Origin: Trypanosoma brucei
Taxonomy: Eukaryota
DNA length: 64,000 nt
Direction of reading: 5' to 3'
Assembly: GCA_000002445.1 (NCBI GenBank)
Contig: CP000068.1
Location: forward strand, 928,001-992,000
Under the pieces are notes generated by a model that was not told the DNA's origin, searched no databases, and saw nothing but the letters and a program-made list of their open reading frames with translations. Numbering within the stretch: position 1 is the first letter of the stretch; the number at the start of each line of letters is the position of its first letter. Below are positions 1 to 64,000 of this stretch, piece after piece. The translations under genes were made by a program, and so were the position numbers.

Positions 1-803
1 GTGAGAATGCGTTGGAGCACGGTCGTGAGAACAAGTGTGACTATACGGTGATTGCCAAACTTATGACGCGGCAGGCGTTGTGCCTCCAGAAACTCAAGCG
101 CTTTGATGAGGCTATCGCACTATTTAAGAAAGCTCTGGTAGAACACCGCAACCCGGATACGCTTGCCAAACTGAATGCTTGTGAGAAGGAGAAAGCAAAA
201 TTTGAAGCAGATGCGTACATTGATCCAGCGATAGCTCAAGAGAAGAAAGATGAGGGCAACTCTCTCTTTAAGCAGGACAAATTTCCTGAAGCGGTTGCAG
301 CTTACACTGAATCCATCAAACGCAATCCAATGGAGCATACAACCTACAGCAATCGTGCCGCCGCGTATCTTAAGCTCGGTGCGTATAACGAAGCCCTTGC
401 AGACGCTGAAAAATGCATTGAGATTAAACCTGATTTTGTCAAGGCGCACGCCCGGCGTGGCCATGCATTTTTCTGGACGAAACAATACAATAAGGCCATG
501 CAGGCATACGATGAGGGTCTCAAGTACGACAAAGAAAATGCAGAGTGTAAAGATGGTCGCATGCGTACCATGATGAAGATTCAAGAGATGGCTTCTGGAC
601 AATCAGAGGACGGTGATGAGGTTGCGAAGCGTGCTATGGCAGACCCTGAGGTGGCTGCCATCATGCAGGACAGCTACATGCAGCTTGTACTGAATGAGAT
701 GCAGCGGGACCCTACACGCATCAAAGACTACATGAGGGATCCAACTCTTGCAAAGAAGATCAACACCCTCGTCTCGGCTGGGATTATCCGTTTCGGCCAG
801 TAG
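1..803 (+). CDS. STI1: STI1/Hop (stress-induced protein 1) co-chaperone, C-terminal part; the 5' end lies upstream of the window
   Basis: The reading frame is open from base 3 with no stop. It contains TPR repeats (AYSNRAAAYLKLG-like, KALxxDxxNAxxxxxRAxAxxxLxxYxxAxxDxxxAIxIDP). Its C-terminal DP domain MADPEVAAIMQDSYMQLVLNEMQRDPTRIKDYM..KINTLVSAGIIRF aligns with human STIP1 C-terminus [27 protein letters not shown]...KIQKLMDVGLIAIR. Confidence 0.85.
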   Translation, partial: ENALEHGRENKCDYTVIAKLMTRQALCLQKLKRFDEAIALFKKALVEHRNPDTLAKLNACEKEKAKFEADAYIDPAIAQEKKDEGNSLFKQDKFPEAVAAYTESIKRNPMEHTTYSNRAAAYLKLGAYNEALADAEKCIEIKPDFVKAHARRGHAFFWTKQYNKAMQAYDEGLKYDKENAECKDGRMRTMMKIQEMASGQSEDGDEVAKRAMADPEVAAIMQDSYMQLVLNEMQRDPTRIKDYMRDPTLAKKINTLVSAGIIRFGQ

Positions 804-1012
804 GTGAGTGGGAACGTGCGAAAGAAGCCCAGATGATGCCAGTGGGGTGGTGAAAAAAGACAAAAAACCAATGCTGTCTGGTGCCCTCCCCCTCAACATC
901 TGTGAGCGATGTGGACTCGTGCCTTCTCAAGAACCACGCACCTCCTGCCAGGCGCTGCGGTGCCACGGAGTGCACTTTGTGGTGGTTGTTTTACTTATCT
1001 GATAAGCATCAA

Positions 1013-1048
1013 TATTATTATTATTATTACTATTATTATTATTATTAC
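1013..1048. repeat. (TTA)n trinucleotide microsatellite, imperfect
   Basis: attattattattattactattattattattattac, read directly from the sequence. Confidence 0.9.
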
Positions 1049-1254
1049 TGTTTGTGTCTTTCTTTCACCTTCTTTTTTATGAAGAGAAAGTTGAATGAAC
1101 GAATAAGGGTGTGCCCGTTTTTTTGTTACCACAATTGACGTCATCACCCTTGTCGCCTGACTCACACTGACAACGTATAAGCCATCCAGCATCTACTGTG
1201 CCTACAATACCGCCACGTTCACGCATCTTGATATTATATTATTCAAATTACGCT

Positions 1255-1282
1255 ACTTTTTTTCTTTTCTACTTCCTCTTGA
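1255..1282 (+). promoter_or_regulatory. Pyrimidine-rich tract upstream of an AG, a candidate trans-splicing acceptor region for the downstream gene
   Basis: Sequence ctactttttttcttttctacttcctctt is followed by AG at about 1317-1318, about 50 nt before the first ATG at 1331. This is the typical kinetoplastid arrangement. Confidence 0.4.
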
Positions 1283-1330
1283 AACCCACTTTGTGTTTTG
1301 CCCAACTCCCGGCGCATAGGTGATCAAGCA

Positions 1331-3670
1331 ATGAATTCGACGAGTACATCAAGTTACGAGCACGATGTTCCCGTTAAGTATATTCGTACTCTTGACGCAA
1401 GGCTTTTGCCACCGCGAGTGGGGCATAACTGGCTTGATGCAGCGTTTCGCTCAGTCCAAGGTAAACCGCAGCAACTTGAGGAAGAATTCCGAGGAAAGCG
1501 TGCTTTTATGCCACCTGGTGTGTACGACCACACGCCGCCGGAGGGGTTAGGACTCACCGCGCGTCAGCTCATGCAGGCGCTGTCAACACGGAGGAAAGAT
1601 GGCCCCGCGCCGGACGGGCGGCCAATATTTACCACACTGTCTGATAAGGTGCTTCGTTTTTACGCGTTCTTCTCGGAAAAGGCACCTGAAGGGTGTTGTG
1701 AGGAGTACTGGCATCGCTGTGTTGTCATTAATTTTTACCCTGAAGACGATACCGTTCTCATCCAAGAACCCCCAATTCCTAATAGTGGATTACCCGGCGG
1801 AACGTTCCTCAAGAGGCAAAAGGTACGTGCGGACCCAAGACAACGAGAGCAATTTCCCAGTGATGAGTTTCTCACGATCAACCATTTCAACGTGGGTTAC
1901 TCGGTGCGCATCAATTGCGTTGAATTCTTCCTTTATGATTGTGATGCCTTCACACGTGATTTTCTAACCGAAATTGGGGTGGATGTCGGTGAACCGATGC
2001 AGTATCCAGATTCTTCGTTCATGTCTCAGTGGAAACATCAGCAGGAGCAAAGAGCAACAACCAATTATGGTATTGTCTCTAATAACTACTATAGAGACGA
2101 TGCTGTGCGAGCAGCCAGATTTGTACTAGATGCCGGAAAGGTTCTTCGCTTCTATGGTTTACTTGACGAGCGTGACAAGACAACTGGGGGAGCGGTGCGA
2201 AAGTTGGAAGTATTATACTTTGTTGAAGACGACTCTATCGCGGTGGTGGAGCGCCCCACGACAAATGAGGCGGTACCAGCATTGTTTCTCTCACGTGGGT
2301 GGCTCCCAAAGGCGGGGTCTATTGAGAAGACCCTTGAATTCACTTTTGCACACCGGGTAAACGGTATGAGGGAACCGTACGTGGGGCCTGGTGGCTGCTA
2401 CACTGCGCGGGATCTTGGGGTAGGGGCCACCATTAACGTTCTTGGAAGAGGTGTCTTCCTTTACGATTGTGACGATTTCACACGTTCGTACTATAAGGAG
2501 ACTTTTGGAGTGGAGCTTGCTGAAGCTATAGATGGTCTCAGTCAATATGGTCTACCGTCGAAGCCTGACGTTGTGTCTTTTCGGTCGAACGCTACACCAG
2601 CTTCTGCTCCTGCCACTGTTGCGCCGAAAGTGGTGGAAACTAATGTCATTATTAAAAAAGGTGATGTACTTCGCTTTTTGCTGCGCCTCTCCGCACCTTG
2701 CACGTCAGCGGAGCGTATGCGTCGCTTCACCCTAACACACTACACCGCAACAGGTGATTCAATGGTATATGAGTCTCCCATCAAGAACTCTGGCTACGTT
2801 GGTGGTTGCTTTAGTAGTCGATCGCGGATTCCTAACCCCGCAGGTGGACCGGGCGCGTACTACACACATGAGGATTTTAAAGTTGGCAGTATCATTGTGA
2901 TCAACGCTCACAAATTTGAGGTAATGAACATGGACGAGCACACAGCAAACTTCCTGGCGTGTAAAGGTGAAACTGCTCTGAATGAAGAACAGCTGCGGTT
3001 GCTTGTCGATGCATTCCGTCTATTCCTGAGGACGCGATTTCACTCATTCAGAGATGCTTTTCTTGGCTTTGATCGTGACAAGGATAGTGTGATCAGCGTT
3101 ACGGAGTTCGTGGACCACGTGACCCATTTGCAAATCACAGACAGACGGATGGACGCGCAGGCACTCTTTGATAGCATTTGCCAGAACCCGGAAACAGGTT
3201 ATCTAACACTGGAAACTTTTGTTGACTGGATAAACCAAAAAGGGTCTGAAAGCTGTGGGGATGCTAAATCGAGTCAGCCTATAAACATAGATGAACGGGC
3301 GCTGATGAGGAAAGCTTTGTGTCAACTGTGCGAACGGCTTGAGGCTCGGTGTTTGAACAGCCTTCAAATGTTCAGACTTGCTTCCACTATGCCAAGGGCT
3401 TACTCTGGGCGGCGTGCGGATTGCTATTCGCTGACCAATCCGCATCGTGACGCCTATATAACACCTGTGCAACTTCGGCGGTGTATTGAGGAGGTGTTGG
3501 GCGGTAACCCGTCGCCTCGTGAGCTTGACGCCTTGCTCTTCTTTTTCTTTCCCGCATTGCCGCCGGAGGAGTACCGTGTTAAGCGGGATATCAGCCTTGA
3601 GCATTCACTCGACCTTAAGGCGTTCCAGAAGAAGTATCACGAGATGTGCACACTTCAGCAACTGTCGTAG
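1331..3670 (+). CDS. Flagellar protofilament ribbon protein Rib72/EFHC1-like (three DM10 domains plus a C-terminal EF-hand region)
   Basis: Three repeated DM10-like units (VLRFYAFFSE...FLYDCDAFTRDFL; KVLRFYGLLDE...FLYDCDDFTRSYY; VLRFLLRLSAP...) are followed by an EF-hand-like C-terminus. The ORF-track start at 1298 is TTG; the first in-frame ATG is 1331. Confidence 0.8.
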   Translation: MNSTSTSSYEHDVPVKYIRTLDARLLPPRVGHNWLDAAFRSVQGKPQQLEEEFRGKRAFMPPGVYDHTPPEGLGLTARQLMQALSTRRKDGPAPDGRPIFTTLSDKVLRFYAFFSEKAPEGCCEEYWHRCVVINFYPEDDTVLIQEPPIPNSGLPGGTFLKRQKVRADPRQREQFPSDEFLTINHFNVGYSVRINCVEFFLYDCDAFTRDFLTEIGVDVGEPMQYPDSSFMSQWKHQQEQRATTNYGIVSNNYYRDDAVRAARFVLDAGKVLRFYGLLDERDKTTGGAVRKLEVLYFVEDDSIAVVERPTTNEAVPALFLSRGWLPKAGSIEKTLEFTFAHRVNGMREPYVGPGGCYTARDLGVGATINVLGRGVFLYDCDDFTRSYYKETFGVELAEAIDGLSQYGLPSKPDVVSFRSNATPASAPATVAPKVVETNVIIKKGDVLRFLLRLSAPCTSAERMRRFTLTHYTATGDSMVYESPIKNSGYVGGCFSSRSRIPNPAGGPGAYYTHEDFKVGSIIVINAHKFEVMNMDEHTANFLACKGETALNEEQLRLLVDAFRLFLRTRFHSFRDAFLGFDRDKDSVISVTEFVDHVTHLQITDRRMDAQALFDSICQNPETGYLTLETFVDWINQKGSESCGDAKSSQPINIDERALMRKALCQLCERLEARCLNSLQMFRLASTMPRAYSGRRADCYSLTNPHRDAYITPVQLRRCIEEVLGGNPSPRELDALLFFFFPALPPEEYRVKRDISLEHSLDLKAFQKKYHEMCTLQQLS

Positions 3671-4376
3671 ACTAATATATAAAGGTAGATAGGGTGAAAA
3701 GAAGGTCAATATGGTGATGCCACCTGACTTGTTTGCGCCCAGAAGTGGTGCTGACTATGAGTACCAAGAATGTGGCGGTTGAGGAGATGGTTGGTAACAA
3801 ACTAGAAATGTATATTGCACGTGGCACGTTGTAGACAGCGTTACATCAATCATAATATGTAAATAATAGAGTGAATCGGAGGGGGAACGTGAGGACAGGC
3901 AGAGTTTTTGTGGACGCACCGTAGATATTTCAACGTTATTTCTGCAGGACTGCCTATGTGCCTGGCGTGGTTAGCTCATTGTAATATTGAGAATGCGTCT
4001 CCTGATCTTGCTCCATTTCCATTTAGGGGGTTATTTGCCTCTCCTCCCATATGTACTCCTTTTGTTTGCCGTGTTGTATTTCTTTCATCTGTATAATCCC
4101 CTTTCTCCCCAATTTTGTCATTATTATTACACTATACGATACAATCTTGTTTTGTGTACACATGCTTGTGCTTGTGCAGCGGACACAGATACGGTCACGG
4201 TGCTCGGGGTGGCACCAACGCAACAACTCCGAAGTAGTGGGAAGAAATATATTGGATAAAACGTTGGTCAGGAAGAATAAAAACGCTGTGCGCCGACTTG
4301 GGTTAAAACACTTGGGTACAATAAAGAAAAAGGGAAAGGGACAACACGGTAACAAAGACGCCAAGTAGCAATAAGG

Positions 4377-5537
4377 ATGAGTAAACCTACCGTTTCGGAG
4401 GAACACCATGCAGATGTGATTCGTCAGCACTTAACTGGAATCGAGAACGCGTATTACTACAACCCTGGTAATGAGATGGCGGCGGTACATCCTGCGGAGG
4501 GGACTGTGTCCCCGCGGCAGTCACAGGATATTCAGCCAGTTTGCATTGTCGCTGGTAATGGAAACCGCCCACTAGCTGAGGCAGTGGCGCTGCTTCTGGG
4601 GATCCCCACACACCAGACTTTAGTGGCCCAACGTGCAAGCGGTGAGGTGAATGTCCGTATATGCGAGAGTGTCCTTGGCGCCGATGTGTACATCATCCAG
4701 AGTACTTCGGGAAATGGGCTCATCGACGTTAACACAGCGATTATGGAGCTTCTGCTGCTCGTTCGGAAGATGCGCCTCAGCAATGCGAGACGTGTCACTG
4801 CAATAATCCCCTTCTTTTCGTACTCGAAACAGGATCGCAAAAGAAACATCCGCAGCACAATTTCGGCGGCGGCCGTTGCCAACATGCTGACAACCGTTGG
4901 GGTGGACCGCGTCACAACACTCGACCTCCATGCAGGGCAAACACAGGGGTTCTTCGGCAACACACCATTGGACAACCTGCAGATGTACCAAGAATTTGCT
5001 CAATATCTTCATAGCCAGGTATGGTTTAACAGCAACAATATGACGATTGTAGCACTGAGCGCTGGTAGCGTAGAGCGCGCACGACTTCTAGCCGATACAC
5101 TCAACATCGATCAAATTGCCACCGTCCTCCTACGGCGCAATGCGAGTGGCACCGTGACTTTGCAGTGCGTGGGAGAGGTGAAAGGCCGCATTTGTGTTGT
5201 CGTCGAGGGTATCTGTGACACGGGTGAGGTCCTTGTGAAAACTTCTGAGTTGCTGAACCAACTTGGTGCTACAAAGGTAACGGCTTGTTGCACCCACGGC
5301 ATTCTCACACCGCCATGCCCTCAGCTGCTAAACGAATGTGATGCTCTAAGCGAAGTTGTTGTGTCTGACTCAATACCACAGGAGGAGCATCAGCGACTTG
5401 TCCCCAAATTGAAGGTACTCACTATTGCCCCGCTAATCGCTACTGTCGTGTTCAAACATACCCAAGATGCCAGTTTTGTTCCTTTGTTCGAACAACCCAA
5501 GCTTAGGGAGGGAAAGGGATCCGTCGACTCTCCATAA
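4377..5537 (+). CDS. Ribose-phosphate pyrophosphokinase (PRPP synthetase)-like protein, divergent, with an N-terminal extension
   Basis: PRS family motifs are present: RVTAIIPFFSYSKQDRK (compare human PRPS1 RVTAVIPCFPYARQDKK) and DLHAGQTQGFFGNTPLDNL (compare HASQIQGFFDIPVDNL). The canonical ribose-5-P loop DDMADTCGT is replaced by EGICDTGEV. Confidence 0.8.
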   Translation: MSKPTVSEEHHADVIRQHLTGIENAYYYNPGNEMAAVHPAEGTVSPRQSQDIQPVCIVAGNGNRPLAEAVALLLGIPTHQTLVAQRASGEVNVRICESVLGADVYIIQSTSGNGLIDVNTAIMELLLLVRKMRLSNARRVTAIIPFFSYSKQDRKRNIRSTISAAAVANMLTTVGVDRVTTLDLHAGQTQGFFGNTPLDNLQMYQEFAQYLHSQVWFNSNNMTIVALSAGSVERARLLADTLNIDQIATVLLRRNASGTVTLQCVGEVKGRICVVVEGICDTGEVLVKTSELLNQLGATKVTACCTHGILTPPCPQLLNECDALSEVVVSDSIPQEEHQRLVPKLKVLTIAPLIATVVFKHTQDASFVPLFEQPKLREGKGSVDSP

Positions 5538-6256
5538 AGTGTTAACTTTTTTTTCCCTTTTCCACTGTGTCGATGTTGATAGGTATAAGGGAGGTGGATG
5601 CTCAGTGGCGAGTGTTTCGTGGGAATTTATGTGTAGGTCGCTTTTTTTGACCACGGTACGCTCTCCAGTGTTGATTTAATTTGTTTTCGTAAGACGAAAA
5701 TTTGTTATAATTAACGAGAAGGGAAAGCAAAAAACGAAGGAGTCTCAGCACGAGCACACGCATGCTATAGGCGGTACGGTTGGTCCTTCGTCTAATTATC
5801 GACGTGTTTTTTTTTACATTCGCCACGGGATAGAAGGGGAAAAGTGAGCAGTTAAGGCGCATTATGTGCATTGAAAGTACTCCTAATTCCCTTCACTGTG
5901 GGTGATGTTTGGTAACACCGCGTACTTCTTACTTGCCCTTATCTTCTTTTTCACGAACATTTGGTTTTGATTCTCTTTTCCCATTTTGTTTTCCCTCATG
6001 TATGATTATATATCATGTGTATATAGGGCTCACAGAGTTTTCTTTGAATAAGATAGAAACCGCCTAAAGGGGCAGTTGATATTATTATCTTGTACTGTTG
6101 CAGCGCAACCGCTGAAGATCATCTTTTGTTTTTTGAAAAAAAAAAACACACACACACAAGTGCACTCAGGTGCACGTTTCATAGACATAATTCTGTCAAG
6201 TGGAAAAGGTTGTGTGAGCCGAACCTCGCAACCCATAGAAGAGAGTGTGAAGGAAA

Positions 6257-8749
6257 ATGTTGACGCTCCGTGAACTAGACCCTTCCGAACTGGAAGATGA
6301 AGCGCACCTGAGGCGCTTCGAACAATGTCGTTGCGAGGTTATGCGCGTGTCCAGTAGCCGTCTTCTCCCTGAATGTATTGCTCTGACCACAAAAGGCGGT
6401 TTTGTACAACTCGTCAACGTTTCCACGGGAGCGTTTCGTGTTTTCCTTACACACCTGGGAAATATGCCGTTGGAGTCACAACTTCGTTGCTTTTCCCTTG
6501 CCCCCTCCCTCTACGCTACCAAAGGTGCCCACTCGCTGCTCTACTCACTTGCGTACTCGAACGAACTCCTGCTGGCTGATATGGAGCAAGGTACTGTGAG
6601 TGTTCTTGCAACCTTCCAAAGCCGCCCCAGTGTTGTGTATTGTGATGGTGATTACATTGTGTGCGGGGAGGGCTCTGGGCAAGTAACCCTGTGGCGGTCA
6701 CCTAGTGCCACAGATGGTGATGCGACGATTGAGTGGCGCAGGTCTGTATTCACAGACACGGTGGTATGTATTACACTACAGCGTGCATACGTGGTCTGTT
6801 CATCTGTAGACCAACACTCCTACGTGCTATCCCTCCGTGGAGGGGACATCATCGCAAAACTTGCGCAAGGCCCAGAGGCGGCGGTTTCGCTGCAGTCTGT
6901 TACAACTTCACAACTAAGCGGAGGTTTCATGTTACTCTGTCTTCCGACCGTACTGACTGTTTATGCTCCACCGAACAAAGAGGTTGCAGCACCCCCTTGT
7001 CCCACCGACGGTACCGTGTGGGACTGCTCGAATTCAGTACAACTAGACACGCAGATAAACTGTTTAAGTTGCTGTGTTGGCCTCATAGCCTGCGGAACAG
7101 CTTCCGGCGTTGTAATCCTCATGACTATGGATGAAACAGGCCGTGAGGTGGTGGAGCGAGTAAGGTTCAACGTTGGGTTTGCTGTCGTTTGTGTTCAGTT
7201 GTTTGACGACGACACCCTGGTGGTTGTAACCTCCTCTGGCGATGTATGGAAGTGGACCACCACGGACTTGCTTCCTGAGGAGCCAGCATGTGATTTGAGC
7301 GGTGAGGAAGAACTTCCCGAGCCTAATGTGCAACCGCCTACCGCCACGTCTGCGGCACCCAGGCCAACACATGAATCAATGGGTCTGGACAACCCTCAGA
7401 TTGTTCAAGTAACTTCCAGTGAGGTTGTTAACCCAGGATATCTTAATGAGTGCGGAAAAGAGGAGGAGGAGGAGATTACTATAATGATGGACGATGAATC
7501 TCATCCTCTGCCGTCTCGCGTATCAACCCTTCCCTCCAGACACCCAGTGAACCTTCGCACACATTGTCGGGAAGGTAGCGACAATAAGAATGTTGGGGAT
7601 TACCAGGAAATTTTTGACACACCAAATGAGGTGCTTGCTCATATGGCTGAGTGTTCTGGAGATAGAAGTGATCATATGCCGACGTGCGCTCGAACCAGGT
7701 CACCATCGGGCACGGTTACAGAGTCCGAAACCTTTTCTGATGATGGCAGCTCGTGTTCTAGTCGATCGAGCTCACCGAGCAGCGTCAGCGTCGCTGGGTA
7801 TGCGACCGCAGATGTAGCGGCCGACCGCATCACCAATGGGGCAATTCAGAGCTCACCACCCAGCGAACAGAACCTTCGCTCAATCAGTCGTGATGCTGCG
7901 GGTGACTTTGCCGTTGATGTGGATGCGACGCTGACCTCCAGTCCCGGGACTTGTGCTTGTCCACCTGTCTTGGAGGCCGGACTGACAACTGCTGACGCAG
8001 TTGCTGTTGCTGCCTGCAACGAAGTAACTGAGCGTGGAGGTGAGGTGTGCTCTCCCACAAGGTATACACTGACGCACACCCTGGACAAGGTGTTACGTGC
8101 TGTTGATGTAGTCCCGCCGTTAACGATCAAGGGGTTGTGCGCGGGAAGGCGTATGGACCCGCGCAAGGCCAAACTTATTGCTGAGACCGACTGCCATGAA
8201 GAGCCAGCCCCGGGACCGGAGAGGCAAAGTTCACAAATGTTGATGGATTATCGTGAAGGGCTGGAGGACACGCCCTTTGACTATGCGGCGTACGCTGGGG
8301 CCCACCCACTAAAGACCGAGGCTCTTAAATACAGATACCCCGTGCGAATGCCGGTGTATAGTACACGCGCTCAACTGTTCACTCCTTCCACGGAACTGCG
8401 CGTGACCAACATCAAAGGAAACAGCGAAGAAAACAATATGGAGGTCAATCGGAAGAAAGAAAGCCGACAAGACCACAATGATCAGCAAGAGAATGTCACG
8501 AATTTTACCATTGCCGATGATCTCATGAACGCCACGTACGGAAGACTCACACGGCGAAAAGATCCCCTGCTTGAGGAAGAGCGACAGCTTGGGGGACCCG
8601 ATATTCGTCGCCACTCTTGCGGTGGATTACTGTGTGGGACCGTGGATCCTAATGGAACTGTGCTTTTTCAGGAATTTCGCGTGCAGCCCAGTCCTCCTGG
8701 TCTACTTCTTTTACCAATGCCACTCCCCCCGACGCCCACAGTCTTTTAA
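6257..8749 (+). CDS. Hypothetical protein (830 aa): N-terminal possibly beta-propeller-like region, then a central acidic and Ser/Thr/Pro-rich low-complexity region
   Basis: Long uninterrupted ORF with an ATG start, same strand and spacing as its neighbours. I could not recognise a family. Confidence 0.6.
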   Translation: MLTLRELDPSELEDEAHLRRFEQCRCEVMRVSSSRLLPECIALTTKGGFVQLVNVSTGAFRVFLTHLGNMPLESQLRCFSLAPSLYATKGAHSLLYSLAYSNELLLADMEQGTVSVLATFQSRPSVVYCDGDYIVCGEGSGQVTLWRSPSATDGDATIEWRRSVFTDTVVCITLQRAYVVCSSVDQHSYVLSLRGGDIIAKLAQGPEAAVSLQSVTTSQLSGGFMLLCLPTVLTVYAPPNKEVAAPPCPTDGTVWDCSNSVQLDTQINCLSCCVGLIACGTASGVVILMTMDETGREVVERVRFNVGFAVVCVQLFDDDTLVVVTSSGDVWKWTTTDLLPEEPACDLSGEEELPEPNVQPPTATSAAPRPTHESMGLDNPQIVQVTSSEVVNPGYLNECGKEEEEEITIMMDDESHPLPSRVSTLPSRHPVNLRTHCREGSDNKNVGDYQEIFDTPNEVLAHMAECSGDRSDHMPTCARTRSPSGTVTESETFSDDGSSCSSRSSSPSSVSVAGYATADVAADRITNGAIQSSPPSEQNLRSISRDAAGDFAVDVDATLTSSPGTCACPPVLEAGLTTADAVAVAACNEVTERGGEVCSPTRYTLTHTLDKVLRAVDVVPPLTIKGLCAGRRMDPRKAKLIAETDCHEEPAPGPERQSSQMLMDYREGLEDTPFDYAAYAGAHPLKTEALKYRYPVRMPVYSTRAQLFTPSTELRVTNIKGNSEENNMEVNRKKESRQDHNDQQENVTNFTIADDLMNATYGRLTRRKDPLLEEERQLGGPDIRRHSCGGLLCGTVDPNGTVLFQEFRVQPSPPGLLLLPMPLPPTPTVF

Positions 8750-9009
8750 TATGATTCCATAGAGTGGAATAAGATGAACGTGCATCGTTTGATGCGGTTT
8801 GTTGTCATTTTTCTTTTTTTAAAAAGTGAAGAGGTGCTGCGTGACAGCGACGTGTGGAGGGATAGTTGAACTGTCATCGCCTTCTTTTGCATCTTATTGC
8901 TTCATTTCCCTCCGGAATAACTTTTTTTTTTCGCTTTGATATGAGTATAGGGCGCCATAAAATAAGCGAGACGTACCCCGTTGTGGGGTGTGCTTGGTTG
9001 TTTTGAGGG

Positions 9010-12000
9010 ATGCCAGCAGGTAGTGATGACGAATTGCAGCAAGTTGTGCAGCTCACCTTTCGACAGAGGCATGAGGAGGTACTGGCATGTGAGGCTGTGG
9101 TAGTTATTGGTCGGAGAAGACCTTTTAAGACACCGAGACCGCGTTTGTTAGCACTGTGTCGTCCATTTTCTGCTGCAGCTCCCACCGGATCGCCGACGTC
9201 GAATGCAACGCTTAACGTTGTTCAGGTAGGTGCGGAGCAGGCAACTAATATCAAATTAGTGTTTGGTGTAGCCCGTCTCGTGGATATTGCGCAAGAGGAA
9301 GGTTTTGACGCAACGTTCAATTTTGGAAGCAGCGGCTTGCTCTCAGTTAGGTTTGGATCGTATATTCAACGCCAGATGTTTGTCTCCGCCGTAAGGAGCG
9401 TCCTGCGTGACGTTCAGCTTCTGACCCCTGGTGCTACAACTGATCACGATGGTGTGCAGGCGCTTCTCCTGGACGAGGTTGGTGCTGCAACCGAACATAA
9501 TATTGTAGCGCATGTGAAAAGCCAAAGGCGGGTAAAGCATCGTGCGCTTACTACGGAGGATGAACAGCAGTTGCAAGCGCTCCTGGGGCCACATAGTTTC
9601 GATGACATTCGTGCTACCGAAAAACTGTTGTCTACACACCAGAAAAAAGCGGAGCTGCTATCCGTGAATGACCTTGTGATTTCTGCTTGTGCGTGGGAGG
9701 AAGTGCGTGAACACATTTCGAGCATCATGGAGGATGTGGGGGAGATGGAAGCACGTATTGCACAGTACTCCAAGTGCATTCTTTCCCAGAAGGAACAGCT
9801 GCAGAGAATTGAGCATCAACACAACACCCTACAACGGAAACAACAGAACCTTCACAAACTGCAGGAGCAGCTACAAGTAGTCAGAGGGCAGCTTAACTTA
9901 CCACCACAGGTTACAGCGTTGCTCCAACGGGTGGGCGAAGCACGCAGCGAGGATTTGGAAGAATTCCTCTCTAACGAAAGCAATGTGCGTCGCTTATCCG
10001 ACGCCGTAGGGCTCATCACGTCACTTCTGCAGAACACAAAACTCGAGTCAGATTACCCTATTGCTTTAGTAGCCGCTCGCCGTGCGTTCTTCGCTGAGCA
10101 GCGCCGTGCGATTGCTCACCGTACCAAGACGTATATATTAGATGCTATTAGTCGTCACGAAAAGTTATATCTTACTGACCCCCGGCGATTTAGCACGAAA
10201 AATCAACTAATATGGAAAATGCACTTGGGAGTTACGAACATGATGACGAGTTTTCAGGAACTTATCAAAACCTTGAGGTACGTGGATTTTGAGGGGTTCA
10301 TCGCGGTCTTACGCCGCTACCGGGTGTGCATGCAGCGCGTTTACGCCCGAGAAATGCAGAACTTTTTTAAGTACCTTCGTGGGCAACTTAAAAAGGTCGG
10401 TTCGCATAGACCGTTTCTCATTGGGGTGCGTGACTCTTCCGATGGGATTGTTTTCTCCGGGTCGGAATCGACAAGGTCGGAGACTCCACATCGGCGAGGT
10501 AGTTTGGCGAACAGTGATGGTTTGCGGTGGACACCAACATGCAGCCCTCTAGGTTACCCGCATTCGTTTTGCCACATGAGCGGCAGCTTCAGCAGGTTAA
10601 ACATTAGTGCACCCACTGAAGGCCAGTTGTTTGTTGACTTACCCGTTGCGTGTGACGATACGCTTCGGCTCTACGATCCGATACACACACAAGCCGCCAA
10701 TGTGGGTCATAATTCTCCAACTCCAGCTCCGTCGCTGCTCGCTCCCACTGTCAGTAAAACAAACGGCCAATTAAAACCTGATGTAGCATTTGCTATGACA
10801 CTAGAGGCGGCTTTCTGTATGGTCCTACAGGAGGAGGACACTTTGCGGCGTTGCTTCGGTTTAGTGGAGGGGCGTGAAGAGTGTTCCAAGGGTGAAGAAA
10901 ATCACCATGATTTTACCCCCTCAGCTAGTGACGCTCTGTCAAATGTTCCTGAGTCAGATAAAGCCGGACTGCTGCGCGAGTCCCTTTTGGAGCTTTTTGG
11001 TGGCGATAAAGTGGTCCAATTTTATTCTGGTGCTTTGAACACAGCGGCACCCAGTGCCAAGCATAGCGAGAAAGATGATGTACCATCCGCAAGAGTGGAT
11101 GTTGATTGTGATACCACCACTGCCGACAAGAACGAAGGAAAAGTGTGTACCAAGTTGGAAAAGGGGCAGGAAGATGCCCAAAAGGGGTGCTATTTGCAGA
11201 AAGAATTGGTTGATCTTGTGCAGTACATTGGCGAGCGATGTGATAGACTGAATGCGTTGCCCGCCATGGTTATGATCAAGGCCTATCGTCGTGAAGGCAC
11301 ACCCACTGCTTCGAGCTCTTTCTGCCAATCGATACTGCAGGCCCTCGAACCAATTGTAGCATCACTAATTTCACAAAGCATCATGGAGCAGACGGCGTCG
11401 ATAAAGACGTGCGTGCGGCGGTATGTCGTTGATCCGTCTGGTTTGCTTAGTTGTTTTTCAGGGTTACCAACTCTTGTGCAAAGATTAGAAACAATGCACG
11501 ATTCCCTCCCGGTAGCAGTACGTACCCACAGCGAGTACGCTTCGGTTGTACTAACCCTCGTGGACCAGTGCTTCGAATCCCTTAACTGCATTACAAATCT
11601 TGCCAAGTCAGAGGCCAATTATGAGGTAAAATTAAGCAGGTTGGAATGCATTGTGCGCCGTGCAAACCGTATTTTCAATGCTGGTGGTGAAAATGCAAAG
11701 TCTGCGGAGCACGGTTTTCTTCAACAGTACCGCCACCAAGCTTTTTTCTGTCTCTTTTATGAATCACTTCATCCCATGTCTAACGCGGTGGAGCTTCTGA
11801 GGGAGAGGTACGACTCTTCGTGTGCTCTGCGTGACCGCTACCGTGAACTGTATCTGACACGTGCAGTACTTGTGAAGGAATTCCCTGAATTTGGTCCCTT
11901 TACACTTGTTGCTGAGGATCTGGCCCAGGTGCACACTCCGGATGACTTACGCAGCCATGCCGCTTTTTCTGTGAGCGCTTTGCAGCTTTTGCTCACCTCA

Positions 12001-12255
12001 CTACCGGAGGAAATACGCTCCGGAATTCCGGCAAGCAGCGGGAGAATGAAGAAACATTTTCTACGTGATGTTGCTCGACGTAAAAATGAAGTGGCCCTTC
12101 ACTGTACATTGCTCCAAAGAGCGTGGAGTGACTTTAGCGCGATGTTTCTGCAGAAGTTTGATTTCCTCGAGTCTATATTGCAGTGGTCGATGTACGCCAA
12201 TCTAAACTTGGATATCAAGCGGCACGAGGTTGTCCAGCTGCTGCGGGCTGTCTAA
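9010..12255 (+). CDS. Hypothetical large protein (1081 aa), possibly an exocyst Sec3/EXOC1-like subunit
   Basis: Long ORF with an ATG start. An N-terminal roughly 130-aa globular region is followed by a Q/L-rich coiled coil (QKEQLQRIEHQHNTLQRKQQNLHKLQEQLQ). The overall layout loosely parallels human EXOC1; the family assignment is tentative. Confidence 0.6.
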   Translation: MPAGSDDELQQVVQLTFRQRHEEVLACEAVVVIGRRRPFKTPRPRLLALCRPFSAAAPTGSPTSNATLNVVQVGAEQATNIKLVFGVARLVDIAQEEGFDATFNFGSSGLLSVRFGSYIQRQMFVSAVRSVLRDVQLLTPGATTDHDGVQALLLDEVGAATEHNIVAHVKSQRRVKHRALTTEDEQQLQALLGPHSFDDIRATEKLLSTHQKKAELLSVNDLVISACAWEEVREHISSIMEDVGEMEARIAQYSKCILSQKEQLQRIEHQHNTLQRKQQNLHKLQEQLQVVRGQLNLPPQVTALLQRVGEARSEDLEEFLSNESNVRRLSDAVGLITSLLQNTKLESDYPIALVAARRAFFAEQRRAIAHRTKTYILDAISRHEKLYLTDPRRFSTKNQLIWKMHLGVTNMMTSFQELIKTLRYVDFEGFIAVLRRYRVCMQRVYAREMQNFFKYLRGQLKKVGSHRPFLIGVRDSSDGIVFSGSESTRSETPHRRGSLANSDGLRWTPTCSPLGYPHSFCHMSGSFSRLNISAPTEGQLFVDLPVACDDTLRLYDPIHTQAANVGHNSPTPAPSLLAPTVSKTNGQLKPDVAFAMTLEAAFCMVLQEEDTLRRCFGLVEGREECSKGEENHHDFTPSASDALSNVPESDKAGLLRESLLELFGGDKVVQFYSGALNTAAPSAKHSEKDDVPSARVDVDCDTTTADKNEGKVCTKLEKGQEDAQKGCYLQKELVDLVQYIGERCDRLNALPAMVMIKAYRREGTPTASSSFCQSILQALEPIVASLISQSIMEQTASIKTCVRRYVVDPSGLLSCFSGLPTLVQRLETMHDSLPVAVRTHSEYASVVLTLVDQCFESLNCITNLAKSEANYEVKLSRLECIVRRANRIFNAGGENAKSAEHGFLQQYRHQAFFCLFYESLHPMSNAVELLRERYDSSCALRDRYRELYLTRAVLVKEFPEFGPFTLVAEDLAQVHTPDDLRSHAAFSVSALQLLLTSLPEEIRSGIPASSGRMKKHFLRDVARRKNEVALHCTLLQRAWSDFSAMFLQKFDFLESILQWSMYANLNLDIKRHEVVQLLRAV

Positions 12256-13221
12256 GTATTTATATGTAACACCTTGCTTTTTATCACCGCCGCAAGCGGT
12301 TTGGTGCGTTGCATTGTGTGCGGTTGATTGCCATCCCATATCTGCCTGTTTTAACGTTGCAAGGGGTGCCGATGTTTTTCAGCGCCAAGTGCCACTTGGA
12401 TGGTAAGTTGTTATCGTGCAACACGGGAACCGGTCTTGCCTCAGTATATGTGGATTGGTGTTTGATGGTATCGTATCAACTGTATGGGAAACTAACAATA
12501 CTTGTAGTTACTGCAGTTTTTGAGTTTCGGCAGTGAGAGTCCTCCAGCGGGAAAGCGGGCGGATGGTTTCCGAGCTCCTCTGAAGTTGCCTGATCTGGGC
12601 ATAGTGCAAAAGAGCAGTGAAAAAAAGAAAAAGGAGAATTAAAAGGATAGATTTGTGTGCACCGCAGGGGAAAGCAATGGAAGTACATGCAGCAACACCA
12701 ACTTTGTTACAATTGTTTAAAAGTGTAATTTTGTGCGCCCGTATGCGTGTGAGCGCACTGTAATTTTCTGAAGTGTGTTATGAGAGTATGAGATGCGCAT
12801 GTGATCGGCGATGAGCTCGCACGCTGAAGTTCCGTTGTGTGCTTCTTTTTGATTTCAGAGAGAAAGGTGGGTCGAGAAGAGGTGGAGGTAACGTAACGGA
12901 GCCTTAACTCCGATGGTGTTCGACCTCCTCTTTTCTTTTTGACGTAAGCACTGCGCGCGTGTACAATCATGTGTGTGCATGTGTGCTCTCTTCCTCAACA
13001 TCTGTTTGCTAGTGTGTAGTTGGCCTTCTCGTTGCTCCTTTATGCGAAGGTAATTTCTTGAAGTTGTTCGCTCCTTGCTTCTTAACCTTTCCGTTACTTG
13101 TCAATTGTGCTGTCACTTTTCGACTATTTTCTCTGGATAATTGTCCCCCTAAATTTTCCTCTTTCTTTCTAACTATTTAATATTACCCCAGTGGTAGTGG
13201 AAACGGTTTCAGTGTTGGACA

Positions 13222-13986
13222 ATGTCAAGGTCGCGAAATATCGTTGCCATGCCCCCGTCCACTAAAGTTCAGAATAGTGTTGAGTTTTCTCTAAGGCAGA
13301 GACTGTTTGACACACAGAAATTAGCGCAAATGCGCCTGCAGAGAGTCATGGAGTTGAAAGATGAGGTCGCTCGCCTGCGCGAATTACTTGGCAACTTGAG
13401 GGGCGGCGAAGAAGGTGACGACCCTGCTTCACCGCAGCGGATCAGGTCGCCCATCAAATCAACGATTCGGAGGGAAAATTTTTCTCCGGGAGAGCAAGGT
13501 GGAAGGATTGCCACTGCAGTTGCCAGCCGCCGGGGGAGGTCGAATGAAGCGGCTGCCCAGCGGGACATCATTGTTACCGTGGGCGCGGGAAGTAGGCGCC
13601 GCGGTAACCTTACACCCACCCGGGGGGCTACATCCCCTAAGGGGTCAGATAAGGCCCGCCCCATGGTGTTAAAAATAACTAGGGACCCCTCTCCGTATGC
13701 ACGGACTGCTCGTGCTTCTAATTGCAGCGGTGGTGACCCATTGGGGCTCTTTCACACCAGCTTTCAGTTGGCACACGGTAAGGGTGCAACAAACATACGG
13801 CGACTCCGGCCAACGCGGCGTTCATTGGTAACGGGGACTACCAGTGCGAACTCGCCCGAGCGGCGTTTGGGTCGCCGCTCCCCCACGAGGTTGCCACTGT
13901 CAAACCCAATGGGAGAGCACCTTAGCACCTCCGCCTCCATATCGTGCCGCGGCTTACATTCACCCACCGCGCGACAGAGGGCATGA
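13222..13986 (+). CDS. Hypothetical basic protein, Arg/Ser/Pro-rich, with a short N-terminal coiled coil
   Basis: 254-codon ORF with an ATG start, preceded by a long pyrimidine tract (13000-13200). Composition is R/S/P/T-rich and likely disordered. Confidence 0.5.
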   Translation: MSRSRNIVAMPPSTKVQNSVEFSLRQRLFDTQKLAQMRLQRVMELKDEVARLRELLGNLRGGEEGDDPASPQRIRSPIKSTIRRENFSPGEQGGRIATAVASRRGRSNEAAAQRDIIVTVGAGSRRRGNLTPTRGATSPKGSDKARPMVLKITRDPSPYARTARASNCSGGDPLGLFHTSFQLAHGKGATNIRRLRPTRRSLVTGTTSANSPERRLGRRSPTRLPLSNPMGEHLSTSASISCRGLHSPTARQRA

Positions 13987-14734
13987 TGATGTGAGAACAA
14001 TATTGGTAGCTAAAGAACGCAGATCGGCGAGCGCAGGCTGAGATAATACCTCGGATCATCCCTTATAAAAAAGCAAGGGAATTAGTTATAAGTGATATGC
14101 ATGGTTAAAATGCTGTGAGGTTGCGGATGGTATGACAGTTGTCCGAAGCTGCGGTCATTACGAGATCTTATTTGTTTGTTGGTGGTCCAACAGCTTTCCT
14201 TCTTGTTTCGCAAACTAAGTGAACACCCGAGGGTTGACAGTGTTTTTCGATACCCGTCAGTACCTCCGTGTGGCAGTCAGAGATGTGAAAGTATAGTGGG
14301 GCATTTTCGGATGTATATGGAATGGTTGATTCAACAAAACCGAAAGGCTTCCCAACTGTACGATGTAGAATAAACTGGTTACAAAGGCACAATGTGCGAA
14401 GGGTTAAATAAAAAAGGAGGACCGACACCAGCGTCAGCGTCAGCTGCGGTAGAGGCCTGCATCACACCAAAGGGTTAGGGTTTGGGGAAAATAACTTGTG
14501 TTTTCTTTTTTTTTTTTGGAAACAACCTAACAGTATGATAACTGACAGACACCCAGTTGGTGCGTTGTTACTAACTCTGCGATCACTATCCCCTCGACTC
14601 CACTTTTCTTTTTTTTGTGTGCTATTACTCCTTTATCGTGTATCTTTCTTAATGATAAAAACAGAGTATTTCTTGGCTTCCACCGAAGATTGCTCATACA
14701 GGGTAACTCTCTTGAGAAGCAGTTTGTGCAAGTC

Positions 14735-15781
14735 ATGTTGCGGTGCAGCTGGTTTTTGCACTCAGGGTTTCGAATCCCCACAGGTGAAGAGATTGATGGC
14801 CAGATTCTTGTGAATCGTTTTAGCAGGAGGCGAGGCAAAGGTGGGTGGATCCCGCGTGCTATCACTGCGACCCGGTTGCAGGGGTGGGTTGCAATTGCTG
14901 GTATCCTTGTAGGTGCTGCGGTTTTTATTGGACCATGGTTTATCGATGAATATCGTGAAATGTTGGGTTACAAGTTCGTGCCGGAGCCGCCGTCAAGCAT
15001 GCCACGCATGTCAACGCAGTGGTGGGAAAATGAATGGCGTAAGGGGAACCCACTTTGGCGGGCTGGTGAGAGTACTGTCGATTTCTACACTGGCGCATTC
15101 GACTTTGTGCGTAATGTCACAGGTCGCACTTTGTACGATGCGACCGCGTTCAAACTCTTACAGAAATCGTCACAGAAACCGTTGCGGCCGCGTGCATTGG
15201 TGCCGCTATGCGGCGACTCACCAATTATAAAGGAACTAGCAGTGCGCGGCTTTGAAGTGGATGCGATTGATGCATCGGAAACGGCTATGCGATCTTGCGT
15301 GGAGCGGACGGAACGCGCTCTTCCTCAAGATGCATACGACCGGATCCATCTTCACTGGAAAGACGTGTTTTCACCGGAGTTATGGAATGGTTCACTCAAA
15401 AGTGTGAAGTTTGATTTCATATACGAGCGTCAAGGAATGACTTCGCTTAACCGCGATCAACGCGAAGACTACGCACTTTTGTTGAAGCAGGCTCTAGCTG
15501 ATGATGGCGTGATGTACGTAGAGGGGATATTTCGCACAGGGAGAGTGAAAGGGAATAAAATACGAGGTCCACCTTACTCTCTCTCACGGCGTGAGCTCCA
15601 ACAACTTTTCCCAGCTGATGACGGGTACGTGGTACAGTGTGAGGAGACGAACGACGCTATGACTAAGCTTAGCCGTGAAGACAAGGTGCTGCAACGTGTA
15701 CCTAAGGAGTTGTATGTTACTCCTTTTCATTGTGCAATATTTCGCTCGAGGAGTTTAAATCCGGGGGGTGTGTCCACATAG
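14735..15781 (+). CDS. Thiopurine S-methyltransferase (TPMT)-family SAM-dependent methyltransferase with a predicted N-terminal transmembrane anchor
   Basis: The TPMT-family signature is present: LVPLCGDSPIIKELAVRGFEVDAIDASETA (compare human [28 protein letters not shown]), then FDFIYERQG and a PPYSLSRRELQQLF-like C-terminus. A hydrophobic segment WVAIAGILVGAAVFIGPWF precedes the domain. The ORF-track start at 14615 is TTG; the first ATG is 14735. Confidence 0.65.
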   Translation: MLRCSWFLHSGFRIPTGEEIDGQILVNRFSRRRGKGGWIPRAITATRLQGWVAIAGILVGAAVFIGPWFIDEYREMLGYKFVPEPPSSMPRMSTQWWENEWRKGNPLWRAGESTVDFYTGAFDFVRNVTGRTLYDATAFKLLQKSSQKPLRPRALVPLCGDSPIIKELAVRGFEVDAIDASETAMRSCVERTERALPQDAYDRIHLHWKDVFSPELWNGSLKSVKFDFIYERQGMTSLNRDQREDYALLLKQALADDGVMYVEGIFRTGRVKGNKIRGPPYSLSRRELQQLFPADDGYVVQCEETNDAMTKLSREDKVLQRVPKELYVTPFHCAIFRSRSLNPGGVST

Positions 15782-16049
15782 TTAATGAAAGCTTCTGAAG
15801 TGGAGCTCAGTCCCTGGTAGTTCGTTTGTGGGGTGACGAGCGAGTTGCGGCGGATCTACCAAAGTATGAGACGATGATGGATGTGACGACCACGTTACCT
15901 CATTTTCGTCGTGACTTTTTTTTTGTTAATATCTCTTTTCTGCGTACGCTATCTCATGAACAGGAACACCGACACGCTCCCATTTTTCTCTCATGATCAT
16001 TGTTTCTTGATTTGCACATTGAGATCAAGGAAGTAGCTGTACCGGAAGA

Positions 16050-17600
16050 ATGCGGAGCGCGTTGCGTCGGTGTATTCTGCGCCATCAAGGTTGCCTTCGA
16101 ATGAAGCAGTCCCTTTCCGCTTTTCCTACTGTTGTGACTGGTATGACCCGCCATCAAGGCAACTCTCTCATTGGCACAACTCATGGAGCGGAGTTATCCC
16201 TGGCGGGTGATCCACAGAGTGTATCGCACCTCTCTGCTCGCAATATAGCAACAGAGGCCCTGCAAATGAAAAAACTGCACCAGGAGCGCGGTGGAAATCC
16301 CATGTTAGCGCAGCAGGCACGCCGTGTGCTTTTCGCCACATCGATAGCGGGTCAAAACCTCGACGCTCGTTCAGTCGCTTTGTTGCTGAATACTGCCGTT
16401 TACTTTGGTATGGAGAGTGATGCAAAGTTAGTGAGGGAGTGCATCGACTACTGTTTGAAAAACGACAAACTTATAACAGTGGACGTGCTGCCTATCGTCG
16501 TTACCGCTTGTGCGACACTGAAGTCGCGTGACGCGCGTGAAGTTATTGAAATGCAAGCACAGAAAGCCGCTCGCAATGCCAAATTTCTTGATGCTAAGGA
16601 TGTAACGAATATTATAAGCGCCTTCTCGAAGACAGGTATTAATCACGAAAAACTCTTTGCTTTCCTATCGCGGCGGGTGCAAACACTCGCCCGCGTAGGT
16701 GAGTTCGAGGCGGCACATTTAGTTATACTTGCCAACGCCTTCTCGCGGCTACGTTACCGAGATAAATTCCTTTTTGGTGCCATCGCCCGCCGAGCGATGT
16801 CGTTACGGGAACGTGTAACTGTAAATGAGTTGGTGCCTCTCATCGTGGCATTCTCTAAAATTGGGTTGAAGGATCCGAAACTAAGCAAGAGGTTCGCCAC
16901 CAAGGCCATGGAGTACGTCGATCAAATGAATGCCGAACAGGTTGCAAGCATGTTCATGGCTTTTGCTTACTTTGGCATCCGTTACGATCAGCTCTTTGGT
17001 GTTCTTACGAACCGCGCGGTGGAGCTTATTGATGAATTTAACGCGCAGTACATCAGTACAACCCTCAATGCGTTCCAGCGCATTGGCATTAATAACCCTG
17101 AGTTATTTGACAACTTAGCAGAGCGTGCGCTTGCTGTAGTACAAGACCACGACGCGCGGGATATTTCCAAAACAGTTACCGCACTTGCACACTTTGGGCT
17201 GAAGGACGAAGAGCTATTTAAGCGGCTTGCCTCTCACGCTGCCAGCATTGCGGACCAGTTTGATGCCATGGGCCTTGTGAATACCGCCCACGCCTTTGCC
17301 CGCACAAATTTTCTTCAACAGGATATGGCTGTTGCGCTCTCAGAGCGCAGCGTGTACGTGTGCCGCTTACTGGATGCAGGGGAGACGCGCCGACTCTTGT
17401 GGGCACTAGCTAAATTTCAAGTACGCGATCCAAAGATATTAACACCTGTGTTTAACCGCTGTCTCGCCCTGCACTACGACTTCTTTGCGGATCCAACGGG
17501 TAGCGAAGAAATTGAGGAGATTTTCGACTTTTATGGCCCTAACTTCTGTCCCCCGTTGTACCAGTTGTATATTTCCCGTGGGTCTACACCGCAAGCATAA
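16050..17600 (+). CDS. Mitochondrial heptatricopeptide-repeat (HPR/FASTK-like) protein, a putative mitochondrial RNA-binding factor
   Basis: N-terminus is mitochondrial presequence-like (MRSALRRCILRH). At least seven tandem repeats of about 36-38 aa share the pattern (I/L)xxAF(S/A)(K/R)xGxxxxxLFxxLxxRA. Confidence 0.65.
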   Translation: MRSALRRCILRHQGCLRMKQSLSAFPTVVTGMTRHQGNSLIGTTHGAELSLAGDPQSVSHLSARNIATEALQMKKLHQERGGNPMLAQQARRVLFATSIAGQNLDARSVALLLNTAVYFGMESDAKLVRECIDYCLKNDKLITVDVLPIVVTACATLKSRDAREVIEMQAQKAARNAKFLDAKDVTNIISAFSKTGINHEKLFAFLSRRVQTLARVGEFEAAHLVILANAFSRLRYRDKFLFGAIARRAMSLRERVTVNELVPLIVAFSKIGLKDPKLSKRFATKAMEYVDQMNAEQVASMFMAFAYFGIRYDQLFGVLTNRAVELIDEFNAQYISTTLNAFQRIGINNPELFDNLAERALAVVQDHDARDISKTVTALAHFGLKDEELFKRLASHAASIADQFDAMGLVNTAHAFARTNFLQQDMAVALSERSVYVCRLLDAGETRRLLWALAKFQVRDPKILTPVFNRCLALHYDFFADPTGSEEIEEIFDFYGPNFCPPLYQLYISRGSTPQA

Positions 17601-18467
17601 TTATCTGACGCAACAGACCTGTGATTTGGAATTATTGAGGAGAAACTCGTAAATGCAGCTGTTGTGAACATAATTCACGACTTGGTATGTTCGTGACGAT
17701 GGCGCCCATACGAAAGCAAAAACAACGGACAACTGTTTTCGAACACGATTCTGTGAATGTCAGGTGGTATTTAGTGGGGCTCGTGTGGGTGTTTCCCATT
17801 CCTTTCTTCAAGGTTCCCAATCTTTTATCTACCTTGCTTTTGTACGGGCGTATGCGCGTGACGCACTGTCCAACACAAATGCTAATTCCTCTCGGAGGTA
17901 TTCTAGTATTTTCCTCTTTGCCTCATTTCCTACCAAAGCAAAGATGAAATGAAAAAAAAAAGAGAAGGAAGGATACCAGAGGGTAATATCAGCAGTCAGG
18001 GGGGAGGGGGTTACTTGGTGTGGTGTTGGTAGTGTTTTCATTACTTCGTTGTTCGCGCTTCCAGACTGATTAGAGATGGTGTCTCGAAATAGCGCGGTCA
18101 CTTGTTTGTGCACCTTTTAGTCCCTGGTATTTGCAGTGAGACGGTTGGAGTGGCTTTCGAAGTAGGTGTGTTCGAGGAAAGTGTGGCTCAAAAGGAAGGG
18201 AGTTCGGTAGTGCCACCCTGGCTCTAACGAAAAAAAAAATTATGGAGGGTACAGGCGGTACTGGCAATCTACCGCACTTTGGATGAGTGAATTGTGGGGG
18301 CCGCACGCGTTTGCCTCTAAAAGGTCATTAAACCACTGCTGCTTCTGCTATCTTTTTTTTGTTTTAAAACCAGTGGTGATTTTCTTTCTTGAAACACACA
18401 CGTTCTTTTTCCCTCACGTCTCATTTACACGCATGTGGAGGTACCCTCCAGCATATCTTTTAGTGCC

Positions 18468-19730
18468 ATGCTGAACAACAAGAAAGAAAACACGGATGAA
18501 CAAGCCGGCATGACTGTGCGGCAGCGGCTGCGGCAGAAGCGTGAGTTGGAGGAAAAACGAAAGTTTGGGCTTGCTCCGCTTTGTGTGGACGCGGTGTCGG
18601 GTCAGGAGATTAGCCCCAACGTGCCTCACCTCATATCTCAAGCACCATGGTACTACGGCAGTACCGGACCAACACTCGAACATCAGCGGCAGAAGAATGT
18701 GGAGGCTATTGAAGCTCTGAATGATCAGCGCGACGCCGTTAAGGTGTTTGATAAGCCGAAAACATATGTGGCTGGTGCGTGCGGCAATTGCGGCAGCGTC
18801 ACTCACAAGACGCATGAATGCTATAAACCACGGAAAAAAGTCGGCGCAATGTATAGCGGCAAGGTAACGGGTGTTAGTATGTCGGTAGAATGTGTGGAAA
18901 AAAATTACGCGCAAAAACGTGACAGGTACGCGATGGGCATTGGGGTTGACTTACTTCAAAGTATGAACCAGGATGGCGGTGTAGCAGATCAAGAAGATCA
19001 GGGTGGGCATAATGATGGAAGTGGAGGAGAGAAGCGATCGAAACTCGAGGATGTTTTTGCTTCGAAGACAGCGGTTTCTGGCGGTGGCGGTGGTGTGGCA
19101 ATTAAGGAACTACCGAAGCACTTGCATAACCTGGACGATGATGGACTCTTCTTTGATCCCAAGACGGGTTCGATGCGCGGCAATCCCAACGCAGCTGATC
19201 CCACGAAAATATTTCAAGGCGATCTGCAGCGCTACCGATCGGGAGATTATTACACCTACCTTGAAATGCAACTTCGTTTTCTCAAGGGGGAGTCTTCATC
19301 TTTCGTGGACTTTAGGTTGGACGAACAACTCCAAAAAGAAAAGCAGCAACAAACCATTGGCAGCAGTGGTGGTAACCCCAGCGGCGGTGGTGAGAGTGTG
19401 GGAGAAACGGCTCATGACAGACTGGTACGTTCCCTTTACGGTGATTCTACTCTTGTTTCCTCTGGGAACGCGCAGAAAATGAGAGAAGCTCTTGCTGCGG
19501 CTTCGGCGTACACCAGCTGTTCAGCACCAGATGAAGATACACTCGCCACTAGCGCGCCATCATCATCTCATGCTTTAGGCCCGGCAACGCGAAATGGCCA
19601 CTTGTATGTTTACGGAAGCTATTTTGATACAAAAGAATTTAGGTGGGGCTACAAATGCTGCAAGCGTCTGGGGAGGGAAGCAGAGGCATGTAAGATGGAA
19701 AAGGCTTCGACAACAAAGGAACTCGAGTAG
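18468..19730 (+). CDS. SLU7: Pre-mRNA splicing factor SLU7
   Basis: REDWRKKKELEEQRKLG-like N-terminus (RQRLRQKRELEEKRKFG), PHLISQAPWYY motif, CCHC zinc knuckle CGNCGSVTHKTHEC and C-terminal GSYFDTKEFRWGYKCC all match human SLU7. The ORF-track start at 18435 is GTG; the first in-frame ATG is 18468. Confidence 0.8.
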   Translation: MLNNKKENTDEQAGMTVRQRLRQKRELEEKRKFGLAPLCVDAVSGQEISPNVPHLISQAPWYYGSTGPTLEHQRQKNVEAIEALNDQRDAVKVFDKPKTYVAGACGNCGSVTHKTHECYKPRKKVGAMYSGKVTGVSMSVECVEKNYAQKRDRYAMGIGVDLLQSMNQDGGVADQEDQGGHNDGSGGEKRSKLEDVFASKTAVSGGGGGVAIKELPKHLHNLDDDGLFFDPKTGSMRGNPNAADPTKIFQGDLQRYRSGDYYTYLEMQLRFLKGESSSFVDFRLDEQLQKEKQQQTIGSSGGNPSGGGESVGETAHDRLVRSLYGDSTLVSSGNAQKMREALAAASAYTSCSAPDEDTLATSAPSSSHALGPATRNGHLYVYGSYFDTKEFRWGYKCCKRLGREAEACKMEKASTTKELE

Positions 19731-20076
19731 GCCGTCATCGCTGGCCCCCTTATTGTTGTGATGCTGAACTTTAATCGGATGGAAATACTTATACAAATGG
19801 CCTTTGACCCCGCATCTTTTACAATTTTCCAAGCGCAAACTGACCCTTCTTCCTCGTGGGTAAGTTACTGAAGTGTGGATGATTAACGACAGGGTATTCT
19901 TACGGCTCCTGACTCGGCAATTTCAACATTACAAACTCTCTAGGACCTTCGTAAGCTGTTTGTGTTCGTTTTCCCTCTTACCGTGCGACGATCTCTCACA
20001 TCTTTCCCTTTCTTAATTATCAATTTAACTTCTTATGTGTGCGTTTAGGTTGCTGCCTTGTTGGAAGTGGATTCTA

Positions 20077-20097
20077 TTTTTTTTTTTTTTGGGGGGG
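20077..20097 (+). promoter_or_regulatory. T14-G7 homopolymer tract upstream of IFT121, a candidate polypyrimidine trans-splicing signal
   Basis: A tttttttttttttt ggggggg run sits about 135-150 nt before the ATG at 20230. Confidence 0.35.
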
Positions 20098-20229
20098 TCG
20101 AAGAAGGGTATAGGGAATAGAGCGTGCTTATACGAAAACATACACAAAGCAAGGAAAAAGTGTGTAGGAATCAGCGGCATCAACAGGACTGTTGCTTGGG
20201 AAGGCGAAAAGGCAGTTGCAGAGTAAGCG

Positions 20230-23200
20230 ATGCATCTCTACTTAACCAAGCGAGTAGCCATCCCTTCAACAGTGGCTGTCACAGCAGTTGCGTGGAACGA
20301 GGAACAGGGATGGCTGGCAGTGGGTGGAAAAGGTGGTTTGCTCAAAGTGTTGAAAATTGATGGCGGCGGATCGCAGCGCGGTGGACTCGCAATGAATCAA
20401 ACACTCGAAGGGCACGAAACTGACGTGTCGGTGGTAGCATGGAACCACCAGTACCGCAAACTTACTTCCAGTGACGCTGGGGGGCAAATTATTGTATGGA
20501 TGCTTCACAAGGGAATGTGGTTGGAGGAGATGATCAACAACCGCAATAAGAGCACTGTGCGTGACCTCGCATGGAGTGTGGACGGCACAAAGGTGTGCAT
20601 TGTCTATGAAGATGGGGCCGTCATTCTTGGTGGTGTGGATGGCAACCGTCTGTGGGGAAAAGACTTGAAGTGTGAACTTACCAATGTTACATGGAGCCCC
20701 GATGATCGCTATATCCTCTTCGGTACCAAGTCTGGAGACGTGCAGATGCACGACAGTGCTACTGGCCACCTTGTAAATCAAGTGGCCATTACACATCAGG
20801 CTAATAAAGTGCCACTCGCTGGGTTAGAATGGAGTTCTGCATGGGTCGACAGGCCGGAACCACTTCCCTCATTGGCGGTATGCTACAAGAACGGCCGCAT
20901 ACATTTGCTACGCGGCATAACAGACCATGAAGCCCGCGTTGTTGAAGCTGGGATCAACGTCACGGGAATCGCTTGGAATCCGCAAGGGACAATGCTTGCA
21001 GTATGTGGTGTACCCGCCACTGGTGGTGCATCTGGGGATGGAGGTACGTCGGCGCAGGGAGGCGCCACCGGGGGAGATGCGGGGGCAGATGGCTCCGCCT
21101 CCTCGGTGCTGACACTGATTTACAATGGTGACGGAGTTCATATGCGGACACTACGTATGAATGGTAAGTTCTGCGGCGGTATCACCTGGGAGGGCGACGG
21201 TTTGCGCGTTGCCGTCGCAGTTGATGCTGCCATGTACTTTGCGAACGTACGATGTGACTACAAATACGCTTACTTCCACAAAACAGTTGTCTTTGCATAC
21301 AACCGCCCCGACCGCACAGACAGCAGCGTAATGTTTTGGAACACGAGGAACAACGAGCGCGTCATTCGCCACATACGTGGGCTACTTCATATACATGCTT
21401 GCAGGAATGCGTGCCTGATTGTCAATGCCCCAGGTGAAGAGCGTTGCTGCATTGTGCAACTCGTGAATGCCATTGGGTGTCCTATTGAGTCGAGGATGTT
21501 GGATATGGAGCCAATCGTGAGCGGTTTGAACTCCTCTCACGTGGTTGTCGCAGACGAGGAGAACATTTACATCTGGCAGTTCCGCGATCCGTCCGTCGTG
21601 GTGGACGCCCTTGATCCTGTTTCTGTGCAGATGAGCCGCCGCGAAACCCACGACCGGGTCGTGCACGTCGATGATTTTGTACGGGCTGATACACCTTCTG
21701 CCCTCACTACGCAAACAGCTCTAACGAATGATCTTATCTGCACCGTGTGTCTTAGTGAAGACTTTCTGTTCGTGGCTCGCGAATCGGGATTGCTACAGCT
21801 GTACCGCTTTAACCCTCTGCAGTTGGTTGGGAAAGCTGTTCTGCCGTGCCGTCCACAGAGCATTGCGGTTAACTGTAACTCCACGCGTCTTGTTTTAATT
21901 GATGTCGTTGGTGTAATGCGCATGTTTCACATCGACCCAACAACGATGTCTCTCGCTCCGAGTAAACTAGTTCCCCAACCCGGTTTTGAGCGGAAGGACG
22001 TGTGGAATGTCCAGTGGGCACAGGATGATCCCGAGATGCTCGCTGTTATGGAAAGGTCTCGCCTCCACATATATCACGGCACGGAGTCGGAAGAGCCGAT
22101 TACCTGCAGTACCCACATATGCAAGTTCCGATCGCTAAAGGTCCGGTCACTGCTGTTGGATGAGTTAAAACAGGACCCGGAGAGGCCTCGAAGGGAGTAT
22201 GTTATCGATCATGATACACGTGCACTTCGGGATGCGCGGGAGGTAATGCAGACCGCATCAACAAGAGACGCGTTACGATACATGGACGAACACTCGCACC
22301 CAAAGCTGTGGTCTCTTTTTGCTGAGCACGCCCTCGCGCAACTGGACTTCGACAGCGCAGAACTTGCGTTTATCCGTTGTGGAGACTACCCAGCGATTCA
22401 GTTTGTTAAGCGTATCAAAACACTGGACGATCCACAGAAGCAACGCGCTGAGATTCACACCTATTACCATCGCTTTGACCAGGCGGAAAAGATATACAAG
22501 GACATTGACCGTAAAGACCTTGCCCTGGAGCTGCGTTACCGCCTTGGCGACTGGTTCCGTGTCGTGCAGTTAGTTCAGGAAGGTGGTGGTGATGAGTCCC
22601 ACATGAGGCGGGCGTGGGAGAACATTGGCGACTTCTATGCCGACCGGCAGAAATGGACCAAAGCGGCTCAGTACTACTCGCAGAGCCAGCAGCTACATAA
22701 GCTCGCCCACATACTTTTCCTGCAGGAGGATTACGATCTCCTCGTGCAACTCATCCAGAACGCCGAACACGATCGTGAGCTTTTATTGAAGTTAGGTGAA
22801 ATGCTTCTTTCCGTTGGCCTCGGTGAAGAGGCATTGCGCGCATATTTGGCAGCTGGTGAACCTCGCCTGGCCGTGGAGAGCTGCACGCAATTAAATCAAT
22901 GGGACTGCGTTATGGCTGTTGCGGAGGAGTACAAACTGACGGACGTTAGCAAACAGTTGGGCCGGCACGCTACGCGGCTTGTTGACAGCGGTCGCCTTTC
23001 TGAAGCTATTGGGTTGTACCGCAAGGCCGGGCAGCACGACGAGGCGGCGCGGTTGCTTGCGGGACTTGGGCAGCGCGCAGCCACAACTAATCCACTTAGT
23101 GCAAAGAAGTTTTATGTGTTGTCTGCACTGGAAGTGGAGAAGTACCGAAAGAAAAAAATGACGCTCAGTGGAAACGGCACAGCAGCTGTTGAGGCGTTGT

Positions 23201-24012
23201 TAGACGTAGAACAAAGTGGAAAGGGCCAAGAGCGGGCGTTTGATGCGGCGTGGCGTGGTGCAGAGGCATACCACTTCTTCCTGCTTTGTCAGCAACACAT
23301 ATTGAATAGGAATCTTGTTTACGCACTAAATGTAGCCATGCGGTTAATGGATTATGATGATATCATAAGTCCTGTTGACAGTTATAGCCTTATTGCGCTT
23401 ACGGCATACCTGGCTAAAAACTACAGCATTTGCAGTAAGGCCTTTACTCGTTTGGAGGCAGCGGAGCAAATGGATGAGCAGAGTCAATCAGAAGGGGGTG
23501 AAGCGAGGGGTGCTGTGCAACTACAAATGATGGATATGATAGCGGACCTTGATGTTTCTTGCCGTACCAAAGTTGGACATGGCGTTGGTCCGGCAGGTGG
23601 TGGGGCCGGGGGCGTTAGTGGCACTACTCGTCTCGATGGTACTACAACCTCTTTACAGCTGACAAATCCGTCAAAGGGTGCCGTGTCTGCCATACAAATG
23701 ACTTATCCAACCGTCACGTTGACGGAACCTCGTCGTCGCTTTGCGGATCTCGCCAGCAAAATATTCACTCAACATAAGCCGGAAGATAACTTTATTGACC
23801 GTGTGAAATGTCATAAGTGTGAGGCTCACAATAAAGAATGGGCATCTGCCTGTGTGCGCTGTCAGCAGCCATTCCACGTTTGCATATATTCCGGTCGTAG
23901 CATTACTTCAGAAGAGTTCTGGCAGTGTAGTGTGTGTCACCACCGACTTCTTGACGTGGAAACCGACCGCTTCCGTAACTGCCCGTTATGTCACACACCT
24001 CTTCGTCACTAG
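20230..24012 (+). CDS. IFT121: Intraflagellar transport protein IFT121 (WDR35), an IFT-A complex subunit
   Basis: The N-terminus MHLYLTKRVAIPSTVAVTAVAWNEEQGWLAVGGKGGLLKVLKI...MNQTLEGHETDVSVVAWNHQYRKLTSSD..IIVWMLHKGMWLEEMINNRNKSTVRDLAWSVDGTKVCIVYEDGAVILGGVDGNRLWGKDLK is nearly collinear with human WDR35. WD40 propellers are followed by TPR-like helical repeats and the C-terminal Cys-rich tail CHKCEAHNKEWASACVRCQQPFHVCIYSG...FWQCSVCHH. Confidence 0.9.
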   Translation: MHLYLTKRVAIPSTVAVTAVAWNEEQGWLAVGGKGGLLKVLKIDGGGSQRGGLAMNQTLEGHETDVSVVAWNHQYRKLTSSDAGGQIIVWMLHKGMWLEEMINNRNKSTVRDLAWSVDGTKVCIVYEDGAVILGGVDGNRLWGKDLKCELTNVTWSPDDRYILFGTKSGDVQMHDSATGHLVNQVAITHQANKVPLAGLEWSSAWVDRPEPLPSLAVCYKNGRIHLLRGITDHEARVVEAGINVTGIAWNPQGTMLAVCGVPATGGASGDGGTSAQGGATGGDAGADGSASSVLTLIYNGDGVHMRTLRMNGKFCGGITWEGDGLRVAVAVDAAMYFANVRCDYKYAYFHKTVVFAYNRPDRTDSSVMFWNTRNNERVIRHIRGLLHIHACRNACLIVNAPGEERCCIVQLVNAIGCPIESRMLDMEPIVSGLNSSHVVVADEENIYIWQFRDPSVVVDALDPVSVQMSRRETHDRVVHVDDFVRADTPSALTTQTALTNDLICTVCLSEDFLFVARESGLLQLYRFNPLQLVGKAVLPCRPQSIAVNCNSTRLVLIDVVGVMRMFHIDPTTMSLAPSKLVPQPGFERKDVWNVQWAQDDPEMLAVMERSRLHIYHGTESEEPITCSTHICKFRSLKVRSLLLDELKQDPERPRREYVIDHDTRALRDAREVMQTASTRDALRYMDEHSHPKLWSLFAEHALAQLDFDSAELAFIRCGDYPAIQFVKRIKTLDDPQKQRAEIHTYYHRFDQAEKIYKDIDRKDLALELRYRLGDWFRVVQLVQEGGGDESHMRRAWENIGDFYADRQKWTKAAQYYSQSQQLHKLAHILFLQEDYDLLVQLIQNAEHDRELLLKLGEMLLSVGLGEEALRAYLAAGEPRLAVESCTQLNQWDCVMAVAEEYKLTDVSKQLGRHATRLVDSGRLSEAIGLYRKAGQHDEAARLLAGLGQRAATTNPLSAKKFYVLSALEVEKYRKKKMTLSGNGTAAVEALLDVEQSGKGQERAFDAAWRGAEAYHFFLLCQQHILNRNLVYALNVAMRLMDYDDIISPVDSYSLIALTAYLAKNYSICSKAFTRLEAAEQMDEQSQSEGGEARGAVQLQMMDMIADLDVSCRTKVGHGVGPAGGGAGGVSGTTRLDGTTTSLQLTNPSKGAVSAIQMTYPTVTLTEPRRRFADLASKIFTQHKPEDNFIDRVKCHKCEAHNKEWASACVRCQQPFHVCIYSGRSITSEEFWQCSVCHHRLLDVETDRFRNCPLCHTPLRH

Positions 24013-25464
24013 TTTCAGAGATTTGTAGGGGTTAGAGGAGAAGCAAGCTTTTAAAATTGTCTCTAGAATGTGTTTGCTTCCTCACACACAGTTTACATTT
24101 CCTTTCCATACTGGAAGGCCCCGCAGGCGTATTGAACCATTTGCCTTCTATTCCTCTTTCCACTGTTTGATTGCTTGCTTATATGCTCAACTCGTGTGCC
24201 CCACTGCGCTGTTCAATTTTTCTTTTACCATTATGTTTCTCCAGCTGATGGTGTTGGTGCTCGTCGAGGTTTTGCCGTGTGGGGTACGAAGAAGTGGGGA
24301 TGTGTTGTGTACGTTACCGTTGTTTTTGTTGTTGTGTTGGGGAGTGGGGAAGGCGTTTATTGGGAGAAAAAAGAAATGCCTCGAGCACGAGCCGTCTCGG
24401 CCCTGGAGCATATGCATCAAAAGGCTGATAATATTAATATCTATGTGCATGAATGTACAAACAAGTGAAATTTATGCGCAATGAACAAAACCTCTGCATC
24501 GAAAGAATAGATCAATGGAGACCAATGGGTGTGAGAAGTGATGCAACTAGCGCGCGCATGCACAACCTTACAAGTTTCTTTTCGTTGGATAACTATCCGA
24601 GCGAAGTGAGGTATGAATAAATAAATGCATATATAGAGAAAGGAGAAGGAAATAATATTGGGCAAGTGATGAGGGCTGAGAATTTTGTTCGTGCGCGTTG
24701 AAGAGAGAAAGAGTTGGTTGCATCTTTTCTCACCACGTAGACATTTTTTCCTTTTTTTTGTTTGCCTCTGAATATTGAATTTTGCTTCGTTTCGCCTGTG
24801 CGAGCGTGTGATCATACTGTTGGAAGTGCCATGGTGCCGACTATATATAGTTTCGTTATGTTCCAACCCCTCACCATTGCATCAATATTTGCTCCGTCCA
24901 CTGATCTTAACATGGTGAACAATGGCAAATGTTGCGGATGGCACTGATGGAGAGGTGATTAGTGGTCGCGGGTGGAAATGGTTTGACAGAAAAGGTGGAG
25001 CATCAGAAGGAAAAAGTCGCAGTTTTCAAAGAAAAAGCTGTCATGAGGACCGTACATCCCTTGCCAAAGTACATACGAAACCCGTTTCTCTGTTTCGCAT
25101 TCTTTTTTTTCTTCCTTTTTCAAGATACATCAAAAAGGTTTCTTTCCTCTTGGTCTGTTTTTGTGCAATGTTCCTCTGTGTAAGTTTGTCCCTTCCGTTT
25201 TCCGACTCTGATTTACCGACAGCGCCCTTTTGTTCTTCCCTACTTCATATGCGTACGCTTGTGCGCGTTTCCGCCCACCGTGACAGGCACAAAGGAAGTG
25301 GAACTCATTGCAGTTTTGTTACTTGGCTGTTATCAACGTAGCCGTACGAGTGCGGCACAGCTACCGGCGCCGTTATAAGGCGTAATACTACGGCAAGCTG
25401 TTGCGCAGAAGGAAGGCGCATTGAAGTGGAGAACCAAAACATCGTTTGATCAAACGTGGATTGA

Positions 25465-26061
25465 ATGCTACGTCGAACGCGTTTTATTTGTGTGGGCGCG
25501 AAGCACTTCTTTAGAACAGATGGCCAACCGTATCAACCGTACACAATAAAGTCGCTCTTCCTTTTTGGCTTTATTGCCTCTACGGCATTCCTTTCTGTTT
25601 TCACCGTGAAGGAAACGAAAAAGGCTGGGCCACTGGAGCTTCCCGATGAGCTTGAGGACGAGCGGCGCCGGAGGAATGACCCTCGACGACCACCCTGGCC
25701 GCTGCTGCATCAACGCAGTGTTCTTTTGCGAGAGGGGAAGGCACCACACGACGACCTTCTACTTCTGTGGGAACAAACACGCCATTATTATCCTGCAGAC
25801 TGGCTCGTGCCTCTAGAGATAACACAGGTATTGAAGTACACAAGCGGGGCATACCTGCAAAATTATGTACCGGATCCCGACCAGTTGCGTAAGGAGGTAC
25901 TGATGCAACTGTTGAATATTCAGTATGGACGGGTGAGGGACCCAAATGGGGGTAGACTCAACCGAGATGTGAAGGAAATTATCGCAATGGCAATTGAGGA
26001 TTTGGAGAACATGGACCTCAGTCCCGGCACAGAACCGGCGCTAGTGCCGACGCACACCTAA
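25465..26061 (+). CDS. Hypothetical protein, probably a mitochondrial membrane protein
   Basis: ATG start; presequence-like MLRRTRFIC; one hydrophobic helix LFLFGFIASTAFLSVFTV; 198 aa. Family not recognised. Confidence 0.5.
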   Translation: MLRRTRFICVGAKHFFRTDGQPYQPYTIKSLFLFGFIASTAFLSVFTVKETKKAGPLELPDELEDERRRRNDPRRPPWPLLHQRSVLLREGKAPHDDLLLLWEQTRHYYPADWLVPLEITQVLKYTSGAYLQNYVPDPDQLRKEVLMQLLNIQYGRVRDPNGGRLNRDVKEIIAMAIEDLENMDLSPGTEPALVPTHT

Positions 26062-26780
26062 GCGCGGAGTGCAAACAAAAAAAAAACAGCAACACAAAGT
26101 GAGAGTTACGTAGTGTTTTTCTCTTTTTTTTTTTTCGGTTCCTTGTCACTGAAACTTATACATGTTACTTTCCCCCCTTTTTGACTTTAATGCCGGACGT
26201 CTTGTGGTCGAGTGCCATTTTTTTTTTCTTTTCGTGATTACATGACCATGTTTTGTAGCTTGACCCCTCTTTATCTATCTCGATGTGGATGTGTTGGACT
26301 CTATCAAAACTGGGTGTGGTGAAGATCACTGATTATGGAGTGTGAATGGCGATTTTACCTTGAAGGCTCAAACACGGTGCTCATTTCCATCGGTTGGGTT
26401 CCGCTGCCCAGTGGGCACATGTGCTGCTGCGCAGGTGGGTGGAGCCACGGGACACCGACGATATGATGATAAATGTTGATAAGAAGAAGAGGAGGGAGCG
26501 GGGCACAGTTGGAGGCACGACTTTTTTTGTTTTGCAGTTCGAAACTCGATCATTTTGGTAAAGAGCCCGCAGCTGAAAAGCTAAATGGGCTGAGTGACCG
26601 GTATCAAGTCTAGTTAATTATTACTGTTGCCACTTTTTGGGGAATAAATCACGCGATTTCGGTGCTACCGTCGTTGAGCGCCTAAGAGCAGGCGAGATGT
26701 GGGGAAAGGTGTGCACGGGGTTATTTTTTTCGAAGTTTGTTTGGCGGTAGATATTTTGCGTCTCCTTTTAGAGGTTGTTT

Positions 26781-26850
26781 CTGTCTCTGCCTTTGTGGGC
26801 TCTCTACTTTTATTGTTCTTTTTTTTTTCGTTCTGATCTTTCGTTTAACC
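26781..26850 (+). promoter_or_regulatory. Pyrimidine-rich tract upstream of PARP, a candidate trans-splicing signal
   Basis: ctttgtgggctctctacttttattgttcttttttttttcgttctgatctttcgtttaacc lies upstream of the ATG at 26976. Confidence 0.35.
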
Positions 26851-26975
26851 TGGTCATCATGCATTGAAGTGTTGACAAGCCGGTGACCAAAGAGGCAGGC
26901 TACGGAAAGCTGGAGAATAGCTGGCTATTACAGTAGCAGTGGCTAAAAAAAAAGTTGTAAGGCGTATACTATATC

Positions 26976-28697
26976 ATGGCGGCTAAAGGAAAGTCAACAC
27001 AAAGGCGTTCTGCCACCGGTGGTGCTAATTCCAAAGGTGCTTCCGCTAAAATTTCTCCAGTAAAGAAGTCAACAGCGAGAAAAGGACAGCAAAAGACAAC
27101 CAAGAAAACACCTGTGGTAACCAAGCCAGTGCCTACCAAAACAACTGCGGCGGCGGGGGTGAAAAAGAAAGTTGATGCTGCTGTAACCACGCAAGCGCCG
27201 GTGACAGGGGGGAAGCGGGAGCGATTTCTTCGGAAGGGACGCGGCGTTGTCGACGTGCACTCGGGCAAAGTGGACACTTGCCATGTGTACGAGAGAGACG
27301 GCACCGTGTTTCAGTTTACACTGAATCAAACAAACATATCGAGTAATAACAATAAGTTCTACATAACTCAACTACTTGAGGATGACGCGCGCAAAAATTA
27401 CTTTATCTTTGCGCGGTGGGGCCGTGTGGGCGCTGTGGGGCAATACATGTTGGAACCGTACTTGGATGCGCGCAGTGCGGAGCAGGACTTTTGTTCCAAG
27501 TTCCGCGAGAAGACACGCAATGACTGGGTCGACCGTGGACGTTTCAAAAAGGTTCCCGGGAAGTATGAGTACATGGAGGTTGACTATGGGGAAGATGATG
27601 ACGATGACGCTGGTGGGGAAAAGCCGGGGAAGAAGAAAAAAGCGGAGAAACCGGTGAGAGAGTCAAAGTTACCCAAAGAAGTTCAAGATTTGATGCGACT
27701 CATTGGGTGCAGGGAGTCGATGTCGCAGGTGCTCCGAGAGCTGGAGGTGGACACCGAACGAATGCCATTGGGGAAAATATCGAAGGCGCAGATCCTGCGC
27801 GCCTACGAAGTACTGAAGGAAATCGAGAAGAAGCTTAAGCGGCCACTGAAACAACTGGAGGAACTGTCCAGTCGCTTTTATACGCTAATACCTCACGCGT
27901 TTGGCACCAGGCGGCCTCCAGTCATCAATACAGTTGATGTGGTTCGGCAGAAAAGGGAGATGCTGGAAACACTGGCTGAGTTGGAGGTTGCGTCAACACT
28001 CGTGGACATGAAAGACGATGAGGCCTTGCATCCGTTGGACAATATCTACAGAAAGATGAAGTGTGCGATCCAGCCACTAAAACCGCAAAGCGAGGTATAC
28101 AAACGTATTGTCCAGTATGTTCGCAACACTCAAGGACCTACCCACGACGCATATACCCTTCAGGTGGTGGAAGTCTTTACACTGCGGCGGGAGGACGAAG
28201 AGGAGCGATACAAACCGTTCAAGAAAATGGACAATCGCCAAATGCTGTGGCACGGCTCACGTATTACAAACTTCCTTGGTATCCTTTCACAAGGGCTTCG
28301 GATCGCACCTCCGGAGGCTCCCTGCACTGGATATATGTTTGGGAAGGGGATATACCTCTCCGATGTGTGCTCCAAGTCTGCGAATTATTGCCATCCACCA
28401 CGTGACACTAATACGGGCCTTTTGCTACTCTGTGAAGTAGCGCTAGGGAAGCAGAAGGAGTATGAAAATGCACACTACATGTTAGAACCAGAGAAAGGAA
28501 CAAACTCCACCAAGGGTGTTGGACGCATGTATCCCGATCCTAAAGGGGCGGAAGTTGTGAAAGGTGTGCTGTGGCCAAAGGGATGCATCAAGGAGGATTC
28601 GCGCTCCACTTCTTTAATATACCCTGAACACATCATATATGACGTCCGTCAATGCGTGTTGAGGTATCTAGTTCGTGTTTCTTTTGAGTATAAATAG
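26976..28697 (+). CDS. PARP: Poly(ADP-ribose) polymerase (PARP) with a Lys-rich basic N-terminus, WGR domain, regulatory helical domain and catalytic domain
   Basis: WGR motif FYITQLLEDD...YFIFARWGRVG. Catalytic signature MLWHGSRITNFLGILSQGLRIAPPEAPCTGYMFGKGIYLSD...SKSANYC...LLLCEVALG (H-G-S, Y-Y, E triad context). There are no zinc fingers; the N-terminal 90 aa are K/A/T-rich. A length of 573 aa agrees with what I recall for T. brucei PARP. Confidence 0.9.
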   Translation: MAAKGKSTQRRSATGGANSKGASAKISPVKKSTARKGQQKTTKKTPVVTKPVPTKTTAAAGVKKKVDAAVTTQAPVTGGKRERFLRKGRGVVDVHSGKVDTCHVYERDGTVFQFTLNQTNISSNNNKFYITQLLEDDARKNYFIFARWGRVGAVGQYMLEPYLDARSAEQDFCSKFREKTRNDWVDRGRFKKVPGKYEYMEVDYGEDDDDDAGGEKPGKKKKAEKPVRESKLPKEVQDLMRLIGCRESMSQVLRELEVDTERMPLGKISKAQILRAYEVLKEIEKKLKRPLKQLEELSSRFYTLIPHAFGTRRPPVINTVDVVRQKREMLETLAELEVASTLVDMKDDEALHPLDNIYRKMKCAIQPLKPQSEVYKRIVQYVRNTQGPTHDAYTLQVVEVFTLRREDEEERYKPFKKMDNRQMLWHGSRITNFLGILSQGLRIAPPEAPCTGYMFGKGIYLSDVCSKSANYCHPPRDTNTGLLLLCEVALGKQKEYENAHYMLEPEKGTNSTKGVGRMYPDPKGAEVVKGVLWPKGCIKEDSRSTSLIYPEHIIYDVRQCVLRYLVRVSFEYK

Positions 28698-29525
28698 TGG
28701 TTACACCGGTTTTGACAAGTGGGGGATGCCATCATCCCTTTCCTCTCTTCATTTTTATCTCGTGCTCTGGAGACAGTAGTGGACAGACTGCAGCCCAAAG
28801 TATAAAGAAGTTCAGGCGCCACGTGCATAACCTTGCGACTGCGGCCCCTTGCTCTTAACATCCCGAAGAAGAGAAGAATCTTGTGTTGGACGTCGCACAT
28901 GCCTTCGTTTTGTTTTCGTTTGCATTGTTACTTTCATAATATTGTGTACCAGGTTCTGACGCTTGCGTATGACAAACCCCCAATAGTTTGTTCCCACCCT
29001 CGCTTCGTATCTATTTTTTTGTTTTTTTTGTATTTTTCACCTGACTTACAGTTCACACCCTTATGTCTTTGCATTGCCACCGGTGATGGTTTTATGTATG
29101 GCTAGCGGTGCCTAGCGTTGGCTTGTGAACGGGAGAGGGAGGTGTTTGCCCCATCCTCCCTAAATTATCCATCTAAACCGGCGTATGATGTTTTTTTGTT
29201 TTTACCTTTTTTCAGATTCTTTCGTCATTGTGAACCACTGTAGGTGTCGTCTGCCTTATAGCATGCCTTATGTTGGGTGAGGATTTCCTAGTCTCTGTGG
29301 AGCACACAAAATGCGCAGTGGCGCCAAAACTGTTGGCGGAAAGTGAGGAGGGTTGGCATAAGTGGTAAGTGATACTGGAAATGGCTAGAAATTGAAAAAA
29401 CACAGGAGATCTTTTTCCTCCTGATCAGTACTATTACTTAACTTATTCAGTGCGTTTCCTTGTGATCGTTTACGCTTTTCATTTTCACCTTCTTGTGAAT
29501 TGATCGAAAGACATATAGTTACAGG

Positions 29526-30530
29526 ATGGCGTCGGTTGTCAGCCCTCTGAAGGGGACTTCTGTCAATCTTCCCTGGAAATTGTTGGTTGCGGCTGCGCAA
29601 CCATACCAAACACTTTCAGGCCCAGCGCTGTCAGTCAACTTTCTCCAGCAACCGACCCTTATGCCATTTCAGCAGTTTCCTCTTCATCACGCTGGCATCC
29701 CGGGATTGTACTTTCACTCACTCCTGCACAGCCTAGCTGAGTTTGCAACAACACCGCGGCCGGTGCGAGACAACCACGTGAAAATGCTGCATGCGCCAAT
29801 GGAAGACTTCTGGCAGAGGGTTGGAGTTCTAAATTGTGCGTATTACACGTTCTTTACGCCTTTTAGCGGACAGCATCCAGCACTTGGGGCTGTTGAATTG
29901 TCGTTATCGCCACAGCGCAAGCAAAGGGATGTGCGCTTAACCCTTTACAATGGAGTGTACCAACCCATTGCCACAATGATATGCACAGGAGAAGCTGATG
30001 ATCCTTCTTGCAACATTCCGTCGCAGCATGACGCTTTAGCGTGGCCGAAGCCGCATAGCTGTCTTGATGGAGATGCGTTTGGTGCGTCGCTAATTGGAAA
30101 TGTGTCAAAGCTTTCCGATGGCTGCTTCATGCAGGAAGCACTCTTTACAAACAGTAGTGAGTCTGAGGAGGACGTGGTGCCGCCGTGGCGGGTGGACAGG
30201 TGTGTAGCAGATTTCTGCCGTTCTCTAGCAGTGGCAGGATTCCTCGCACCGCATGTTCCTAGTGGAAAACAATGTCACTTTACCATCGCTGCTCAACAGA
30301 CCTTGGCACATGATGATGTCATGAGTGGGGAATCGGTTGTTGTTGTGACTGCCGCCCCCCGTGTATTCGCCAAGTATCGAATGCCCCCGTGGCGTCATCA
30401 AATTGGTCTGCCTCTGTTTGGACCTGGTGTGTATCCGCTCTGTGTGGCACTTCGTGTGGAGATGAGGCAGAAGGGATACACGGTTAATTCGGGAACGTAC
30501 TTCCTTATGGACACGGGGTTGAGTGTGTGA
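29526..30530 (+). CDS. Hypothetical protein (334 aa)
   Basis: Uninterrupted ORF with an ATG start, in register with the plus-strand cluster. No recognisable motif. Confidence 0.55.
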   Translation: MASVVSPLKGTSVNLPWKLLVAAAQPYQTLSGPALSVNFLQQPTLMPFQQFPLHHAGIPGLYFHSLLHSLAEFATTPRPVRDNHVKMLHAPMEDFWQRVGVLNCAYYTFFTPFSGQHPALGAVELSLSPQRKQRDVRLTLYNGVYQPIATMICTGEADDPSCNIPSQHDALAWPKPHSCLDGDAFGASLIGNVSKLSDGCFMQEALFTNSSESEEDVVPPWRVDRCVADFCRSLAVAGFLAPHVPSGKQCHFTIAAQQTLAHDDVMSGESVVVVTAAPRVFAKYRMPPWRHQIGLPLFGPGVYPLCVALRVEMRQKGYTVNSGTYFLMDTGLSV

Positions 30531-31076
30531 GGTGCGGTACGGTACGGGCATTGGCGCATGCACATGTGGGGGAATGTGTGTGCAATTATCCGCAGGCGAT
30601 TGTCACAGCCCCCCTTTTTCCCCACGTTCATGTCTTCATCTCTCAGTGCTCGTGTAATGACTGTGACTCGTAAACACTGTTCTCCGTTTTTATTTTAATT
30701 CTCTTTGTTACTCTCTTACGTAGGTGAAGTGCGGTCCCCTTCGTTTGATTGACTACTGGTGAGATTCGTATCGGCAAAATCAAGGGACTTGAAAGGAACT
30801 AGCAGAAGCAATTAGTGCAGAGGGTAGTGCACTCTTTCCATTCAATTCTGGACATTTTTCTGCCTCAACACCCCACAGCAGGTTGCTTTGTGGTGTTGCT
30901 GTGTTACCGATAATCTCAGTGAGTAGAGTAGGAAGGAGGAGTATATACAGCGAAGGGTACATTACATCGGATTCGGCACCCGCACGGAGCCAAATAGCAA
31001 ATCATCACAAGAAAGGTGTTTGTAGGGAGAGGTACAACACACCTGTAAAGTATTCGTTCATTAGGTGCTGTCCCCC

Positions 31077-32693
31077 ATGGCTAAGAAAAAGAAGTCCAAA
31101 CGGGGCGTAGAAGTAAAGGACATCAGCAACTTTCAGTATGGATACCGTGCGGATTCGTCCAACGCGGTACGTACTCCTGTGGCAACTCGGAGAGTTCCTG
31201 TTGATCCTGCTGTTTTGAAACGCGCATACATTTTGCACAACTTCCAGTTTGTGCTCCGGCATGACGCTCAGCAACTCAGAGCTGTCCCTGGTTTGCCGCA
31301 GAGGCCACACCAGGTAACTGAAGCCCTTCGACTGAGTGGTACAACGCCCCCGTGGGATCTCATTATTGCAGTGGTGGCACGGGGGACGTGGGAGGAGTTT
31401 CACTGCCCGGTGTGCCTGGAGGAGCCACAGGCAGCGCGTATCACGAGTTGTGGCCATGTCTTTTGCTTGGTTTGTGTACTGCAGTACATTTCTAGGCGAA
31501 AAGCGGAGAGCAAGCAGCGGACTTGTCCAGTGTGCAGCAACTTTATTACCGTGGCCTCCCTACGGCCCTGTATGGTCAGGTTGGTAGAACCGCCATCCGT
31601 GGGTGCCAGGGCTTCTTTCACCATGCTGAAGCGTAAAGGGGACTCTTGTATCTTGCTTCGGCAAGATGATCCCTGCTGGAAGGAAACGACCCTTACCGAT
31701 GACGAACTCCGTCTTCCATTCTACGGTGAGCCGTCCGCAACATACAGTAGGTACGTCATCTCCACGGAAAGCGGCGAAGCTACATTGCGTGAGGACGAAT
31801 GCACAGCAATAACGAGGCAAATAAGTATGCTTGAGGCGCAGCCAAGGCCGTTTACATCATTTGATGATGACTTACTTAAAAGGGCCGAAGACGCTCTCCG
31901 ACTTACCCTGCAGGGAGTTCCACAGCAACAATCGGCGGGTGAAACTCGCTCTTCCCCTCCTCTTGCTCCTAAAACACCGGGTACGGAAACAAACATGGCT
32001 TATGAATTTTATGGGGAGACCGACGGGCAGGCGTATTACATGCATCCCATCACATACAAAATGTTGTGTGTGGATGCTGAGGCCCGTAACTCGCCTCTCC
32101 GCAACGTTGTAGAGGCTCCGGTAGAGGAGATTACGACGTTTACGCAGGACGAGGCATCCAGGAAACGCTACAGAGTTTTTGCTCACGTACCACTTCATGC
32201 AACAATAAAGTTGTGTCTTCTTGACCTGAGCGACATTGTTCTTGCGTCCACAATGAAGATTTTCGAACCAACACTTGCACGGCTGCGGAAGTCACGGCAA
32301 CTTCGGGAATCGAGTATTAGCAGCAGTACCGAAGATTCTACGTGGCAGGAGTACCTCCGACGCTACCGCACTGATTGGCGGGGTGAGGCAGAGAGAACTT
32401 TGGAGGATATGAGCCCGATGTCGGAATTTATGATGTCGGAGATGTCTGCAGATTTCGAGCGTCTACCAGCACTTGAACTCTCCCCATCCGATGGTACTCC
32501 GCCCCTTGGTCCCGTGCCGCAAGCATCAGCGGGAAGGGAAACACCCGGAGGAGGTTGCTGGAAGACCGGCAACTCTCTCCAGCTTTTCTCTTCACCTCCA
32601 GTGCGCCCCGTTGTGCCTACATGGGGTGGGCACGGCTTCAATCCAAACAAACCATCGTCGAACGTGTCTCTAGCTGAGGGGCGGAAGAGGTAA
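31077..32693 (+). CDS. RING-finger (C3HC4) protein, RNF10-like putative E3 ubiquitin ligase
   Basis: CPVCLEEPQAARITSCGHVFCLVCVLQYISRRKAESKQRTCPVCS closely parallels human RNF10 [30 protein letters not shown]...KCPIC. The ORF-track start at 31065 is GTG; the first ATG is 31077 (MAKKKKSKRG). Confidence 0.7.
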   Translation: MAKKKKSKRGVEVKDISNFQYGYRADSSNAVRTPVATRRVPVDPAVLKRAYILHNFQFVLRHDAQQLRAVPGLPQRPHQVTEALRLSGTTPPWDLIIAVVARGTWEEFHCPVCLEEPQAARITSCGHVFCLVCVLQYISRRKAESKQRTCPVCSNFITVASLRPCMVRLVEPPSVGARASFTMLKRKGDSCILLRQDDPCWKETTLTDDELRLPFYGEPSATYSRYVISTESGEATLREDECTAITRQISMLEAQPRPFTSFDDDLLKRAEDALRLTLQGVPQQQSAGETRSSPPLAPKTPGTETNMAYEFYGETDGQAYYMHPITYKMLCVDAEARNSPLRNVVEAPVEEITTFTQDEASRKRYRVFAHVPLHATIKLCLLDLSDIVLASTMKIFEPTLARLRKSRQLRESSISSSTEDSTWQEYLRRYRTDWRGEAERTLEDMSPMSEFMMSEMSADFERLPALELSPSDGTPPLGPVPQASAGRETPGGGCWKTGNSLQLFSSPPVRPVVPTWGGHGFNPNKPSSNVSLAEGRKR

Positions 32694-32834
32694 CATGAAG
32701 GGCTGCAATATTTTATTGGGGCGTGCATTTCCGTAAAAAGAAAAAAAATTAAATCAAGTAATGCCAATAACACATTTCTGTGGCGCAGTTTTATGGTTGC
32801 CGAGGAAAAGAGGCATAGAGCTAAAGATGCCCTC

Positions 32835-32888
32835 CACACACACACACACGTATACATCTATATATATATATATATATACGTGTGTGTG
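32835..32888. repeat. Compound microsatellite (CA)7-(TA)10-(TG)4
   Basis: cacacacacacacac gtatacatc tatatatatatatatatata cgtgtgtgtg. Confidence 0.9.
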
Positions 32889-33397
32889 CGGATCGTTCCC
32901 CCCTCTTCACCTAACTTCAGTGGATAAGTGTGAGGAAAGCAGGGGAAAGGACGGTGAAGTAGATACTTCATGTATACAACATGGGTTGGCACTGCCTTCG
33001 GAAGATATATGGCTGGAAGCTGGGCGTGGAAGAGTAAGTTAAGTGAGACCGCGCACCGGATCCTGTCTGCTCCATGGGAAGGATGAATGTGGTTGCGTTA
33101 GTTCGCCCAGGTGTGAGGAGAGGGGTTGTTTGCCATTTTCCTTTTGATCGATCACCGCTCGATGGTGTTTTCTTTGCAGCAAGTGGTTGTGTTTTACACT
33201 TTGAGCCACGTTTCAAAGAATGCAAATTGTTTTTGCTTTTCTTCATCCTTCCTCATTTCCCTCTCCAATTGGGGTTATTTCTTATTACGCTTTTTACCCT
33301 TTAAATTTGTACGCCACGCAAAACCTTCCGGAACCGGAGTGGCGAAGGAAACCGTTTGTGTTACAAGCGATCTTGATTGTTTAGCATATCATGCGAG

Positions 33398-34402
33398 ATG
33401 TGGGGACCAAACCAGGAGGTAGCGCACCCGCGACACGACGGCAAATCATTCTACCTCCCATCAACTAGTGCGGCGGGTGCTGCTGCTCTCGGTGCTTCCC
33501 TACTGCCGCATAGTAACTTGGTTTGTGCGCCATTGAATCCTCATATAGCGCGGGAACCAGTGGATACTGCAACCGGGGATGGTGATGGGACAGTTCGTGC
33601 TTTACTCACACGGTTCCGTATTGAGAACGAGCGACTTCGTGATCAGGTAAAGGCGCACGTGGTGCAAGAAGCTCTCCTTACGCAGCGTTTGCAGGAGTTA
33701 AGTGCAAGAAACACAGCGCTCCACCTACAGGATTTCCGAAAGAGGGATAACGACGCTGTAGTGGAGAAACTGAAGAAGCAACTGGAGGTGAAGGAGATGG
33801 AGGTGCGTGCACTGCAACTTCAAGTTGGAGAGTTAAATGGTCGTATTTCAGCCTACGAGGAGGCGATTTCGCGCCCCGACCACCCCCAGGGTCTTTCTGC
33901 AAATTCGATGGATCGTGTGCGGGAGCTCATTTGTGAAGCTTTGAGCAGTGCAGGTTTTTTGACACGCGTCGCGAATGCGGTGGAGCACTGCCACCCTTCA
34001 ACACACGAGGTAACAGATTGCCCCCGCTCAGTTGAAGAGTGCACTAATCATTGTCTCCAGGCTGCTATGCGCGGGAATAAGGAATTGCCTGGTGAAACAG
34101 CGGCGCGTGGTCACCATGTGTCTTGTGAGGAGCTCGCTTCTGCCCTTCGTGAGGAGGTTTTGTTTTGCGAAACGGTAGCGGTTCGTGTGGCCGCAAAGCT
34201 GTTCATGGAACGTTCGTCAGCGGATTCCTCTGCGAAGGCTGATCGTGGAACTGGTTTGCAGCATCAGGAGGAGTCCGCGCCTCCGCTTGCGAGGCCCACC
34301 GCCGAGTGTCCGGCGGAGGCGCATGAATTGCCGCAAAGTGACCGCCGGCCTCGCCGCAAGCCCGCCGCTCGACCCACCGTGGAGGATTGCGAAGTGCAGT
34401 GA
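33398..34402 (+). CDS. Hypothetical coiled-coil protein
   Basis: ORF with a first ATG at 33398 (track start 33377 is TTG). Central heptad-like region LTRFRIENERLRDQVKAHVVQEALLTQRLQELSARNTALHLQDF...LKKQLEVKEMEVRALQLQVGELNGRISAYEEAI. Confidence 0.5.
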   Translation: MWGPNQEVAHPRHDGKSFYLPSTSAAGAAALGASLLPHSNLVCAPLNPHIAREPVDTATGDGDGTVRALLTRFRIENERLRDQVKAHVVQEALLTQRLQELSARNTALHLQDFRKRDNDAVVEKLKKQLEVKEMEVRALQLQVGELNGRISAYEEAISRPDHPQGLSANSMDRVRELICEALSSAGFLTRVANAVEHCHPSTHEVTDCPRSVEECTNHCLQAAMRGNKELPGETAARGHHVSCEELASALREEVLFCETVAVRVAAKLFMERSSADSSAKADRGTGLQHQEESAPPLARPTAECPAEAHELPQSDRRPRRKPAARPTVEDCEVQ

Positions 34403-34872
34403 AGTGCTTAATGATAGAAGAATATAGAAAAACGCGTCTACCCAATGTGTTTCAGTGCAGACCTTACTCCCTTTCCATATGCCGCCCGCCCCTGTGGCCT
34501 TCACAGTGAGAAGGAGGGATGCATGTGACCCGTGTAACTCTTAGGATTGCATCTCCCCTTGCAACTGACGCTGGGAATGTATTGCCGTCGGATGGGGGGA
34601 GGAGGTGGACAACAATGCTGTCAGCGATGGCGGCGTTGACGTTTTTTTTTTTTTTAAGCCCTCGTTAACTGTTATGTGGATTATTCTTCCTTCTTCCCAT
34701 TTTTCTTTTTCTTATTCGACACATTATCGTGGTACAGAAAGAAGTAGCCGCATCAAAAAAGGTAACTCGACAGAGAGATAAGGCACTTCATTCTCCCGAC
34801 TGGAATCGGTAAGAAAGGTACGAAAGCTACTTAGCGGTTGCCACAGCAAGCTAAAAGCGGAGGTGTTACATC

Positions 34873-35178
34873 ATGTCCTCCGGTTTCCATTTTCATGACG
34901 TGTCCAATGACGCCATCAAAGGAATGCCACCGAGCGAGGCTTTACATAAGCACCTGGAGAATGCGCAGCTCGCGCACCGCATTTGCCTTGCCAAGGCACT
35001 AAAGGCTGGTGAACCCCCTGTGGAAAAATGTGCACTCACGTGGGGTGAAGTGCTCATACGGTACCAGGCCTGGTCCGAGTATCGCCCACCCTTCCAGGAT
35101 AGTGTTGCACAGGCAAAATACAAGAAGTACTGGAGCAAAAAGCGACAGGAAGAGGACGACAAGAATCCATTCAAATAA
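34873..35178 (+). CDS. Small hypothetical protein (101 aa), the last gene of the plus-strand cluster
   Basis: ATG start. Small basic protein; its position is supported by spacing after the previous gene. Could also be spurious. Confidence 0.4.
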   Translation: MSSGFHFHDVSNDAIKGMPPSEALHKHLENAQLAHRICLAKALKAGEPPVEKCALTWGEVLIRYQAWSEYRPPFQDSVAQAKYKKYWSKKRQEEDDKNPFK

Positions 35179-38100
35179 CTGGTGTGCTTAACACGGGGAA
35201 CGGGGCACCCCTTGGGAGTTGCTTGCTGTACGGTTCCAAGGAATGGCGTAACGTTGATGTGTGTGTTTTTAGCGGATATATTTTATTGCAGTGGCGTGTG
35301 TAGCAGTTGGTCGGGTAAGGAATTGAACGAAAATTTGTCTGTTTGTTGGCTGCTTTTTGCAGCCTTAGGAGCATGCTGGAGAGTATTTACACCGAATTAG
35401 TTCCGTTTCCCATTCAGTCTCTCTCCCCTCCTCAAATTTGGGGGGGGGGCTTTTCATGATATTGTTGTGCACGTTGGTAAAACCAAAAAGATTTCTAACT
35501 AAACCTCTATCTCCTCCGCTTATTGTTTTCTGTCACCTTAGCTTTTTCTTCGTTAAAAGGCAATATAGCTCCACTACTCATGGGCGAGATGGGAATGGTA
35601 GGAAAAATAAATGCTCGGCGTGGCTGCGCAAACCAAATACACCTCTCAAAGCCATGTCTTTCTTAGTTTACGGAATTATTTGGATCTAAAGGACGGTGCT
35701 CTTGTCGAGAGGTGAGGTGTCTCCGAGATCAACCACGACACCAGGGCTGTTGATCATCCTTTTCGACTCCATTAGAAAAAGGCTCAGTTAACCACCCGCC
35801 ATATGCAACAACCTTGAGGCAGTTGGCACCGCCTCAACTGCAACGCGAGCGGACGAAGAGGGTGAAACTGTGGGGTTAAAAAGTATTAGGGTCAATGAGG
35901 AAAGTGAAAAGGGAGGGAAGTTGCGGATATTAATCGAGGAGCGAAGGTGGATGTTCATTAGGGCATCCACTCTTCATTAGGTGCCAGAGGAAAGCTGCGT
36001 TGCTTACGCGTCGCGCTTTACACAATCGTGCGGATAGTGAATGAGGCCCCGCTCTGAAGAGTAAATAAGGCAGGAAACTCGGGCACCCGAAACAAAAGCC
36101 AGCAGCGCGAACAAAAAGTGGGAAGTTGGATAGCTGTAGGAAACGCGGCAGCACCAGCGAAGTTTAAACAGAGCCGAATGTTTCCACGGCGGAACACGAG
36201 GATATAGACGAAGGGTATGCCGAGTGGGGCGCCATTGGGAAGCACACGGCTTTTTTTTCTACTTTTTTCGGTTGCCAAAATGCTGCGAATTGCAACCGTA
36301 CAACTGACTGAAGGCGGCCCACTACTCATAGTGCCAAGGTGTTTTTTTTATTTTTGAGCCTCCGAGAGGGATACTTCCCGGAAACGTTTTGAGGTTTCAA
36401 TCGGGATCTTACGGCATGAAGTCTCCAAACCGATTATGAAAGGAGACACATGAAGGCAACATGGCCTCTGACAAAACGAAATGCGAGTGTCCCGGGCGTA
36501 AAATTACGTTAGCGGCACCGACGAGCACCGCATGGGGGCAGCTACTCGAAGCGAAAGATTAAGCGAGTAGCTGGTTGACACAAAGGCGCCTAAGCAAATA
36601 AGCACAGGAAACAATCTCGCTGAAGTTAAAGTTGCCGTTACACCTGGGGAGTGAGGGCTACATAAATGGAATAACTGGAGGAGACTCACTGGATAACAAC
36701 TGTAATAAGCTGGCAGCGGGAAGTGGTCCCCTCCGTTTCACACCTCGTGAGAATAGAATTGTGCTTAGCCCTGTATGTTGGCATGTTCAGATACAGAGCG
36801 CTTGGTAAAGAATGTAATGGAGGGATTATGATCATCGCGCCCACTTTGTAATGAATAGGCGACGCCGGTGCCGTGACATCGCGGTCCGCCCACGGACGCA
36901 GCGAATGGTAAGGAAGTGACGGAAGAAACGCACGAAAGACCGACAAAACGAGAAATAAAAAAAAAAAGGTGGCGACACTCGCGGTTATCTCGTCAGAAAT
37001 ATCCACGGTTCACGGAGAATGCGATAATCGCTATAGCGCGGACGAGGCGTTTGTGTGGGACAAAGTGAAGCACTGTCTCTGGGTTGCCGCTGTCACTAGA
37101 AACTTTGCAGACAAGGGAAAAGAAGGCACGGGGCGTAACACGCAACAGCGGAGCGGCACACTTGCTTCGCGCATACGGATGACACGCGACCAACGAAGAG
37201 AGAAATTCCGCAACCGCTAGAGACTGGAGTAGAGCACCGAGAGTCCTTTATTCATTTGCTTGAAAGTTTAGCAACCTTAAGCGCACACCCACACACACAC
37301 ATAAAAAAAAAAAGATGCGGCTGGCGCGAAAGTTGAAGTTACAGCCGCACACATGGGTAAAAAGTTGGCACGGCTCCTTTACACATACCCTGGTGTGTGC
37401 GTGTGTGCGGGGGGCCATACCAAAAAGCTGGAGAATCTCTCAATGCATTACTGCCGACCACCGGCGAGGAAATCCAGTCCGTACGTCAAAATATAACGTA
37501 GGTGATAATAATGTCGATAACGGTTCCATTCCGCATTCCGACAACTCAAATAAGTGTATTGGTGAGTCCGCAAGGTCTCCACTTCCCCAGTTGATCCTCC
37601 CTGAGGAAAAGAATGTTGAGCGCCCACACCTGCGATGTACACATATAAATTTAAATTGTCATGCCACCAACGCGACCAAGTGTAATAGAACCAATTTGCA
37701 AGGTTCAGTTGAGGTGCCTTTCGTTTATACCGACTGCTGAGCTCATAAGCTAGTTTGTGGTCGATAGTTTCACCCGGCCTCAAAAGGGAAGGGAAACGGT
37801 TACGCGATGGCATGATACTTTGGCTTTTTCTCTATAATATTGGTTTTGTAAAAAAAAAAAAGAGGGTAATGGGAAGATCATTGTGACCGGGAGGTCCAGT
37901 GAAGCATATAGTTTTTTTTTACTGTTATTTCCGCCAAACTAACCAACGAATTGCCACCAAACCCGATAACACTCGGCAGTAGAAACTATCGGGAACTTTC
38001 CTAGAAGCGGCACAACGTATACCAGTGTCTTGAGCGCATTTGTCCGTCCACACCCCGTGATTTTCTCATCTTACCTCGCTTTGCTGCATTCCTCTCCTCC

Positions 38101-39328
38101 TTTCTTTATGTTCATACGCATATATGCTATGTGCGTGTGTTTAAGAGCCAGTGCCAAATGAAGATAACTGACTTGCCTCACCATCCCCTTGAATCCCGTA
38201 CGTTACCTTGCCGACTACGTTTCCGCATCCACAACAACGTTCTAACCTGAGGTTCCACACTTAATAATCCTTCCTCTTTACCGCATGTGTATTCCAGCAT
38301 CACGACGCGCTTAACTCATGCCAGCCGCCGCTGCCACAACATCCGCATCGATTACTTCTGCTCACCATCCTCAATAGCAATATTGTTTGTGTGTGTGTGT
38401 GTGTGTGTTGTATTTGTTTGGTTGCGCCACGCATGCCCTCCAAAGTCAATTAATTCACCCCGTTCCCAGCGATCAAAATACTCAGCTGAGTCGAAGACCG
38501 CAAACGGCACGCACCTTTCCGATGGTTATCCTCAGGTAGTTGGAAATTCTCTGAGGCCGGCCGAGGCCCAAGGCAGCAAAACAAAAAAAAAACAGCAGTT
38601 ACGCGGGGGCGCACATAGCTTCATTTCCCCCCTTGGAAACGGGTCTGAGAAGCAGAACCATCCGTCTCCATAGCGGATCAAACAAAAAAAAACATTCACG
38701 TACATGCTTATAGATTTCTATATGTGTGTGATATCTTCTGCCTGTGATTATATCTATCTTTCCTCTTCGTCGGATTCCAGTTGGTGGGGCATTTGTAATG
38801 TCGTTTTTTTTTTTCGTTTCCTTCCTTTTCCCTTTAAGGACACATATTACCGTGTCACACCCGTTTAAGGTTGGTTGCCCCCCCCTCCCCATGTTTACGT
38901 CCATGCGTGCGTCAGCGCACAGCCGCCCCAATCACTGCTATTTCCAGCACTCCTTCACCAACGCGCATATCAACGGCATGGGGCCTCTCCTCGTTTTTCT
39001 CTCCTCCTACTGATATTGATATGTTCCTCGTTGCTTTTTTTTTTTTTGGAACCAATCACATACCATACTCAGGTATTGGCTTTCCATTCAACTCTTTAAG
39101 ATTCGGAGGCGGGGTATAAATTCAGCAGCTGATTAATGCGTATGTGTGAAGGATCCAGCACAAACCCAGAGGCCTGTGATATTCACTTATTCTCCTTTTC
39201 TTTTCGCATGCTCTTTCGCTTTTACTTCGCCACATTACATCCACATATATATATATATATATATTAGAATTTCCCCCTTATGGTTACCTGTGAAGTTCAC
39301 TTTACACTCGCAAAATTTTCCTCATCCC
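35179..39328. other. Convergent strand-switch region between the two directional gene clusters, a putative RNA polymerase II transcription termination zone
   Basis: Plus-strand genes end at 35178 and minus-strand genes end (3' end) at 39329. Neither strand has an ORF longer than 141 codons. Composition is GC-balanced, unlike the AT-rich intergenic spacers elsewhere in the window. Several long T and A homopolymers (T8 at 36252 and 36347, A12 at 37849, T11 at 38809, T15 at 39037) are present. By eye I found no tRNA A/B boxes. Confidence 0.6.
38388..38408. repeat. (TG)10 microsatellite inside the strand-switch region
   Basis: tgtgtgtgtgtgtgtgtgtgt. Confidence 0.9.
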
Positions 39329-40093
39329 TTATTCCCCCCTAATCTCAAAATCCGGTGTTACCGTCGTGGCGAAGGCTTGCAATTCGTCGTTACGTAGGGC
39401 GCGTGGTAAAGTTTGCGGGTGCCCGTTGACCGAAGGAGGAGGAAATGAGTTCTCAGGATTGGCGGGAGGCAACATGTTAACACCGGATCTTTCCCTAGAC
39501 AGTTCCTCCAGACGGCGGAGGATGCCATCACAGGAGTTCTTTTGCCTTTTCCCCACATTCCACATGTATACTAACGCAGAATATAGCAATTTTCCAACAT
39601 AAATCATTTTCTCTGTTAGATGCAACCTCTTTTTTAATTGCCCCGCGGAGAAGCCCAGTTCCCGAATCCAATCATTGAAATATCCGAAAATGAGGCGGAA
39701 CAACTGAGAACCCGCCTCCAAATCTTTGATGGTTGTATCCCTTGAATCCAATGCCTCTCTCAAGTCATCAATGATTTTCCTCCTAACTTCATCAGCACCA
39801 ACATTACGACCCACCATCGGCCAGTAATATTCCTGAAGGAGAGTGATAAACTGGGGATATGTTGTTTCAGTTTCTAGCGACCACATTCTTCCCTGTTCAT
39901 CCTCAACGGTTGAATGGTTCGTATAAAGTTTTGGGTCATCTAATTTCATGGTTTCGTCAAGCCATGCAATGGCAAAGTTGATATTATATCCCCGGCCGCT
40001 CTTACCGATTCCACCGTGTGTAATTCCTTGTTTGCTCCCCACACTGCTATCAGTTGAATAGTGAACGCGCCCACTGTTTTCTTTGTTAATCAT
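39329..40093 (-). CDS. Hypothetical protein (254 aa) with a Gly-rich loop (GITHGGIGKSGRG) that may bind nucleotide
   Basis: The ORF-track start at 40156 is TTG; the first ATG is at 40093 (MINKENSG...). It is the first gene after the strand switch on the minus strand. Family not recognised. Confidence 0.5.
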   Translation of the reverse strand: MINKENSGRVHYSTDSSVGSKQGITHGGIGKSGRGYNINFAIAWLDETMKLDDPKLYTNHSTVEDEQGRMWSLETETTYPQFITLLQEYYWPMVGRNVGADEVRRKIIDDLREALDSRDTTIKDLEAGSQLFRLIFGYFNDWIRELGFSAGQLKKRLHLTEKMIYVGKLLYSALVYMWNVGKRQKNSCDGILRRLEELSRERSGVNMLPPANPENSFPPPSVNGHPQTLPRALRNDELQAFATTVTPDFEIRGE

Positions 40094-40700
40094 TAACGTT
40101 AATGTTTTTTTTTCCTTTTGTATGGCAGTGACACTAGGCGTTCCCCGCCGCTGCAACGAACTAATATTACTTTTTTTTTCTTCTGCACTACTTCAATTAA
40201 TTGAGGGGTGCGTGTGAGTGCTTATTTTCGTGACCGCAGCAGCTTGTGGTTCTTGTGAGTACCCCCTTCCTTAGAGGGATTTTGGATTGTAAAATAAAAT
40301 AAAATAAGATACGACAATAAATAAATAAGGAAAAGAAAGGAGGAATAATGGTACATTCAACAGAAAATGCACCCAAAAGCGATTCCGTCCCCTCCCCCCC
40401 CCTCCGCTTCCATGTCACCTCACCCATTACTTCCTCTTCCCCACAGCACCTTCGACAACAATCACAAAAGGTACAAGTTATTTTCCCCCTCCACTTCCTC
40501 TTCTTCATCTTCATCTTCATCCCCCTCCATTTGTACTTTCAGTCCACGTGAGCACTAAAACCATCGTTCAATGTTTAACACGGTTCAGTTGTTCCCATCA
40601 CACGGACAGAAAAAGGACCGTATTTCCCACATTTGCGCCTTTCATAAACAATAATAAACACACCCAAAAGAAAAGAAAAGAAAAGTTTCCGCTTGCATCT

Positions 40701-41357
40701 TCAGAAACCCAACCCCAGCAGCCAGTGGTGCAACACCATACGACCATCAAGTGCCACATTGTACACATAAATGGAGTGGCTCCGCACAAATATTTTTTTT
40801 GTTGGAAAAATCTTGAGCAGTTCCTCCTCAAAGCGGAACATATCGCCCTCCACCTGTTGGATGCGGAGGTAAAATGCTGGCATTAAGTTACGAGGATGCA
40901 TAGAGAACACCTTTCCTGGAAGTACACCGTTACTGCTGCGGTGTACGAAAAATGGAATCGTATCGAGCGGATCAGCGGGTCCTAAAGGCGGAAGGTACCC
41001 AACAGCAGAATCCCTTCCCACTACACCAACTGCTTCGGGTTCTTCTTGACAACGTTGCGGTGGGCACAATTTAGCGAAGTCGTGCAATTTGTATCGGAGC
41101 GGTAGTTTCAGCAGCTCGTCGTAAACATCGCTTCGCAGCGCACGGTTCCATTTGCTATATTGAATTCGCGGCACCGGAAGAGCGGCCGCAACGTTCGCCT
41201 CAGGAGGCATTGCACCAGCAGAAATATTTGCCGCCACATCCGTTGGGCTCACAATGTTGATGTATTTTCCGGTACTGGGCATTACATCACGCCCCAGCGA
41301 TGTGTTTGCCGCGGTTCCTCCGAGCCACACGCGGCGCAAACGTGACCGGTTCAGCAT
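40701..41357 (-). CDS. Hypothetical protein (218 aa) with a presequence-like N-terminus (MLNRSRLRRVW)
   Basis: ATG start confirmed (cat at 41355-41357 on the plus strand). Uninterrupted ORF in register with the minus-strand cluster. Confidence 0.5.
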   Translation of the reverse strand: MLNRSRLRRVWLGGTAANTSLGRDVMPSTGKYINIVSPTDVAANISAGAMPPEANVAAALPVPRIQYSKWNRALRSDVYDELLKLPLRYKLHDFAKLCPPQRCQEEPEAVGVVGRDSAVGYLPPLGPADPLDTIPFFVHRSSNGVLPGKVFSMHPRNLMPAFYLRIQQVEGDMFRFEEELLKIFPTKKIFVRSHSIYVYNVALDGRMVLHHWLLGLGF

Positions 41358-42337
41358 TTGTACCTAAGACGCTAAAAAGGATTAGTTCAGAGCCTCTCTG
41401 ATTTTGCTGATTTCACCGCCAATGTAAAAAATTACGTATAAATGTATACGTGCGCAAGTAAGTAATATCCTAAGTGAGCGTGGATATGTCCGTTTACCAA
41501 AAACAAGCGTTCTTTACCCAACTCTCCACACAGCTCTGTGCGTGTGTCTCAATTGTTGCGGGCTGCTTCAACAGTTGAACAAACAATGCAGAAGAAAGAA
41601 GGAAAGCCAACAACGACAATATGTATATATATATATATATATACATGCGCACGCACACGAATACGTGCACGTGGTGAGGTAGACAAGGTTGTATAGAAGA
41701 ATATCAAGGCATGAAGAGAAAATGGGGCTTCCTTTTCCCCAACGTGTGCAAATGTTTGCAACGGAATACTGCATTGCCTTTCTCTTTCTCCCGTGCTTTA
41801 GCAGTGCACTACGTTATGTATGTAGGAATGATGAGGCGCCAGGGTAGTGGTTTCTGCACGCTGAAGTATTGCTACCTCAGACATACAAACATCAACCTCC
41901 TCTTTCCAGCTGCCATCACTAATATTAAATTCTTATGTTAAGACTTCTTTCCCTCGTTTCTACAAAGTTTCATTGCACTCCTTGTCGGCCCCCCCCTCCC
42001 CGGATACGCCCATCGCTCGACCCTTCACTTCACTTTTCCCCCCTCTCTTTTCTTTTTCTTTTTTTCCTTTTTGAAAGTAGCCCCTCTCCTCAAACAAATC
42101 TGGAGCCTTTCTTTATGACGTATAACCTGAACTGTTCACCCCATGCCATCATTCGCTTCCCATTTGCTATCGCCCCATCGCATATGCACATGTACGCGCA
42201 CACATACATACACGTATATATATACACATACACATATATATATATATATATTGTTGTTACCTCGTCGGATGAGGGTTTCAACACGACAGAGGGGGGAGAG
42301 AGGAGGAGGCACTAATACTTCAATATGTTCCTTACGC

Positions 42338-43279
42338 CTAAAGTGTCATGGCTTGGCGTCGTGCACGGGAACGTTTGCCAACCTGCGCACTGTACGTTGC
42401 CGATCCTACTGCTTGCACAGAGCGCGTAGCTGTGCACCAATTGCACCGCAATTCCATACGCCTACCCTCCTTCGTTAGTGTGGTGTCAATCTTGTGGCAT
42501 GAGTTACACTTCACGTACTCGTCCAAATACTTTATCAAAATTTTATCGAAATCTGTCACTTTCTGAATTTCATACTTGAGAATGAGAGAGTCGTTGCTGT
42601 CAAGGTTCCCACCAACAGAGAGCTCCTTCTCAATATAATCCTTCACATCCTCAATAGGGCGGCTGAACACCTCACATATTCTGCGAAAGTTGACAATAAC
42701 AACCTTCTTTTTACTTATTTTCTCCACCTGCGGCACAGGTAGCTGATTGCGCTCCGACATGCCGCTGCTCTCTTTGTTACGGTTTAGCGCAATAAAGATT
42801 CGCTGCAGCATATCATTGTAGGTATATCCAGTGCAAACCTCAGAGCCCGTGCCGTTGGAGTTGTTGTTGTTGCTGCTGCTGCTGCCGGTAACGTCGAGGA
42901 AACGTTCCACACGAGGCGCATGATTTGTTTTCCGCCGTTGCTGATCAAACTCGGCCATCCGCCGCTCCACTTCGCTTCGAGTTACTTGTTGAAGCAACGC
43001 GTGAAGATCTGCCGCGCTGTACGTGTCGTATGCTATTGCAAAAATATCCTCTGCGACTACGGGACTCGGTGCTACCGGCGGTGGAGGATTTGTTGTGGTT
43101 GTGGTTGGGCCCGAAACGCTGGATGTTACGAAGGGATCTTTTAATGTCGTGGCCTCCTCATACGGTACCGCTTCACTCGCGCGCGGAGCTTTGGAGCGGC
43201 GGTTGTCACCAGCGGCATTTGCCCCTCGGGAACGGCCCCCAAGCCGTAACTCTTTTGAAACTTCCGGTTGTTCAGCCAT
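42338..43279 (-). CDS. Eukaryotic translation initiation factor 2 beta subunit (eIF2-beta)
   Basis: C-terminal eIF2beta/eIF5 domain YTYNDMLQRIFIALNRN...KKVVIVNFRRICEVFSRPIEDVKDYIEKELSVGGNLD...LILKYEIQ...ILIKYLDEYVKCNSCHKIDTTLTKEGRRMELRCNWC (C2-C2 zinc ribbon). The N-terminal region is Lys/Ser/Pro-rich. ATG start confirmed. Confidence 0.85.
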   Translation of the reverse strand: MAEQPEVSKELRLGGRSRGANAAGDNRRSKAPRASEAVPYEEATTLKDPFVTSSVSGPTTTTTNPPPPVAPSPVVAEDIFAIAYDTYSAADLHALLQQVTRSEVERRMAEFDQQRRKTNHAPRVERFLDVTGSSSSNNNNSNGTGSEVCTGYTYNDMLQRIFIALNRNKESSGMSERNQLPVPQVEKISKKKVVIVNFRRICEVFSRPIEDVKDYIEKELSVGGNLDSNDSLILKYEIQKVTDFDKILIKYLDEYVKCNSCHKIDTTLTKEGRRMELRCNWCTATRSVQAVGSATYSAQVGKRSRARRQAMTL

Positions 43280-44895
43280 CTTGTTGTCCTTCTTTTTTCC
43301 TTCTTTTCTCCCTTTATTGTTATTACTATTATCCTACTGCTTCTTAATTTATTTTACCCGCTTGCTTATATACCGCTACTTTTCCTCTTCTTGTAACTTC
43401 TAAAAGTTTTTATTTAGTTATTATTTTTTTTTTGCGGTCCCCGCACACGCTCACCCCCCAAACACCGGTGTCAATACGGAAAAAAAAAGAAAAAGAAATG
43501 GGGAAATTTTTGTAATGGTACATTTATTCGACCGGTTGTTTCTTGAAACCACTGCTTCCTTTTTCTTCCTTTTTAGTAACATTCCCCTTCACATCCGCAA
43601 CTCTTTTCTTTTCTTTTGATGACATTCCACATATATATATATATATATCGGGTAACGTTACTTCTGAATGTATTGCAGAGAGGTGTGTGTGTGATTACGC
43701 CTTGCATTGAAGTGCAGAAACCAACTCGTCGAGTGAGTTAATAATTATGACAATAATAATGATAATAAATAGTAATGATAATATAATTCAAATATGCGTT
43801 AAGAAAATAATGTCATAAATAAATAATTATATATATATGTATACTTATGTAGATGAAGTAGACCTTCTTTTAATGGACTACAACTCCCCCCACCCCCCCC
43901 AAAAAAAACGAATCAAAAAAAAAGGATTAAAAAATATTGGTGATGAGAGCTGACAACTTTGTTCCCATCATTACCACAGATTCCGTTTATTTCCCTTCTT
44001 TTTTTTCTTTTCCCCTTCCTCCTCTTCTCTACGGCCGTTTTTAATATTCATATATTTGACATTAGCTGTTTTTAGTTGTAACGAAACCAATTGGAGAAAG
44101 CGGAAAGTAAGGAAACAAAAACGCAAAGGGGAATAAAGAAATACAAATGCTAGAAAAGAAATCGTACGAAGAAGGGGGGAGGCTTAAAAATAAAACAAAC
44201 AAACAAACATGCAAACAAGTAAAAATGACATCGTCTTACAAAAATGGGGAAAGGGGAAAAAATAAAAATTTAAACAAGCCGACTCATGGAAACAATTTAC
44301 AGTTTATCGTGCATGGACATGTTTATCTGCAGAATAAAGTAAAATAAAATAAAAACAACGGTAACGACAACGTCAAAAGAGAAAAAAATAAAAAAAAATA
44401 GGGCAATTCATCCAGTCAGATAGGAATCCCACCGCATTCACTCTGTTGAATACAAATAAATATTTTTAAAAAAAACCGTTATTTATTTATATTTTTTATA
44501 TTTTAAGAGTCGTGACACACGGGTTAATAGGAGGAACAAATAAGTCAAAACATAACGTAGCAACACATTCAAATTTACACCAAAGGAAAACAAAACAGAA
44601 AAAAAATCAAAAATAAAAGAAGACAAGAATCAAGGAATCGTGTTGCAATTCGGATTTTTACAAGAGATATAACAAAATAATATACGTAAAGAAAACAAAC
44701 TTTTATCTGTCCTTTGCACTTTAGTAAAATTGCTTAGTCAATTGCTTGGCTGTTGGTAAAAATAAAAATAAAAAAACAAATTAGTGAATTAATGAATTAG
44801 AAACTGCAGCACGGAAATATAAAGGTGGACCTCTGCGTTTCACTCTTCTCTTTTTTTATTTCAATTTCGTGTGCCGACTCGAAAAAAAAAATCCA

Positions 44896-44899
44896 CATA

Positions 44900-44940
<41 letters not shown>
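44896..44940. repeat. (TA)n microsatellite, imperfect, about 20 units
   Basis: catatatatgtgtat(at)16. Confidence 0.9.
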
Positions 44941-44943
<3 letters not shown>

Positions 44944-44986
44944 TTTTTTCTGCTTTCACTTCCATCAATGAACACGAAATGAGATA

Positions 44987-44989
<3 letters not shown>

Positions 44990-45051
<62 letters not shown>
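44990..45051. repeat. (AT)31 perfect dinucleotide microsatellite
   Basis: 62 nt of uninterrupted alternating AT. Confidence 0.95.
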
Positions 45052-45053
<2 letters not shown>

Positions 45054-46406
45054 ATAAGGGGAGGGATAAAATAATAGCAAAAGTTATCATCACTATAACG
45101 ATAGATAACAAAAAAAACTATCTTTAAAAGCGTAACCAAACACAACCACACACCTGCATTCGTAACTGTACTGTAATGACAGATAAATCAATGGAAATGG
45201 ACGGTAGAAGTTGAACCAAAACTTAGGACAGAAATCAAAAAGTTTAAGTGAATGGTAAAATAGCAAAGACAAAAGAGAAAACACGCGAGAGGAATGAACA
45301 ACACCACAAACCAAAAATACAATAAAAAAATAAAAAGAGAAGAAATGAGTGAAACAAATGGGGGTAATAAAAAGCGTTTTTTTTAAATTTTGCGGCTGCT
45401 GACACATTAAAAGTTCTCATTCTCTCCGTCTCACACACAAGCGTACGATAATAATTTCCTCCTCTCGAATGGAAGACGTTTAAAAACACGCTAAAAATAA
45501 AATGAATGTGTCGCAAACGTGATGCACCGGATTGGGGAGAAGTATTGAAACAAATGCGTGATAAATATTTGCAGAGATAAAAAAAAATGATAGAAACCTG
45601 TTCCCTTTGACTTTTTTTTCCCCTTCCCCACCCTGTATTCCACTATTTGTTTTCTTTGTGCGGCTTTGGTGTTGTCCGCCTATTGCCGTTTTATTCTCTT
45701 TATTTCTTTGCGTATATATCTATCCTCCTTTCCCTTCTTCCTAAACCGCCTGGTTAGGGGAGACACTCCGCTGGCATCAAAAACAAAATAGAGTCAAGCG
45801 GAGCATGGAGGGAAAAGGAAAAGAAAAACAACAACAACACCTTCGTGTTATTGTTTCACTCATAACTTTTGCGTAGGGAATGGTAGAAAGGAATAAATGT
45901 ATATTTTAATAAAGGAGCGAAGGGGGAAAGCAAAAGCAAAACAAAGGAAAAATACAGACAAAAAAGGAATTTAAAACAGAAAAAATTGAACAATACGTAT
46001 TGATTTCTTTCGGGTTGTCACGTTTTGTCTGATTTCTCTTCCGACACCCGTGTTTTTATGTAACCAAATACGGGTAGGAGAATAAAAACAAGAAATATAT
46101 AAAGAAAATAATGATAAGGAAGGAGGGATAGAGCGATAAGGGTACAACATACACCTTATTTTCTTTCCTTTCATCCGCTAACTTAAGCGAACGTACCGGT
46201 AGATCATTCGACCGATTCCTTGTTTGTTTTTTCGCTTGTGCCTCCTCCCTCCCCCCCCCCCATACACACATCACCCACAAAACACCGTACATCACACGCC
46301 GTGCATCCAACCACATTAAAAACATGGAGACAAGATAGAAAAGAAAAACAAACAAACAAAAACCAGAAGAACACTGAGAGACTACCAGACACACACACAC
46401 AGTCGA

Positions 46407-47507
46407 TTACGTGGGACCAAATAAGGGAAAGAAACTATAGGAACCTTCGCCACCACTCCATGAATTATCTTTAAAACAAGACTGCGAGAAAGGTGACGAC
46501 AACCTCAGATGCGGCTCCACGTCGCATTGGGGTGCAAACGTTGGCACAAGTGGCCGAAAAGATGACTCCCGCCATGTCATTTCCCGCCCCACGCCTTTGG
46601 GTTTTGTAGGAGTTTTAGGTGCCATTGGCTTCAGATGAGGTGAACCCGCCGCAACTACGTTTAAAACGTTGGGACTCAGCTGCTTCAGGCGCCGTGGGTT
46701 AGTAGGGGGTGGGATCGATTTAATCGTGTTCATTTGTATCGACAGTTGTTGAAGTTCAACAGTTTTTCGGCCCAAGCAACACGTGATGATCGACGTGGAA
46801 AGAAGTCTCGATTTGTTGGAATCGCTAACCAACACCAAATGATCCGATACGTCAAGTTTGTGAGTTTCACGAGCAGGAGAGCGCGCCGGTGGACTCCTTG
46901 TCACTTCCTGTACGTCCTTCACACCTTCTTTCGCATTGGCAAACAACCCCCAAGCACTCGGGCCACTCCAGTCGCGCAGTTGTGACTCCGTTGAAGGCAT
47001 CGCAACTTCACTTTGCCACCGCGATTGTAGCTGACGATCCCCCCGAGTTTGCACTTCCAGGAGAGAAGGAAGGTGAAGTGGAGCCACTACGGGGGATTTT
47101 TTTTGAGCGAGTTCATTCGCAAATGCATACGTCCCCCAGGAGCAGACGGTTGACTCTGCGCTCCGGATTTTGCTCTCACGACGGCTCCTCCCTATTCTTG
47201 GTGAGGTTAAAGGACCACGGGAATTGGATGTGCTTGTCCTCGTTGTTGAATGCGTTTCACGTGTCGTTAGTGTCGGTAACTTCATTCCCGCTAATCCTTT
47301 CCATGATTTTGAATCAGCGCTCTTCTCATCTACGCTGCTCAAACGGGGCAGCAGAAACCGCGATCGACTACCCCTTTCGTTGAAGTTGGAACCCGCGTCG
47401 CAGGAAATACATGCCGTTCTTCTGCGTGTGTGTGTATTCTTCTGCCTTCCAGTGTCATCGGTTGTATTGGGCGTGTCTGTGGGGTTTGCATTCACAAAAT
47501 TTTTCAT
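46407..47507 (-). CDS. Hypothetical low-complexity (Ser/Thr/Arg/Pro-rich) protein; coding status uncertain
   Basis: A 386-codon open frame whose track start is GTG; the first ATG gives 367 aa. No recognisable domain. It sits between two long AT-rich spacers. Confidence 0.4.
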   Translation of the reverse strand: MKNFVNANPTDTPNTTDDTGRQKNTHTRRRTACISCDAGSNFNERGSRSRFLLPRLSSVDEKSADSKSWKGLAGMKLPTLTTRETHSTTRTSTSNSRGPLTSPRIGRSRRESKIRSAESTVCSWGTYAFANELAQKKSPVVAPLHLPSLLEVQTRGDRQLQSRWQSEVAMPSTESQLRDWSGPSAWGLFANAKEGVKDVQEVTRSPPARSPARETHKLDVSDHLVLVSDSNKSRLLSTSIITCCLGRKTVELQQLSIQMNTIKSIPPPTNPRRLKQLSPNVLNVVAAGSPHLKPMAPKTPTKPKGVGREMTWRESSFRPLVPTFAPQCDVEPHLRLSSPFSQSCFKDNSWSGGEGSYSFFPLFGPT

Positions 47508-48449
47508 CTCCTCCCTCGGGAAAGATTCTATATCACACCTCCGGTGATGTGTCCAGCAGCAAAACACTGAACTGTTTTCCAGAAGTTTTGGTTTTCAGCC
47601 CACGCCACCGCTTGTAATACAAGACCTCGGGTCTACTCAGAATAATTCTTTCGGCTTACCCCTGTTGCACGACTCACCTCCTCCTTGCCACAGTGGAGTT
47701 ACGCTTTAACCTCTTTCTTTTATTTTCCTTCTCTCGTGCTGTTGTTGCCTTTTTTTTTTTAGTGCACCGGCCAATGCGCATACACTTCTATATATTACGT
47801 ACAAATACCGTTTGCACTCAACAAAATGCCACAAAGCCCAACTCCTTTACTTTAACAGAAACCCCACTTCTTTTTTTCTTTTTAATGTATAAATAAAGTG
47901 GTCCAGGTATTCTGGCTATTATTACAACTTATTGTCCACCTTTATAATTTTATGTCTTCACCCTATGTACTTCACGCCCCCCTTTTTGTCTTTTTAGTTT
48001 TCTTAACTCCCGTTTCAGGTGACAAAAAGAGACGAAGCCAATCTCCCTTGGCGATATCTTCTCCACAAAGATATATTTCACTCCCTTTTGTTTCCTTCCC
48101 CACTCCCTTTGGAGCCACTCGGCGGATTTTAAAAGATCGCCCCTGCAGCTGTGGAGAGTCTAATAACAGTGGAGGTGATGCTGTAATCACAATGTAAAGG
48201 GTATCGTCCAGAAGAGGAGGGAGAAAAGAAATAAACAAATAAATAACGGAGCCGTTACGATTAGGAGGTTGAGAACAAGAGAGCAGTAAGTAACGTTATG
48301 AGTTGGGTCACAATGGCACAAGAGAGAAAAAAAGTTAACAACCGTTAGACTCCTACTGATGTGTATGTACGCGCGTGTTTGCGTACGCGTACGTGATGCA
48401 GTGACGCGTGGTAGATGCGGAAGCAAATAAAATGAATGACTGCAGTTCG

Positions 48450-49100
48450 TTACTCCTCTCCTGAAGGTGGGGGAGGCGGGCGCATGGCTTTGTCTTCCTC
48501 CCGTATTTCCACACGATACTCTGCTGAGCTGCGCTGCTGCTGCCAGTGATGGCGTCCACTAGTTGGTCCCAAACCACGTTGTTGGTGAAGGTACTCCCGT
48601 CCCGGTTGCACGTCCTGAAAATGTTGAAACTGCTGCCGACTTAACTCGGGGTCGTAAACTTCCTCCATATATGTTGCCACGTCTTGTCCGGTATCGCGTG
48701 GGATGCCCATGCTGTCGTACTCGTACGTGTGTGTCCGGGTAAAGTTATGGTGCTTCTCAAGCACATATATCGCACGCCGGGCCTCTTCAATACACTCGTC
48801 GATAAGTAACTTTTCCGTGGCGGTCGCTCGTCGGCGGAAAGCAAAGCGGCAGTAGGCGATGAGGCTGCGACGGCGAACACTTTTGAAGTCCATAAGCCCC
48901 TTAATAATGTTGCGGTAGAGAAGCAACACGAGACTTTTGTGCTCTGGTGTTGGTGTGAATTCCCAAACCTCCCTTCGCGCATGAGGACGCGGTTTCACTT
49001 CTTGTTCTTCCTCCGGAGAATGCAGTTTCTGAGTCGGAATGAACTTCTGCCTCAACAGCGGGGTGGAAAATAATACACCTCGCCGCGTTATGGGCAACAT
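48450..49100 (-). CDS. LYR-motif (complex 1 LYR family) protein, probably mitochondrial, with a long C-terminal extension
   Basis: LVLLLYRNIIKGLMDF...RRRSLIAYCRFAFRRR matches the L-Y-R ... F signature of LYRM proteins. Presequence-like MLPITRRGVLFS. ATG start confirmed. Confidence 0.65.
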   Translation of the reverse strand: MLPITRRGVLFSTPLLRQKFIPTQKLHSPEEEQEVKPRPHARREVWEFTPTPEHKSLVLLLYRNIIKGLMDFKSVRRRSLIAYCRFAFRRRATATEKLLIDECIEEARRAIYVLEKHHNFTRTHTYEYDSMGIPRDTGQDVATYMEEVYDPELSRQQFQHFQDVQPGREYLHQQRGLGPTSGRHHWQQQRSSAEYRVEIREEDKAMRPPPPPSGEE

Positions 49101-50143
49101 CCGCCGTCCTCCTAAGAGACGGAATACAAATAAGACAATCCTATGTGGTTCTCCTTGTGTACTGCCGCGTCCTCTAGCCGCTTACACTAACATACACAAC
49201 CACTGGTCGCTGTGTAGGTTACTTCGCGTAATAGTGATAGGAAGGAAGGAATAAAATACGCACACATCAACACACGCACATAAATTGGCACCACGTAACG
49301 GCGCAAATCTTGCCGTTAAAACGTAACGAGGTTTCCGGAACAATATAAGATGACCCTCAACTGCACGTTAACACGCAAATGTAAATACACTTGCGCACAA
49401 CAACATCCCCAATAAAGAGAGAGAGATAGAGTGGTGGGGAAACAGAAAAAGGGACACACAGAAAATTATAGAGCAACGATACAGAAAGGAAACCACAAAT
49501 TAAAACATAGCGAGCCAAAATCTCCCTCTAGGAGGGAACAAAGGGACGGAGGCACGTGTTAGGAACACGCACCAGCAAGTGACCATCATGTCGTCGGTGA
49601 TTTCTCTACAAACCTCCAACCTATACACATTCACACGACGTTTCCAACATTGGAACTTAAAACCAACCACGAAGGAGGGAAGCGCAGGTGTCATTTGCAG
49701 TATAATCACGTCTCACGAGAACCTGAACGTTTTATCCCTCGAACTTCATTTATTATTTGTTGATTGAAAACGAAGTACCATCAAAAAACTTCCACCATAT
49801 ATAAATGCACACATATATATTATATATAAAAACATACGAATATATAGATTTTTTACAGCAATTTCCCCTTCCTTCCTTGCTTTGAAGGGTGCATAGATTC
49901 TATTTTTTCCCCTCTTCCCTCTTGCATGAAAAAGAACCACAAAATCGTATATGACGCACAAACACTTCCTAACACTGTGTACCTGTGTTTCCACCCCCCC
50001 CTCACAAATCACAGAGTACTTCACCAAATCTCACGTTTGTTTTGTTTTCTCCGTTTTTTTTTAAAAAAATCCTCCGCCTTACATACACTACTTTTTCTCA
50101 CTGTCCTCTCCATCTAAGCACATGTTTTAATCTTTTAATTTTA

Positions 50144-50165
50144 CTCTCTCTCTCTCTCTCTCTCT
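50144..50165. repeat. (CT)11 microsatellite
   Basis: ctctctctctctctctctctct. Confidence 0.9.
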
Positions 50166-50394
50166 TTGTCTCCATGTACACGCTGACTACACTACTCTGT
50201 TGACTGATGAGTCCAACCAAACAGCATCTCTAACGTTCTGTCTCTTTTCTTTTTACGCGAGAACATCCCACACAGTGCCCTTAACTTCGCATGCACTACT
50301 CGTTCAATGACTTGCCCCTTTTCAATCTGTTTACCCAGTTTCACACAATCTGCTTTAATACCAAGTGACAAACTCATGTTCAGTACAAAAAAAA

Positions 50395-50418
50395 CACACA
50401 CACACACACACACACACA
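50395..50418. repeat. (CA)12 microsatellite preceded by A8
   Basis: aaaaaaaa cacacacacacacacacacacaca. Confidence 0.9.
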
Positions 50419-50472
50419 TATGTAGCATCATCGAGAGCAACAAGTATGGTACAGCAACGACACTCACAACTC

Positions 50473-53400
50473 TTAAAGCTCCTGGACATTACTGAAGAAG
50501 GGGCTATTAGGGTTGAATTGAACATGCGTTGCCTCAAAGTTTTCACCCACAACCTCAAAACAATGCATTGCCATTTTTGCAGTTAGCCGCTTGTCGGGAT
50601 CGGTCACCAGTAGTGATAGAACGAAACTAGCAAATTCCAGCGAATAGTTTCGCGCCAGGATGTCGTTCATCACCATGGCAGCAAAACCCTCCCGTTCGGC
50701 CTCCTCGTACATCAGACGCACCGTCTGTACCGTTACACGGGCTGTTGCAAGAGCATACAGCACGCAACCGAGGCTCCACAAGTCGCTTGCTGTAGAGGTT
50801 TGACCAACCCAACACTCCGGTGCAATGTACGGTCGTGTGCCACCTCCTCGCCCCATCTTGCGGCGCCCCTCTAGCACAAAAGCAAGGCCAAAGTCCGTTA
50901 CAACAATAGGAATGATATCTGCTGTAATTCTCGTTGGGCAACCACCGCGACTGGTGGACCGCGGTGACTTTCCCCTTTCCTTCGGCGTTTCGTCAAACAC
51001 CTCAACTGCAACGGCAAGCGGAGAGGTAACGTCTTTCCCCTCCTTGCTTCCACCTTCCCTGTTGCAACCGTGATGAGATTTGCTGCCCCCATGCTCATGG
51101 CGCGAGCTCCCACTGCAGTCAAGGGGATTCCCACGAATAAGGATATTTTCGGGCTTAAGATCGCGGTGTACTATAGGCGGGCGCTGCGAGTGCAAGTGGT
51201 GAAGAACCGAAGAAAGTTGGTATGCAATTGAGAGTAGTTGCGGCTCCGTGAAGGGGTTTTCGCGCATCACAAACATGTCCTCCAGTTTCTTGTATATGTC
51301 ATTCATACCACTGCCACAGTTACTAGTGGAAGCCGCACCTACTCTACGGTCGGGTGCTGCGGCTCGCCCACATGGCGATGAACCGCAAGAGTCTTCTCCA
51401 CAAAACAACCTCGGCGCAGTGACTTCTGGAGGGAGAAGCGGGCTTTGACTGTTAGAGGAAATTAGACGCACCCCGTCCGAAGTATCCTCATCTCGTTTAT
51501 TAAGTTTTTCTTCATATGCACATGCTGCTTGCAGCTTTTCCCTCTCTAGTTGGGAGCGAACCTTGGGGTTATGGGTAGCGGAGTGTCGCATAGCGTAACC
51601 ACAGAGGTCACCAAGCGGATGATACTCCATGACAAGTCCTAGATAGCGGCTATGAGCTAGTCCTTGGTCCGGTGATGGCTGTGAAGAACGTTCCCTCACT
51701 TCAGCCACTGGTTTGAGTGGTGAGTGGCAGAGTGAAGCTGGAGGTACATTATCATTCGTTGGTAATATAACAACTCCATTTCCCATTGAGTATGGCTGTC
51801 TCCCCGGTGTTTGTGTGCCGTCCACCCTATGGTTGGTGTTAGTCACGGCACCAAGCGAGTGAGAACAAACATTGTTTCGGCCTCTTTCACTACGTTGAAC
51901 CTGCTGCCCCATCAGTGACGGTTGATATGTCGCCACTGTTTGCAAAGATGACACGCGACCCTCCCTTCCAATGTGGCCACCTAAAATACTAGAAGTGTCA
52001 ATTTCTGCAGTCAACACTTTAGTTGAGCTATTCCTCTGGAGGCGAGCTGCACGCACGGCGTCTGCGACCGACTTCGGTTTGGACATCGCCGGCACCGAAC
52101 AATGCGTAGGTGCGCAGGCGCATAAGTCCTCCGCCACAAAGTTGGTGTATTGCACACTTCCGGCGGCCGGTTGCACGTAATTGGGTAATGTGGGTGTTGG
52201 CGGTAATGCCGGTTGTGGACATCTGGCGACACCAGAAGCAGATATTGCGATATCGAAGTCCTTGTAGTGTATTCCACCCCGTGGAGCATAGCTTGTTCTC
52301 TTTGAAGTGGTAAGTGATTCGCCCTCCTGCTGTTGCTGCTCGCACTGGTCGTTGTTTTCGCCCTGTTGTTGTTGTTGAACTATAGGGGACGGCATTGGTT
52401 CCGTGGGTTGCGCAAAGTTGGGGTAGTGAACCACGATGGCTTGCTGTCGGGCTGGTGTAGTTAGCTGCGATGGTGTACCTACGGTCCTTACTGCTACAGT
52501 TGCCGAGTTCCCCTCTGCTCCAACAGCACTGGACGTGGTTAAACGGGTCGGTGCATTTGGCGGTGATGTTTCATGCACATCAGGAGGAGGCTGTGCGTGG
52601 TTTGAAGACCGTACACTTCCACAATGTGTTGACACCGAGGCAGCAGATGCTGATGGAGGAGGTGCAGTGGAGACCAGATTGTCCTCTTTACTCCGCTTGC
52701 CGATCGACGGTGGTGGCATATAAGACACTTCATCCGTACCTTTAGCCGTGTGTGATCTCGCAGGATCTGTGATATCGACCTTCTGAGGTTCAGCCAACGG
52801 TTTCTGACTTGCCGGCACTTCAGGTATATTACGTTTTTCTCCATGCGGTCCCGCAGGTGCACGCGGGATACCTGCATCCAACAGAGGTGCGTCGAGGCGC
52901 GAACAATTTATTTCCTTCGATGCAAACGCACAAGATCCTCGCTTCGGCTGAAAAACATATGGAGATGTCATCGCATGCGCCAAGAAGGCCTGTGGTGTTG
53001 AAGGAGATTCATTACCACCTGTAAACTCATAATTCATGAACATTTCCACAATTCGTATAATGTTTGGGTGGCCCTGCAGGGAGTTAATTGTTTCACACTC
53101 CCTTAGTGCGTCTAAGCGTTCTTTGTTATCTCTGCACACAAGGTATTTGAGAGCGAACTGCTGTTTGCTGCGTCTATGCTTGACCAAATATACAGACGAA
53201 AATGCACCTTCTCCAATACGTCGTACCACCTCGTAGCGCGAGTCCCGTGTAGTGTTCTTTACCACCATATCCATCTCTGTTCTGAAATTTGCACCATCCC
53301 CAGCAATTCTTAGATTCCGCGGAGTTGCAGCCGACCCACTTGCGGCTTCGGCAACTTTCCTCCTATGGCTTCTATCTGGTTCTGCCACGAACTGCCTTCT

Positions 53401-55401
53401 CCCGCCTGCCCTTTTGGGAGATATTCTGCTACCAATTGTCTTTCTCTCTTCCTTCGCAAGAAGATGTACAGTATAGTCCCCATCGGGTCCCCCAGCGGTT
53501 ACAGGACGAGAAATTACCGTTGTTGTCACCACCACCACGATAAGACCAGCGAGGCAAGTGGTAAAGACGCCAATAGTGTACAGAAGTTTGCGGTTTAGAC
53601 CTTCCTGGGGTTGCGGAGTCACCTCATGATGAATTCTGAACGGCGTGAAGGTGACCGGAGTATAGAGAAGAGACATTTCTACCGCTGCAGGGCAACCTCT
53701 GTCCACACAAGGGAGAGGTACAAAACCATTGGCAAAGCACACGAAAACACGCGTTGCCTCACCCATTGGGTAGAACACCGCCACCGTCGCTTCGTCCTCT
53801 TGCTGGAATACTTGTGCGTCCGTAGTCCCCGCCACGTTATCCGTACAGCGGACATTACTAGACAACCGCACAAATCCGCTGCGGGGTGGCCGCAAGGTGA
53901 GGTTAAGCGGGACACCAACGGGTATTACAGCACGCACCTCAGCTACGCTTGTGACCGCAACATCACTCGCACGGTAGAAGAGACGAGTGGAAGCCGTACC
54001 ATCAGCATCGAAACCACCAATATTAAAGAACACCATGGTTGCACCAAGAAGTCCAGTTGAGAGTGGGAAAGCAAAGGGTGTTGATATCTCAGTTGGAAGT
54101 GGGCTTCTACCGCCAATCAGCGGTTCCCACATATCTGGGCTGCTATCATTTCCGTTGTTGGGATTTGTGTGGTTGAAAAGTTTCTCAATGTCGAGGCAAT
54201 TGACGAAACTACTATTCATCATAACGCACAACCTACCGTTGAAGGCAAACATATGCCTTTTTTGAGGACTGGGAATGCTCAGTTCCATGTTACATGGCAC
54301 ACCAGGTATAAGAGACAAGGAAAGGGACGCACTAGTTTTGCTACTGTTGTCGTCATTTACAAGCGGATCACTTTCAACAAGCATAACAACCTGCACTGCG
54401 GGTGTAGGACACCACAAACCCACGGAAGATACTTCACCGGAATTGTCTGTCGCATTGACCCATTTGTGCCCCTCTGAGCACTCGCGAAACAGTTCCGATT
54501 CCCGCTGCTCAAGGGGCCCGTCATGATGCACCTCACCACCGACAACATACATAAGTGCGTTATCAAGTGTGACGAGCGGGTTTCGCACTGCCGTTGTGAG
54601 GTTGAAGATATCGGGATGGTACTGCCGTTTCTGTGTATCATACACATCCACAGTGCCAATAACTCCGCCCGTGTTCATATCAACTCCGCCCACGATGAAG
54701 AGTAAATGGCCATGTGAGGCACATGTAGCGTTGGCACGAAGTACTGTGCCCGCTGGTACACTGTCACCCACGCGCTCTTCCGCCTCTGCTCCCCTTGAGT
54801 CACTGACCCATGACTGTATGAGAAAGTGATCCACAACTTTGGTCATATCATTAGAGAGTGCCCATATGCTCGCGTACTGCTCCCTAACCAACGGGGACTG
54901 CGGAAACCCATCCCTCTCAGGGTAGTAATAACTGCAGGCACCAACAACATATACGCCCGAATTGTTTTGGTCATCAATATCATCTACCCGTACTGCACTC
55001 GTGGGGCCAGCCACCATAAGAGGTGTTGCATTCCCGTGTGCCCCACTACCAAGTCCTCGACCGCCCAGTTTGATGGGAAGTTCCATGTGCTGTGGCTCCG
55101 TTTGATCACTGGGGTCCACAATGTCAACGGCATTGACGCGCTGAGTACACGCAACATCTCTACAACCACCAATGATGACGAGGGAACCATTTAACCACAC
55201 AACGGCACTGTATGCTCGACCAATCGCCATTTCCGAGTCAAACGGTACCCATGAATCATCAGAATCCTTCAATGTACCATTGGTCGCGCGCCTAAGAGTT
55301 GAAGATTCTGCCTCACCCAACAGATAAACAACATTTGCGCCAAACAAAATTGTTACAAAAGCTACAAACACCAACATACAGAACAATGGCCGCACAACCA
55401 T
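50473..55401 (-). CDS. Receptor-type transmembrane Ser/Thr protein kinase A: signal peptide, kelch-like beta-propeller ectodomain, single TM helix, cytoplasmic kinase domain with very large low-complexity inserts
   Basis: The ORF-track start at 55611 is TTG and reads through a (TA)n repeat; the first ATG at 55401 begins MVVRPLFCMLVFVAFVTILFGANVVYLLG, a signal peptide or anchor. Ectodomain has repeated kelch-like motifs (VVWLNGSLVIIGG, YVVGACSYYYPERDG, LLFIVGGVDMNTGG, LMYVVGGEVHHDG). TM helix LLYTIGVFTTCLAGLIVVVVTTTVI. Kinase motifs: IGEGAFSSVYLV, FALKYL, HRDLKPENILI, VVTDFGLAF, YIAPECW, DLWSLGCVLY. Confidence 0.8.
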   Translation of the reverse strand: MVVRPLFCMLVFVAFVTILFGANVVYLLGEAESSTLRRATNGTLKDSDDSWVPFDSEMAIGRAYSAVVWLNGSLVIIGGCRDVACTQRVNAVDIVDPSDQTEPQHMELPIKLGGRGLGSGAHGNATPLMVAGPTSAVRVDDIDDQNNSGVYVVGACSYYYPERDGFPQSPLVREQYASIWALSNDMTKVVDHFLIQSWVSDSRGAEAEERVGDSVPAGTVLRANATCASHGHLLFIVGGVDMNTGGVIGTVDVYDTQKRQYHPDIFNLTTAVRNPLVTLDNALMYVVGGEVHHDGPLEQRESELFRECSEGHKWVNATDNSGEVSSVGLWCPTPAVQVVMLVESDPLVNDDNSSKTSASLSLSLIPGVPCNMELSIPSPQKRHMFAFNGRLCVMMNSSFVNCLDIEKLFNHTNPNNGNDSSPDMWEPLIGGRSPLPTEISTPFAFPLSTGLLGATMVFFNIGGFDADGTASTRLFYRASDVAVTSVAEVRAVIPVGVPLNLTLRPPRSGFVRLSSNVRCTDNVAGTTDAQVFQQEDEATVAVFYPMGEATRVFVCFANGFVPLPCVDRGCPAAVEMSLLYTPVTFTPFRIHHEVTPQPQEGLNRKLLYTIGVFTTCLAGLIVVVVTTTVISRPVTAGGPDGDYTVHLLAKEERKTIGSRISPKRAGGRRQFVAEPDRSHRRKVAEAASGSAATPRNLRIAGDGANFRTEMDMVVKNTTRDSRYEVVRRIGEGAFSSVYLVKHRRSKQQFALKYLVCRDNKERLDALRECETINSLQGHPNIIRIVEMFMNYEFTGGNESPSTPQAFLAHAMTSPYVFQPKRGSCAFASKEINCSRLDAPLLDAGIPRAPAGPHGEKRNIPEVPASQKPLAEPQKVDITDPARSHTAKGTDEVSYMPPPSIGKRSKEDNLVSTAPPPSASAASVSTHCGSVRSSNHAQPPPDVHETSPPNAPTRLTTSSAVGAEGNSATVAVRTVGTPSQLTTPARQQAIVVHYPNFAQPTEPMPSPIVQQQQQGENNDQCEQQQQEGESLTTSKRTSYAPRGGIHYKDFDIAISASGVARCPQPALPPTPTLPNYVQPAAGSVQYTNFVAEDLCACAPTHCSVPAMSKPKSVADAVRAARLQRNSSTKVLTAEIDTSSILGGHIGREGRVSSLQTVATYQPSLMGQQVQRSERGRNNVCSHSLGAVTNTNHRVDGTQTPGRQPYSMGNGVVILPTNDNVPPASLCHSPLKPVAEVRERSSQPSPDQGLAHSRYLGLVMEYHPLGDLCGYAMRHSATHNPKVRSQLEREKLQAACAYEEKLNKRDEDTSDGVRLISSNSQSPLLPPEVTAPRLFCGEDSCGSSPCGRAAAPDRRVGAASTSNCGSGMNDIYKKLEDMFVMRENPFTEPQLLSIAYQLSSVLHHLHSQRPPIVHRDLKPENILIRGNPLDCSGSSRHEHGGSKSHHGCNREGGSKEGKDVTSPLAVAVEVFDETPKERGKSPRSTSRGGCPTRITADIIPIVVTDFGLAFVLEGRRKMGRGGGTRPYIAPECWVGQTSTASDLWSLGCVLYALATARVTVQTVRLMYEEAEREGFAAMVMNDILARNYSLEFASFVLSLLVTDPDKRLTAKMAMHCFEVVGENFEATHVQFNPNSPFFSNVQEL

Positions 55402-56181
55402 TGTATATATATATATATATTTTTTTTTTATAACTTCTTTTATCCAAGTGTTTTTATGACTGTCTGTATGAAAGTTCGGATACAATTCGCCAGAAATCCG
55501 GGGACTAGCGGGTAGCAAATGTGGCAGTGACGCCAGAGCACCACGAACTGCTCTTCCCCCTCCTCCACTGCTACCAATAATGTAGTTGTACTGTAAACAA
55601 TCACAACACAAATAAATAAGTAAATAAAGGGAAAGTTTGCACCATTAATGACAGGAAAAGTCAAGGAAGATATCAAGAAGGGAGTACGAGTAGTATGGGC
55701 GTTGCAAGTGATGGCAACAAAAAAATCAGAGGGAACAGAATGATTTCGTTCGCCACTTCCCTTTTCTACAACTGTGACCGTGCATATTAGTGGAAGGTAC
55801 ATCAGGGAGGGGGAAAGGATTGACTGATATTACTGAAGAATAAAAAGTTATATATATTTACGGAGAGGGGGGGGAGAGAACAGGAAAAACAATTAGCGGA
55901 TGGAAAAAGTGGGCTTACTGTACTCATATATCCGTTCTCCACTTTTTTTCATTTTTTAAAAAAATCAAAGCACCAAATCGGAAAACTCGGACGGACACTG
56001 CTATATACCGCAGTAAGGAACTAAAACAAAATGCGTACAGAAACAATAAATTATATATACGTCCGTAAGATAGTTTGAATCTACTTTGAAACTCTTGTTA
56101 CACAACTTTCTCCTTGTACGCTAACATCAACTGAGACACACCTATATCCACACACATACACACGCACAAGCAAGCAAACGA

Positions 56182-56212
<31 letters not shown>

Positions 56213-56769
56213 ATAGTGGTGGTAATGAACAAAATAGAGTCCAACAGCTGAAGACACGGAATAGTTCAATAACGTAATAAAAAAAGAAGCAAGCAAATAG
56301 AAAAAAAGTTGAAAGGGCGCTAACCGCAACGACCGCAAGGATGGGGTAGTTCCCCGTTTACAGGTTTAGAGGACCGGCAGTAGAAACGCAACCCCTAATG
56401 AATAAAATATGTCCCGCCAACAAACCGTTGCACGACAAAGATTAACCGAAGTAAACACCATACTACTTTTCATTCCCGCGAGTCTTGCATCATACCATTC
56501 GCCAGTATAGTCGTGATGCTTACGGAACGGCTGCAGCAGCGCCATGCAGGTGGTACATCACTGCTAACGATCCAACCCTTCACCAGTTGTCACCTTTCCC
56601 CCTTTCCCCAATTTCGTCCTCGTACCTTCCTTACCAACTACTTCCAGCTGATCAATTATCAGACTCTCATTTCTTCCTCTTTCTGCTTTCTTTACAATCC
56701 TCACTGTCCTCTCCTCACCTGCTAGCTAATAAAGAATAAATACCATCTTTATTTCGACACCAGTGACCC

Positions 56770-59700
56770 TCAAACGTTTTTGGAAACTGTCAGTGGCACC
56801 GGAGATTCCCTTTTCGATGAATTAAGAGAAGTTGCAACAAGTGAAGGAGACTCTCGTGCAATAAAAAATTCGCACTGCTCACCCTCCTCTGCGACAGTTT
56901 CGAAATACTGTTGGAGCACCTGCAATCGGCGACTCCTTCTACCATTTGGGGAGCCTAGTTTGTGTGCCCGAGCAACCGGAGGAACGTCCATCGTATTATG
57001 GTGTTCCTGTCGCATGCCCTGGCTTGAATCAGCGTGTGATCCATGGGAGAAACTAGTAATGGGAGGCATATTTTGTGACTCTACCGCTTTTGGTGGGGGA
57101 CTATTTAGTCCGAATCCTTCACCGGCCCCTCCAGACGGTGTAACAACTTCAACTGTGGCCCCACTGCGGTGCGTAGAGAAACTTGTAGATTTCAGCGTCC
57201 CGCAGACTACATCAGATCCTTGACCACTTACCGGTGCCCTCGATTCACCTCCGTATCCACTGACTTCCTCAGACGTCGCAGCCACCAACTGTTTATAGGA
57301 ATCGTCATGCATTATTCCACCTTCTGCTCCATTTCCTTCCTCATCACTGCATCCACTCGCAACATCATCGTCCCCCTTATACACCGTAACCATCGCAGCC
57401 TCTTCCGTCAGGCCATCCGTACCCTTACGACGCCTGCGAATAAATCTCAGGGCTTCCTCAGCACTTGGCCGGCGAGCTGGATCTGGCTCCAAAAGATAAA
57501 CAATGAAGGCCGCAAGTGCCATACTATACCCGTATACCTGTGTTAATTCTTCCAGCAACTTCTTTTTGAAGTCTGGTTTGTTGGACTCGCTAAACATAAC
57601 TTTTACATTGTCACTTTCTACGCGCTTTGCGCATACGGCGTAAAGAATGCACCCGGTGGCCCAAATATCCACCTTTGTGGAGTAGTGTCGCTGCCAACAC
57701 TCCGGTGCCACATACGGCAGCGAACCGACGCCCGTTTCGCAGAAGGTCTTGTCCATCACACGCGAAAGTCCAAAGTCTGTCACAACAATGCGCAGCGTCT
57801 CCTCTGAGGCGCCGGTGCCGATTCTTCCGCTGCTGTTCTTCGAACTCCAATCTACCCTGTCATATCTATCCCGGTTCCTCCCCCTTTTCACAGCAGGCGA
57901 CGAATCGAGAAGAATGTTTTCTGGCTTTAAGTCACGGTGAATGATTGGCGGTTTTTGTTGGTGCATGAACTGCAGAACCGTTAGTATCTGAAATGCAATG
58001 CTCACCACTGTCTTTTCAGGAATCTTTGGTTCTGACTTTTGTTGCCGCACCCACATACCCAAGTCCCCCCTCTCATGATAAGCCATTACAAGTGATAAGT
58101 ACCGCTCCCCCGCCTGGGGGCGGTGTGATGGTACGTGGGATTCTGATTCATCACCGCTGCCTACACGGTGAATGCGAGTGGGATCGTGTAGCAGCAGCTC
58201 ACCGCGACACTGACGTCGATACGCGCCTTTCCTCCCATCAACGCCGTCGGAGGTCGGTAGATGGGTATCAAACCGATAGGACATGAACATGTCAACGAGG
58301 CATATCACATTTGGGTGCCCTTGAAGGGTGTAAGCGACCTCACACTCTCGCATGGCCTCGTGACGATCCATGTCATCGGCACATTGAACGTACTTCAATG
58401 CGAATCGTTCTCCATCCATCACTCGTTCCACAAGGTACACTACGGAGAATCCACCCCTACCGAGGCGGCGCAGTACCCGGTATTTTCCATCCAGCAAACT
58501 TTGTTTCTGGTGCACCGGAAGAGCAGCACCTGGACCGAAACCTCGGCGATGTCTGCTCTTATCATCATTTTCGTCATCGTAGTCACCAGATTCGTCCTCC
58601 GAGAAACATCCTTCGACTACAGTCACATCAACTTCCTTACCATGTTTGTGCCTTATAGCATAACTTATCATGCTAGCACTCCACAGCACTAAACTCACAC
58701 CACATCCTACTGCCACACCAACAAGGTAAAGTGGTTCAACAGCTGGTGGCGGCACCGGCTGAGGACCTGGTGGATCCGGTACCCAATGAGTTACAGGGGA
58801 AAGAACAAATGGGTCGTTTGCATTTAGTGGTCGGTAGAAACCAGTAGTACACGGTCCTTGATGCGCATCCATCGCGCCCAGCGGTACGTGTGGCGCCCTT
58901 AACATTGATGAGGATGATTCATGCACCGCCCTCTCGTTACACCGCTGGACGGTGGCCGCTCCAGTGGAGAAGCAGACATAAACAAACAACTGCTCGTAAA
59001 ACACATTATCTGTATCATTACCGAAACTTCTTTGCGTTGGTCGGGGATGAAACACAAATTCATCTCGATGTGTGGTGCTGGTGTTTATGTAAGGAGTGGT
59101 GATATTATGTATACCGTTTATGAGGGAGCCAGTGAGAGTGATCGGACCCACGGCAACGGTGTTCACGACCGCGGAGACGTTCTTGCCCGGGTCAGTCATA
59201 TTTACTACGTAGGGCCAAGTATTGGCGAATGACAAATTCCCCAAGTTTAACAATACAGAGTTGCACGCAGGCGAATCGGAAAGCCGCAACAAACATGTTG
59301 ATGATGTTAGATTGCCGCTCACTTCCCCTGTAGCATTGATGCCCTGACAGGCAGTTGAAATCTGTTCCGACAAAAGGATTGCAAACGTGAAATTATACCA
59401 CAGTGGCTTATACCCGTTTACGTGCACTGTCCAGTTTCCGTCTTTATTTGGCAAGTCCGCCGGAGGGGGCGTTGGTTGATCGTGCATTGTTGCATTAGCT
59501 GTTGGTTGCTCCTCGTCATGAAATGGGTCGTCGAGAACACTCTGCCCCGTATGTGATATACTGTCCACCTCTGTCGTATCTCCTTTCGAAAATTTGGCCT
59601 CTACTATTTGGCCTCCTTCCCCACTGCGCGCTATTCCTAACATTTGCCGGTGTGTCGCGTCATCTGCCACTGAAATGTAGTTAAATCCCTGCACCGTCAC

Positions 59701-61044
59701 ATCAGCATGACCGTCTGCAACATGCACGTTACCGGTGAAGAGATCGCGTGAAATACCCGTCCCATCCGGTGGGGGTATTTGCCCGCCTATGAGATAGAGT
59801 GACATGCCGTCGGCATTTGGTACGGAAGCAATAACGGCGTTGGTACGCAGCGGTGCAAAACCAATCATCACATCTGTCGCGTCACTACCCGGCCCTGAGA
59901 GGTCCACCCATGACTCCAGTCGATCGAAAGAACGTCGATATGTTGCCGCAATCATTGCCAACGTTCGATTGTATATCATGAGCTGCGGCGACAACCAGTC
60001 TAACAACTCAGAGTCGAACTGACCAACATCTGCCGTGAAGTATGTGGGGTCCACAACATACACGTTGTCGTTGTATTCTGGCCAGCCTCTGTAGTCACGG
60101 CAGCCCCCTCCAATAAACACAAGCTCACTGTTGTCTACCACGCCCGGTGTAATAAGTGAGGTGCCCAACCCCCAACCAGCGTCGACAAATTGTCCAGTAA
60201 CTGTGTTGAACTGTGAAACGGACGTCATGGGGTTACCATCTATTAACGATACACCACCTACGATATAAATTGTACCATTGCCATTCCCCACACAACTAGC
60301 GTTGAAGCGAAGTGTTGCGGTGTCGGGAATCGAAATGTGTTGTATATCCATTGAGAGATCATCCACTGGAGGGAACTGCTGTTGGTACAACCTAATTACT
60401 TGGACAGATCGAAGAGTTGCATTGATTGTTTGCCCGCGACCAGGACGAACACCATAGGGAAGCATTGTACAGAAGCCAATAACGTACACTGTCGATCCCA
60501 GCCGAACTGCGTTTGATGTTCCGACAGCCGGAAAGTGCAACTTCGCCGGCACGCGCACGTCCCCTTTGGTTCTCCCGTGAAAAGTTTCACTACCACTACC
60601 GTCGTGTGCAAATGTTGCATTATCTTGAAACATCATGGGTGTCACAAATGTCTCGGTAGTTATATCCAAAGCACTGATCGTGGTAAGTGCGTAATACCGG
60701 ACGAAGTTCTCTGCCGATGTGAAGGGCCGAACGAGCCGGGTACCTCCAACGATAAGAACATAACGACCCATCGATACCGCTGACGGCAAAATACCCGTTA
60801 CGTTGAGGCTGGCTTTGCTTGGACTCCATCCCGTAAAGGTAACAGTTGTTTGGTCGGTGTCATCGTCAAGGAGAGATGATACCGCTTGAACGGCATTAGC
60901 AGATTCGTGACGCCGCGCAGGCGTGGCCCTCAGTGGCGCTGCTAAGGAATAACGGGATGTGAGGGAGAGGAGCAGCAGAGCCCATATCCTAAGAAAAAGG
61001 CAATATCTAACCAACACCATGCGTCCTCCTGGCGTTGTGGTCAT
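56770..61044 (-). CDS. Receptor-type transmembrane Ser/Thr protein kinase B, a paralog of kinase A: signal peptide, kelch-like ectodomain, TM helix, kinase domain
   Basis: The ORF-track start at 61089 is TTG; in-frame ATGs lie at 61044 and 61020 (MVLVRYCLFLRIWALLLLSLTSRYSLAAP signal peptide). Kelch-like motifs (GRYVLIVGGTRL, STVYVIGFC, GTIYIVGGVSLIDG, SELVFIGGGC, MSLYLIGGQIP). TM helix LYLVGVAVGCGVSLVLWSASMISYAI. Kinase motifs: LGRGGFSVVYLV, FALKYV, HRDLKPENILL, VVTDFGLSRV, YVAPECW. Shares the FALKY, GHPN(I/V)I, MFM(N/S)Y, LVM(E/A)YH and PPI(V/I)HRDLKPENIL blocks with kinase A. Confidence 0.8.
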   Translation of the reverse strand: MTTTPGGRMVLVRYCLFLRIWALLLLSLTSRYSLAAPLRATPARRHESANAVQAVSSLLDDDTDQTTVTFTGWSPSKASLNVTGILPSAVSMGRYVLIVGGTRLVRPFTSAENFVRYYALTTISALDITTETFVTPMMFQDNATFAHDGSGSETFHGRTKGDVRVPAKLHFPAVGTSNAVRLGSTVYVIGFCTMLPYGVRPGRGQTINATLRSVQVIRLYQQQFPPVDDLSMDIQHISIPDTATLRFNASCVGNGNGTIYIVGGVSLIDGNPMTSVSQFNTVTGQFVDAGWGLGTSLITPGVVDNSELVFIGGGCRDYRGWPEYNDNVYVVDPTYFTADVGQFDSELLDWLSPQLMIYNRTLAMIAATYRRSFDRLESWVDLSGPGSDATDVMIGFAPLRTNAVIASVPNADGMSLYLIGGQIPPPDGTGISRDLFTGNVHVADGHADVTVQGFNYISVADDATHRQMLGIARSGEGGQIVEAKFSKGDTTEVDSISHTGQSVLDDPFHDEEQPTANATMHDQPTPPPADLPNKDGNWTVHVNGYKPLWYNFTFAILLSEQISTACQGINATGEVSGNLTSSTCLLRLSDSPACNSVLLNLGNLSFANTWPYVVNMTDPGKNVSAVVNTVAVGPITLTGSLINGIHNITTPYINTSTTHRDEFVFHPRPTQRSFGNDTDNVFYEQLFVYVCFSTGAATVQRCNERAVHESSSSMLRAPHVPLGAMDAHQGPCTTGFYRPLNANDPFVLSPVTHWVPDPPGPQPVPPPAVEPLYLVGVAVGCGVSLVLWSASMISYAIRHKHGKEVDVTVVEGCFSEDESGDYDDENDDKSRHRRGFGPGAALPVHQKQSLLDGKYRVLRRLGRGGFSVVYLVERVMDGERFALKYVQCADDMDRHEAMRECEVAYTLQGHPNVICLVDMFMSYRFDTHLPTSDGVDGRKGAYRRQCRGELLLHDPTRIHRVGSGDESESHVPSHRPQAGERYLSLVMAYHERGDLGMWVRQQKSEPKIPEKTVVSIAFQILTVLQFMHQQKPPIIHRDLKPENILLDSSPAVKRGRNRDRYDRVDWSSKNSSGRIGTGASEETLRIVVTDFGLSRVMDKTFCETGVGSLPYVAPECWQRHYSTKVDIWATGCILYAVCAKRVESDNVKVMFSESNKPDFKKKLLEELTQVYGYSMALAAFIVYLLEPDPARRPSAEEALRFIRRRRKGTDGLTEEAAMVTVYKGDDDVASGCSDEEGNGAEGGIMHDDSYKQLVAATSEEVSGYGGESRAPVSGQGSDVVCGTLKSTSFSTHRSGATVEVVTPSGGAGEGFGLNSPPPKAVESQNMPPITSFSHGSHADSSQGMRQEHHNTMDVPPVARAHKLGSPNGRRSRRLQVLQQYFETVAEEGEQCEFFIARESPSLVATSLNSSKRESPVPLTVSKNV

Positions 61045-62948
61045 GACCACTTCCTCCCCGTCTCCTTTCCTGCTCCAGGTAGCTGTCAAATGATTACAAA
61101 TGCAATCACAGACGCCAACGCGAAGTAATAGAGGAAAGCGGTGGTAATGACTATTATTAGTACCAATGGTAGAAGAAAATGGAACACTAAAGTAAAAAAA
61201 AAAAGAAAACTGTCCGTCAGACAGCCAAGGCGCGCGTATGTACCCTGCTACTACTAATGCTTCTGCTGACGCGCCACGCTGTTAACAGGCACCCTAAGGA
61301 GCCTTGACGTAAGAAGTGACGTAGCAAAAAAAAAAAAAAATGGAGTTAAAAGTGGAAGTGGCATATATGTGGGGTAAATTAATAACTTTAGTGTTGAAAA
61401 TATAACGGAGACAGCACAGTTCTTCTACAATAATGATACATATATATATATATATATATCTTTTTTAAAAATTTTGAACCTTTGCGTTATATTATGGCGT
61501 GTTACTCTTACCCGGCTCCTCTTTTAGAATGCATTCACGTGGAGAGGGAAAGGGTAAAAACATATAAGCAAAGAAGCACTTTTTAACGGAGGGAGTAAAT
61601 CAAGGTTAACACGGGAACAAACGAGTAGAAAAAAATGGGAACTTTAGTTAAAACGATCTCAGAACAAATCAGAACACCCACTAACTCTCAAGGGGGACGA
61701 ACAAGAGCGAAATGATGGGGAAACGGACCGCTACCCTCTTCTACATTTTTTTTAAAAAAAAAATTGTGGTGGAACTCACATGCGGGTCTGAGCAACGGGA
61801 AGTCATTAGTGCCGTTGTCGCTCCTTCTCTTACTTGCATTTTTTTCTTTACCACGTCCCTCCCCCTTTTTTTTTTCCTCCAAGTAATGTGACTGAAATGA
61901 ATAGAAGAGCGAAATAAGTGCTTGGAAACGTGTAAACTGCCACAAACAAACGCACAAAAAGGAAAAATACAGAAACCAGCATCCCCTACACTCAAGATGG
62001 TTCTGCCATCCTGCAGCACAACACAAAGTAAGAGTGGCAACGTTCTTCTTTACAAAAAAAAAAATGATTGTCCCTTATTTTAACTGATGGAGAGCCCACA
62101 CCAACCAAAAACAACACTACATAATATTATCATGCTGAAGCGCATATGGGAGACTTGCAGACGATAATGTGCGAGATAATTGCGCGAAGTCCGCTGAAAA
62201 GGTCGAAGAGGAAAGGAAGGGGAAATATGGAGGCCAGACGGCGAAGAAAAACAAAAGGGAAGGGTTGTGGGGACAAGCAAAAAAAAAAAAACAGAATAAA
62301 AACTCGCGAAGAACTACATGTAGAGTGAACAGTGAAGAGAAAAGACACTTCAACAGAAGGAGTACAAAACAACACTGGTACCAAATGTTTGCGAGGAAAC
62401 GTGGCTCACAAACCTGTTACCGAGCATATTTCTGGAACTCATTGGTTTATTTTCTGTTGAAGGTGCAATGAATTTAGAATGACATGAAAAAGAAAAAAAA
62501 AGTCTTCTCGCCCCCCCCCCCAACATTCCTTCTCTTTCCCCTCTTAGTATCTTTCCCCATTTTATTTCCTTCCCCTAGACTTTTTCATGCGGATAAATTA
62601 GCTCAGACACCACATACACACACACACACCGTACCATACCGCCTTCCCTTCTTCACATTATCCACACTGTTATAATCGCTATAGTTTCTTTCCTACTCGT
62701 CTCTCATATCTTTTCCTGACGGTCTGCTCCCTCCTTTCCTTAACTTCAACACAAACATTGTTACTATTATAATCACCATTATTTTTTTTCCTCGCTTTGC
62801 TTGCAGTGCACACTCAATTCCGCACATAAGTGTCTACATACACCCACCATCTCACGCAGGTACGGTTGGCCTCATTCCCAACGGAAGGAAACTCAACCCG
62901 ACAAAAACGTAAGAGAGAGAGAGAGGAAAAAAAAAAAGAAAGAAGACA

Positions 62949-64000
62949 TTACTTTTCAAAGAGCGTGGTGAGAGAATTTTCTGTATGAAGTTTCTCAATG
63001 GCACGTGCAAGCAACGGAGCAATAGGCAACACGCGCAGCCTCCTGGCGATGTGAGGATTTTTAAAGACCTCGTCGTGCTCTACGCTATCCGTAACCACAA
63101 TAAGATCGATAGGACTTTCTATGAGCCGCTCAACCGCGCGACCTGATATGATGAAGTGCGTTGCGATAAGTATGATACGACTGGCACCTTCCTCCCGCAA
63201 CTTGCAGGCAGTTTGACATATTTCAGTAGCTTCGTCAACAGAGGTATCTACAACAATGCACAGTTTCCCTTGTACATCTCCAACAAGGTCAATGCCTTCA
63301 GAGGTGATCGTGGTATCGCCATCATCTTGGATGGCGCAAATTCCCTGCTCCTGCTGCAGTAGCGCCTGCTCGAAGGCGCGTGTGCTCCCTACATTCGCAC
63401 CGCAATGGTTTATGTTGAGCACAGTATCCTGCAGCCCCCGATAAACCTGGCGCCTTACCGCTGTGCACAGTGGAACGAACTGCTCATCGGGGGAGAGTTT
63501 TTTGTACTGCATTAGCGCGTCTGCGAAATTCTTTGCACGATGAACACCGGCTCCATTGGGTGCCACGACGGTAATATTCCTGAAGTCGTGCCCTTCAGCG
63601 GTCAGCTGGTTCGCAATGTACTGAACGAACTCATACCGCGCTGATATCAGCTCAAGTGGAACGGAAAACATTCCTTCTACCTGATCGATGGGCATGTCAA
63701 CAGTTATTACGTGTTGGCAGCCCATACTCTCCAATATCTCCGCCACTGCAGCCATGGAAGAAACACTTTCAGTAAAGGAAATATAGGGAATAACAGCCGT
63801 AATACGCGCCGCAGAACTTGCTCTTGCCGCATGTATCATGAGAGCAAGTTCCATTAAAGTACCGGAGTGGGACAGACCCACACGATCGCACCTCACCAGT
63901 GACTGAAGCACAAACAAATCGTCGCCGCGAACGGAACGTGGGAGCACCACGTTCACTTCTCCATTTGGATATTGACCGCAACACGGTGGGTAACGGTTGC
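62949..64000 (-). CDS. Second ribose-phosphate pyrophosphokinase (PRPP synthetase)-like protein; its 5' end extends beyond the window
   Basis: RITAVIPYISFTES (compare RVTAVIPCFPYARQD), a VDMP..QVEGMF block at the alignment position of the PP-loop DLHASQIQGFF (that consensus is not conserved here; M replaces H), and GKLCIVVDTSVDEATEICQTACKLREEGASRIILIATHFIISGRAVERL. The frame stays open upstream of the GTG at 63956 to the window edge (..NRYPPCCGQYPNGEV-NVVLPRSVRGDDLFVLQS aligns to human ..[20 protein letters not shown]). Confidence 0.8.
   Translation of the reverse strand, partial: NRYPPCCGQYPNGEVNVVLPRSVRGDDLFVLQSLVRCDRVGLSHSGTLMELALMIHAARASSAARITAVIPYISFTESVSSMAAVAEILESMGCQHVITVDMPIDQVEGMFSVPLELISARYEFVQYIANQLTAEGHDFRNITVVAPNGAGVHRAKNFADALMQYKKLSPDEQFVPLCTAVRRQVYRGLQDTVLNINHCGANVGSTRAFEQALLQQEQGICAIQDDGDTTITSEGIDLVGDVQGKLCIVVDTSVDEATEICQTACKLREEGASRIILIATHFIISGRAVERLIESPIDLIVVTDSVEHDEVFKNPHIARRLRVLPIAPLLARAIEKLHTENSLTTLFEK

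What the first reader, a model, noticed from the sequence alone, without database searches (positions are those of the whole stretch)
35179..39328. ORF-free, GC-balanced 4.1-kb convergent strand-switch region
The two directional gene clusters converge here. Unlike the AT-rich, microsatellite-rich spacers inside each cluster, this region is compositionally balanced and has no ORF over 141 codons on either strand. It contains multiple T8-T15 and A10-A12 homopolymers (Pol III terminator-like T-runs at 36252, 36347, 38809 and 39037) and short stem-loops (for example gatcaac...gttgatc at 35726-35755, gcggctg...cagccgc at 37317-37350). In T. brucei, convergent strand-switch regions are transcription termination sites marked by base J and histone variants H3.V and H4.V, and they often carry tRNA or other Pol III genes. 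I could not find tRNA A/B boxes by eye, so the region may instead hold unannotated ncRNA (snoRNA, or siRNA-producing convergent transcripts) or a degenerate retroposon remnant. An A11 tract at 37303-37313 follows a CA-rich segment like a retroposon tail.
Basis: partly seen in the sequence, partly recalled or inferred. Interest (0 to 1): 0.5.

Follow-up and report, generated by a model that had tools for sequence, protein, structure and literature searches.

The report
Ordinary trypanosome transcription termination zone
This 4.1-kb gene-free stretch is where two converging gene arrays of Trypanosoma brucei chromosome 5 meet and RNA polymerase II stops; it is a known locus that has already been tested experimentally, and I found no hidden gene, RNA or mobile element in it.

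Summary
The window is T. b. brucei TREU927 chromosome 5. The + strand gene array ends with Tb927.5.3090 (ATP synthase subunit ATPTB12, stop at 35178). The - strand array ends with Tb927.5.3100 (stop codon at 39329-39331). The 4,150 bp between them have no coding signal.

The main interpretation, a convergent strand-switch region that acts as a Pol II termination zone, is supported, and for this exact locus. Schulz et al. 2016 used these two genes as model genes next to a convergent region. Antisense RNA over Tb927.5.3100 is at zero in wild type and appears when base J is removed.

The extra suggestions are not supported:
- No tRNA, Rfam family, C box or B-box excess.
- No protein domain in any of six frames, no target-site duplication, no repeat copy.
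- The 141-codon ORF is frameshifted in a sister strain.
- T/A runs and hairpins are at ordinary spacer levels.
- GC (47.3%) is only the top of the spacer range.

Two real but unsurprising extras. The region lies at a synteny breakpoint. Its two arms carry mirror-image purine skew that changes sign at about 37.4-37.9 kb.

Verdict: already known and ordinary. Low interest.

The parts
34873..35178 (+). Tb927.5.3090, mitochondrial ATP synthase subunit ATPTB12 (101 aa); last gene of the + strand transcription unit
   Evidence: Exact match to AAZ11422.1. PDB 8ap6_O 'ATPTB12', E=1e-68. 86% identical in T. cruzi. 11.6-kDa ATP synthase component Tb927.5.3090 (PMC2674945).
35179..39328 (.). Convergent strand-switch region (Pol II termination region) between the stop codons of Tb927.5.3090 and Tb927.5.3100; non-coding
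   Evidence: ORFs; coding potential 1.5, against 4.8 for spacers and 20 for CDS; no Pfam hit in six frames. AAZ11422 and AAZ11423 are consecutive, so nothing is annotated between them in TREU927. PMC4721952.
35179..35553 (+). Probable ATPTB12 3'UTR and first downstream pyrimidine tracts (35418-35433, then G10 at 35440-35449; pyrimidine-rich 35504-35553). Inferred, not shown.
   Evidence: Sequence read directly. The published distances from gene starts to the region's edge (1840 nt from Tb927.5.3080, 4456 nt from Tb927.5.3070) put the left edge at about 35.24-35.53 kb. That placement is my own inference.
35600..37400 (+). Left arm: + strand purine-rich (57.6% A+G; GC skew +0.06 to +0.21, AT skew +0.08 to +0.31)
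37400..37900 (.). Point where composition switches strand: GC skew is near zero here and negative beyond; AT skew changes sign; local GC minimum of 42%
   Evidence: cumulative GC skew of the whole window peaks at about 38000.
37900..39328 (-). Right arm: - strand purine-rich (59.1% A+G). Holds the Tb927.5.3100 3'UTR, whose edge I infer at about 39.12-39.15 kb.
   Evidence: Published distances of 942 nt (Tb927.5.3100) and 2238 nt (Tb927.5.3110) from gene start to the region's edge.
37315..37740 (+). Chance 141-codon ORF, annotated as a 143-aa gene only in T. b. gambiense; not a gene
   Evidence: Frameshifted with stops in L002. 11 amino-acid differences plus a 2-aa insertion between TREU927 and gambiense. 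Coding score 2.1 and -0.4. This exact TREU927 sequence is absent from the protein collection. No hit in other trypanosomatid loci.
39329..40093 (-). Tb927.5.3100, a 254-aa protein found only in the T. brucei group; last gene of the - strand transcription unit
   Evidence: Exact match to XP_844982.1 'hypothetical protein Tb927.5.3100'. No homologue outside the T. brucei group among 5.8 billion proteins. Absent after mL49 in T. congolense, T. theileri and L. major.

Best explanation
The region is the convergent strand-switch region of T. brucei chromosome 5 between Tb927.5.3090 (ATPTB12) and Tb927.5.3100. Pol II travelling along the + unit passes the ATPTB12 polyadenylation site. Pol II travelling along the - unit passes the Tb927.5.3100 polyadenylation site. 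Both polymerases stop inside this 4.1-kb spacer, so neither transcribes the opposite array in antisense. The stop depends on chromatin marks (base J, with histone H3.V) rather than on an encoded gene, tRNA or terminator motif. The DNA itself is unique, non-coding and weakly constrained, and lies at an evolutionary junction between two ancestral synteny blocks.

Shown: the convergent arrangement, the absence of any gene or RNA family, and J-dependent suppression of antisense transcripts at this locus (published). Inferred: the 3'UTR extents and the position of the stop, which I place near the skew switch at 37.4-37.9 kb.
For: Arrangement and identity.

Non-coding:
- Coding potential 1.5, against 20 for CDS.
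- No Pfam domain in six frames.
- ORF141 is broken in a sister strain, and its length is within chance.
- No remnant of the genes that neighbour either flank in other species.

Weak constraint: the highest divergence from T. b. gambiense in the 20 kb compared falls here, 1.6-4.6% per 500 bp across most of the region, against 0-1.2% in most coding bins.

No RNA genes.

Termination function at this locus (PMC4721952):
- Antisense RPKM, wild type to J/H3.V double null: Tb927.5.3070 0.008 to 0.46.3080 0.015 to 0.71.3100 0 to 0.49.3110 0 to 0.73.
- Tb927.5.3100 antisense log2 RPKM: -9.97 (floor) in wild type, -1.03 J null, -6.40 H3.V null, -0.36 double null. Sense stays at 6.4-6.6.
- Confirmed by stranded q-PCR on Tb927.5.3100 and Tb927.5.3090.

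General model of termination regions marked by J, H3.V and H4.V: PMC8559703.

Strand composition flips sign at 37.4-37.9 kb.
Against: I could not inspect base J, H3.V or H4.V ChIP, or run-on data, for this locus, so where Pol II stops within the 4.1 kb is unknown. Folding z-scores are slightly lower than in other spacers (mean -0.39 against -0.13; 10% against 8% of windows below -2), so a weakly structured transcript is not excluded. Polyadenylated non-coding transcripts from the arms are likely, because the published analysis reports some transcription continuing past 3'UTRs in wild type, and I could not examine them.
Confidence: 0.9

Rival explanations
1. The region hides an unannotated non-coding RNA gene (a snoRNA, a Pol III transcript or a functional lncRNA).
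For: Local folding is slightly stronger than in other spacers. There is a perfect 10-bp hairpin at 36539-36573. Trypanosome lncRNAs are poorly catalogued (my own knowledge).
Against: No tRNA. No Rfam family at gathering thresholds, and only one chance hit at E=3.8. No C box on either strand. B-box-like sites are below expectation. No window reaches z < -3.6, and the 10-bp hairpin region has z = -1.4. No tandem or dispersed repeat of the kind snoRNA clusters show. Divergence between strains is at its highest here. Pol III is not enriched at TTRs without annotated Pol III genes, bar one.
Confidence: 0.06
2. The DNA is the decayed remnant of a retroposon (ingi, RIME, SIDER or DIRE) or of lost genes left at a synteny breakpoint. 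This would explain its near-coding GC content.
For: The region lies exactly at a synteny break. ATPTB12 is followed by RHS, DGF-1 and trans-sialidase genes in T. cruzi, by an adenylate cyclase in T. vivax, and by other + strand genes in L. naiffi. The mL49 unit continues past mL49 in T. theileri and L. major. GC of 47.3% is the highest of 23 spacers. From my own knowledge, not checked here, synteny breaks in these genomes are often associated with retroelements.
Against: No reverse transcriptase, endonuclease, RHS or cyclase domain in any frame at E<=1. No tblastn hit from the neighbouring genes of other species. No 12-bp target-site duplication next to any of 8 A/T tails. No second copy in 64 kb or in 8 related loci. 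No residual codon bias. I did not compare it with retroposon consensus sequences, because none was available to the tools.
Confidence: 0.1
3. It is an siRNA-producing locus made by overlapping convergent transcription.
For: Some T. brucei convergent regions do this, and 30 of 72 gain small RNAs in the H3.V knockout (PMC4721609).
Against: The chromosome 5 convergent region at 964,085-968,719 is the only one listed of matching size and relative position. It has 4 RPM in wild type and 8.7 in the H3.V knockout, not significant, against 3,000-6,000 RPM at true siRNA regions. Wild-type antisense signal over the flanking genes is about zero, so the overlap is small. I could not verify the coordinate match.
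Confidence: 0.03
4. ORF 37315-37740 is a real protein-coding gene, as annotated in T. b. gambiense, so the + unit extends further.
For: T. b. gambiense annotates a 143-aa gene here. The reading frame is open in three of four strains.
Against: It is frameshifted with several stops in L002. There are 11 amino-acid replacements plus a 2-aa insertion between two strains, in the most divergent part of the locus. Coding score is at background. It is not annotated in TREU927, T. equiperdum or L002. Its length is within the chance range. No homologue appears in the other trypanosomatid loci compared.
Confidence: 0.02

Closest known systems
T. brucei convergent Pol II transcription termination regions (cSSR/cTTR) marked by base J, H3.V and H4.V (Siegel 2009; Schulz 2016; Reynolds 2016)
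   Same: Two transcription units converge on a gene-free spacer of a few kb. Antisense read-through into both flanking units appears when J and H3.V are removed. This very locus is one of the published example loci.
   Different: Nothing found. It belongs to the majority class that lacks tRNA/snRNA genes (133 of 154 TTRs).
tRNA/snRNA-associated termination regions (Pol III boundary type; Staneva 2021)
   Same: Both sit at the end of Pol II transcription units.
   Different: No tRNA, snRNA or other Rfam family here. T runs are at normal spacer density.
siRNA-generating convergent transcription units (Tschudi 2012; Reynolds 2016)
   Same: Convergent geometry.
   Different: The probable matching entry has only about 4 small-RNA RPM, and wild-type antisense transcription of the flanking genes is about nil.
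ingi/RIME/SIDER/DIRE retroposons at trypanosomatid synteny breakpoints
   Same: Location at a synteny break. A-rich tracts are present.
   Different: No retroposon ORF remnant, no target-site duplication and no repeat copy.

Membership tests
T. brucei convergent strand-switch region / Pol II termination region | Two polycistronic units on opposite strands converge (3' ends face each other) | tested here: met
   ORF map. Flanking genes identified as Tb927.5.3090 (+) and Tb927.5.3100 (-). GC skew changes sign at about 37.4-38.0 kb.
T. brucei convergent strand-switch region / Pol II termination region | No protein-coding gene in the spacer | tested here: met
   Coding potential at or below the spacer background. 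No Pfam hit in six frames. The longest ORF is broken in a sister strain.
T. brucei convergent strand-switch region / Pol II termination region | Pol II transcription stops inside it in wild type, and read-through appears when base J/H3.V are lost | not testable with these tools
   Not computable from sequence. Published data for this locus meet it: Tb927.5.3100 antisense log2 RPKM is -9.97 in wild type and -1.03, -6.40 and -0.36 in the J, H3.V and double mutants (PMC4721952).
T. brucei convergent strand-switch region / Pol II termination region | Enrichment of base J, H3.V and H4.V over the spacer | not testable with these tools
   No ChIP or J-IP track is available to the tools. This is the general rule stated in PMC8559703 and PMC4721609.
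tRNA/snRNA-associated termination region | At least one tRNA or snRNA gene in the region | tested here: not met
   ARAGORN found 0 in the whole window. Rfam found 0 at gathering thresholds and one chance hit at E=3.8. B-box-like sites number 7 against 14.8 expected.
siRNA-producing convergent transcription unit | Abundant 21-27 nt small RNAs from both strands | tested here: inconclusive
   Published table: chromosome 5 964,085-968,719 has 4 RPM. I infer that this entry is the locus from its size and relative position. I could not obtain TREU927 coordinates to confirm it.
ingi/RIME/SIDER/DIRE retroposon | Remnant of reverse transcriptase or endonuclease coding sequence (autonomous elements) | tested here: not met
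   Six-frame translations against Pfam at E<=1: 0 families.
ingi/RIME/SIDER/DIRE retroposon | Poly(A) tail flanked by a roughly 12-bp target-site duplication | tested here: not met
   None of the 8 A/T runs of 9 or more has a 12-mer with at most 1 mismatch within 6.5 kb upstream.
ingi/RIME/SIDER/DIRE retroposon | Conserved 5' signature of about 77-79 nt, or similarity to the element consensus | not tested
Only indirect evidence: no second copy in the window or in related loci.
Trypanosomatid C/D snoRNA cluster | C box (RUGAUGA) and D box (CUGA) in units of 70-110 nt, usually tandemly repeated | tested here: not met
   No RUGAUGA on either strand. No tandem repeats beyond microsatellites. No Rfam snoRNA family.

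The most novel reading that the evidence does not exclude
The two arms have mirror-image purine-rich sense strands (57.6% and 59.1% A+G, about 2-2.5 sd above the window mean, with A>T, unlike the + unit as a whole and most of its spacers). These could be a sequence-encoded part of termination or of base J/H3.V positioning. Alternatively they could give rise to functional non-coding transcripts that end each transcription unit, rather than being a passive by-product of transcription-coupled mutation and the lack of splice signals.
Probability: 0.05. Interest if true: 0.5.

Novelty: already known. Interest (0 to 1): 0.08.

Why it matters
It matters little beyond bookkeeping. The finding correctly picks out a Pol II termination zone from sequence alone. 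That zone is already annotated and has been used experimentally as a model locus for J/H3.V-dependent termination. The useful results are negative: the T. b. gambiense gene call inside it is spurious, no Pol III gene, snoRNA or retroposon is detectable, and T runs and hairpins here carry no special signal. [quoted passage not shown]

Tried and rejected
- tRNA and Rfam scans of the whole window, plus a permissive scan of the region: nothing real.
The repeat with X-masked sequences found 0 families.
- tblastn with the genes that follow ATPTB12 or mL49 in T. cruzi, T. vivax, L. naiffi, T. theileri and L. major: no remnant in the region.
- blastn of the region against the rest of the window and 8 loci from outside the T. 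brucei group: only hits of 20-36 nt with E>0.01.
- Target-site duplication search around A/T tails: none.
- C/D box and B-box scans: none, or below expectation.
- Sliding-window folding z-scores with spacer and CDS controls: a small shift, no outlier. The 10-bp hairpin at 36539-36573 has z = -1.4.
- T. congolense orthologous locus: the ATPTB12 protein is not on record for contig look-up, and the mL49 contig ends 1.15 kb after the gene. I could not make a comparison with a close outgroup.
- TREU927 chromosome coordinates: only the T. equiperdum contig was returned, so the match to the Reynolds 2016 table entry stays inferred.
- RBP33 paper supplements: no mention of these genes.
- Search for gene IDs Tb927.5.3091-3096: none in the literature held.
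Full report
**Identity of the window.** The 101-aa protein encoded at 34873-35178 (+) occurs with an identical sequence on chromosome 5 of T. b. gambiense DAL972 (FN554968.1) and on chromosome-scale contig CM010676.1 of another T. brucei-group assembly. An exact look-up links it to AAZ11422.1. The 254-aa protein at 39329-40093 (-) is 'hypothetical protein Tb927.5.3100 [Trypanosoma brucei brucei TREU927]' (XP_844982.1, AAZ11423.1). The two accessions are consecutive, so TREU927 annotates nothing between them. The 101-aa protein matches PDB chain 8ap6_O, 'ATPTB12', at E=1e-68. It is the 11.6-kDa ATP synthase component Tb927.5.3090 of Zikova et al. 2009 (PMC2674945). The next - strand gene (40701-41357) is mitoribosomal protein mL49 (7AOI_Al).

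**Checking the observation.**
- All large ORFs lie on + up to 35178 and on - from 39329.
- The longest ORF inside is 141 codons (37315-37740). Shuffled sequence reaches that length in 6-9% of trials.
- The homopolymers and the two named hairpins exist but are not remarkable.
  - A/T runs of 8 or more occur at 2.4 per kb, inside the 0-5.5 per kb range of the other 22 spacers.
  - About nine distinct 7-bp hairpins (16 overlapping hits) compare with 6.4 +/- 3.3 hits in dinucleotide shuffles.
- GC is 47.3%. That is the highest of all spacers but only 1.7 sd above their mean of 42.8%, and below the CDS mean of 51.4%.
- The region also has its own microsatellites, (TG)12 and (AT)10.

**Is anything encoded?**
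- A codon-usage log-likelihood scan trained on the window's genes gives 1.5 per 300-nt bin in the region, against 4.8 for other spacers and 20.0 for CDS.
- Six-frame translations hit no Pfam family at E<=1.
- The 141-codon ORF, annotated as a 143-aa gene only in T. b. gambiense, is frameshifted with several stops in the second T. brucei-group assembly. It differs from the gambiense version by 11 amino-acid replacements and a 2-aa insertion. It is a chance ORF.
- ARAGORN finds no tRNA in 64 kb.
- Rfam finds nothing at gathering thresholds, and only a chance E=3.8 hit in a permissive scan.
- There is no RUGAUGA C box on either strand.
- B-box-like sites are below expectation.
- Local folding z-scores average -0.39, against -0.13 in control spacers and +0.05 in CDS. 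No window falls below -3.6.
- A perfect 10-bp hairpin at 36539-36573 sits in a segment with z = -1.4.
- None of the eight A/T tails has a target-site duplication.
- No part of the region recurs in the window or in eight loci from outside the T. brucei group.
- Neighbouring genes from other species leave no tblastn trace.

**Constraint.** Against T. b. gambiense, mismatches per 500 bp are 1.6-4.6% over most of the region (peak at 37000-37500). Most coding bins show 0-1.2% and other spacers roughly 1.4-3%. Four T. brucei-group sequences fall into two haplotype groups that differ by 2.5% across the region and its two flanking genes. The DNA therefore evolves about as fast as, or faster than, any other part of the locus.

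**Composition.** From 35600 to 37400 the + strand is 57.6% purine. From 37900 to 39328 the - strand is 59.1% purine. The mean for 1.5-kb windows is 51.3% (sd 3.2). GC and AT skew change sign between 37.4 and 37.9 kb, at a local GC minimum. This mirrors the known transcription-linked strand asymmetry of trypanosomatid genomes (my own knowledge) and marks where the two units' composition meets. I treat it as a descriptive marker, not a demonstrated signal.

**Evolutionary context.**
- Synteny on the + side (RING protein, 334-aa protein, ATPTB12) holds in T. cruzi, T. vivax and L. naiffi and stops right after ATPTB12. Beyond it lie RHS, DGF-1 and trans-sialidase genes, an adenylate cyclase, and unrelated + strand genes respectively.
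- On the - side, most or all of the kinase, 216-aa, eIF-5/eIF-2B-domain and mL49 gene set recurs in T. congolense, T. theileri and L. major. In the last two the unit continues past mL49.
- Tb927.5.3100 has no homologue outside the T. brucei group.
- The region is thus a junction of two ancestral blocks. From my own knowledge, this is typical of strand-switch regions.

**Function.** Schulz et al. 2016 (PMC4721952) chose Tb927.5.3100 and Tb927.5.3090 among five representative genes next to convergent regions and confirmed by stranded q-PCR that antisense transcripts rise without base J and H3.V.
- Their S6 Table lists antisense RPKM, wild type to double null: 0.008 to 0.46 (Tb927.5.3070), 0.015 to 0.71 (.3080), 0 to 0.49 (.3100) and 0 to 0.73 (.3110).
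- Their S2 Data give Tb927.5.3100 antisense log2 RPKM of -9.97 (floor) in wild type, -1.03 in J null, -6.40 in H3.V null and -0.36 in the double null. Sense stays at 6.4-6.6.
- At this locus, therefore, termination of the + unit inside the spacer depends mainly on base J.
- Their distances from gene start to the region's edge place the edges near 35.24-35.53 kb and 39.12-39.15 kb. That placement is my inference.

Staneva et al. 2021 report that only 20 of 154 termination regions carry tRNA/snRNA genes. Pol III is not enriched at the others, bar one. This argues against reading the T runs as Pol III terminators. In Reynolds et al. 2016, the chromosome 5 convergent region at 964,085-968,719 has 4 small-RNA RPM, not significantly changed in the H3.V knockout. 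It is most probably this locus, but I could not verify the coordinates.

**Conclusion.** Its speculative additions (Pol III genes, snoRNA, siRNA source, retroposon tail) find no support. The finding is ordinary.

Noticed in passing
window 39329-40093 (-): Tb927.5.3100, the last gene of the - unit, is an orphan confined to the T. brucei group. It has no homologue among 5.8 billion proteins and is absent after mL49 in T. congolense, T. theileri and L. major. Yet it is well expressed (sense log2 RPKM about 6.5 in PMC4721952 S2 Data). It may be a lineage-specific gene born next to a termination zone.
   Followed up: partly
window 43280-46406: A 3.1-kb very AT-rich spacer (GC 33%, down to 29.5% at 44001-45000) inside the - unit, between the eIF-5/eIF-2B-domain gene and the 386-aa gene. 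It is packed with microsatellites, including (AT)31 at 44990-45051 and 14 A/T runs of 8 or more. T. b. gambiense annotates a 106-aa ORF there (L010 5155-5475).
   Followed up: no
window 34873-40093 and L001, L002, L009: Two deep haplotype groups. TREU927 is close to T. equiperdum OVI (0.33% apart) and T. b. gambiense DAL972 is close to assembly GCA_003543875.1 (0.27%), but the groups differ by about 2.5%.
   Followed up: partly
L004-L008 (downstream of the ATPTB12 orthologue): Synteny ends right after ATPTB12 in every species examined. It is followed by RHS, DGF-1 and trans-sialidase genes in T. cruzi, a receptor-type adenylate cyclase in T. vivax, and three unrelated genes close to a contig end in L. 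naiffi.
   Followed up: partly
window 36539-36573: A perfect 10-bp inverted repeat (CAGCTACTCG ... CGAGTAGCTG) with a 15-nt loop. I expect roughly 0.1 such stems in 4.1 kb (my own rough calculation), but the surrounding 76 nt fold no better than shuffles (z = -1.4).
   Followed up: partly
window 35418-35449: A 16-nt pyrimidine tract is followed 6 nt later by a G10 run, about 240-270 nt after the ATPTB12 stop codon. A matching C8 run lies at 38878-38885 in the other arm. Possibly linked to 3'-end processing. Not tested.
   Followed up: no
window 36957-36983 and 37303-37328: Two A11 tracts 346 bp apart are each followed by a similar G-rich stretch (26 nt, 73% identical; the repeat finder family D7). 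Probably chance.
   Followed up: no

What the first reader, a model, noticed from the sequence alone, without database searches (positions are those of the whole stretch)
50473..61044. Tandem pair of paralogous receptor-type Ser/Thr kinases with kelch-like extracellular beta-propellers
Two adjacent minus-strand genes of about 1642 and 1424 aa have the same architecture: N-terminal signal peptide, a roughly 600-aa ectodomain with recurring hydrophobic-GG kelch-like blades, one TM helix, and a cytoplasmic kinase domain that keeps every catalytic residue (VAIK-type Lys, HRDLKPEN, DFG, APE). They share diagnostic sequence blocks, so they probably arose by tandem duplication, but their ectodomains have diverged. 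Kinetoplastids lack canonical receptor tyrosine kinases, and to my knowledge their few transmembrane kinases are largely uncharacterised. A duplicated propeller ectodomain fused to an active kinase is therefore a strong candidate for a surface or flagellar-pocket sensing module. The system is Ser/Thr-kinase based but receptor-like in topology, which is unusual.
Basis: partly seen in the sequence, partly recalled or inferred. Interest (0 to 1): 0.7.

Follow-up and report, generated by a model that had tools for sequence, protein, structure and literature searches.

The report
Paired Kelch-propeller membrane kinases of trypanosomes
Two neighbouring Trypanosoma brucei genes (Tb927.5.3150 and Tb927.5.3160) encode ancient sister membrane kinases with a six-bladed Kelch propeller on the non-cytosolic side; one is already published as an ER-located Kelch kinase, while the other, and the conserved gene array they belong to, had not been described that way.

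Summary

- Tb927.5.3150 is already published as a signal-peptide, Kelch and transmembrane kinase. Tagged protein sits in the ER plus posterior puncta, not on the surface.
- Both genes gave no fitness loss on RNAi in bloodstream forms.
- The duplication is ancient, not recent.

New here:
- 3160 is a probable eleventh transmembrane kinase, absent from the published lists.
- The pair is the remnant of a three-gene array, C then B then A, also present in a metagenomic kinetoplastid-like contig and in Leptomonas.
- Domain loss is complementary. Trypanosoma lost C at this locus. In L. major, B is absent from the locus, A (essential in L. mexicana) has no propeller, and C keeps the propeller but is a predicted pseudokinase.

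This suggests, but does not show, that the paralogues work as hetero-oligomeric luminal sensors. The ligand and substrates are unknown.

The parts
50473..55401 (-). Gene A = Tb927.5.3150, 1642 aa plus stop: Kelch-ectodomain transmembrane Ser/Thr kinase
   Evidence: ORF. The cloning primer of Jensen et al. 2021 (ATGGTTGTGCGGCCATTGTTCTG) matches 55379-55401 exactly. 99% identical to the T. b. gambiense protein.
55336..55401 (-). A: signal peptide (aa 1-22; hydrophobic core FCMLVFVAFVTILFG)
   Evidence: KD peak 2.51 at aa 7-25. Signal sequence 1-22 is listed in S2 Table of PMC8519429.
53962..55269 (-). A: Kelch beta-propeller region (aa ~45-480). Blade motifs LVIIGGC, VYVVGAC, LFIVGGV, LMYVVGG. 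Invariant R222-x-N224-A-T-C227 sequon.
53590..53961 (-). A: membrane-proximal beta-rich domain (aa ~481-604) with conserved Cys (RLS..C, VCF)
   Evidence: The only part of the A model with pLDDT 70-86. Conserved columns. No Pfam family at E<=10.
53494..53589 (-). A: transmembrane helix (aa 605-636, core VFTTCLAGLIVVVVTTTVI)
   Evidence: KD 2.37. TMHMM 607-629 in PMC8519429 S2 Table.
50557..53244 (-). A: split protein kinase domain (aa 720-1615). Motifs: GEGAFS 730, FALKY 749, RECE 767, HRDLKPEN 1412, TDFGL 1502, APE 1527. Inserts at aa 794-1251, ~1272-1385 and ~1424-1496.
   Evidence: Pfam Pkinase 5.7e-40 in 3 stretches. Motif coordinates. Alignment.
50476..50556 (-). A: C-terminal tail ending NPNSPFFSNVQEL, conserved in A-type proteins from Trypanosoma to Leishmania
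   Evidence: FFSNVLDL, FFSNVRDL, FFTNVREL at the C-termini of orthologues.
55402..56769 (-). Intergenic spacer (1368 bp) between B and A, same strand, with pyrimidine-rich tracts
   Evidence: Sequence read. No ORF of 150 aa or more.
56770..61044 (-). Gene B = Tb927.5.3160, 1424 aa plus stop: paralogous Kelch-ectodomain transmembrane Ser/Thr kinase
   Evidence: ORF. 100% identical to the T. b. brucei TREU927 'protein kinase, putative'. RNAi primers TLO51 and TLO52 for Tb927.5.3160 (Jones et al. 2014) match 60598-60617 and 60077-60096.
60937..61044 (-). B: signal peptide region (aa 1-36; h-region LFLRIWALLLLSL, SLA|AP)
   Evidence: KD peak 2.02 at aa 10-28. N-terminal hydrophobic segments are also seen in orthologues. 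No predictor was run.
59665..60849 (-). B: six-bladed Kelch beta-propeller (aa ~66-460). Blade motifs at aa 96, 186, 259, 308, 362 and 416.
59431..59664 (-). B: low-complexity linker (aa ~461-538), absent from A
   Evidence: pLDDT below 50 for model residues 413-458. Variable in length among orthologues.
58744..59430 (-). B: membrane-proximal beta-rich domain (aa ~539-767) with family-wide conserved RLS587-589, C594 and C691
   Evidence: Model strands 486-690, mostly pLDDT 84-94. Conserved columns. No Pfam family. Fold not identified.
58654..58743 (-). B: predicted transmembrane helix (aa 768-797, LYLVGVAVGCGVSLVLWSASMISYAI) followed by RHKHGK
   Evidence: KD 1.96. A hydrophobic segment sits at the aligned position in all orthologues. 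Not listed among the TMHMM-based transmembrane kinases of PMC8519429.
57445..58497 (-). B: protein kinase domain (aa 850-1200). Motifs: GRGGFS 862, FALKY 881, RECE 899, HRDLKPEN 1036, TDFGL 1089, APE 1113. Inserts at aa 926-983 and 1048-1084, the same positions as two of the three A inserts.
   Evidence: Pfam Pkinase 7.1e-42. Best solved relatives are NEK7 2.4e-21, GAK, CaMK1, Snf1 and AAK1. Coordinates.
56773..57444 (-). B: cytosolic C-terminal tail (aa 1201-1424) with conserved YFE..(A/S)EE.E.CEFF(I/V)A motif near the end
   Evidence: Alignment. A similar QCEF(F/Y) occurs in P0012, P0020 and P0022.
62949..63956 (-). Upstream neighbour: PRPP-synthetase-like gene (C-terminal part of the ORF as listed), a synteny anchor
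   Evidence: Pfam Pribosyl_synth 5.1e-22 and Pribosyltran_N. The same neighbour stands upstream of the array in T. grayi, T. cruzi, L. seymouri and L. major.

Best explanation
Tb927.5.3160 (B) and Tb927.5.3150 (A) are two members of an old kinetoplastid family of type I membrane Ser/Thr kinases.

SHOWN or strongly supported:
- Each protein has a cleavable signal-like N-terminus.
- It is followed by a six-bladed Kelch beta-propeller and a Cys-containing beta-rich stalk domain. The invariant N-x-S/T sequon, the sequon enrichment and the conserved cysteines point to exposure in the ER lumen or outside the cell.
- Then come one membrane span and a catalytically competent 'orphan' kinase domain carrying lineage-specific inserts.
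- The ancestral locus held three such genes in the order C, B, A.

FROM THE LITERATURE:
- A resides mainly in the ER and endomembranes.
- Neither gene is needed for growth of cultured bloodstream forms when knocked down singly.
- The propeller-less A orthologue is essential in Leishmania promastigotes.

INFERRED mechanism:
- The propeller binds a luminal or extracellular ligand, a glycan, peptide or protein.
- Occupancy changes the oligomeric state, probably within hetero-oligomers of the paralogues.
- The cytosolic kinase domains then trans-phosphorylate their activation segments (GGGT-RPY in A, GVGS-LPY in B) and phosphorylate cytosolic targets.
- In topology and location this resembles PERK and IRE1 more than a plasma-membrane receptor.

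The hetero-oligomer idea rests on complementary domain loss. At the L. major locus the only propeller sits on a predicted pseudokinase (C), and the only active kinase (A) has no propeller.
For: Architecture:
- ORFs, Pfam and catalytic motifs.
- Hydropathy and sequon bias.
- Family-wide invariant R-x-N-A-S/T-C and conserved Cys.

Fold:
- B ectodomain model with pLDDT 81.5 and pTM 0.85.
- The ectodomain profile hits KLHL2 Kelch at 1.5e-13.

Family:
- An ectodomain profile search of 1.84 billion proteins gives 21 hits below 1e-30.
- Every full-length hit that was inspected carries a TM segment plus a kinase domain.

Array and age:
- PRPPs then B then A in T. grayi and T. cruzi.
- PRPPs then C then B then A in L. 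seymouri.
- C then B then A in metagenome contig L003, with different flanking genes.
- PRPPs then C then A in L. major.
- The B clade (91% bootstrap) and the A clade (50%) each contain Trypanosoma and Leishmaniinae.
- Diagnostic activation-segment signatures separate the three types.

Domain loss:
- Leishmaniinae A has a short N-terminal stub followed directly by the TM segment.
- L. major C has HGN in place of HRD and DGG in place of DFG.

Literature:
- ER plus posterior puncta, signal peptide, Kelch (PMC8519429).
- 'No LOF' for both genes (PMC3894213 supplement).
- LmxM.08.0530 'required, endomembrane' (PMC7902614), confirmed as essential (PMC11684651).
Against: - No ligand, substrate, phosphorylation or interaction data exist. 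Hetero-oligomerisation is inferred only from gene order and domain loss, and kinetoplastid polycistrons preserve gene order anyway.
- Both T. brucei genes are dispensable singly in culture, so any sensing role is conditional or redundant.
- ER localisation comes from ectopic or terminally tagged proteins. The conserved C-terminus of A (PFFSNVxEL) was masked by the tags, and the Leishmania tag was N-terminal.
- The A propeller is supported only by homology, by one or two canonical Kelch repeats, and by a low-confidence model (pLDDT 48).
- The TM segment of B is only moderately hydrophobic and was not called in the TMHMM-based published lists.
- L. seymouri C keeps the catalytic Asp (QGDLK), so 'pseudokinase' is secure only for L. 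major and P0036.
- The A clade has weak bootstrap support (50%).
Confidence: 0.5

Rival explanations
1. Plasma-membrane or flagellar-pocket receptors. The propellers face the outside. They sense host or vector cues and signal through the cytosolic kinase. The ER signal seen with tagged proteins is then a biosynthetic pool or a tagging and over-expression artefact.
For: - The type I topology and the glycosylation sequons fit the cell surface as well as the lumen.
- Tb927.5.3150-V5 also gave posterior, non-BiP puncta in the Golgi and endosome region, and the authors could not exclude that some protein reaches the plasma membrane (PMC8519429).
- The extreme C-terminus of A is strongly conserved and carries an FF motif that C-terminal tags would mask.
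- A 2026 preprint makes the same caveat for N-terminal tags on other Leishmania transmembrane kinases.
Against: - Three independent tagging experiments gave ER, reticulated or endomembrane patterns and no flagellar or pocket signal. They were V5 in bloodstream forms, mNeonGreen in procyclic forms and mNeonGreen in L. mexicana.
- In the same study MEKK1 and FHK did reach the flagellum or the pocket (PMC8519429).
- The Leishmania A orthologue is essential in axenic promastigote culture, where no host ligand is present (PMC7902614, PMC11684651).
Confidence: 0.22
2. Membrane-anchored kinases without ligand-gated signalling. The propeller and stalk act as a luminal anchoring or assembly module, for example binding a resident glycoprotein or the folding machinery. 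They place a constitutively active kinase on the ER or endomembrane surface. A and B are then simply redundant paralogues that do not pair.
For: - Leishmaniinae A works without any propeller and is still essential, so the kinase needs no ectodomain of its own (PMC7902614).
- Kelch propellers are generic protein-interaction platforms, as the top structural hits show.
- Single knockdowns have no fitness cost, which fits redundancy.
Against: - The propeller and stalk are conserved over the whole family. This includes an invariant sequon, conserved Cys and six blades, and extends to the otherwise degenerating C paralogue. That argues for a selected luminal function coupled to the cytosolic part.
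- In each lineage whose locus was read, at least one propeller and one active kinase are retained there.
Confidence: 0.2
3. Divergent members of the eIF2-alpha kinase (PERK-like) family. In this reading the large insert between beta4 and beta5 and the ER location mean they are extra PERK paralogues that control translation.
For: - The kinase insert sits at the position typical of eIF2-alpha kinases.
- ER-type topology.
- T. brucei eIF2K2 is also a signal-peptide plus transmembrane kinase (PMC8519429).
Against: - The best solved relatives are NEK7, GAK, CaMK1, Snf1 and AAK1. No PERK, GCN2 or HRI chain appears among the 60 matches listed, and PKR appears only as part of a PKR-NEK7 fusion construct.
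- The published kinomes class both genes as 'unique' or 'orphan', and the three PEK kinases are other genes (PMC1266030, PMC3894213, PMC7902614).
- The insert is absent or short in other family members, namely P0014, P0027 and P0032.
Confidence: 0.03

Closest known systems
Tb927.5.3150 as described in Jensen, Vaney, Flaspohler, Coppens & Parsons 2021 (PLoS One 16:e0258814), 'membrane kinome of T. brucei'
   Same: It is the same gene as ORF A. The paper already reports the signal peptide, TMHMM segments (7-29, 442-464, 607-629), two Kelch or Kelch-like domains, a C-terminal kinase, ER plus posterior puncta localisation, and the observation that the L. major orthologue LmjF.08.0530 lacks the Kelch region.
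   Different: - The paper does not mention the adjacent paralogue Tb927.5.3160. No occurrence of that ID, of 'paralog' or of 'tandem' was found.
- It does not mention the full six-blade propeller plus stalk, the three-gene array, or the pseudokinase paralogue.
- The TMHMM segment 442-464 falls within the stretch aligned here to the propeller region, so it is probably not a membrane span.
PERK and IRE1, and trypanosomatid eIF2K2
   Same: Type I membrane proteins of the ER or endomembranes. A luminal sensor domain, one span and a cytosolic Ser/Thr kinase activated by oligomerisation and trans-autophosphorylation (established knowledge). eIF2K2 also has a signal peptide plus TM segment in T. brucei (PMC8519429).
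   Different: - The luminal domain here is a Kelch propeller plus beta stalk, not the IRE1/PERK luminal fold.
- The kinase is not of the PEK or IRE type.
- There is no RNase domain.
- No link to ER stress has been tested.
Mycobacterium tuberculosis PknD, and bacterial kinase-Kelch fusions such as P0013
   Same: Transmembrane Hanks-type Ser/Thr kinases whose extracytoplasmic sensor is a six-bladed beta-propeller (own knowledge for PknD). P0013 is named 'serine/threonine protein kinase/N-acetylneuraminic acid mutarotase' and carries Kelch plus kinase Pfam domains.
   Different: - Opposite polarity: the kinase is N-terminal and the propeller C-terminal.
- The PknD propeller is of the NHL type.
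- Sequence relationship is confined to the generic kinase and Kelch signals. P0013 scores E 1.7e-4 over 4% of the query.
Hetero-oligomeric Ser/Thr receptor kinases: TGF-beta type I/II receptors, plant receptor and co-receptor pairs, pseudokinase co-receptors such as ErbB3
   Same: Single-pass receptor kinases in which ligand binding and catalysis are divided between paralogous chains. This is the same logic as L. major C (propeller plus dead kinase) with A (active kinase, no ectodomain).
   Different: The resemblance is an analogy drawn from gene content only. No interaction data exist, the ectodomain folds are unrelated, and the location is probably intracellular.
Kelch-repeat propellers: KEAP1, KLHL2/3/12, LZTR1, KLHDC3, Muskelin, NanM (YjhT), plant specifier proteins
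   Different: - Most of those proteins are cytosolic adaptors or enzymes.
- Here the propeller is in the secretory pathway, glycosylation-competent, followed by a stalk domain and fused to a kinase through a membrane span.
- Only 9-19% sequence identity.
- Blades 2, 5 and 6 are recognisable only within the family.

Membership tests
Eukaryotic protein kinase superfamily (catalytically competent ePK) | Gly-rich loop, beta3 Lys, alphaC Glu, HRD catalytic loop with Asn, DFG, APE, alphaF Asp and subdomain XI Arg | tested here: met
   Both proteins carry GxGxFS, FALKY, RECE, HRDLKPEN, TDFGL, APE, (S/V)D(L/I)W and DPxxR. Pfam Pkinase E 5.7e-40 and 7.1e-42. Kinase activity itself was not assayed.
Ser/Thr-specific rather than Tyr kinases | Catalytic loop HRDLKxxN (Ser/Thr) rather than HRDLAARN or HRDLRAAN (Tyr) | tested here: met
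   HRDLKPEN in both. Classed with the Ser/Thr kinases in PMC1266030 and PMC8519429.
Kelch-repeat beta-propeller | Sequence match to Kelch repeat models | tested here: met
   A: Kelch_1 40 bits against a cut-off of 20.1. B: Kelch_4 17.5 against 21.6, which is sub-threshold. Family profile against PDB: KLHL2 1.5e-13, covering only profile positions 175-275.
Kelch-repeat beta-propeller | Closed six-bladed propeller of four-stranded sheets | tested here: met
Type I single-pass receptor-like kinase | Cleavable signal peptide, one TM helix, ectodomain outside the cytosol, kinase in the cytosol | tested here: inconclusive
   Hydropathy gives one N-terminal and one internal segment each. Sequon enrichment in the ectodomain. 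Conserved Cys. Basic residues follow the TM segment of B. SignalP and TMHMM predictions for A are published. No predictor or experiment was available here, and the TM segment of B is absent from the TMHMM-based lists.
Cell-surface or flagellar-pocket receptor | Residence in the plasma or flagellar-pocket membrane with the ectodomain exposed | not testable with these tools
   Published tagging places A in the ER with posterior puncta and places the Leishmania orthologue in endomembranes. B has no localisation data in the papers searched.
eIF2-alpha kinase (PEK) family | Kinase domain closest to PERK, GCN2, PKR or HRI, with an insert between beta4 and beta5 | tested here: not met
   The insert is present, but the best solved relatives are NEK7, GAK, CaMK1, Snf1 and AAK1. 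The genes are classed as orphan or unique in the kinome papers.
Kinetoplastid Kelch-ectodomain kinase family (types A, B, C, defined here) | Collinear ectodomain (W, GG, C, RxNA(S/T)C, IVGG, RLS, C, VCF), then TM, then a kinase with FALKY...RECE...LQGHPN and a type-specific activation segment | tested here: met
   Profile search: both window proteins score E<1e-169 over the whole profile. Signatures: A has GGGTRPYIAPECW and B has ETGVGSLPYVAPECWQR. Clades.

The most novel reading that the evidence does not exclude
The A, B and C paralogues are subunits of one hetero-oligomeric luminal (or surface) receptor-kinase complex. It would be a kinetoplastid-specific counterpart of type I/II Ser/Thr receptor systems, or of IRE1/PERK-type ER sensors, in which ligand binding by Kelch propellers and catalysis can be split between chains. 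Leishmania would show the extreme case: the propeller only on pseudokinase C, and the essential active kinase A without an ectodomain. In organisms that lack IRE1, ATF6 and receptor tyrosine kinases, this complex would be a main route for carrying information from the secretory lumen or the environment to the cytosol.
Probability: 0.2. Interest if true: 0.75.

Novelty: new member of a known kind. Interest (0 to 1): 0.42.

Why it matters
Trypanosomatids have no receptor tyrosine kinases, no heterotrimeric G-protein receptors and no canonical IRE1/ATF6 unfolded-protein response. How they pass signals across membranes is a long-standing gap.

- One protein of this pair is already on the short published list of ten transmembrane kinases.
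- Recognising its neighbour as an eleventh changes the experiments worth doing.
- So does recognising both as survivors of a conserved three-gene array with complementary loss of propeller and catalytic function.
- Single knockdowns, which have been negative, are probably uninformative. Double A+B mutants in T. brucei and C-A interaction tests in Leishmania are the relevant experiments.
- The A orthologue is essential in Leishmania and belongs to a parasite-specific orphan kinase class, so its regulation has drug-target interest.

If the paralogues turn out not to interact, the finding is an ordinary addition to a known small family.

Tried and rejected
1. The word-indexed homologue searches returned only 8, 5 and 2 hits, and no Leishmaniinae. 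The exhaustive profile search was needed.
It was rebuilt as A3.
3. The first AF2 run, on the A ectodomain with an 11-sequence alignment, gave pLDDT 48 and is used only as weak support. The second run, on B with 34 sequences, succeeded.
4. The afdb50 fold library was not available. I therefore could not look for further T. brucei proteins with the same ectodomain, or for a match to the stalk domain.
5. The membrane-proximal domain has no Pfam hit even at E<=10. Whole-model fold searches are dominated by the propeller, so its fold is unidentified.
6. NCBIfam gives only generic bacterial kinase models far below their cut-offs.
7. The eIF2-alpha kinase idea, prompted by the beta4-beta5 insert, was rejected.
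8. I first thought P0026 (L. pyrrhocoris, lacking the N-terminal half) was the propeller-less A type. Its activation segment shows it is a truncated B-type gene model.
9. In the NJ tree P0034 sits on a long isolated branch, probably because of how I trimmed it. Its B-type assignment rests on the activation-segment motif.
10. Literature searches found nothing in main texts for Tb927.5.3160, LmjF.08.0540 or the T. cruzi neighbour IDs, and did not turn up the T. brucei surface-proteome papers.
11. No tRNA genes occur in the window.

Full report
**1. What is at the coordinates**

The region holds two long minus-strand ORFs.

The window is Trypanosoma brucei brucei TREU927 DNA. B is 100% identical to a TREU927 'protein kinase, putative' on a 1,608,198-bp record. 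A is 99% identical to the T. b. gambiense protein.

Gene identities were fixed with published primers:
- The cloning primer for Tb927.5.3150 from Jensen et al. 2021 matches 55379-55401.
- The RNAi primers for Tb927.5.3160 from Jones et al. 2014 match 60598-60617 and 60077-60096.

So A is Tb927.5.3150 and B is Tb927.5.3160. They lie in one transcription direction, separated by a 1368-bp spacer. A PRPP-synthetase-like gene lies upstream of B.

**2. Check of the observation**

*Kinase.* Pfam finds a protein kinase domain in both (E 5.7e-40 and 7.1e-42). All catalytic signatures are present in both:
- the Gly-rich loop
- FALKY
- RECE
- HRDLKPEN
- TDFGL
- APE
- the alphaF Asp and the subdomain XI Arg

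The catalytic loop is of the Ser/Thr type. The domains are split by inserts at the same two positions in both proteins, after beta4 (MFMxYxF) and between the catalytic loop and DFG. The first insert is about 460 aa in A and about 58 aa in B. A has a third insert after alphaD.

*Membrane topology.* Hydropathy gives one N-terminal and one internal hydrophobic segment per protein: A 1-31 and 605-636, B 8-29 and 768-797. NxS/T sequons are concentrated N-terminal to the internal segment, 12 of 17 in A and 17 of 19 in B (Fisher p 0.005 and 0.002). Several cysteines are conserved across the family there.

*Paralogy.* The two proteins are clearly paralogous:
- 51% identity in the kinase N-lobe
- 32% in the C-lobe
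- a weak but significant ectodomain match (25% over 171 aa, E 3e-7)

In a multiple alignment with orthologues of both, that ectodomain match becomes a collinear set of invariant columns: W, GG, C, RxNA(S/T)C, IVGG, GG and VCF.

The corrections are that the B ectodomain is about 730 aa, and that signal peptide and TM rest on hydropathy and conservation, because no dedicated predictor was available.

**3. The ectodomain fold**

By sequence, only part of the ectodomain looks like canonical Kelch:
- Kelch_1 is above threshold in A at aa 222-262 and sub-threshold in B.
- A family profile hits the KLHL2 Kelch domain at 1.5e-13, but only over profile positions 175-275.

An AlphaFold model of the A ectodomain from an 11-sequence alignment was poor, with mean pLDDT 48. 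After collecting more relatives, I modelled the B ectodomain (aa 60-771) with a 34-sequence alignment. That model reached mean pLDDT 81.5 and pTM 0.85.

- Foldseek against the PDB returns only Kelch domains at the top: NS1-BP E 1.4e-12 with TM(target) 0.70-0.78, then KLHDC3, plant specifier proteins, KEAP1 and LZTR1.
- Six hydrophobic-GG blade motifs lie at B aa 96, 186, 259, 308, 362 and 416.

B therefore has a six-bladed Kelch propeller (aa ~66-460). It is followed by a disordered linker and a confidently modelled beta-rich membrane-proximal domain (aa ~539-767) with conserved RLS, C594 and C691. That domain has no Pfam match, and I could not assign its fold.

**4. What is already known**

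*Parsons et al. 2005.* They listed one T. brucei 'unique' kinase with a Kelch domain, and ten kinases with predicted TM domains.

*Jensen et al. 2021 (PMC8519429).* They treat Tb927.5.3150 explicitly:
- a signal peptide
- TMHMM segments
- two Kelch or Kelch-like domains
- colocalisation of the C-terminally V5-tagged protein with BiP in the ER, with extra posterior puncta
- a reticulated TrypTag signal
- an L. major orthologue, LmjF.08.0530, that lacks the Kelch region

Tb927.5.3160 is not among their ten, and the text holds no mention of that ID, of 'paralog' or of 'tandem'.

*Jones et al. 2014.* They class both genes as 'Orphan', with no loss of fitness on RNAi in bloodstream forms.

*Leishmania mexicana.* LmxM.08.0530 is 'Other/unique', endomembrane, and could not be deleted (Baker et al. 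2021). A second CRISPR method confirmed that it is essential (PMC11684651).

The architecture is thus already in the literature for one of the two genes, and the published location is intracellular.

**5. The family and its gene array**

A profile of the ectodomain was searched against 1.84 billion representative proteins. It gave 863 hits at E<=1e-3 and 21 below 1e-30. Beyond the top group, hits are generic Kelch proteins that match only the canonical blades. Every full-length match that I inspected is a signal-ectodomain-TM-kinase protein. Named sources include T. vivax, T. conorhini, Leptomonas, Novymonas and L. major, alongside unnamed metagenome and Logan assemblies.

Activation-segment signatures separate three types:

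| Type | Signature |
|---|---|
| A | DFGLAF..E..R..GGGT(R/Q)PYI(A/S)PE(C/S)W |
| B | DFGLSR(V/I)MDK(T/A)FCETGVGSLPYVAPECWQR |
| C | DFGLAR.QE..C.SGAGT(L/V)PYVAPE(C/A)F |

An NJ tree of the kinase core supports the B clade (91% bootstrap). It supports the A clade more weakly (50%). Each clade contains both Trypanosoma and Leishmaniinae.

Gene order at the locus:

| Organism or contig | Order |
|---|---|
| T. grayi, T. cruzi | PRPPs, B, A |
| Leptomonas seymouri | PRPPs, C, B, A |
| Metagenome contig L003 (gene-dense, one strand, different flanking genes) | C (3' end), B, A |
| L. major | PRPPs, C, A, 352-aa gene, eIF5/eIF2B-domain gene |

In L. major B is absent from the locus. The last L. major gene matches the eIF5/eIF2B-domain ORF at window 42338-43279.

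The duplication that produced A and B is therefore ancient, and the ancestral state was a C-B-A array.

Domain loss is complementary:
- Trypanosoma lacks C at this locus.
- Leishmaniinae A has only a short N-terminal stub before its TM segment and no propeller.
- Leishmaniinae C keeps the propeller-like ectodomain and the TM segment, but its kinase is degenerate. L. major has HGNIK in place of HRDLK and DGG in place of DFG. L. seymouri retains QGDLK.

**6. How it most likely works**

*Shown.* The architecture, the fold, the family, the array and the catalytic competence at sequence level.

*From the literature.* ER or endomembrane residence of A, dispensability of each gene singly in bloodstream-form culture, and essentiality of propeller-less A in Leishmania promastigotes.

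*Inferred.*
- The propeller and stalk face the ER lumen or the exterior and bind a ligand.
- Binding alters oligomerisation.
- The cytosolic kinases then trans-phosphorylate and signal.

Two points suggest that the paralogues act together, with ligand binding and catalysis divisible between chains. Each lineage whose locus was read keeps at least one propeller and one active kinase there. At the L. major locus these sit on different polypeptides. This resembles type I/II receptor kinases, or a pseudokinase co-receptor. In location and topology it resembles PERK and IRE1, which matters because trypanosomatids lack a canonical IRE1/ATF6 response (own knowledge).

I put about 0.5 on this overall reading: high for the anatomy, about 0.2 for the hetero-oligomer. 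Conserved adjacency is weak evidence, because kinetoplastid polycistrons keep gene order for other reasons.

**7. Rivals**

1. *Surface or flagellar-pocket receptor (0.22).* Every tag used so far is on a terminus, and the extreme C-terminus of A (NPNxPFFSNVx(E/D)L) is conserved from Trypanosoma to Leishmania. Masking it could trap the protein in the ER. Against this, three independent tagging experiments agree, and other kinases in the same study did reach the pocket or the flagellum.
2. *Anchoring module without ligand gating, with A and B simply redundant (0.2).*
3. *Divergent eIF2-alpha kinases (0.03).* Rejected because the nearest solved kinases are NEK7, GAK, CaMK1, Snf1 and AAK1 and the kinome papers class the genes as orphans.

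**8. Comparison and novelty**

The closest known thing is the gene itself as described in 2021. Functional analogues are:
- PERK, IRE1 and eIF2K2, for topology and compartment
- M. tuberculosis PknD and bacterial kinase-Kelch fusions, for a propeller sensor on a Ser/Thr kinase, with opposite polarity
- hetero-oligomeric Ser/Thr receptor kinases, for division of labour

To my knowledge, and within the library searched, the following are new:
- recognition of Tb927.5.3160 as a Kelch-propeller transmembrane kinase and paralogue of 3150
- the full six-blade plus stalk ectodomain
- the A/B/C family with its conserved array
- the complementary losses

I rate it a new member of a known kind, of moderate interest (0.42). 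The most novel reading not excluded is a kinetoplastid-specific hetero-oligomeric luminal receptor-kinase system (probability about 0.2, interest 0.75 if true).

**9. Limits**

- No signal-peptide or TM predictor, no AFDB search and no access to TriTrypDB or TrypTag.
- The organisms behind the metagenome and Logan contigs are unknown.
- The stalk-domain fold is unassigned.
- The A propeller is not independently modelled with confidence.
- Whether T. brucei has a C-type gene elsewhere was not tested.

Noticed in passing
window 34400-39300: All ORFs of 250 aa or more are on the + strand up to 34.4 kb and on the - strand from 39.3 kb. GC skew changes sign at about 38 kb. This looks like a convergent strand-switch region between two polycistronic units. 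No tRNA genes were found there.
   Followed up: partly
window 44000-46000: An AT-rich island (GC 0.317, against about 0.47 around it) with (AT)22 and (AT)31 microsatellites at 44897-44940 and 44990-45051, lying in a gap of about 3 kb between the ORFs at 42338-43279 and 46407-47567.
   Followed up: no
window 52117-52434 (A aa ~990-1095): Inside the poorly conserved 460-aa kinase insert of A there are three short motifs of the form (H/Q)Y-x-(N/D)-F: VHYPNF, IHYKDF and VQYTNF. Nearby are KRTSYAPRGG and KPKSVADAVRAAR. They are conserved in T. grayi, T. rangeli, T. cruzi, T. vivax and T. conorhini, with similar (R)Y-x-N motifs in Leishmaniinae. They may be docking or sorting motifs of the YxxPhi type.
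   Followed up: partly
window 50476-50520 (A C-terminus): The last residues of A (NPNSPFFSNVQEL) are nearly invariant in A-type proteins of Trypanosoma, Leptomonas and Leishmania. C-terminal epitope tags, as used for the published localisation, would mask this motif.
   Followed up: partly
L003:799-6967: In the metagenomic contig, the B-like and A-like gene calls overlap by 20 bp (B ends at 4068, A starts at 4049). All called genes are on one strand with very short spacers. The proteins are compact (1089 and 972 aa) because the kinase inserts are short.
   Followed up: partly
L006:1200-8828: A Logan assembly (SRR29272288) has a 734-aa PRPP-synthetase-like gene followed by a C-type pseudokinase-like gene (P0036, with HGNLH in place of HRDLK) and then a fatty-acid desaturase. 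No B or A gene lies next to it. The organism is unknown, so this does not settle whether any Trypanosoma keeps a C-type gene.
   Followed up: partly
P0014 (Logan, 1117 aa): An A-type protein with a full ectodomain but without the large beta4-beta5 insert (IIRFVDGPIKNDFCCGLVVEYHPQGDL), and with HRDLKPQN and ADFGLA. The big insert is therefore not essential to the family.
   Followed up: no
window 42338-43279 and 48450-49100: Downstream of A lie a 216-aa ORF with no Pfam family and, further on, an eIF5/eIF2B-domain ORF. L. major shows the same order, namely A, a 352-aa gene, then an eIF5/eIF2B-domain gene, so synteny extends beyond the kinase array.
   Followed up: partly
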